32,795 nucleotides of DNA from positions 1-32,795 of the forward strand of contig CAZHRF010000036.1 of NCBI GenBank assembly GCA_964534625.1. The letters are read 5' to 3'. The DNA is from an uncultured archaeon (GTDB lineage: Archaea; Asgardarchaeota; Heimdallarchaeia; Heimdallarchaeales; Heimdallarchaeaceae). Position 1 is the first letter of the stretch. Each line of letters starts with the position of its first letter. This document shows, piece by piece, positions 1 through 32,795 of this stretch. The position numbers and the translations under genes are program-made. The notes under the pieces are model-generated. The model did no database searches, was not told the origin of the DNA, and was given only the letters and a program-made list of their open reading frames with translations.

Positions 1-163
1 GTTACGTACCCAGTTGTACCCAAAAGAACTCATTGAAAAAAATTCAAGGAAAAAGCAATTAGCGGTATCAGTCCAATTTTTACTAATGGGATGTTAACGC
101 CAACTCTTTTTTCATTTTATAATTTATTCTCTAACTTAAACTTTCAACGAAAGGAAAGATCGT

Positions 164-1438
164 CTAATCTTTTTGTATTAAGCCATCTTTTACAAGTATT
201 TTTCCATTCTTTATCACAGTATTTACGTGATTTCTGCCAAATTGATAGGGTAAACTGGCAATTGATGGTATGTCCATAATCAGCAGATTAGCACGCATTT
301 CTAGATCCAATGTTCCCACTTGATTTTCTCTTTTTAATGATTTTGCACCACCATAAGTTGCTGCCTCCAACGCCTCCTTAGGAGTCATATGCATCATATA
401 ACACCCAAGTTCTATTACCGTTTGCATATTAATTAGATAACAATTTGGATTAAAATCTGTTGACAAAGCAACTGTGGCCCCAGCATCTTTAAACATTCTA
501 TAGTTGGCATATTTTTTTGACATTAAAACAAAGGGCGTTCCTGGTAACAAATTAGCTACTACTCCAGCATCCGCCATTGAACTAGCAGATATTGCTTCTG
601 CTTTTAATAAATGATCAGCTGAATCAGCTTTCATTTCAGAAGCTAATAGTGCAGCGCCTACATTTTCCATTTCGTCAGCATGCATTCTTATTTTGAACTT
701 GTAATCTTTCGCAGCACTAAGAAAAACCTTTGATTCTTCAACTGAAAATGCATTAAAATCCGTCCATATGTCTACATATTCAGCAAGATTTTTTCGTTTA
801 ATCTCTGGTAAAAGTTCTATCATTGATTCTACATACTCAAATGAATTACCGATAAAATCCTCCGGCATTACATGACATCCCAAAAAAGTTGGAATGATAT
901 CAACAGGATGCATTTCGTTTACTTCATTGGTTATTTCAAGTAAGTCTAGCTCTTTTTCTTGATTCAGACCATAACCAGATTTAGCTTCGATCATGGTTGT
1001 ACCATGTTTTAACATGATATCCAACCGTTCTAGTGCTAGTTCTTGCAATTCTTCTCTTTTTGCACTTCTAGTTTGTCTTACGGTATAATTGATTCCTCCA
1101 CCCGATTCAGCTATTTTTTGGTAAGAATCTCCTTTAAGTTTCATAGTTAATTCATGACTCCTATCGCCACCAAACACTAGATGGGTGTGCGAATCTACAA
1201 AACTAGGACAAACAATTTTCTTATTTTTGCAATCAATAATTTCATAATCTTTTCTCATAAAATCAGAAAATATTCTTGTAGTTTCTCCTATTGCTATTAT
1301 TTGACCATTTTTAATAACTAGGCAATCAGGATTTTCTTTATTATACACTGGTTCATATTTGGTAATTGCAGACGCAGGTCCAAGCAATAGTTCTGCAATA
1401 TTGGCAATGATAATGCCCTCACTTTCAGAGTTATCCAT
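164..1438 (-). CDS. hutI: Imidazolonepropionase (amidohydrolase family, histidine utilisation)
   Basis: VDSHTHLVFGGDR metal motif, GGGINYTVRQTR, EAKSGYGL, HADE, SADHL and STDFNP are typical HutI motifs; divergent from hutH. Confidence 0.95.
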   Translation of the reverse strand: MDNSESEGIIIANIAELLLGPASAITKYEPVYNKENPDCLVIKNGQIIAIGETTRIFSDFMRKDYEIIDCKNKKIVCPSFVDSHTHLVFGGDRSHELTMKLKGDSYQKIAESGGGINYTVRQTRSAKREELQELALERLDIMLKHGTTMIEAKSGYGLNQEKELDLLEITNEVNEMHPVDIIPTFLGCHVMPEDFIGNSFEYVESMIELLPEIKRKNLAEYVDIWTDFNAFSVEESKVFLSAAKDYKFKIRMHADEMENVGAALLASEMKADSADHLLKAEAISASSMADAGVVANLLPGTPFVLMSKKYANYRMFKDAGATVALSTDFNPNCYLINMQTVIELGCYMMHMTPKEALEAATYGGAKSLKRENQVGTLDLEMRANLLIMDIPSIASLPYQFGRNHVNTVIKNGKILVKDGLIQKD

Positions 1439-1577
1439 GTGGAAAAGTATCTATCACTTTATTTAATTTTTTTTGGTATGAAAATATCAAAAAGTATAAA
1501 GACTTCTCGAACACAATAAAAGTCCAGTAGTGAACAAAAATAATAAAAAGAACAAGTCAAATTTGGTTTGAGTACTG

Positions 1578-3110
1578 ATGGAGAACGCTTTAATTTCTTT
1601 AACCGGAGAAAACTTAACCCTATCTACCTTAATTTCTATTACTAGAGAAAGTAAAAAAATTAAAATTGCTGATGAGGCTATAAAAAGGATTTGTGAATCA
1701 AGACAGATTATTGAAAACAAAGTCAAACAAAACGAAACTATTTATGGTGTTACAACGGGTTTTGGAAAACTAGCAAATACAGCAATTGAAAAATCTGATC
1801 TAAAGAAACTCCAAGCAAACATAATTAAATCGCATAGTATCGGTTTTGGCAGTTCAATACCCGATGAAATTGTATTAGGAGCGATGGTTATTGCAGTAAA
1901 CTCTTTTTGTAAAGGTAATAGTGGTATTAGATTAGAAACTGTAAACATTTTAGTAGAACTAATTAATAGAAGAATTATCCCCCAAGTTCCAGAAACAGGT
2001 TCATTAGGCGCGAGTGGAGACCTAGCTCCGCTAGCATATATTGCTTGTGTTTTTTTAGGCGAAGGGTACGTAAAATACAATGATACAATTTTTCCTAGTA
2101 CTGATCTTCCCTCTAAATTCAATATCACCCCTCTAGAATTAGAAGCTAAAGAAGGATTAGCACTAGTAAATGGAACACATGTCTTAACATCATATAGTGC
2201 ACATTCAACATTTGATGCTATGAATATCATAAAAAATTCAGCTATTGCAGTAGCACTATCACTAGAAGCATATAGTGGAAATTTAGCAGCTTTTTCAGAT
2301 TTTATCATGAGAATGCGACCCCATAAAGGTCAGATTATATTTGCAAAAACCATTAGAGAATTAACAAAAGGTAGTGAGATTCTATCAGGTAAAAGAAAGA
2401 GAGTACAAGATCCTTATTCATTCCGTTGTTCTCCACAAGTACATGGGGCTGTTTTAGAGACCATAACATATTCTAAAAATATAATCGAAATAGAAATGAA
2501 TTCTTCAACAGATAATCCATTAATTAATAAAAACAAATCTGAAGTACTATCAGGTGGTAATTTTCATGGAGAACCTGTAGGCTTAAGTATGGATTATTTA
2601 GCAATAGCCCTCACAGAACTAGGTACAATATCAGAACGAAGAGTCAATCAATTACTAAACACCGTTCTTTCTGACTTACCGCCATTTTTAACAGACAAAC
2701 CTGGTTTAAATTCAGGTTTAATGATACTTCAATACGCTGACGCTGCCATTTCTTCTGAAAACAAAGTTCTAGCTTCTCCCGCATCAATAGACAATACACC
2801 GGTCTCAGCAGATCAAGAGGACCATGTATCTATGGGTATGACAGCCTGTAAGAAGGCGTATAAAATTGTAAAGAATCTTGAACAAATGATAGGGATTGAG
2901 ATATATACAGCTTGTCAAGCCTTAACATTCATCGAAAATAACCCCTCGCCGATACTTAAAGACATCTACGATACCATAAGAGAGGTTGTTACTCCATTAC
3001 GACAAGATAGAAAGTATGATACCGAGGTTTATTGGATTATCGAAAAACTCAAAGAGAGAAGATTTACAACCATGGTAAAAGAAAAATTAAAATCCCTATT
3101 TAGTGAATAA
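1578..3110 (+). CDS. hutH: Histidine ammonia-lyase
   Basis: YGVTTGFG, GSLGASGDLAPL (MIO-forming Ala-Ser-Gly), KEGLALVNG, QDPYSFRCSPQVHG, GGNFHGEP, QEDHVSMG. Confidence 0.96.
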   Translation: MENALISLTGENLTLSTLISITRESKKIKIADEAIKRICESRQIIENKVKQNETIYGVTTGFGKLANTAIEKSDLKKLQANIIKSHSIGFGSSIPDEIVLGAMVIAVNSFCKGNSGIRLETVNILVELINRRIIPQVPETGSLGASGDLAPLAYIACVFLGEGYVKYNDTIFPSTDLPSKFNITPLELEAKEGLALVNGTHVLTSYSAHSTFDAMNIIKNSAIAVALSLEAYSGNLAAFSDFIMRMRPHKGQIIFAKTIRELTKGSEILSGKRKRVQDPYSFRCSPQVHGAVLETITYSKNIIEIEMNSSTDNPLINKNKSEVLSGGNFHGEPVGLSMDYLAIALTELGTISERRVNQLLNTVLSDLPPFLTDKPGLNSGLMILQYADAAISSENKVLASPASIDNTPVSADQEDHVSMGMTACKKAYKIVKNLEQMIGIEIYTACQALTFIENNPSPILKDIYDTIREVVTPLRQDRKYDTEVYWIIEKLKERRFTTMVKEKLKSLFSE

Positions 3111-3112
3111 AA

Positions 3113-3970
3113 ATGAAATTCGCAGTATTAGGAGATATTCATGGGAATTTGAAGAATCTGAAAAAGATAAGAGACGAATTAAAACTAGTTGATGCTATAT
3201 TTGTTACTGGAGATATAGCTGGAACAATCTCACTTAAGCATATAATTAAATCAATTATTCATTCTAAGAAGATTTCACGTAATGCATATGCAGAACTAGT
3301 ATACACAAAGTACAGAGAGGAGTTTACCAACTATCAATTAAAAACAACAAAAAAAACCTTGGATTTTTTTATTGATATCCAAAAGCCAGTTTTTGTTACT
3401 CATGGAAATGTGGAACTACCTGAAGTAAGAGAAATGTTGAAAAATTATTCGGTAGATCATCCACTTTTCTATTATTTGGGAAACAAAATTATTGAGTATA
3501 ATGGTCTAATAATAGTTGGCTATGGATATTGTACACCCGCAACATACAGAGAACCTTTACAGACGCCAGGTGAAAAAACAATTACCGAAATAAAAGCTGA
3601 TCTAATTACATTATCAGAAGAGATACGAAAAACTAGGAAGGGAGGTGAAAAGAGACTCATAGGATTGTTTCACGAACCGCCTAAGGGTACTAATCTTGAC
3701 TATATTGAAAAAGAAGATCTACATGGAGGAAGTCAAATACACCTTGAACACATCTCACAGATCAAGTATGATTATGTTTTTGTTGGCCATATCCATGAAT
3801 CCCCAGGATTGATTAAAAAAAATTCAGCAGTATGGTTAAATCCCGGACCAATGGTCTCGGGTAACTGGGCAAAGATAGAATTAAATAGCAACACCATTGA
3901 ATTCTTTGAAATAAAAAGATTAATTTCTATCAAAAAGTGGATTTATACCTTACGAGAAATATTCAAATGA
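3113..3970 (+). CDS. Calcineurin-like metallophosphoesterase (Icc-related)
   Basis: GDIHG, TGD, HGN, HEPP, GHIHES and NPG motifs; starts 2 nt after the hutH stop. Confidence 0.85.
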   Translation: MKFAVLGDIHGNLKNLKKIRDELKLVDAIFVTGDIAGTISLKHIIKSIIHSKKISRNAYAELVYTKYREEFTNYQLKTTKKTLDFFIDIQKPVFVTHGNVELPEVREMLKNYSVDHPLFYYLGNKIIEYNGLIIVGYGYCTPATYREPLQTPGEKTITEIKADLITLSEEIRKTRKGGEKRLIGLFHEPPKGTNLDYIEKEDLHGGSQIHLEHISQIKYDYVFVGHIHESPGLIKKNSAVWLNPGPMVSGNWAKIELNSNTIEFFEIKRLISIKKWIYTLREIFK

Positions 3971-4007
3971 AAAATAAGAAGAAAGTTATGAGTAAAGTTA
4001 CTTCAAA

Positions 4008-4394
4008 TTAGAGAACACGCTTCTTCTCGTCTCCTTTCCGTTTAATTGTAATAGATGAAGGAATGCCTTCTATTTTTCTTTCTAATTTTTTAATACCGAG
4101 ACGAGAGACTTGTCTTCCCTCTAAATAGCCGATTTTAATCAAATATAATACATTTAAGAATATGGTCTCAGCTGTTTCATTTTTATTTTCATTTTCATAG
4201 AGTTGTTTCCAGTATTCAAAGGCATCGGGTGCCAAAAAGTATTGCATTAATTGAAATTTATCATCTACCGTAACACTTCTAGGCGCTTGTTCAGCTTCTT
4301 TTAAGTCCTCCATTCGCTTCTTTCTTTTGTCTGCCATTTCCATTAATTTTTGAGCTTTTTTCTTTCTTATTGCTTCTAATTCATCAGATGTCAT
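4008..4394 (-). CDS. PDCD5/TFAR19-family DNA-binding protein (divergent)
   Basis: N-terminal DELEAIRKKK, LAPDAFEY.., LYLIKIGYL and C-terminal ITIKRK match the PDCD5 pattern (DELEAIR / LTPEA / LIQLAQSG / IKIRRK). Confidence 0.65.
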   Translation of the reverse strand: MTSDELEAIRKKKAQKLMEMADKRKKRMEDLKEAEQAPRSVTVDDKFQLMQYFLAPDAFEYWKQLYENENKNETAETIFLNVLYLIKIGYLEGRQVSRLGIKKLERKIEGIPSSITIKRKGDEKKRVL

Positions 4395-4460
4395 GAATAT
4401 TCAACTCTATTTAACTCATTAAATAAAGCTCTTTTTAAAGCTTCTAATTGGTGTTAATAC

Positions 4461-4506
4461 CTATGAACCATCATTGCCCATATGCAAATGGATTCCTGGT
4501 TCATAG
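4461..4506. repeat. 10-bp perfect inverted repeat (hairpin) in the divergent PDCD5/ubiquitin intergenic region
   Basis: CTATGAACCA (4461-4470) and TGGTTCATAG (4497-4506), with further imperfect inner pairing (CATTGC..GCAAATG). Confidence 0.7.
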
Positions 4507-4677
4507 AAGTAGTCTCAGAAATATAAATCAATACAACCTAATGAGTATTTTGGATTAGAGAATTTAGAGCCTTGCTTAATTATGGAACTTTTCTAAGCGA
4601 TGATAATTTGCTAACATTTAAGTAGGTGAATACATTAGTAGTAAGTAATCAGTAATATTATGTACCGGTGATTAAAA

Positions 4678-4911
4678 GTGAAGATATCAATTGTAACTGC
4701 TATCGGTGGAGGACTAATAGAACTAGATGCTGATCCTCATTCAACTGTAGCTCAATTAAAACGCGAAGTAGCAAGAATCAAGAAAATTCCAGCTAACACG
4801 GTCATTTTAGTTTTTCAAGGACATCAATTAGACGACAGTCAAATCCTTAAAGAAGCAGGCATTATGGATGGAGACAAACTCTATATTATTGCTAGAACGA
4901 AGGGAGGATAA
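4678..4911 (+). CDS. Ubiquitin-like modifier (77 aa, mature C-terminal Gly-Gly)
   Basis: Beta-grasp ubiquitin pattern TVAQLKREV..IPAN..ILVFQGHQLDDSQILKEAGIMDGDKLYII..GG-stop; GTG start preceded by GGTGAT RBS; next to E1. Confidence 0.93.
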   Translation: MKISIVTAIGGGLIELDADPHSTVAQLKREVARIKKIPANTVILVFQGHQLDDSQILKEAGIMDGDKLYIIARTKGG

Positions 4912-4951
4912 AGTATTTATTATTTCTCCTTAACTATTTTTAGAGTGAAAA

Positions 4952-5968
4952 ATGTCTGATGATAAATCTCATGATAAATATTCTAGACAAGAATTAATAC
5001 CAGGTTGGGATCAATCTGCTTTAATAAATGCAAATGTAATTATTGCTGGAGTTGGGGCAATAGGGAGTTATGTAGCTACCATACTGGCTTCTTCTGGTAT
5101 TGGAAAACTTATCCTCATTGATATGGATAAGATTGAACTATCCAATCTGAACAGACAACTTTTATTTCGAGAATCAGATCTTAAGAGTTTTAAAGCGGAA
5201 ATTGCAGCAAAAAGATTGAAAAATTTAAATCAAGATGTTGAAATAATTCATTATAATAAAAAAATGGAAAAAGTTCCTCTTAGAGTTTATGAAGAAGCTG
5301 ATGTGATAATTGGATGTCTAGACACATTCATTGGAAGGAGATGGATTAATTCAATGGCTGTTAGACTAAAAAAACCACTCATTTTAGGTGGTATGTTCTC
5401 CTTTTTAGGTGATGTTCAAGTTATTTTTCCTTATGACACCCCTTGTTTTGAATGCCAACCTTTGGTTCCAGATGAAGAATTAGCTCAAGCTTGTACTCCC
5501 TTTGGTGATGTGAGAAAAGATGAACGTGAAGAAGAGGAGGAAGAAGCCAAATTACCGGCAGTAGCTACCCTATCGTCCATTATTGGGGGATGGATGGCAC
5601 AAGAAACAATAAAAATACTTTTGGAAATTGGAAATCCAATCAATAATTATTTGTTTTATGATGGCTTAAATAATGCCTATACAATTGTCCCCCTAGCAAG
5701 AAACAAAAATTGTCCAGCGTGTGGTGAATTATACAATCTTGAACAAATAAAATTTATCACATCCAATAATGAAACTACAAGAGATTTACTAGTACGTTTA
5801 AGCTTGTCTTATGGTCTAGAAAAACCCGAGATTATGATAGATGGAATGATATTAGAACAAGAAAAAAAGATCTCGTCATATAATCTTTCTAATGAGAAAC
5901 TTGCCTTTGTATTAGATACTTCTTTAGCAAAACCAATCAAAGTAGTGTTAGAAATAGTAGACCAATGA
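4952..5968 (+). CDS. Ubiquitin-activating enzyme E1 (ThiF/MoeB adenylation domain plus C-terminal ubiquitin-fold E2-binding-like domain)
   Basis: YSRQ, GVGAIG, DMDKIELSNLNRQ, Zn pairs CFEC/CPAC, candidate catalytic Cys in AQACT; about 80-aa C-terminal extension resembling the Uba3 UFD. Confidence 0.92.
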   Translation: MSDDKSHDKYSRQELIPGWDQSALINANVIIAGVGAIGSYVATILASSGIGKLILIDMDKIELSNLNRQLLFRESDLKSFKAEIAAKRLKNLNQDVEIIHYNKKMEKVPLRVYEEADVIIGCLDTFIGRRWINSMAVRLKKPLILGGMFSFLGDVQVIFPYDTPCFECQPLVPDEELAQACTPFGDVRKDEREEEEEEAKLPAVATLSSIIGGWMAQETIKILLEIGNPINNYLFYDGLNNAYTIVPLARNKNCPACGELYNLEQIKFITSNNETTRDLLVRLSLSYGLEKPEIMIDGMILEQEKKISSYNLSNEKLAFVLDTSLAKPIKVVLEIVDQ

Positions 5969-6042
5969 CATATTAAAAAACATAATTAAATGCAATTATT
6001 TTTAAACAGCGATGGTACTATAATCATATAGAAGATAAATGG

Positions 6043-7470
6043 GTGATTACAATTTCTCATGATTACATTCTTGCTACTGAGATGCAACTAATTTATAATA
6101 ATGCGGGAGGATTTGAACCCGTACAAGGCAATTTAAAACGTTGGAAAGGTCAGGTAGGTACAATACAGGGTACATCTATTCCCATTTATGCTGAAATTAA
6201 AATTCAACCAAATTTTCCTCATAGCCCACCGGTTGTTAATATTCAACCCAAGTTAACACATCCTAATGTTAATGAATATGATGTTCTTAAGATGAGGGTG
6301 CTATCTAATTGGAATCCTAGAACACACATATACGAGGTTATTAATGAGATTAAGGCTTTATTTTCTACAGTACCCGCTAAACCTCTAAAATTCAAGCTAA
6401 AAGATAGTCCGTATAAAGAACCATCAAAATTACCTAGAACAGAACAGTCTAAGGATATTCCGCAAAAATTTAAATCTAGAAGCCAAGAGGTACTATTTGA
6501 ACAAGAAGTCAAAACTGATCCGCAAGTGACGAGAATCAGAAAAAAAATCCAAGCATACCAAACAAGGATAGAACAAATAAATAAAGAAATTGAAAGAGAG
6601 AGAGCAACTTTACTTGAAAATGCAGGTGTGCAAGTGAACAAAGATCAAGAGATAGAAGCATCACTCAATGATTTATATCAAGCAGACGTGAATGCCACTA
6701 GCGATCTCATCGAGATCTTAGGGGAAAAATTTGAAGATGGTGACCTTTCTGATGTTGATTATCTTAAATTGCATAGAAAGTATACTGCAAGAGTCTTCAA
6801 AACAAAAAAACAACTACAATTTATGGAAAATGCTGGTGATAAAATGGATAATAGAGATGAAAGAAGATTAGATCTAGAAGCAGACCTTTTTGCAGCAATT
6901 GTAACTTTAGAAAAGATAACTAAAGGATACCAACAACACGAGATTGAACAAATTGCTTATAAAAAACAACTTAGAGCACTAATCAAAAACATATTCAAAT
7001 CGAGAATGAGACTAGAACAAATAGGCGGCTTCAAACTAGACGAGTTTATTGAAAGAGAACAAATGGATCAGAAATATTCATTAGGAGTTAGACAGTTACG
7101 CGTAGCAGAAGGAGTTGAAACACCAGATTCTATTTCCAATGTAGCTTTACCATTTGATTCCTTGAAAAGAATGCCAAGACAAACAGCAGACTTTGTTTCA
7201 TCAGCAATTGAATTAATAGACTTAACGAGATTAAAATCCGTTGCTAGGGCAGATTTAATATTAGCAGATCTAGATGAGTTGATACATATTACAGAGACGT
7301 TTCCAAGTATTCCGGATGACTTCTGGATAATCGATGACATGAAGGATTGGAGAAAAATAGTTTCAAATTATGATACACAAGAAGTATTGAAGGGAGAGGA
7401 TTGTGAGAAACTAGAATTTCAAACCTCTAGATGGCTAAATGAATTCAGAAGATTACTTAAGGATCTTTAA
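6043..7470 (+). CDS. Fused ESCRT-I protein: UEV (E2-like, no Cys) + linker + coiled coil + Vps23/37 steadiness box + Vps28
   Basis: UBC fold FPHSPP..HPNV..LSNWNP..IYEVINEI; coiled coil RIRKKIQAYQTRIEQINKEIERER; SB-like ATSDLIEILGEKFEDGDLSDVDYLK (cf. TSG101 AIEDTIFYLGEALRRGVIDLDVFLK); Vps28-like EADLFAAIVTLEKITKGY and C-terminal four-helix bundle. Exact start uncertain. Confidence 0.88.
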   Translation: MITISHDYILATEMQLIYNNAGGFEPVQGNLKRWKGQVGTIQGTSIPIYAEIKIQPNFPHSPPVVNIQPKLTHPNVNEYDVLKMRVLSNWNPRTHIYEVINEIKALFSTVPAKPLKFKLKDSPYKEPSKLPRTEQSKDIPQKFKSRSQEVLFEQEVKTDPQVTRIRKKIQAYQTRIEQINKEIERERATLLENAGVQVNKDQEIEASLNDLYQADVNATSDLIEILGEKFEDGDLSDVDYLKLHRKYTARVFKTKKQLQFMENAGDKMDNRDERRLDLEADLFAAIVTLEKITKGYQQHEIEQIAYKKQLRALIKNIFKSRMRLEQIGGFKLDEFIEREQMDQKYSLGVRQLRVAEGVETPDSISNVALPFDSLKRMPRQTADFVSSAIELIDLTRLKSVARADLILADLDELIHITETFPSIPDDFWIIDDMKDWRKIVSNYDTQEVLKGEDCEKLEFQTSRWLNEFRRLLKDL

Positions 7471-7478
7471 TAGATGTT

Positions 7479-7519
7479 TGGTGATATACATAAATGGTTA
7501 TCACCACCACATATTTTTT
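7479..7519 (+). terminator. Putative hairpin plus T-tract after the ESCRT-I gene
   Basis: TGGTGATA (7479-7486) / TATCACCA (7499-7506) inverted repeat followed by ATATTTTTT. Confidence 0.45.
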
Positions 7520-7553
7520 AATGAAAAATCACCACTAATTGGGAGAATGTATT

Positions 7554-7859
7554 ATGGCACACAATGTTTCATCAGAAGCAATCTATCAAGAGATAAGAGA
7601 AGCTATCCTTGAATTGATCAATCTGATTGAAATTGATATTGATGTATCATACGTATTAGAAGAATTGGAAGAAATAAGATTCAAAATCAGAAAGATTAAT
7701 GTAAAAAACGGATCCGTACCAGAAGAAATAAATCAGGTGTTTAATAAGCTATATGACAAATACAAAAATAAAATGTCAGCTCCACTCTCATCAAGAGATA
7801 AAAGAAAACTTATCGAAAATCTAAAAGAATGGCTAATAAAAGCGGGTTCAATGTTCTAA
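7554..7859 (+). CDS. Small helical protein, probable stand-alone Vps28 C-terminal-domain paralog
   Basis: GGAG RBS before ATG 7554 (ORF track starts 7539); by-eye alignment to the C-terminus of the upstream ESCRT-I protein (AILELINL/SAIELIDL; VLEELEEI/ILADLDEL; LSSRDKRKL..LKEWL/LKGEDCEKL..TSRWL). Confidence 0.6.
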   Translation: MAHNVSSEAIYQEIREAILELINLIEIDIDVSYVLEELEEIRFKIRKINVKNGSVPEEINQVFNKLYDKYKNKMSAPLSSRDKRKLIENLKEWLIKAGSMF

Positions 7860-7959
7860 TAAAGGCAGCTCGTTTAAAAACAATTGTTTTTATAATGCTT
7901 TTGACAATGTACTTACAGATAAAAAGTGCATAAATCTAAAATATAATGGGGTCATAACA

Positions 7960-8682
7960 TTGGGATTAAGAGAAATAGAAAAAAAATTAAAAATCAAATC
8001 AGCTTTTCAGGTGAAAGAAGCAGAATTAATGATTAAAGAATTAGAGCAAATGATAGAAAACACTAAAGAAACGAAAAAACAACTGCAAAAATTTGAAAAG
8101 AAATATAGCGATAAAATAAAACAGAACAAAGATTATTATGAAAAATTAGAGGGGCTCAGAGAAGAGTTAGGATTACCAAAAGAGATTGGGAGATACGATT
8201 GGAGAGACGCTCCATCTATGAAAGACAAATTAACTGGTGGCGGATACTATGATAGATTGGCTAATGAAATTATTGATTTGGGTAAAGAGTTAACGAAACA
8301 AAATGGAGGGATTATGGCGATAAGTGAACTGTTCACACAAGTTAATAAAGCAAGACCAGGAAACGTAGTTTCAATTGATGACCTGTATAAAGGGTTAGAG
8401 AAGTTAATAAATGCCTCGTTAATCGCACCTTTCAAAATATTGGAATCAGGAGTAAAAATTGTTGAATTCACACCGGTTGAATTCTCTCAAGATCATAGTC
8501 TTGTTTTAAGTTATGCATCCAAAACGGGATATATAACAAGAGAAGAATTACTTATGCAAACAAATTGGACAGAGGAAAGAATTAATCGTTGCCTTGTTTT
8601 CTTTGAAGAAAATAATATAGCGATTAAAGACGACGATTATGAAGAAGGAACAAAGTATTGGTTCCCGGGACTGGGACAATAA
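7960..8682 (+). CDS. vps22: ESCRT-II Vps22/Vps36-like (EAP30 domain) protein
   Basis: N-terminal basic helix, LQKFEKKYSDKIKQN, GYYDRLANEIID..TKQNGGIMAISEL, SIDDL..L, P.EFSQDH..VL, NWTEERI..L, YWFP as in Snf8/EAP30. Confidence 0.9.
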   Translation: MGLREIEKKLKIKSAFQVKEAELMIKELEQMIENTKETKKQLQKFEKKYSDKIKQNKDYYEKLEGLREELGLPKEIGRYDWRDAPSMKDKLTGGGYYDRLANEIIDLGKELTKQNGGIMAISELFTQVNKARPGNVVSIDDLYKGLEKLINASLIAPFKILESGVKIVEFTPVEFSQDHSLVLSYASKTGYITREELLMQTNWTEERINRCLVFFEENNIAIKDDDYEEGTKYWFPGLGQ

Positions 8683-8720
8683 CTTTCTTATCGTTTTTTT
8701 CGCATAGAAAAATAAAAAGA

Positions 8721-9518
8721 TTAGAAGACTTTTTCATCATCAAAACGCATGATAGTCTTTTCCCTATTCAACCAGTGAGCTACCCCTTTATTCACTAAAA
8801 TATCGACAACATCAATCAAATCCTCAGGAGGTAAAGTTGCCCATTCTTCATCAAATTGTGATAAATCAAAAAGTGAGTGGACTTCCACTACTCGACCAGT
8901 TTCCAACATGAAATTAAGCAAATCTTCAGCAAATTCAGCGTTTGTTTTCCACTTGATTCGGGCTCTAAGTTTAGTTGTTTCTTCCTTTTTTAGCCCAAAA
9001 ATCTTAGCTAACCACGCAAAAAACCCTCGTTTTTGTTCTTCATCCAACCAGGTTGCGTAGTCTTTCTCACCTAAGTAACCAACTAAGTTCCTCAGCTGTT
9101 CAATGGATAACTCTTTTCCTATTTCTTCATTCTTAAATGGGTAAACAGTACGTATTTTATTGATACTAATAATATGAATCACATATAATTTAGTATAATC
9201 AAGAAGAACCTTTGACCATTTATCAGACCATGAACCTATTTTATCTGTACTTTTGGGGGAAATATACATCCACGGTTTGTTCACCCATTTAGGTAACATG
9301 TCCTCGAACTCTTTTTCTAATTTAACTTGTTGATCCTTCTTAGTTAAAAGTCCAGTTTGAGACCTATCTATAGCTTTAGTAGTTTGTAATTCTTCTTCCG
9401 ATATTTCAATTCCTTTCAAACTGGCCTCAATTAATTTAAGTTTCTCCTCTGAAATCTTTTTTTCTTTCTTCAATTCTTCAAGATTCACATCTATTGATTC
9501 TTTTTCTAACGTTGCCAT
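8721..9518 (-). CDS. vps25: ESCRT-II Vps25-like protein with N-terminal coiled-coil extension
   Basis: PWMYISP (PPxY-like), WSDKWSKVLLDY, YPFKNEEIGKELS, RIKWKTNAEFAE, VHSLFDL, LVNKGVA tandem winged helices; GAGGT RBS. Confidence 0.85.
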   Translation of the reverse strand: MATLEKESIDVNLEELKKEKKISEEKLKLIEASLKGIEISEEELQTTKAIDRSQTGLLTKKDQQVKLEKEFEDMLPKWVNKPWMYISPKSTDKIGSWSDKWSKVLLDYTKLYVIHIISINKIRTVYPFKNEEIGKELSIEQLRNLVGYLGEKDYATWLDEEQKRGFFAWLAKIFGLKKEETTKLRARIKWKTNAEFAEDLLNFMLETGRVVEVHSLFDLSQFDEEWATLPPEDLIDVVDILVNKGVAHWLNREKTIMRFDDEKVF

Positions 9519-9534
9519 CCAATTACCTCATATA

Positions 9535-10677
9535 TTATGCTGAACCAAATTCGGCAGCCCAATCTAGATATTTATTAACTTCTCGCTCATTAACGGAAGG
9601 ATTAATATCCTGTATTGCTCCAATAAAATCACTCATGTTTACATCACGGGCTTGTACAGTTTCATCACCTAATGCACCAATACTGTCCAAATCACGGATT
9701 GGTTTCATAATAGCCTCTCTACATATCATAGCTATATCGGCACCAGAGTAGCCTTCAGTAATCTCTGCGAGCTTACCATAATCAACATCAGATTCCATGT
9801 TAACTTCACGGGTATTATACTTGAAAATACCTTCTCTAGCCTCCAGATCAGGTAAACCAATATAAATACGTCTTTCAAATCGTCTTCTAAATGCAGCATC
9901 AATACCTTCGGGAAAGTTAGTGGCGCCAAGAACAACTATACGGTCTTCGTCTTTACTACTTAAACCATCCATTGAAGTTAATAATTCGTTTTTTACACGT
10001 CGTAAAGCATCATGTTCGCTACCCCTAGAACCCGTCATAGCATCAACTTCATCAACAAATACAATGGAAGGTTGTCTTTCTCTTGCTATCTCGAAAAGCG
10101 TTTTTACTAACTTTTCTGATTCACCCAACCATTTTGACATCAAGGAAGATGCTGAAACATTGAAAAATGAGGCTTCTATCTCAGAGGCTGTTGCACGGGC
10201 TAGTAAAGTTTTACCACAACCAGGCGGACCAAATAATAGAATCCCTTTCCAAGGTCTGCGTGCTCCCCTAAACAAATCGGGTCGCATCAATGGAAGTACT
10301 ATGGCTTCACGTAAGGTTTGTTTTGCAACACTTAAGCCAGCAATGTCATTCATTTTAACATTTGGTTTTTCTGTTACAATAAGGTCATCAATTGCACTTG
10401 CTAATTTATCGTTATCAGAATCCGTTGCTCGTGCTTTGTTCCTTGAACGCTCTTTGATTTTTTCTCTCAATTCTTTTGCACGATCAACGTACATTTCAGC
10501 TTTTTTACGAAGCTGCTTTGCTACCTGGATATTACGTTCAAAACGGATAGCTTGTGTTAAGGCTTCAGCTGCTTCTAGATAATAAGCTACAGCCTCACTA
10601 TATTGTTGATCTTTATCTAAATTGTATGCTTTTTTAGCTTTCTTTGTTGCTTGCTCTATTATACCTCTAGCAGACAC
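9535..10677 (-). CDS. vps4: Vps4 AAA+ ATPase (MIT + AAA)
   Basis: MIT domain (A..YLEAAE.L..AIRFE..YVDRAKEL), Walker A GPPGCGKT, pore loop SKWLGESEK, Walker B VFVDE, RRRFERRIYI, C-terminal EFG. GAGGTG RBS favours GTG at 10677 over 10683. Confidence 0.95.
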   Translation of the reverse strand: MSARGIIEQATKKAKKAYNLDKDQQYSEAVAYYLEAAEALTQAIRFERNIQVAKQLRKKAEMYVDRAKELREKIKERSRNKARATDSDNDKLASAIDDLIVTEKPNVKMNDIAGLSVAKQTLREAIVLPLMRPDLFRGARRPWKGILLFGPPGCGKTLLARATASEIEASFFNVSASSLMSKWLGESEKLVKTLFEIARERQPSIVFVDEVDAMTGSRGSEHDALRRVKNELLTSMDGLSSKDEDRIVVLGATNFPEGIDAAFRRRFERRIYIGLPDLEAREGIFKYNTREVNMESDVDYGKLAEITEGYSGADIAMICREAIMKPIRDLDSIGALGDETVQARDVNMSDFIGAIQDINPSVNEREVNKYLDWAAEFGSA

Positions 10678-10902
10678 GTACACACCTCATCTTTATCTTG
10701 AAAGTTACAAGGGATGATTATAGTTGAAACGATATTAACAAGACGATTTCGTCTATTGTATTAAATAGTTTCCCAATAAAGGTTAAACGTTCTTATTAAT
10801 AAAGTATAGCATATTATCTAACGTAAGGAGTAAACAACCTAACAACATATGTCAGAATAAGAGAAAATAAAAAGAAAAAGAGAGTTATATGTTTAATAGT
10901 AA

Positions 10903-11568
10903 CTAATCATCCGATATTTCTTCTTTCAAAGCTTCTAATTCCGCCTCTAGATCCGATGTATCTTCAACTTGAGAACTTCTTGATTTACCTGTTGAAACAG
11001 AGGGTAATTCATCATCTATATCTATAGATGGAAGATCCCCAGTTGTTTCCATATCCAACTCTGCTTGAAGTTGATCTAATTCATCGTCAATAGATATATC
11101 AAAATCATCTTCGAAAGCACCCTCTGAGAAACTCGTATCACCTAAGATCTCTTGGGACATAGATAATCTATCTTGTTGCATAGCTGCTTTATCCATAACT
11201 TCTGCAACACGTTTTTCATCAATTTTTCCCATTTGTTGCTCTACAACGTTTGTCCCCGTCTCCATCGCCTTAACCGTTTCTGAGGTTGATTTAGCAGTAT
11301 CTATGCTCTCCATTTGTGTTTGGAGATTCATTATCATATTTTGAGCTTGATTGATTTTTTTTAGATAAATTCTTCTTCTTTGCATTGCAGAGCGTGCGCC
11401 ATTTTTATTTCCACTTTTAAGCATCTTTGCAGCGAGTACTTTTTGCTCATCAGAAAGTCGCTCATAATTACGAATATTACGTTCAAGCTTATTTATTTGA
11501 GCTTTTAACACGGAAAGGGCTTGAGCGTCATCTCGCCTTTTGTCACCAAATAACCATTTTTTGACCAT
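10903..11568 (-). CDS. ESCRT-III subunit, Vps20/32/60 (Snf7) class
   Basis: MVKKWLFG N-terminus, GNKNGARSAMQRRRIY, NLQTQMESID, VAEVMD, DDELDQL, MIM2-like LPSV, acidic C-terminal helix; GGTGAT RBS. Confidence 0.9.
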   Translation of the reverse strand: MVKKWLFGDKRRDDAQALSVLKAQINKLERNIRNYERLSDEQKVLAAKMLKSGNKNGARSAMQRRRIYLKKINQAQNMIMNLQTQMESIDTAKSTSETVKAMETGTNVVEQQMGKIDEKRVAEVMDKAAMQQDRLSMSQEILGDTSFSEGAFEDDFDISIDDELDQLQAELDMETTGDLPSIDIDDELPSVSTGKSRSSQVEDTSDLEAELEALKEEISDD

Positions 11569-11582
11569 AATATATCACCATC

Positions 11583-12194
11583 TTACTCTTCTTTATCACG
11601 AAGTTTTTGTATTTCAGCTTCTAAATCATCAACTTCTGCACCTACTGTGGGTAATGTGGTACCTGTTGTTATACCCATCTCAACTGCAGTTTGTTCAATT
11701 AACCTATCGACTTCTGACTCATCAGTATCACTCACAAGCATATCATCAATACCATCCTCTATTGTTTCCGTACTTGTTTCTATATTGTCGATAGACATTT
11801 CCATGTCTTGAATAACGCGATCCAAATCAGGTATTTGCAGTTGTGCATTAGCCATTCTTAGGGCGTCAGCAACACCGTGCATTTCTTCAGCCATTGAAGC
11901 GGCTGAATCAGCACGCTCTAACTTGAATATGAGACCATTAATTCTAGAAACCAATTTTTGATATCCTAGTGACCACTTGCGGCTGCGAACGATATCTGTA
12001 CTATATAACCTTGCGGCTTCCATATCACCTCGTTCAATAGCTTTACGCATTTTTTGTTCCATCTTTCTTTCATCAGAATCGATTTTACGTTGTGCGCGTT
12101 CAAGTCGTCGGATAGTAAGCTTAAGATTCACAATATGTTCTCTAGGTGAACTACTACCTGACCCAAATAACCAGCCAAAGAATGAACTAAACAT
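11583..12194 (-). CDS. ESCRT-III subunit, Vps2/24/46 class
   Basis: LKLTIRRLER..DERKMEQKMRKAIERGDMEAARLYSTDIVRSRK; C-terminal MIM1-like DDLEAEIQKLR; amphipathic MFSSFFGWLFG. Confidence 0.92.
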   Translation of the reverse strand: MFSSFFGWLFGSGSSSPREHIVNLKLTIRRLERAQRKIDSDERKMEQKMRKAIERGDMEAARLYSTDIVRSRKWSLGYQKLVSRINGLIFKLERADSAASMAEEMHGVADALRMANAQLQIPDLDRVIQDMEMSIDNIETSTETIEDGIDDMLVSDTDESEVDRLIEQTAVEMGITTGTTLPTVGAEVDDLEAEIQKLRDKEE

Positions 12195-12514
12195 TTTTTC
12201 TCACTTGTCTTTATCGCTTATATTATTTAATCTTTTGGAGTCTTTTATACCTATCTATTCCGTTTCTCTTTTTTGAAGGTTTTCTGGATTACTTTATTAT
12301 TTTCACTTTAATTGGCTCGTTTACTGACACATAGAGTAAAAATATCCTTTGTTAGTAGAGAGTAGGAAATGCTTGTGAATCTTTAACAAAAGATAAACAC
12401 AAATAAACTTAATAATTAAGGCGGAATCATTTCAACGAAGTAAAGATAAGAAAAGAAAAGACCACTTTAATCCGATTGTGGTTCTTTATGTTTCTTTAAA
12501 AAGAGGTAATAAAA

Positions 12515-12883
12515 ATGACAGAAGACAAACCAATTATTCATCCACCATTATCTATGAAGACAAAGAGCTTGAAAGAATTAGCAAAAGTTATCCTATCTGG
12601 AGCCAATCCGCAGAGAGGAGCAGGATATCTAAATTATATCGTGCTTGAGAATAAAACTATATATTTCACAATGCATATGGGAATGGGGTACTATAATCTT
12701 CGTTCTTTGCCAATAATTCTTTGGACTGAGGAAGAAAAACCTCCAACAGGTGGATTTTTGAGATATAGAACATCACCAAAAGAAGAATTGGTGTTTGCCA
12801 CAGATGGTTCTGATCCAAAGTGGGCAACTCTACCCTTAGTAGAATATGAAGAAATTCCAGAAGAATTCAAAGTGTTCGAGTAA
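12515..12883 (+). CDS. Conserved hypothetical archaeal protein (resembles a small TACK/crenarchaeal conserved family)
   Basis: AGAGGT RBS; KSLKELAK, GYYNLRSLPII and LPLVEY pattern recalled from uncharacterised crenarchaeal proteins. Confidence 0.55.
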   Translation: MTEDKPIIHPPLSMKTKSLKELAKVILSGANPQRGAGYLNYIVLENKTIYFTMHMGMGYYNLRSLPIILWTEEEKPPTGGFLRYRTSPKEELVFATDGSDPKWATLPLVEYEEIPEEFKVFE

Positions 12884-13103
12884 GACCAGTAGAGAGTTGA
12901 AAGTTAACCATCTCATTTAACACCGCTTTAATCTAATTTCAGTTATCATAAAGAACCTACCTAAGGAAACAATTTTCAACCTTTTTGTTTTTTTAAATGT
13001 ATTAATAAAACAATTCCTTTTGATAATTAATTACGAAATAAAACAACGTTTAAGGAAGTTTAAGGAGAGTAAAGAAAAAATAAAGAAATAAAATAGAATT
13101 AAT

Positions 13104-14402
13104 TTAATCTCTTATAGCCTTTTTTCCATCACGTAAAAATTGTGTGAAATTAATTCTTGAAGGACATACATAAGAACACAATCCACATTCAATACAGACC
13201 TCAACATGGAGTTTTCTTAACATATTTACATCATCTTTTTTTGCTGCATCCATTATCAGTTGAGGATAGATATCTACTGGACATACGATATTACAATATG
13301 AACAACGTATACATGGCAAGGAATTCTCATAGGGGTCATGTTCTTCTGCTTGAAAAGCTGTTACTGCAGAAGTAGCTTTTAGAACAGGATATGAGGCATC
13401 ATCTATAGTTGGTCCCATCATAATTGAACCTAAAACTATTCTATTAAATTTTGTCGGAGATAATTTTAGATAATCAAGGATATGATTAACGGGTGTTCCC
13501 ATGCGTACCCACAAATTCTTCCCTTTTGTCTCTTTAGAATAGAAGGTAATACCCCGTGAGACTAGTGTTTCACCATTATATACTGCATCCCAAACTGCAT
13601 AAGCTGTTGCAATGTTATGTACGATTATTCCAATATCAGGCGCATATTGACCTGCTGGAACTTCAATGCCTAAAATTTCTTTTATTAAGAGTTTTTCACT
13701 TCCAACAGAATAATTGGGACGAATACGTTCAATAAGTATATCGTTGTCTCTCAAAAGTGCTTCAAACTCTGGTGTTGTACCTTCCTTTGTTCGTGTAGCA
13801 AAAATAATTTGATCCACGTCAAGCATTTTACCCATCAGTTTTATACCTTTTATTAGTTCCTTAGATTTTTCAACCATCAAACGGAAGTCACAAGCAATAT
13901 TTGGATCGCTTTCTTTGGCATTTATAATCAAGCAAGAAATAGCTTTTGATCCAAGTTTTACATGACTAGGGAATGAAGCACCACCAAGCCCAACTATTCC
14001 CGCTTCCTTAACGCGCTCAATTAATTGCGCTCTTGTTGCATTTTTGGGATCTAGAGGGTCTAAAGCACGCTTTTTTTCTTCATTTTCTGTTTTTATCACT
14101 ATTGCAATTTCATCATTTCCAGAAATAGGATTTTTTATTTCTTTTTTTTCGACTATTTTACCATTAACAGGACTATGAACTGGAGTACAAAGTGCATTTT
14201 CATCATCAATATCACCAATTTTTTGACCATACTTTACACGATCTCCAACTTTTACTAATGGTTCAGCTTTTTTTCCGATATGCTGACTTAAGAACACAAT
14301 CATGTGTTCAGCAGGAGGTACTTCCGTAAATGGGTCATCGACGGCCGTTTTTTTCATATCGATGTTCATCTCAAAACGACCTTTTTCCTTGAAATGTTGC
14401 AT
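13104..14402 (-). CDS. rnfC: RnfC/RsxC-like electron-transfer subunit (FMN/NADH domain plus two [4Fe-4S])
   Basis: SQHIG..VKVGDRV..GQKIG, PVHSPVNG, AGIVGLGGASFPSHVKL, GSEKLLI, MMG, CIRCSYCNIVCP and CIECGLCSYVCP; GGAGGTG RBS favours ATG 14402. Confidence 0.88.
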   Translation of the reverse strand: MQHFKEKGRFEMNIDMKKTAVDDPFTEVPPAEHMIVFLSQHIGKKAEPLVKVGDRVKYGQKIGDIDDENALCTPVHSPVNGKIVEKKEIKNPISGNDEIAIVIKTENEEKKRALDPLDPKNATRAQLIERVKEAGIVGLGGASFPSHVKLGSKAISCLIINAKESDPNIACDFRLMVEKSKELIKGIKLMGKMLDVDQIIFATRTKEGTTPEFEALLRDNDILIERIRPNYSVGSEKLLIKEILGIEVPAGQYAPDIGIIVHNIATAYAVWDAVYNGETLVSRGITFYSKETKGKNLWVRMGTPVNHILDYLKLSPTKFNRIVLGSIMMGPTIDDASYPVLKATSAVTAFQAEEHDPYENSLPCIRCSYCNIVCPVDIYPQLIMDAAKKDDVNMLRKLHVEVCIECGLCSYVCPSRINFTQFLRDGKKAIRD

Positions 14403-14403
14403 A

Positions 14404-15441
14404 CTAAGCACCTCCTTTTGATATTACATGTCCGTAAGGTCTTTTCATAATAATTTTATCCAGATATGGGGTTAGTGCATTTAACGCCACAAGTGCAATA
14501 ATTGATCCTCCAAGTACATTTAGAAGTTGTAAAAAGAAAGTCAAAATTGCAAGGGATATACCGAATATATATTGTGATAGTTCAGGCATAGGTGTCGATT
14601 GGGGTTCAGTAGCCATAAAAAAGACCATGAAGATAACACTGCCAGTAAAGACATGAAATGCAATTCTTAAAATGATATCTCCTTGGAATAAACCCATAAT
14701 AAGAGCTAAACCAGTCATTGTCAATAGAGAACTTACTATGATTCTCCATTTGTACCTTAACCAATATGCTGCGATTGATCCTACAATAAGTACTAAGATA
14801 CCACAAGCTCCACCTATCCACCCGTGAGTTTGCCAAAAGAAAAGACTCTGGGCAGCGGACAAATCTTGTCCAAATAGACTTTCACGTTGGAATATCCACA
14901 TTGAAGCATTAAATCCTTCTGAAGTCCATAGGTTTAGATCTAAATGATGGGGATGAAATATCATACCAAGTTTTAGAGGCTCATCCAAAAAGAATAGTAT
15001 CGATAAGACAACCAGAGCTAACACTTTGGCAGCTGCAGCAGGATTCAGATATTTTCTTTCAAAATACTTACCTTGTCCATATTTGAACAAGAGAATAGTT
15101 AATAAGGCAACACCAGCTGTAGTGTAAAAAGGGGAAGCGATTGGCATACATAAACCAACTATCATTCCTGCCACAAGAGGGGACATTGGGGTTTCATAGG
15201 TGGGAGAAATGTTTTTCATTTTCTGGTATGAATAGATTAGACTATGAACAATCAATACCGTTCCTAAAGCGATGATTATATGAACAAATGCATCGACACC
15301 CATAATTATAATTGAAACTACTGCAATTATGGACAACATTAAAAATGTCTTCAGCATTAATTCATCTTTGGTAAATCCAATATGAATATGAGGGGGATTT
15401 ACATCTTTATAATTTACTGTTTTAGATTCTTCTGGGTTCAT
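14404..15441 (-). CDS. rnfD: RnfD/RsxD (NqrB family)-like membrane protein
   Basis: PPHIH, LNPAAAA, FFMATEPQSTP, NALTPYLD; many TM segments; adjacent to rnfC. Confidence 0.85.
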   Translation of the reverse strand: MNPEESKTVNYKDVNPPHIHIGFTKDELMLKTFLMLSIIAVVSIIIMGVDAFVHIIIALGTVLIVHSLIYSYQKMKNISPTYETPMSPLVAGMIVGLCMPIASPFYTTAGVALLTILLFKYGQGKYFERKYLNPAAAAKVLALVVLSILFFLDEPLKLGMIFHPHHLDLNLWTSEGFNASMWIFQRESLFGQDLSAAQSLFFWQTHGWIGGACGILVLIVGSIAAYWLRYKWRIIVSSLLTMTGLALIMGLFQGDIILRIAFHVFTGSVIFMVFFMATEPQSTPMPELSQYIFGISLAILTFFLQLLNVLGGSIIALVALNALTPYLDKIIMKRPYGHVISKGGA

Positions 15442-15545
15442 ATTTAATCTTTCATAGACAATTATTAAATGTTTTCTTTTTTAAAATTGTGTTAGACAGA
15501 GTTAAAGCACGACTATTTCCACTTCAAGAAAAAACGATTTATTTT

Positions 15546-15974
15546 TTAAGAAGAAAAACTCAATGCATAACCACATTTAGAGCAAAATTCATCTTTTTTG
15601 CTTTTCTTTACGCCACAGCTAGGACAAAACGCAATTTTTTTAATCTTGGATAATTCTTCTCCGCACTTTGAGCAAAACTCTTCTTCTTTTTTAAGTTTAT
15701 TTCCACAACTCGCACAATATTTAATACTTTTTACCACTTGTTGCTTTCTTTGTGGTTTTCTACTCTTTAACAATCGAATCTGTATCAAAACCATCACCAA
15801 CAAAATAAAACCAACTGATGCTATGACAACAAATACTATATCACCAGGTTGAACCAATAGCTTTTTATTATCTATTAGATTTGAAATCAGTCCATAGCTA
15901 CCATAAATGAGTCCAGCTATACCAAACAACAATTCTGTTACAATCCACGTTATTTTATCAATTTGAGATGGCAC
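15546..15974 (-). CDS. Membrane-anchored double zinc-ribbon protein
   Basis: Two N-terminal TM helices; CASCG..FCSKCG and CPSCG..FCSKCG repeats. Confidence 0.75.
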   Translation of the reverse strand: MPSQIDKITWIVTELLFGIAGLIYGSYGLISNLIDNKKLLVQPGDIVFVVIASVGFILLVMVLIQIRLLKSRKPQRKQQVVKSIKYCASCGNKLKKEEEFCSKCGEELSKIKKIAFCPSCGVKKSKKDEFCSKCGYALSFSS

Positions 15975-16086
15975 AGATAAATATTTACTCCATCATATAA
16001 ATTTATTTTCCTCATTTTAATGTAATTGATAATAAAAAAGAAAAAAACACGTTACAAGCATATTAAATCCAAAATGTAGTATAAAC

Positions 16087-17484
16087 TCATAAATTGTTAT
16101 TAAAATATGATTCAAATTCTTGATTACTCAATATTCTATTCAATTCAGTATCTAATCTACTCTGTTCCATCATCAAACTACGTAATAGTTCATTCATTTT
16201 TCTAGTATTCCCTATTGTTTTTCTTCTTTGAATTAAGGACATTATTCTCCGTCTATTTTCTAAAAGTTTAGCTCTTAAATTATCGATAATTACTCGTTTA
16301 CTGTCTTTTCTTCTAATTTCAGTTCTCACTTCTCGTTTGTTTAACAAATAACCTTTTAAGAACTCCATATGTTCTTCATTGTTACGTTTCAAAAGATTAA
16401 TTGGTACAGTTTGATCCCGTATTTTTTCTATAATCTTTATGTTACTTATATTATAGTCGATATAATTATTTTTAATTTCAAAATACGTAGGAAGTTCATT
16501 AATTACTTTTTTTCTTCCAATCAACTTGTATATATCAGTATTTGTACGGAATTGTAACATTTCACCAAAAAAGAAAGACTCTTCCTTTGTTGGAGAAGTG
16601 AAAGAGAACAAACTAACAACACGGTCTAGTTTGATTCTAACATTGAAAAGTCCTTTCTCCCTTAAGAAATACAGATTATTGGTGGTAAAAACTAAGGTAT
16701 ACTTTTTAATTAAACCATTATTAATCCTCACATTAATTCTAGGAATGATAGCAATCAGTTCTTCTTGGGTTGAAGGTAATACTCTATGTATCTTTTTTAG
16801 TAAAGACCAATGATAGATAATATAATCAGTCTTTTTTTCAACCTTTTTGAATTCAAGTTCAAGATTATTAATTGATTTATTGATATTTTGTTTTAAATTG
16901 TCAAACCGAGTATCAAGAGCAGAAAGTAATTCTTCTGTAATCTCTATATGTTTAAGACTGACAAATCGCAAATAGTTCACAGATTCCAGTCGCTTCTTGA
17001 TCATAGAAAAAGCTTCTGAATCAAATTTTCGTAAGTGGTCAATGAATTCACTAATTTTTACCTGTAAAATAGTCAATTCTTGCTCTATCTCAGGAAATAG
17101 TTTGAGTTTGGCTTGTCGTCCTAGATGAACAATTTTAACTAGGTTATTGAATCTGTCAGTTAGATTCCTGATCGGCCCATAATACTCATATAAGCGGTCA
17201 TAACTTTTGTAAATCCTACTTGGAAGACTCTCATGATATGATTCGCCATCTTCAACGGTAGGACTACCACACATCTTACAAAACTTTAGTGCCATATATT
17301 TGGTGTGGTGTATATTGGTTTTACATTTATTACATATAGGTTCATTAGACTCTCTTTTGCAGTTATAGCAATAATAATTAACACTCCGTGTATAAACATG
17401 TTCTTTACAGAGAATGTTTTTACAAGATGTACAATAATATTTAGCTTGTAGAGAACAATAATTACAGTTAACAACCATGGGCAT
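16087..17484 (-). CDS. Hypothetical protein: AN1/B-box-like Zn finger + extra CxxC pairs + coiled coil + PH-like domain + coiled coil
   Basis: CNYC-x7-CTSC-x4-C-x2-H, CYNC/CNKC/CKMC; heptad-rich middle; EELIAII..TLVFTTNNLYFL..KGLF beta pattern. GGTGG RBS favours ATG 17484. Confidence 0.65.
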   Translation of the reverse strand: MPMVVNCNYCSLQAKYYCTSCKNILCKEHVYTRSVNYYCYNCKRESNEPICNKCKTNIHHTKYMALKFCKMCGSPTVEDGESYHESLPSRIYKSYDRLYEYYGPIRNLTDRFNNLVKIVHLGRQAKLKLFPEIEQELTILQVKISEFIDHLRKFDSEAFSMIKKRLESVNYLRFVSLKHIEITEELLSALDTRFDNLKQNINKSINNLELEFKKVEKKTDYIIYHWSLLKKIHRVLPSTQEELIAIIPRINVRINNGLIKKYTLVFTTNNLYFLREKGLFNVRIKLDRVVSLFSFTSPTKEESFFFGEMLQFRTNTDIYKLIGRKKVINELPTYFEIKNNYIDYNISNIKIIEKIRDQTVPINLLKRNNEEHMEFLKGYLLNKREVRTEIRRKDSKRVIIDNLRAKLLENRRRIMSLIQRRKTIGNTRKMNELLRSLMMEQSRLDTELNRILSNQEFESYFNNNL

Positions 17485-17562
17485 GAGAACCACCAATAAG
17501 AAAATTTGGTGAGATTCTTTTTAATAAAATGTAATATCCAGAAGATGATTGAGAGAAGATAT

Positions 17563-17706
17563 AATGAACTACCTCACCCTAAAGGATTTTCCCCTCCTTT
17601 CTTAGTTCTTTTTTATTCAAAAAAACTTTGTATTCTAAAAGCGCATTGCTTTTTTTTCGCCATTCATCCCACCCCTCAAGGAGTGAGCATTCTAGCTATA
17701 TTATAG
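17563..17706. mobile_element. Non-autonomous IS200/IS605-family remnant (PATE/MITE-like; both end motifs, no transposase)
   Basis: AATGAACTACCTCACCCTAAAGG resembles the left-end AACTACCCCACCCTAAAGGGTGGGG hairpin (second arm lost); GCCATTCATCCCACCCCTCAAGGAGTGAGCATTCTAGC resembles the right-end ATTCATCCCACCCCTAAAGGGGTGGG hairpin. Confidence 0.7.
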
Positions 17707-17967
17707 TAAAAGTAGCTTTAAGTAGCTTCAATGAAAGGCAAATAAAATGAGAATAAGAGTGGAGTAGTATAGAGGATATAATCTAAAAACTAATCAATAA
17801 AAACACAAAAAGAGTTTAATGATATCTAAATTAGAGAAGAGCCCAATCTGTGACTATTTATAATAAGGGGGGTGAAATTTATTTATTTTTCTATTCATAG
17901 TCTAACCTTAGAAGTTATAACAGAGAGATGAAAAAGATAATTAAAAACCCTTGTAAGAGGTAAATAG

Positions 17968-19107
17968 ATGATTGAAAAAAAACCTACTCCAACTATGTTC
18001 ATTCTTCATGCTTATCAACCAGTTACACAAGAAAAAAAGGTATTCCAACGTATAATTGAAAATTGTTATGTACCTTTCTTTAAAAGGTTAAGAGAAAATA
18101 AAAACGCAAAAATTGTTTTAAATATTACTGGTTGTTTAATTGAACGACTAGTCAAAGAGAATGCGAAGGTTATTGAATTAATACAAGCCAATATTCAAAG
18201 TGGACAAATTGACTTGATGGGGTCAGCTTTTTATCATCCTATTTTACCCTTCCTATCCCCCAAAGAAATCCAATATCAGATACAAAAACAGACAAATATA
18301 ATACGTAAAGAATTCAATTATGACCCTCAAATATTCTTTCCGCCTGAATTAGCAATTAGCCCGGACATTATTGAATCAATAATAGATGAAGGATTCAAAG
18401 CAATTATTGGTCCAACCAATAGTCACCAATTTACATTCAGAGGCTTATATGAAACATTAGAAAAAAACATCATTATTTTAAATAGGGAAAAAAATATCAG
18501 CAATGGTATTTCTTTTAACGGATACAAGGGTCAAATTGAATCTGTTATTTATGATATTAGAAGTTCTTTTGAGCAACACCAATACCCAGTCATCATAGCC
18601 ATGGACTTGGAAACATATGGAGAACACATCCCCAATTATTATCAATTTTTTTATAGATTAGCTTCAAAACTTTTAACCATCACACACAAAGAATTATTAG
18701 AGCAATTTTCAGTTAAAAAAACCATCAACAATTTGATCCCTTCTTCTTGGTCGACTTCAGTAGATGATTTGAAGCAGGGGATATACTTTCCCTTGTGGGA
18801 TCATCCAGATAATAGCATACATCAATTACAACACTTACATACTTCACTCTTAGATTATTGTATTGAACACGTTTCTGTTGATGAGAGCACATATGACAAG
18901 TATCAAGCATCAAAATATTCATGTCAATATTGGTGGGCGTCAGGACATTGGTGGAGTAAAAAACTAATTAGGTTAGGTTTAGACTACCAAAAAGATGTTT
19001 TAAGCTTGATTTCCCCTCACTTGCCCTCAAATACAAAGCAAGCAGTTATAAAGCAATCTGAAAATATTATTAGACGTATTGACAGAATATTAGATATTAA
19101 GAAGTGA
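17968..19107 (+). CDS. Glycoside hydrolase family 57 (alpha-amylase/amylopullulanase-like)
   Basis: HAYQP, NITGCL, YHPILP, FFPPELA (nucleophile Glu), DLETYGEH (acid/base Asp), SCQYWW; GAGGT RBS. Confidence 0.9.
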   Translation: MIEKKPTPTMFILHAYQPVTQEKKVFQRIIENCYVPFFKRLRENKNAKIVLNITGCLIERLVKENAKVIELIQANIQSGQIDLMGSAFYHPILPFLSPKEIQYQIQKQTNIIRKEFNYDPQIFFPPELAISPDIIESIIDEGFKAIIGPTNSHQFTFRGLYETLEKNIIILNREKNISNGISFNGYKGQIESVIYDIRSSFEQHQYPVIIAMDLETYGEHIPNYYQFFYRLASKLLTITHKELLEQFSVKKTINNLIPSSWSTSVDDLKQGIYFPLWDHPDNSIHQLQHLHTSLLDYCIEHVSVDESTYDKYQASKYSCQYWWASGHWWSKKLIRLGLDYQKDVLSLISPHLPSNTKQAVIKQSENIIRRIDRILDIKK

Positions 19108-19113
19108 GAGATT

Positions 19114-20574
19114 ATGAAGGTTGTATTTTGTTCTGCTGAGGTCTTCCCGTTTTCAAAAACTGGGGGATTAGCAGATGTATCCAATTCTATCCCAAAAGAA
19201 ATAAGCAAGTTAGGACATGATGTAGTTATTATTACTCCATTATACAAATTTATTAACCTAGAAGATTACTCCATTGAGTTAAAAAATGAACACTTGTATA
19301 CATTTATCGGAGACTTCAGAGAAACATTTGCTTTATATGAATCTATTTTACCTGATAGTGATGTAAGAGTTTACTTTGTTAGACATCCATATTTATACAG
19401 AGACGGAATTTACACAGATAATGATGATGAAGAGTATCCCGACAATGCAATGAGATTTTTATTTTTTAGCAAAGTTATATTTGCTGTTTTAGAGTATCTC
19501 TCTTTTTCACCAGATATAATCCACGTTAATGATTGGCATACTGGTCTTGTTCCCTTTTTTCATAAAACGGAGTTTATAAAAAAGTATTATTTTAAAGACA
19601 CAAAAACAGTTTTCACTATTCATAACATAGGGTATCAAGGGAGTTATGCTTTTGATAAAATCAGTCGTGCTGATATTCCGGACAAATATTTTACTGAAGA
19701 CTTTATTGTTCATTATGATTTAGCCAATTTTATGAAGACAGGCATAGTCTTTGCAGATATAGTTACAACAGTTAGTCAACAATATAGTATAGAGATAGGC
19801 ACTAAAGAATATGGACATGGATTGGAAGGTTCAATTCAAAAACGTAAGAACGATTTATATGGCATTGTACATGGTATTGATTACTCACAATGGGATCCTA
19901 AAACAGATCCATATATTGAAACTAATTATGATCATACAGAATTAAAAGGCAAAAAGGAATGTAAGAGGGCGTTACAACAAGAATTGGGCCTTGAACAAAC
20001 AGATAAGCCACTATTAGGCATTGTTTCTCGTCTCGCTTATCAGAAAGGTCTAGATTTGGTACTCGAAAAATTTGATGAAATACTTGGATTAGGTGTCCAA
20101 CTAGTCTTATTAGGGACAGGAGATAAGCAACTTGAAAAACAATTTAAAGAAAAACAAAAAGAATATCCACATAACTGTTCTATAAACATCACTTTCAACA
20201 ACGAACTAGCTCACAAAATTGAAGCAGGAGTAGATCTATTTTTAATGCCCTCACGTTATGAACCATGTGGATTAAACCAAATGTATTCAATGATTTATGG
20301 TACTATCCCTATTGTCAGAAAGACTGGTGGTTTGGCGGATACAGTTCAAGAGTACAATTTGAAAAAGCAAACAGGAAATGGTTTTATATTTGAAAATTAT
20401 GATCCCGATGAATTTTTGGATGCAATTAAACGAGCTGTCCAGCTTTATAAAAACAGACCTAAGTTGTGGAAATCTCTTGTCAAAAAAGTAATGCAAATTG
20501 ATTTTGCATGGAAAAAAGTTGCAAAAGAATGGGAGAGAATATACAAAAAAGTTCATTCTTTGTGTAATATGTAA
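19114..20574 (+). CDS. glgA: Glycogen/starch synthase (GT5)
   Basis: KTGGLADV, HVNDWHTG, TIHNIGYQG, VSRLAYQKG, PSRYEPCGLNQM, TGGLADTV. Confidence 0.95.
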   Translation: MKVVFCSAEVFPFSKTGGLADVSNSIPKEISKLGHDVVIITPLYKFINLEDYSIELKNEHLYTFIGDFRETFALYESILPDSDVRVYFVRHPYLYRDGIYTDNDDEEYPDNAMRFLFFSKVIFAVLEYLSFSPDIIHVNDWHTGLVPFFHKTEFIKKYYFKDTKTVFTIHNIGYQGSYAFDKISRADIPDKYFTEDFIVHYDLANFMKTGIVFADIVTTVSQQYSIEIGTKEYGHGLEGSIQKRKNDLYGIVHGIDYSQWDPKTDPYIETNYDHTELKGKKECKRALQQELGLEQTDKPLLGIVSRLAYQKGLDLVLEKFDEILGLGVQLVLLGTGDKQLEKQFKEKQKEYPHNCSINITFNNELAHKIEAGVDLFLMPSRYEPCGLNQMYSMIYGTIPIVRKTGGLADTVQEYNLKKQTGNGFIFENYDPDEFLDAIKRAVQLYKNRPKLWKSLVKKVMQIDFAWKKVAKEWERIYKKVHSLCNM

Positions 20575-20597
20575 AGTTCATTCTTTGTGTAATATGT
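20548..20597. repeat. Perfect 25-bp tandem duplication at the convergent glgA/GH13 junction
   Basis: AAAGTTCATTCTTTGTGTAATATGT at 20548-20572 and 20573-20597. Confidence 0.95.
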
Positions 20598-23500
20598 TTT
20601 TTACTTTATATTCCGAATCTTCTGCTTTCCTCTTCAAATTTTTCATGGATTCTTGTAAAGCAAATATCGGTTTTTGATCTTCTTCTCCTCTAATGATTTT
20701 GTTTTTATATTCAAGAAGTGATAACAGATATAACCATTCTATAAATGTCTCATATTTTTCTTTATTGAACCATAAGACACCTTTAAAATCGTTTACTTCA
20801 AGATAAGATGTCCCTTTGACATCATTAAACAAGGTATCAAATAGAGTTTTATAGTCCGCTCTCTCTACTGGCATTTTTCTAGTAACTATAAGCAAAGGGA
20901 GTAAATTCAATATCGTCTCAGGATTAAATTCTGTTTTTTCTTTGACAATTTGTTCAATTACGTGTTTTAAGAATAACTCATCCATCATTCCCAAAGTAAT
21001 TGTATTTACATTTTTTGTATCAATAAGCTTCCCTATATCCTTTAACAATAAATTCAGTATTATTATAAGATAGAGTCCTTCTTTCTTGTTTTCCGACAGA
21101 AGATGACCCACATATTCTTCACATAAAATCTTACTTTCCTTTGCTTGTTCTAAATTGTTTTTTAGATAAATTAAATTCAGTAATTGGTTCTTGAAGTGAG
21201 TGAGCATTTCTTCTACTATTTCTTGATTTTTTGTCTCTACTTTTCTAATCACTTCTTCAATAAACACCTTATAACTTGTAAGTGCTGTATCTATTTTTCC
21301 TTCTTTAATACCTTTTGTGCACCTTTCTACACTTTGTTTAAATGCACTATGAACGTGCTTGAAATTAATTAATCTTATTTCATTACGTATACTTTTTGTT
21401 CCTCTCCCCTTTAGCTCTTTGTATACTTCTGCGTATAACTCATTTCTTGTATCTTTTATCTCATAAAAATTAACGAATACATGATATTGATACGCATTTA
21501 GCTCAATATACAAGCCCTTACTGTGTATTTCTTTACTCTTTCTGATATATTTCAATCCACTTATACTATCTTTAAAACAACAAAAATATCCTCTTTTATT
21601 GGTTAAATTGAGAACGTTAGCTAAAGTTGTTGTTTTCTTTATCTTTTCTTCAGCTGTCTTCACCACATATGCTTCTGAATCTTTTATCCAACCTCTGGCT
21701 TCTGCATATTTATTGTGATATAAAACCAATGACTGCTCATTTTCTATGCCATTTGAATATGCAAATATATTTTCTTGTACGTTTCCAGTTCCGTCTTTTA
21801 CATTATATAACCGGAAATTTTTACTTTCAGCAAATAAATACCTTTTTCTAAGCAATGGGACAATTATATTTTCATGTTTATTTACCAGTTCAATATCTTC
21901 TCTTTCATCCCAATACGCCTGTCTATATTCCATCCCATATTTTTCTGAGAAACCTTGAAACTGTCCATGTCCAAACATTGGAAGGCCAGGTAAAGTTGCC
22001 AATAAAACACAAACCCCGAAGTATTTATCTCCTTTCCCAAATTGTATAACAGCCGGTTCTTCATCTGGATTATTCATAAAATTAACAAAACGCTTCAAAA
22101 TTTCTGGATCAAACTCTAATGTGTTTTTTATTGTCTCTCGATATTTTTGATTTTCCTCATTTTTCAACATGTTCATGAATGCACTATTATAGACTCTGTG
22201 CATCCCCAAACTTCTTACAAAATACCCTTCTAATAACCAAAATGCTTCAGCTAATAGAAGCGTATTTGGTGCTTCTTGAGCTATTCTATCTACAACTTCT
22301 CTCCAGAACTCTTTAGGCATTAACTTATCAAATTCTTCTTTTGATAAACCATGTTCTGCACGAGAGGGTATTCCACCCCCTTTTCCCGGTTCAGGATACC
22401 ATAACCGTTGAAAATGTTGTTTTGTTAGGACCATGGCGGCATCAAACCTAATTATAGGAAAGAGTTTTGCTACATGAATTATTTTATTTATTACTGCCTC
22501 TCTCACTCTTTCTTTTAAAAAGTCTAATTGTGCTGTGTCATTCCAAGGCATATCCGTACCGTCATTTCCATGATAAATATAATTAACAGCGCCATTCTGG
22601 AAATCTACTCTTTTAAAGACTACAGCAGCATCAGTTCTAGTATAATAGTGGTCTTCCAAGTATAGTCCCATCCTAGGATCTGAAGACAAGTTTTCTCCTT
22701 CAAAGATATATGAAGGAAAGGGACTTTCTAATACTGATATAAACCAATCTGGATGTTCAATTAACCACTTGGAATCTAAGCCAGTATGATTAGGTACCAT
22801 ATCACCAGATAACCTTATTCCACGTTTTTTTGTTTGATCCTTTAAATATACGTAAGATTCATATCCACCTAGATCTGTGGCTATTTGATAATCATATAAT
22901 GAATACGCAGAAGCTTCTGCTTCCGGATTGCCCATTTTTCGTTTAATTTTTTTAGATATTTTGCTTCTTTCCCAAAGTCCAATTAACCATAAGGCATTAA
23001 ATCCCCATTTGGCCAATTGATCTAGTTCCTCGTCTGGTATTTCATCCAATCGGGATATTGGACGCTTATATTTTTTCGATAATTGATTCAACCAGACATA
23101 AGTATTCTTTGCTACAAGAACTACTTTGGGCATCCAATTTTCATCCGGGCTATATCTCTCTTGTCCTTCTATTCCTTCATAATACAAAATGTGAGCTTCA
23201 CCCGGCCCTCCTCCTCTAAAAACTTGTTCTTCCTCGATTACACCTATACTTGTAAGTATTCTACTTATCATATGTTCTGGCAGGAAATCCCAATTTTTCT
23301 GTATATAATCCAATTGATCTTTCAGATCAGAGGAATGTACAATAGGTTTAAATATAAAATCAACAAGAGTTTCATTTTTGAAAGATTTTGTTTGCAATTC
23401 TTCCTTTATACGATGGGTAAAATCTTTATATTCGGTTATTTTTTTTATGTCTTCATCCGAAATTAAATAACGAGAACCTTCTATTGCCAAATTACTATTG

Positions 23501-23955
23501 TGAATATCTAGTAGCGCTATTTCTGTTAGTGTTTTTATTAATTCAGTTTCATCAGCAAGAATTTCTTCAACGTGTTCATCAATAGTTTTTTTTTCTAATA
23601 AAACATCGAAAATAGGAAAATTAAAGGCATGTACTTTTATTACCTCTCGTAACTCTTCTTTTGTATAAACAGAATCTAATTTGTTAATTATCCCCTCAAA
23701 TGGATTGTTCCCCACTTCTTTTTCGTATGTATGTATCACTTCCCTAAATGCTTGATCTATAAGAGAGACACCGTTCAATTCTCCAGCCCTCACCATCTTT
23801 TGTTGATCTTGACTTTTTTCCTTATCCAGTCTCTCATTAATTATTTTTGCAAATATTCTTGCTTGGTAGATAGTAGACAAATCTAACCCTTTACCTTTAG
23901 ACAAAAAAGATTCATTTATTCCCTCAATTTGGTAAAACTCTCTTCGAATGTACAT
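20578..23955 (-). CDS. Large GH13 alpha-amylase-family protein
   Basis: DMVPNHTG (region I), IRFDAAM (nucleophile Asp), LLAEAFW (acid/base Glu), FMNNPDE (region IV), LPGLPMF. Confidence 0.88.
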   Translation of the reverse strand: MYIRREFYQIEGINESFLSKGKGLDLSTIYQARIFAKIINERLDKEKSQDQQKMVRAGELNGVSLIDQAFREVIHTYEKEVGNNPFEGIINKLDSVYTKEELREVIKVHAFNFPIFDVLLEKKTIDEHVEEILADETELIKTLTEIALLDIHNSNLAIEGSRYLISDEDIKKITEYKDFTHRIKEELQTKSFKNETLVDFIFKPIVHSSDLKDQLDYIQKNWDFLPEHMISRILTSIGVIEEEQVFRGGGPGEAHILYYEGIEGQERYSPDENWMPKVVLVAKNTYVWLNQLSKKYKRPISRLDEIPDEELDQLAKWGFNALWLIGLWERSKISKKIKRKMGNPEAEASAYSLYDYQIATDLGGYESYVYLKDQTKKRGIRLSGDMVPNHTGLDSKWLIEHPDWFISVLESPFPSYIFEGENLSSDPRMGLYLEDHYYTRTDAAVVFKRVDFQNGAVNYIYHGNDGTDMPWNDTAQLDFLKERVREAVINKIIHVAKLFPIIRFDAAMVLTKQHFQRLWYPEPGKGGGIPSRAEHGLSKEEFDKLMPKEFWREVVDRIAQEAPNTLLLAEAFWLLEGYFVRSLGMHRVYNSAFMNMLKNEENQKYRETIKNTLEFDPEILKRFVNFMNNPDEEPAVIQFGKGDKYFGVCVLLATLPGLPMFGHGQFQGFSEKYGMEYRQAYWDEREDIELVNKHENIIVPLLRKRYLFAESKNFRLYNVKDGTGNVQENIFAYSNGIENEQSLVLYHNKYAEARGWIKDSEAYVVKTAEEKIKKTTTLANVLNLTNKRGYFCCFKDSISGLKYIRKSKEIHSKGLYIELNAYQYHVFVNFYEIKDTRNELYAEVYKELKGRGTKSIRNEIRLINFKHVHSAFKQSVERCTKGIKEGKIDTALTSYKVFIEEVIRKVETKNQEIVEEMLTHFKNQLLNLIYLKNNLEQAKESKILCEEYVGHLLSENKKEGLYLIIILNLLLKDIGKLIDTKNVNTITLGMMDELFLKHVIEQIVKEKTEFNPETILNLLPLLIVTRKMPVERADYKTLFDTLFNDVKGTSYLEVNDFKGVLWFNKEKYETFIEWLYLLSLLEYKNKIIRGEEDQKPIFALQESMKNLKRKAEDSEYKVKNILHKE

Positions 23956-23967
23956 TTACCTTTCCAC

Positions 23968-25368
23968 CTATTCTGTAGCAAAAGATGTTTCTATTTCTTC
24001 TATTGTTTTAATAACCTCTTCGAGCATTCTTTTCCGTTCTTCCTGATCTTCAGCACAAGCTCTAATAACAATTTTTGATGCTACAATGGTAGAGAAAACA
24101 TGTACCCAAGCTCTTGGTTCGAAAATTAGTTTAACTCCATTCAATGTATTAACGATTTTATTTTCTGTATCCATTTCATATAAAGATCTGAAGAAAACTT
24201 CAGGATTAACATTCAATGTATAATTTTCTTCAGTTAAATACAGTTTATTAAAATAGTCATGAGCTTCTATAAATGTAGATATATATTTACACTCTTTATT
24301 CTGTGCAAATATTGACAATAAAGATAAAGCAGTAATGAATGGTTCTGATTCATTAGAGAATGTAGGATGAATATAATTACCTTGCTCATTTGCTCCGAAT
24401 ATTCCTCTATTGAACTGTATCGCACGAGACATATCACCTGGTGATTCGTCTGAATAATGTACCGTTATATTCTGCTTTTTCAACCACTCTTCTAACGTCC
24501 ATAGAGTTTTGGATAATACGATGTGAGCTTTTTCTCTTCCGACCATTTTGTTTTTGAGTAATATGGTGATTACAGTATGGGGATCAATAATATACCCATT
24601 TTCATCAAAAAACAACACTCTTGAACCCGATGGAGAAAAGCATATACCCAAATCAGCTTTGGCTGCCAATACGGTTCTAGATAGAATGGTTAACGATGTG
24701 GGACTAGGAAGGGATTCAGGGATTCCTTCCGGTTTAAAAGCATTCAAAGTCAGTACTTTACACCCCAAACCAGCTAATAAATTGGGGAAGATCTCAGCTA
24801 CGGGACCTAGAGCACAGTCTATAACAACAGAAAAGTTTCTTTCTCTTAATCCTTCCAAATTTAAGGCCGATTTAACAGCTGAACGATAAATATCATTTGC
24901 TTGATTTACAGACAAAATATCAGCGATATTATCAGCACTAGCACGCTGAATTTCAAACTCATTTGTTCTTTTATGAGAAAAAATATCATCAAATGCGTGT
25001 TCAACCCCCATTTGGTCAAAAATCCTTATATTAATTTTCTCTGGTGATCTGTGGGCAGCAGCAAAATGAACCGCAGCATGGGCACCAAATCTTCTTAATG
25101 CAAATTGTAGTACAGGAAGAGAACAGGCATGTAGTTCAAATACTGTTGTTCCAGTACTTATTAATCCAGAGTTAAATGCTCGACTCACCATTCTTGTGTC
25201 TCTACGATAATCACGTGCAGTAACAACAACAGCTTCTTCACCGCCCATATAGTTCCCTAATATAGCACCAAGCGACGAGGCAATTTCAGGGGAAAGTTCT
25301 GTAGCCTTTCCAGCTAAACGGTTTTTTCGTTTAAATTCGGTAAAATTGAAGCCTTCTTTGATTTTCAT
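23968..25368 (-). CDS. Phosphomannomutase/phosphoglucomutase-fold protein with degenerate active site
   Basis: LSPEIA..LG, VVTARDYR..SGLISTG, VVIDCALG, ADLGI..RV..DENG, NGVKL; TASHNP is replaced by AAAHRSP and DxDxDR by SPSGSR. Confidence 0.85.
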   Translation of the reverse strand: MKIKEGFNFTEFKRKNRLAGKATELSPEIASSLGAILGNYMGGEEAVVVTARDYRRDTRMVSRAFNSGLISTGTTVFELHACSLPVLQFALRRFGAHAAVHFAAAHRSPEKINIRIFDQMGVEHAFDDIFSHKRTNEFEIQRASADNIADILSVNQANDIYRSAVKSALNLEGLRERNFSVVIDCALGPVAEIFPNLLAGLGCKVLTLNAFKPEGIPESLPSPTSLTILSRTVLAAKADLGICFSPSGSRVLFFDENGYIIDPHTVITILLKNKMVGREKAHIVLSKTLWTLEEWLKKQNITVHYSDESPGDMSRAIQFNRGIFGANEQGNYIHPTFSNESEPFITALSLLSIFAQNKECKYISTFIEAHDYFNKLYLTEENYTLNVNPEVFFRSLYEMDTENKIVNTLNGVKLIFEPRAWVHVFSTIVASKIVIRACAEDQEERKRMLEEVIKTIEEIETSFATE

Positions 25369-25493
25369 TACAACTCAACAATGTCTATGCACCTTTTTAA
25401 AGGTTGGTAACAAGAATCTATCTCCCAACTGCTTACTTTCTTATATTAAATGAGGTGAAGATTTATTAAATATAATATCAGTAGATTATCTGA

Positions 25494-26624
25494 ATGGCAG
25501 ATATAGATTGTGCAGTAGTCTTGGCGGGAGGAAAAGGAACTAGATTGCGTCCATTAACTACTGATAAACCCAAACCATTAGTCCCCGTATGTCTAACCCC
25601 TATGATTGACTTTGCAATTGATGCTTTAGTCAAAGCAAAAATCAAGAAAGTCATTGTGGCGGTAAAATACTTGGGTGAACAAATTCGCCAATATCTCAAA
25701 GAGAAAGAAGAGTATTCCGACTTAGAAATTTTCATTCCAGATATTGACCCTGTTGGAACAGCTGATGCAGTAAGGAAAGTATCCGATCTTATTAACGGTG
25801 ATTTTATCGTTTCCATGGCAGATATTGTCTGCAATTTAGATTTAAACAAAATGATTAATTTTTATTCTTCGACTCAATCATATTCAACTATTAGCCTTAA
25901 AAATATAAACTTTCCAACTAAAAAATTTGGAGTTATAATGTTGGATCACCAACAAAATATAGAAATATTTCTCGAAAAACCTTTACCTCAAGATTTGTTA
26001 TTCACAACTTTAGCCTATGCTCATAGACCTGTGGCAGAATTTCATCAAAATCTGGTCAATACAGGCATATATATATTCAATCATAAAATATTAGAGATTT
26101 TTGATAGTTTTAGCGATATAGTTGATTTTGGAAAAGATGTTTTTCCTTATCTTCTTTACGAAAAATTCAAACTTAACGGGTTTGTTAGCGACTATTATTG
26201 GATGGATTGTGGAAACCCTAAGAACTATCTTTGGGCAAACTGGGATCTATTACGTGGTTTCGTTGATGGAGTGACACCTCCAGGAAATAACTATGATGGT
26301 AAATGGATAGGAAAAGAAGTAGATCTAAGTCCTAACGCGCAAATCATCCCTCCTGTTGTAATAGGAGATAACGTAATAATAGAAGAAAAAACAGAAATTG
26401 GACCGTTTACAGTTATAGGTGCAGACTCTCATATTGAACAAGGGGTAAAAGTAGACCATGCAGTCTTATGGGAAAATGTACAAGTACAAGAGGGAGCTTA
26501 TATACACAAGGCTACATTGTGTGATAACGTAATAATTGAACCAAAAATAAATATTACAAACTATTCGGTGATAGGCAAAGGACTAAAAATAGACTCCAAT
26601 ATTGAAGCAAGTAAAAAGGGTTAA
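25494..26624 (+). CDS. NDP-sugar pyrophosphorylase (mannose-1-P guanylyltransferase/CugP-like) with left-handed beta-helix
   Basis: LAGGKGTRLRPLT..PKPLVPV, GTADAV, FLEKP, NTGIYIF, DFGKDVFP, YWMDCG, hexapeptide repeats. Confidence 0.9.
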   Translation: MADIDCAVVLAGGKGTRLRPLTTDKPKPLVPVCLTPMIDFAIDALVKAKIKKVIVAVKYLGEQIRQYLKEKEEYSDLEIFIPDIDPVGTADAVRKVSDLINGDFIVSMADIVCNLDLNKMINFYSSTQSYSTISLKNINFPTKKFGVIMLDHQQNIEIFLEKPLPQDLLFTTLAYAHRPVAEFHQNLVNTGIYIFNHKILEIFDSFSDIVDFGKDVFPYLLYEKFKLNGFVSDYYWMDCGNPKNYLWANWDLLRGFVDGVTPPGNNYDGKWIGKEVDLSPNAQIIPPVVIGDNVIIEEKTEIGPFTVIGADSHIEQGVKVDHAVLWENVQVQEGAYIHKATLCDNVIIEPKINITNYSVIGKGLKIDSNIEASKKG

Positions 26625-26761
26625 TACACCCCTTTTACGCTTAAATAATACAACCCATAATAAAAAGCTATTAGAATTTCTTGAATATTAGTAAGGTGCT
26701 ACCAATATGTTTATTTTTTTAATATTCTAGTGAGTAAACATCATTCATGTAAGTGATTAAT

Positions 26762-27967
26762 ATGAAAATATCTAACCGTACTGCTAGTTTCAGTTATGCA
26801 ATAAGAGATGTCCTTAAAGTTGCTAATGAAGTTGAAAAACAAGGACATGAACTCATTAAACTTAACATAGGGGACCCCATAAAATACGATTTTAAAACGC
26901 CTGACCTTTTAACTAAACCATTGCGTTATTCAAGAGAAGAGAATTATAATTATTATGCCGATTCTCAGGGATTATTAGAATTTAGAGAAGAATTAGCAAA
27001 ATACGAAAATAGAAAACATGATGTAAACATCACAAGTAAAGATATAGTGGCAACAATGGGAGTAAGTGAGGGGATACAGATGACATTCATGGCATTTACC
27101 AATGCAGGAGATAGAGTGTTATTACCTGGTATTCATTATCCTAGTTATTCGGGTAATTCCGCCATTTTTGACTGCGATACCCAATATTATAACACCCCCA
27201 TAGAAAAGGACTTTTACCCCGACCCTGATGGTATTAGAAAACTTATGACTGATAAAACTAAACTCGTTTTTATTAATACTCCAAACAATCCCACAGGTAG
27301 TGTATATTCAGAAAAAGCACTAAAAGAAGTAATTAATATTGTAGGAGAATATGATGCGTGTATTGTCTCTGACGAAACATATGACTATCTTGTATTAGAT
27401 GAAGGAGAAAAACATATAGCTACAGCTAAACTAGCTAAAGATGTACCTGTTATAGCTTACAACGGGTTTAGCAAAGTGTTTCTAGCACCTGGTTGGCGAC
27501 TGGGCTATGCATATAAACATGATCCTGAAGATAAAATACTAGATCCATGGAACGGAATGATGAAATTAACTAGATTGAGGTTATGTGCATCTACACCGCT
27601 TCAAAAAGCAGGAACAGAAGCATTAAAACAAGATTTAGACAAGTATCTTGCTGGAGTTATAACAACCCTAAAAGAAAGAAGAGATGTAATGTACAAAAGA
27701 TTGCACGAAATGGAAGGAATATCAGTTTACAAACCAAAAGCAGCTTTCTATATATTTCCTAAAATAGATCTGGAACTATTCGACTGGAAAACAGATCAAG
27801 AATTTGTGTATTCATTCTTAAGAGAAAAACATGTATTAACAGTGTTTGGTAGCGGATTTGGACCATATGGAAAGAATCACTTTAGAATGGTGTATCTACC
27901 ACCAGAAGAACAAATAGAAATTGCAATGGACAAATTAGATAGTTTGCTCAGAGAACATAAGAAATAG
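26762..27967 (+). CDS. PLP-dependent class I/II aminotransferase (alanine aminotransferase-like)
   Basis: YAIRDV, KLNIGDP, GVSEGI, NTPNNPTG, SDETYD, NGFSK..PGWRLGY; ATG 26762 preferred over GTG 26753. Confidence 0.9.
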   Translation: MKISNRTASFSYAIRDVLKVANEVEKQGHELIKLNIGDPIKYDFKTPDLLTKPLRYSREENYNYYADSQGLLEFREELAKYENRKHDVNITSKDIVATMGVSEGIQMTFMAFTNAGDRVLLPGIHYPSYSGNSAIFDCDTQYYNTPIEKDFYPDPDGIRKLMTDKTKLVFINTPNNPTGSVYSEKALKEVINIVGEYDACIVSDETYDYLVLDEGEKHIATAKLAKDVPVIAYNGFSKVFLAPGWRLGYAYKHDPEDKILDPWNGMMKLTRLRLCASTPLQKAGTEALKQDLDKYLAGVITTLKERRDVMYKRLHEMEGISVYKPKAAFYIFPKIDLELFDWKTDQEFVYSFLREKHVLTVFGSGFGPYGKNHFRMVYLPPEEQIEIAMDKLDSLLREHKK

Positions 27968-28174
27968 CTCCCAGTAAGTATCAATCACTTAATACATAAA
28001 AATCTTCTATTTATCCTTTTTTTATTTTTGCGATGGTTTAACTAATCAAAGTATGATATTTTCACAAAATATACAATCGATCGAAGATAAATAAAGATAT
28101 CACCCCTCAAATATTTATGTTCAGAATTTGCATAAGGCATAAAGTAATCTTCAAGAAAAAAAGAAAAAAAGGTA

Positions 28175-28501
28175 TTATAGAACAGCTGATAGAATATATA
28201 GGATACCGCCTAATATAGCCAGAAGGGCACCCCAACCACCAGCAACTATACCAGCAGCGAATATAACTATTCCTATCATAATATCTGACAGTTTAATTTT
28301 CTTATAGGACAAGGCTAGGATGGTAATACCCAATAAAATTGTGAGAAGATGTTGGGCTGTATCACTATCTTGCAAACTCAGAAGAGTGGGGCCAAAGTAT
28401 ATACCCACGCCCATAAGAGGAAGTAATCCTTGAAATACGAGAAAAACACCACCAACCAATGATATGATTCTTGCCCATTTATCTAATTCTATAGATTTCA
28501 T
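28175..28501 (-). CDS. Small Gly-rich multi-pass membrane protein, paralog 1
   Basis: About four hydrophobic helices; shares KW.RI.SL.GG and AGGWGALLAI.GGILYIL.A with the next gene. Confidence 0.8.
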   Translation of the reverse strand: MKSIELDKWARIISLVGGVFLVFQGLLPLMGVGIYFGPTLLSLQDSDTAQHLLTILLGITILALSYKKIKLSDIMIGIVIFAAGIVAGGWGALLAILGGILYILSAVL

Positions 28502-28568
28502 AACACTTAGATAACTATAATTATTATTAATAAAGTTTATGAAAAAACCAAATCTTGATCACTAAACT

Positions 28569-29135
28569 AACAGCGGTAACAATTTAAAACAACAAAACAA
28601 GCATAATTGAGCAACGGTTCATTTTTTAGTTGATAACAGTCCAAAAAAAAAGAATTAAATTATAAAATAGCTCCTAGTATGTATAAGATACCGCCAATTA
28701 TGGCTAGAAGGGCACCCCAACCACCAGCAATGATACCTAGGACTAAAATGAGTATTCCTATAATTATATCGGACAGTCCAAATTCCTTATACGCTAGAGC
28801 TAAAATAAGAGCGCCCAGCACGATAGCTATAATGCCTATGATGACATTATTTAATGTTCCAAATACACTAGGACCTAAATTTTGGCCTATAGCTTGTAAT
28901 ATACCTTGTACAATGAGAAGAACGCCACCTATTAATGACAAAATTCTTCCCCATTTAATGAGTTCTTTAGAAGTCATAGTGCCTAGAGTAATATGAAGGT
29001 TATTTATAAAACTTATGTGATTGAATGATGACACTAGTAAATGAGTAAAAAAAAGTCAACTAGCTGTTCCTATCAGCTATATAGTCTATGAATGTGTAAT
29101 TAACCATTTTTATGTCTTAATTTGTTACCGCTGTT
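28569..29135. repeat. 19-bp inverted repeats (18/19 identical) bracketing paralog 2
   Basis: AACAGCGGTAACAATTTAA (28569-28587) and TTAATTTGTTACCGCTGTT (29117-29135). Confidence 0.85.
28660..28977 (-). CDS. Small Gly-rich multi-pass membrane protein, paralog 2
   Basis: Start set at MTSKELIKW (28977) by homology to paralog 1; clear DNA and protein similarity. Confidence 0.8.
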   Translation of the reverse strand: MTSKELIKWGRILSLIGGVLLIVQGILQAIGQNLGPSVFGTLNNVIIGIIAIVLGALILALAYKEFGLSDIIIGILILVLGIIAGGWGALLAIIGGILYILGAIL

Positions 29136-29273
29136 CTTATCTTTTATTTTTTGTTTTGATTTTTTTCATAGACCTTAGAGGTCATTTCACTTGAGAGAGA
29201 TATGGACAGCAAGTATGTTTAAACCATCGTAAAAAATGTTTACTGAGATGAACTTTGAACTTCGTGTTTTTTC

Positions 29274-30095
29274 TTAGATATTAAAAACCACCTTACGCAC
29301 TATTAATACTACTAACGCCATTGGTATAGTAACCAATACTGGTAGAATGATAGCTAGAAGGTAAATCAAAATGGTTGGTTTTTTTCTTTGTCGACTTTTA
29401 GGAACACAATAAGCAGGAAGATACACTATTAGACCATAAACCAGCCCCCAAAAACTGAAACTAAATAAGATATATTGAAAACCAAAAGCTATTCCTTCAA
29501 AAATCAAACCAGTAAAACCATACAAGATTAGCACCCAATTAGGATGAAAGGTGTATTTTTCTAATAAGACTGCCCAAACAAGGAAACTAGGGAGAAAAAC
29601 TATCACACTATGAACAAAAATAACCTCGAAATAATTGGGAGACCCGGTGATAAACACTTTATAGGGAGAAAAACCCCATAAAGGAGCTGTATTGGTCATA
29701 CCAGTAGTGATAACTTCTTCTAAACAAGCTAACAAGATGGCAAACAGGAAAAACCTTAGGACCCGCTTATCAGGCTTTCTTTGCATCTTTAATCGTAATG
29801 GTTCACGTATTAAACGCATAATACTCCCTCCTATGAATATCCACAACACTATTAGACCAAGAGACATAGAAAGAAGGGCAATATCTTTACGTTCTCCAGT
29901 TTCGAGAATAAAAATCCAAAGTAATGTTTGAGAGATTATTAACCATATGACATAAAAAATGATAATCTTACGAGCAAATCTTCCCTCTTTTTGTAAAAAG
30001 TGTTCATAATCATCATTTATTAGATCAGAAGACGGGGTTTCAATAATAGCAGATTTTTCTGAATTAAAATCACTAGACACAAAGTGGAAGAGCAA
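29274..30095 (-). CDS. Hypothetical multi-pass membrane protein
   Basis: About 7 hydrophobic segments, LACLEEVITT and HSV motifs; start uncertain. Confidence 0.7.
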   Translation of the reverse strand: MLFHFVSSDFNSEKSAIIETPSSDLINDDYEHFLQKEGRFARKIIIFYVIWLIISQTLLWIFILETGERKDIALLSMSLGLIVLWIFIGGSIMRLIREPLRLKMQRKPDKRVLRFFLFAILLACLEEVITTGMTNTAPLWGFSPYKVFITGSPNYFEVIFVHSVIVFLPSFLVWAVLLEKYTFHPNWVLILYGFTGLIFEGIAFGFQYILFSFSFWGLVYGLIVYLPAYCVPKSRQRKKPTILIYLLAIILPVLVTIPMALVVLIVRKVVFNI

Positions 30096-30376
30096 TCGAG
30101 ATATAAAAATGTTCGTTAAAGGATAGTACTTGTGAAATAGCGCTTAAATACTATGCTTTGTGATTAAATCGGTAGTAATATATTCTAAAGAGAGATGATC
30201 TTCAACTTTTTCCTTAATTCGGAAGTACTAAAGTAATAAAACTCTAAATAAGTCCAACAATAAAGCTAGTTTGAACTGCACATTGAATAATATACCATAA
30301 AACAACAATATGAAAGATCAGTAGGAATTAATAAAATATATCAAAAAAGAAAAGGAATGATGTTTTTACTATCTTC

Positions 30377-30943
30377 TTAGATTTCAACTTCTTGAAAAAC
30401 ATCAAAGGGTGGTTCAAAGAACGTAAAATAGATGAAGATAAATGTAGATACAACTAACAAGAATAAGAGAATAATTTTAAGTCGTAAGGTAAATTCAACC
30501 TCTTTCATCTCCGAATCAAATATAGCTAGCATTATACCCAAAATAAATGTAATAGTGATCGCATAGATAATTTCAACTACGTAAGCGAAGGGGTAAAACA
30601 AACCAGGAATAGTATAGTATAGTAGTGCCATTACCCAGGGCAGAACAATTGCGGATAATATCCTTGAATATATCAGAGATGATTTATTTTCTACAAGTTT
30701 GTATTTTAGGATTAGTTCTACTAGAAATATAAAGAAATATGTAAAAAAACCAATTTTCATGTGCTGAAACATCGACTCATCAATTCCGCTAAAGATCTTT
30801 ACAATTAGAACGGGATACCAATCATAAAGAAAGTGTAGAAACGTAAAAAAAGCAAGAAAAACAACAGCTTTTACAATAATGTAAGGAAGTTTTTCTTCAA
30901 CTATGATCTCATTAATCTTATCTTTGTTAACCATAGAGTACAA
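30377..30943 (-). CDS. Hypothetical membrane protein (DUF6512-like)
   Basis: LHFLYDW..FSGIDESMFQHMKIGFF and YYT motifs; about 5 TM helices. Confidence 0.65.
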   Translation of the reverse strand: MYSMVNKDKINEIIVEEKLPYIIVKAVVFLAFFTFLHFLYDWYPVLIVKIFSGIDESMFQHMKIGFFTYFFIFLVELILKYKLVENKSSLIYSRILSAIVLPWVMALLYYTIPGLFYPFAYVVEIIYAITITFILGIMLAIFDSEMKEVEFTLRLKIILLFLLVVSTFIFIYFTFFEPPFDVFQEVEI

Positions 30944-31026
30944 ATAAAATTACCACTAATTAAACATTACTTATCTAAAACACCAAGACCTCAACTAGTT
31001 TGGTAACTGATAATGTATAAGAAGGG

Positions 31027-31812
31027 TCAGCTGGTATCATTCGTATGTTCTTGAACTCTATTGAAATTCTTCCTATCTTTCACGAATAATCTATCTATTA
31101 ACTTCTTAAACCACTTAGGTTGGAAATACCCCATATAGGAGAGATTTGCACTCACAATAAATGAACCAAATGAAAGATAATGATGAATGATATACCCTCT
31201 AACATCGGGATTGTATAGAACATCTAGAATAAGAAAAATCACTCCTGTTAGCATAAAAAACACATGAGCTAGCATAACAAAGGCTGTAATTCGATTAACT
31301 CGAGCCTTAGTAACTTTTAGTGCTCGAAGTATAATATTAACAAAGAATCCATAACAGATCAGAATGGTGAACAAGTGGTACATTTGGCAATAAAGAAGAA
31401 GAGATGATTCAAAAGTTCCGTATTCAATAATGGGATAGAGAGAAAGATGATAGAGAAATATACCTGAATTAAACCCTATCAAAACAGAACTAATAAGAGT
31501 TAAAACATCTTGTTCTCCTATGAACAGTCTTTCGATGAAACTAATTATATAAAGAATACCTATAGTAGCCAAAATCCACGTAATTTTAGCAAAAGGATGA
31601 GTATAAAACGGGTCAACGGAAAAAGTATAGACAATAAATCTTCCAATAAATGACGAGAGGAACCCTAAAAAATTCAAAAGGTAGAACATTATCAGTTTTC
31701 GAATAAGAGTTACTCTTTTTTTAGCATATTTACGGATACTTGCAACTAAGATAAAAATAAGGTTAATAACGAAAAATCCTTCTATTAAGACCACACCCAA
31801 AGTAACTGTCAT
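31027..31812 (-). CDS. Hypothetical approx. 7-TM membrane protein
   Basis: Seven hydrophobic segments ending GYFQPKWFKK; ATG 31812 overlaps the upstream TGA (ATGA) with GGTGG RBS. Confidence 0.7.
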   Translation of the reverse strand: MTVTLGVVLIEGFFVINLIFILVASIRKYAKKRVTLIRKLIMFYLLNFLGFLSSFIGRFIVYTFSVDPFYTHPFAKITWILATIGILYIISFIERLFIGEQDVLTLISSVLIGFNSGIFLYHLSLYPIIEYGTFESSLLLYCQMYHLFTILICYGFFVNIILRALKVTKARVNRITAFVMLAHVFFMLTGVIFLILDVLYNPDVRGYIIHHYLSFGSFIVSANLSYMGYFQPKWFKKLIDRLFVKDRKNFNRVQEHTNDTS

Positions 31813-32426
31813 GATTTCCACCTGATTTTTATGCATAAAAAGATATTATGAGAATAGAAAAGATAAGAGATGATAAGAATAAGATGAGCAAGATATGAGA
31901 GAACTTGAATTGAATGGAAAATAGAAAAAAGGAGAAGAGCATATCCAATATTGAATAAATTAAAGAATACTAATAGGAAAAGAATGTTTTTGATTGGTCT
32001 ATTATTACACAGGTATGAAGATAGGATCATATAGCAAAAGATAATGGTACAAACGATTATAACGGGAGTGAAAATAAATAGCGTTAATGTTTCAATCTGT
32101 GTATTGATATCAACAAGAAAAATGATTAATATCCCAAAGAATAAAGAGTAAGAAAACAACAAATGTCGTTTAAATAAAGGAGCATAACCTTCTAAGACCG
32201 TTATACTAAAGAAAAAAAACCAGAACAAATAACTTAGATACCAAAAAGATAGCATTAACTCAATATCTAATAAAACTGCTGAAATAGGTAAAACTAAACT
32301 AATGATAGATAAATAACCTATAAGAGAGGTGAAACGCCTAGCTAATTTTGGTTTAAAACAAAAAGAAAAATGAGTTAGAATGATCAATGACCCCATAAAA
32401 AACAGCAGATATGCAAAATATGTCAT
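31809..32426 (-). CDS. Hypothetical approx. 7-TM membrane protein
   Basis: Very hydrophobic ORF; GGAG RBS before ATG 32426; translationally coupled to neighbours. Confidence 0.6.
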   Translation of the reverse strand: MTYFAYLLFFMGSLIILTHFSFCFKPKLARRFTSLIGYLSIISLVLPISAVLLDIELMLSFWYLSYLFWFFFFSITVLEGYAPLFKRHLLFSYSLFFGILIIFLVDINTQIETLTLFIFTPVIIVCTIIFCYMILSSYLCNNRPIKNILFLLVFFNLFNIGYALLLFSIFHSIQVLSYLAHLILIISYLFYSHNIFLCIKIRWKS

Positions 32427-32427
32427 T

Positions 32428-32793
32428 TCAGTTACTCCAAAGGACTTCACTTAAACGGTCAAATCCCTTTTTTTCATCTGCTTTTTGTGGAAGATCAATT
32501 TTTATTAATTGTTTTTCAGTTAGTTTAAAAGTAACCTTTTTGTGTTCTTTATTCTTGTAAATGTATTTCAGTAAGGCAATAAGCGTCTTTAAATTAAACT
32601 TGTCAGCTTTTTTACATGAAGAAACAATCAAACCAAGTATTTCATAATAAGGAACGGGATTATCTGTTTTCTCCAGTATAAACCCAATAGCTATGGGAGT
32701 TTGACGTGTATCTGATTCGGGTTCTAAAGGTTCAACATGCTCAATAAGAGAGACATATTGAAAATCTTTGAATATGATAGAAGCAAAATCTCC
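32428..32793 (-). CDS. 5'-truncated soluble hypothetical protein (runs off the window end)
   Basis: The frame is open from the window edge: GDFASIIFKDFQYVSLIEHVEPLEPESDTRQTPIAIGFILEKTDNPVPYYEILGLIVSSCKK...; longer than the 67 aa in the ORF track. Confidence 0.7.
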   Translation of the reverse strand, partial: GDFASIIFKDFQYVSLIEHVEPLEPESDTRQTPIAIGFILEKTDNPVPYYEILGLIVSSCKKADKFNLKTLIALLKYIYKNKEHKKVTFKLTEKQLIKIDLPQKADEKKGFDRLSEVLWSN

Positions 32794-32795
32794 TG

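Follow-up and report, generated by a model that had tools for sequence, protein, structure and literature searches.

Known Ub-ESCRT clusters of Asgard archaea

Ubiquitin-ESCRT (Ub-ESCRT) gene clusters have been described in several Asgard lineages, and that of AB_125, an experimentally studied member of the same group as our source organism, carries a fusion of UEV, Vps23 and Vps28 (Hatano et al. 2022, PMC9192718). The AB_125 tags HeimAB125_14010-14070 comprise ESCRT-IIIA, ESCRT-IIIB, Vps4, Vps25, Vps22, an unlisted gene (14060) and the fusion, and its ubiquitin has a non-consecutive tag (14240). The AB_125 UEV binds ubiquitin through Val45 (PMC9192718), and studies of AB_125 and other Asgard proteins showed that Vps22 dimerises, that Vps25 binds ESCRT-IIIB, and that two-hybrid links extend along the pathway (PMC9192718). 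The two-arm arrangement, the fused ESCRT-I and the stand-alone Vps28 C-terminal domain (Vps28-C) have all been published (Hatano 2022, PMC9192718; Makarova 2024, PMC10936438), the last as a separate gene found besides full vps28 in some Asgard genomes (Makarova et al. 2024, PMC10936438). In Heimdallarchaeia the fusion co-locates with ubiquitin, and the clusters of other lineages include RING genes (bioRxiv 10.1101/2023.07.25.550441); Hel, Odin and Hermod cluster types are described in the same work (bioRxiv 10.1101/2023.07.25.550441).

The DNA analysed here, termed the window, is an entire contig (C36) of 32,795 nt from a genome assembly of 3.37 Mb in 120 contigs, 89.8% complete, whose source organism belongs to Heimdallarchaeaceae and to a different genus from AB_125. 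Its Ub-ESCRT locus is an already published Heimdall-type Asgard cluster, real and correctly annotated, and since the enzymes that seem to be missing from it are encoded elsewhere in the same genome, it is also an ordinary one. The gene order from ESCRT-IIIA to the fusion is that of AB_125, with the fused ESCRT-I of the window as the counterpart of HeimAB125_14070 (PMC9192718). The window locus is a member of the AB_125-type Heimdallarchaeaceae Ub-ESCRT cluster and, by analogy, would work like it, the biochemistry being that of AB_125.

The closest named loci are those of Ca. Heimdallarchaeum aukensis and endolithica (CP084166, CP084167), of the same family as the source genome, which have the same gene set with 42-74% identity. 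Like the window, they contain no E2, E3 or JAB in the cluster, and encode a C1-type E2 and a C16-type JAMM (named here after the contigs of our genome) far from it; unlike the window, their ubiquitins end in GG-L or GG-F, and a C72-type system was not found in them. The Baldrarchaeia cluster, composed of E1-E2-Ub-RING plus Vps23, Vps28, Vps28-C and Vps22, shares with the window an orthologous E1, an orthologous ubiquitin with a stop codon directly after GG, a stand-alone Vps28-C and a neighbouring PDCD5-like gene, but it has an E2 and a small RING inside the cluster, and its Vps23 and Vps28 are separate genes. The window is thus distinct from the single-operon Odin/Hel/Baldr type, which is defined by an E2 and a RING inside the cluster.

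Gene content of the cluster

All nine cluster genes of the first-pass annotation were confirmed in position and strand by their ORF coordinates, with Pfam matches for eight of them and fold and profile comparisons for a 100-aa ORF. On the + strand, a eukaryote-like, 77-aa ubiquitin that stops directly after its di-Gly (4678..4911; Pfam ubiquitin, E 4.7e-13), and that keeps Val45 of the UEV-binding patch by sequence check, adjoins a 338-aa E1 ubiquitin-activating enzyme (4952..5968; Pfam ThiF, E 1.4e-60). The E1 contains two CxxC pairs, at 165/168 and 254/257, and Cys181 is its candidate catalytic residue. Next is the fused ESCRT-I (6043..7470), composed of UEV, Vps23 stalk/steadiness box and Vps28 (Pfam UQ_con 2.3e-10, UEV, Vps23_core and VPS28 5.7e-12), whose sole Cys is residue 454 and whose UEV has no Cys at the E2 catalytic site. 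The fusion is full-length in relatives of the family, and Vps23 and Vps28 are split in most genomes of neighbouring families. The + strand genes end with the 100-aa ORF, a stand-alone Vps28-CTD paralogue (7557..7859), and the ESCRT-II gene vps22 (7960..8682; Pfam EAP30, E 3e-22).

The opposite strand contains vps25, the other ESCRT-II gene (8721..9518; Pfam ESCRT-II, E 2.8e-13; PDB 7pb9, E 1e-9), and vps4, for an AAA ATPase (9535..10683; Pfam MIT, AAA and Vps4_C) whose MIT domain is present and whose Walker A/B and Arg finger motifs are intact. These are accompanied on the - strand by two ESCRT-III genes, one of the ESCRT-IIIB or Vps20/32/60 class (10903..11568; Pfam Snf7, E 7e-21), which matches the AB_125 ESCRT-IIIB structure (PDB 9ftl, E 2e-60), and one of the ESCRT-IIIA or Vps2/24/46, CHMP1-like class (11583..12194; Pfam Snf7, E 1e-21, and Ist1; CHMP1B, E 2e-19). 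The ends of vps22 and vps25 do lie tail-to-tail 38 nt apart, as first reported, and the A/T-rich gap between these convergent genes (8683..8720) is a possible shared terminator of both.

The locus resembles the eukaryotic pathway in its UEV ubiquitin reader, Vps28-CTD, winged-helix ESCRT-II, two ESCRT-III classes and MIT-bearing Vps4, and differs from it in that Vps36, Mvb12 and ESCRT-0 are not found in the locus, Vps23 and Vps28 are fused, and an extra free Vps28-CTD is present.

The reported lack of E2, E3 and JAB genes holds for the window, as distinct from the genome: a Pfam scan of the 21 other larger ORFs of the window gave no E2, RING or JAB match, and in genome-wide searches for these families only the Cys-less UEV matched in C36. 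The remaining window genes outside the cluster are metabolic or unannotated.

A free Vps28 C-terminal domain

The 100-aa ORF had no ESCRT match in Pfam, VPS28 included, and single-sequence, Pfam, PDB-sequence and Atlas searches gave it no identity. The NCBI name of one homologue, 'YtzH-like', was discarded, as the underlying Pfam match was present in only 2 of 21 members. Its AlphaFold model (pLDDT 88.8) is a four-helix bundle, a generic fold for which structure searches give generic scores, and the yeast Vps28-CTD ranked first both in Foldseek (TM 0.73, E 0.07) and in the VIA wide search (Z 12.6, rmsd 2.2, 93 residues aligned). HHalign comparison of the ORF profile with Asgard Vps28-CTDs gave 86.8% (E 4.3e-6, 84 columns), and an Asgard Vps28-CTD HMM matched the Baldrarchaeia homologues of the ORF at 5e-9 to 3e-6. 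The fold ranks and the profile match support the initial call of a Vps28-CTD-like protein. The position of the ORF is conserved in six Asgard families: it immediately follows vps28, with vps22 almost always next in line. ESCRT-II, the partner expected of a Vps28-CTD, is a candidate; a complex prediction of the ORF with a Vps22 dimer gave a score of 0.16 and a mark of 0.32, which speak neither for nor against it.

Layout and flanking genes among relatives

The layout of the window, from ubiquitin through the second ESCRT-III gene, was found in 13 of 22 family loci, and most of the others are interrupted by contig ends. None of the 22 loci contains an E2, RING or JAB inside the cluster, and a layout that lacks them is the norm for Heimdallarchaeaceae. 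In 18 of 20 relatives vps22 and vps25 are also tail-to-tail, at 0-29 nt. Exceptions to the layout were a genome with ubiquitin and the ESCRT-III pair inverted, another contig with E1 inverted, and Heimdallarchaeum, in which the PDCD5-like gene, ubiquitin and E1 lie on the opposite strand, in the interval separating vps22 from vps25. Novelty of the layout cannot be claimed, as the same order occurs in relatives and in published work (PMC9192718; PMC10936438).

Two flanking genes are conserved in the family. A PDCD5-like paralogue (4008..4394, - strand), inverted in the window with respect to relatives, scored 0.90 to dsDNA_bind clusters in the Atlas and had PDCD5 as a weak top row in Foldseek; the canonical PDCD5 is encoded separately, on C34. 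A general partnership of this gene with ESCRT was not supported, since it adjoined ESCRT genes in 0 of 20 sampled loci outside the linked families. The second flank is a 122-aa unknown protein (12515..12883, + strand) of a widespread Asgard family, located away from ESCRT genes in the two outside genomes for which positions could be compared.

Conjugation enzymes encoded elsewhere in the genome

Genome-wide searches detected four UBC-fold proteins: two Cys-bearing E2s (C1:198220-198690 and C72:6183-6704), a stand-alone UEV on C5, and the fusion of the window. AB_125 likewise encodes four proteins of the E2 fold, a Cys-bearing pair and a pair of UEVs, whose active-site segments match those of C1, C72, C5 and C36, and its E2 tags (07740, 09840) are far from its ESCRT cluster. 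Three JAB/JAMM proteins with an intact H-x-H-x7-S-x2-D motif were found, on C16, C72 and C94, as well as ten RING matches on other contigs, seven of them above the Pfam cut-off and five with membrane-like segments. The linkage of these contigs to C36 is based on binning and is backed by the presence of orthologues in all 24 relatives. The first-pass annotation had offered two explanations for the missing genes; a streamlined variant is contradicted by two Cys E2s, three JAMMs and ten RING matches, and the other, that the enzymes lie elsewhere, is borne out by them.

An E2 is encoded away from the cluster in all 24 relatives tested. The E1 and ubiquitin of a Baldrarchaeia E1-E2-Ub-RING operon have their best matches in those of the window (45% for the E1). 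The operon E2 in turn best matches the C1 E2 (53.6%, E 6e-63), as compared with 34% for the C72 E2. Neither a Ubl nor an E1 adjoins the C1 E2, which all 24 relatives retain, and each of the two closed Heimdallarchaeum genomes contains one catalytic E2, 77% identical to that of C1, ~162-165 kb from the cluster. By orthology, the C1 E2 is likely the cognate E2 of the window's ubiquitin; this and the JAMM assignments below rest on orthology and co-occurrence among related, hence non-independent, genomes. For the small operonic Baldrarchaeia RING, no one-to-one orthologue could be singled out among the RINGs of the genome.

The C72 locus, common in the family, comprises its E2, a JAB and a membrane RING, together with a separate E1 and a Ubl whose last residues are AG. 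The most plausible interpretation is a second system, with E1 and Ubl of its own, because no E2, E1 or JAB of the C72 type was found in the two closed Heimdallarchaeum genomes. The C94-type JAMM, likewise present in those genomes, adjoins a UFC1-like gene and probably acts on a different modifier. Among 30 family genomes, 27 encode a C16-type JAMM, which has a conserved hydrophobic C-terminal tail, and the closed Heimdallarchaeum genomes, with their extended pro-ubiquitins (GG-L or GG-F), keep it. Since archaeal Rpn11-like JAMMs process pro-ubiquitin (PMC6043591), this tail-anchored protein is the strongest candidate for maturase and deubiquitinase.

The GG end of the ubiquitin

In all 20 relatives whose loci were fetched, the ubiquitin carries a tail of 1-2 residues after GG, so that a protease is needed to expose it. 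The ubiquitin of the window natively ends in GG, whereas genomes whose ubiquitin is identical to the published AB_125 1-77 construct add one Leu. An assembly error was ruled out, given that a protein identical to the window's ubiquitin is encoded on seven contigs, among them ones from independent Logan and ENA assemblies, and that a 99%-identical variant likewise ends in GG. The GG end is not unique either: the family-like ubiquitins P0044, P0047 and P0049 share it, as do those of Baldrarchaeia, which adjoin E2 and RING genes. In the window's ubiquitin the GG end reflects local loss of a single-residue extension, not a redesign; the trait is labile and uninformative on loss of conjugation or deubiquitination. 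The earlier remark that this ubiquitin needs no maturation does follow from its end, but the end is no sign of a reduced system, and the genome still carries the C16 JAMM.

Alternative readings

A system independent of E2 and E3, in which E1 alone conjugates ubiquitin in a SAMP/Urm1-like manner or loads the neighbouring UEV, with the distant E2s, RINGs and JAMMs dedicated to other modifiers, would agree with the family-wide lack of these genes in the cluster, with the GG end, and with the C72 enzyme set having an E1 and Ubl of its own. However, all 24 relatives retain the C1 E2, which stands apart from any Ubl or E1 gene and corresponds to the E2 located between this E1 and ubiquitin in Baldrarchaeia, the UEV has no Cys, and in twenty relatives GG must be exposed by a protease; such a system is thus very improbable. 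Supply of the enzymes by the C72 cluster is somewhat less so, since the locus carries intact, neighbouring genes for all three kinds of enzyme and is common in the family, but it too is unlikely, given the E1 and AG-ended Ubl of C72 and the failure to find its E2, E1 and JAB types in the two closed Heimdallarchaeum genomes, which keep the Ub-ESCRT cluster. Cross-talk may occur in genomes that have both systems.

The two convergent arms had also been read as separately regulated sorting and scission units. The convergent geometry requires at least two transcripts, the narrow tail-to-tail gap is maintained in most relatives, and in Asgard archaea vps25, vps4 and ESCRT-III typically share one direction, as do vps23/28 and vps22 (PMC10936438), a pattern that has been read as assembly order (PMC10936438). 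Yet ESCRT-II is divided between the arms, both complete Heimdallarchaeum genomes have Ub and E1 on the same strand as Vps25, Vps4 and ESCRT-III, other relatives show inversions of single genes, and elsewhere in the order there are families in which Vps22 at times points the same way as Vps4/Vps25, which leaves separate regulation possible but doubtful. A sigma-70 promoter scan, a method ill-suited to archaea, gave 30 sites against 36.4 expected.

Proposed pathway and significance

The locus is, with high confidence, a standard Heimdallarchaeaceae Ub-ESCRT cluster served by conjugation enzymes encoded in trans, a reading that rests on sequence and synteny. From its motifs, the clustered E1 would adenylate the GG-ended ubiquitin, take it onto Cys181 and, as orthology suggests, pass it to the C1 E2, with one or more of the ~ten RING proteins, several of them membrane-embedded, as candidates for targeting substrates. 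As in the AB_125 counterparts, the UEV of the fused ESCRT-I would bind ubiquitin via the Val45 patch (PMC9192718). On the basis of Asgard two-hybrid and biochemical data (PMC9192718) and of eukaryotic knowledge, ESCRT-I would contact the Vps22 dimer and Vps25 would recruit ESCRT-IIIB; the two ESCRT-IIIs would then polymerise on the membrane and be recycled by Vps4, as judged from Asgard homologues (PMC9192718) and the eukaryotic pathway. The tail-anchored C16 JAMM probably removes ubiquitin, and in relatives would trim the extra C-terminal residue.

[quoted passage not shown] No published reconstitution of the upstream half of the Heimdall pathway was found in the Asgard Ub-ESCRT literature examined. 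The cluster bears on the origin of eukaryotic membrane traffic, a point already made with purified proteins of the same family, and this genome adds little beyond a naturally mature ubiquitin that ends in GG and a list of its putative partners, namely the C1 E2, the C16 JAMM and the membrane RINGs.

A second ubiquitin-like system, a possible further one and a JAMM protease elsewhere in the genome

A JAMM protease gene with an intact motif was found on contig C16 of the source genome (20707-21576), and its product, which has a C-terminal membrane-like helix, is a candidate tail-anchored deubiquitinase. Proteases of this type were present in 27 of the 30 Heimdallarchaeaceae genomes, and the 401-aa ORF located upstream is also a neighbour of the Heimdallarchaeum JAMM gene.

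A second ubiquitin-like system maps to contig C72 (866-6704), where genes for an E2, a JAB protease, a multi-pass membrane RING protein, a membrane ORF, a 121-aa ubiquitin-like protein with AG at its C-terminal end, and an E1 all lie on one strand. This system is common among Heimdallarchaeaceae, but no copy was detected in either of the two closed Heimdallarchaeum genomes. On contig C94 (124-3987), an E1 gene cut by the contig end is followed in a row by a JAB gene, a 165-aa ORF and a 350-aa Vps22/EAP30 paralogue. By eye the 165-aa ORF looks like a putative UFC1-like protein, and the row is possibly a UFM1-type system adjoining an ESCRT-II paralogue.

ESCRT paralogues outside the window

Contig C6 carries a third Vps22-like ORF (27160-27960; 266 aa), which matches the Vps22 profile of the family at E = 4e-9. 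Contig C5 (86306-86965) encodes a stand-alone UEV protein of the published UEV_X/HeimAB125_11700 type, which aligns with the window ESCRT-I fusion at 29% over 247 columns, extending through the steadiness box, and might contribute a third, Vps37-like hairpin to ESCRT-I.

Genes around the ubiquitin-ESCRT cluster

Further along the window are an RnfC/RnfD-like pair (13104-15441, minus strand), with no further Rnf genes within the window, and a glycogen block (17968-26624) comprising GH57, glycogen synthase, alpha-amylase-like, phosphoglucomutase and nucleotidyl transferase genes.

An unannotated 122-aa protein (12515-12883, plus strand) belongs to a family detected in 71/121 Asgard genomes, whose gene flanks ESCRT-IIIA in Heimdallarchaeaceae; in two sister-family genomes it lies ~8 kb from the C1-type E2.

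The PDCD5-like paralogue (4008-4394, minus strand) is separate from the canonical PDCD5 gene on contig C34; of 201 Asgard genomes, 69 contain a match to it. It adjoins ubiquitin-ESCRT genes in Heimdallarchaeaceae and Baldrarchaeia, and in none of 20 other loci sampled. In relatives it lies upstream of the cluster in the same direction as E1 or ubiquitin, while in the window it is inverted.

Ubiquitin, E1 or the ESCRT-III pair are inverted singly in relatives (contig C24 of G002, locus L037, and a further contig, L072), which suggests that each could be transcribed independently.
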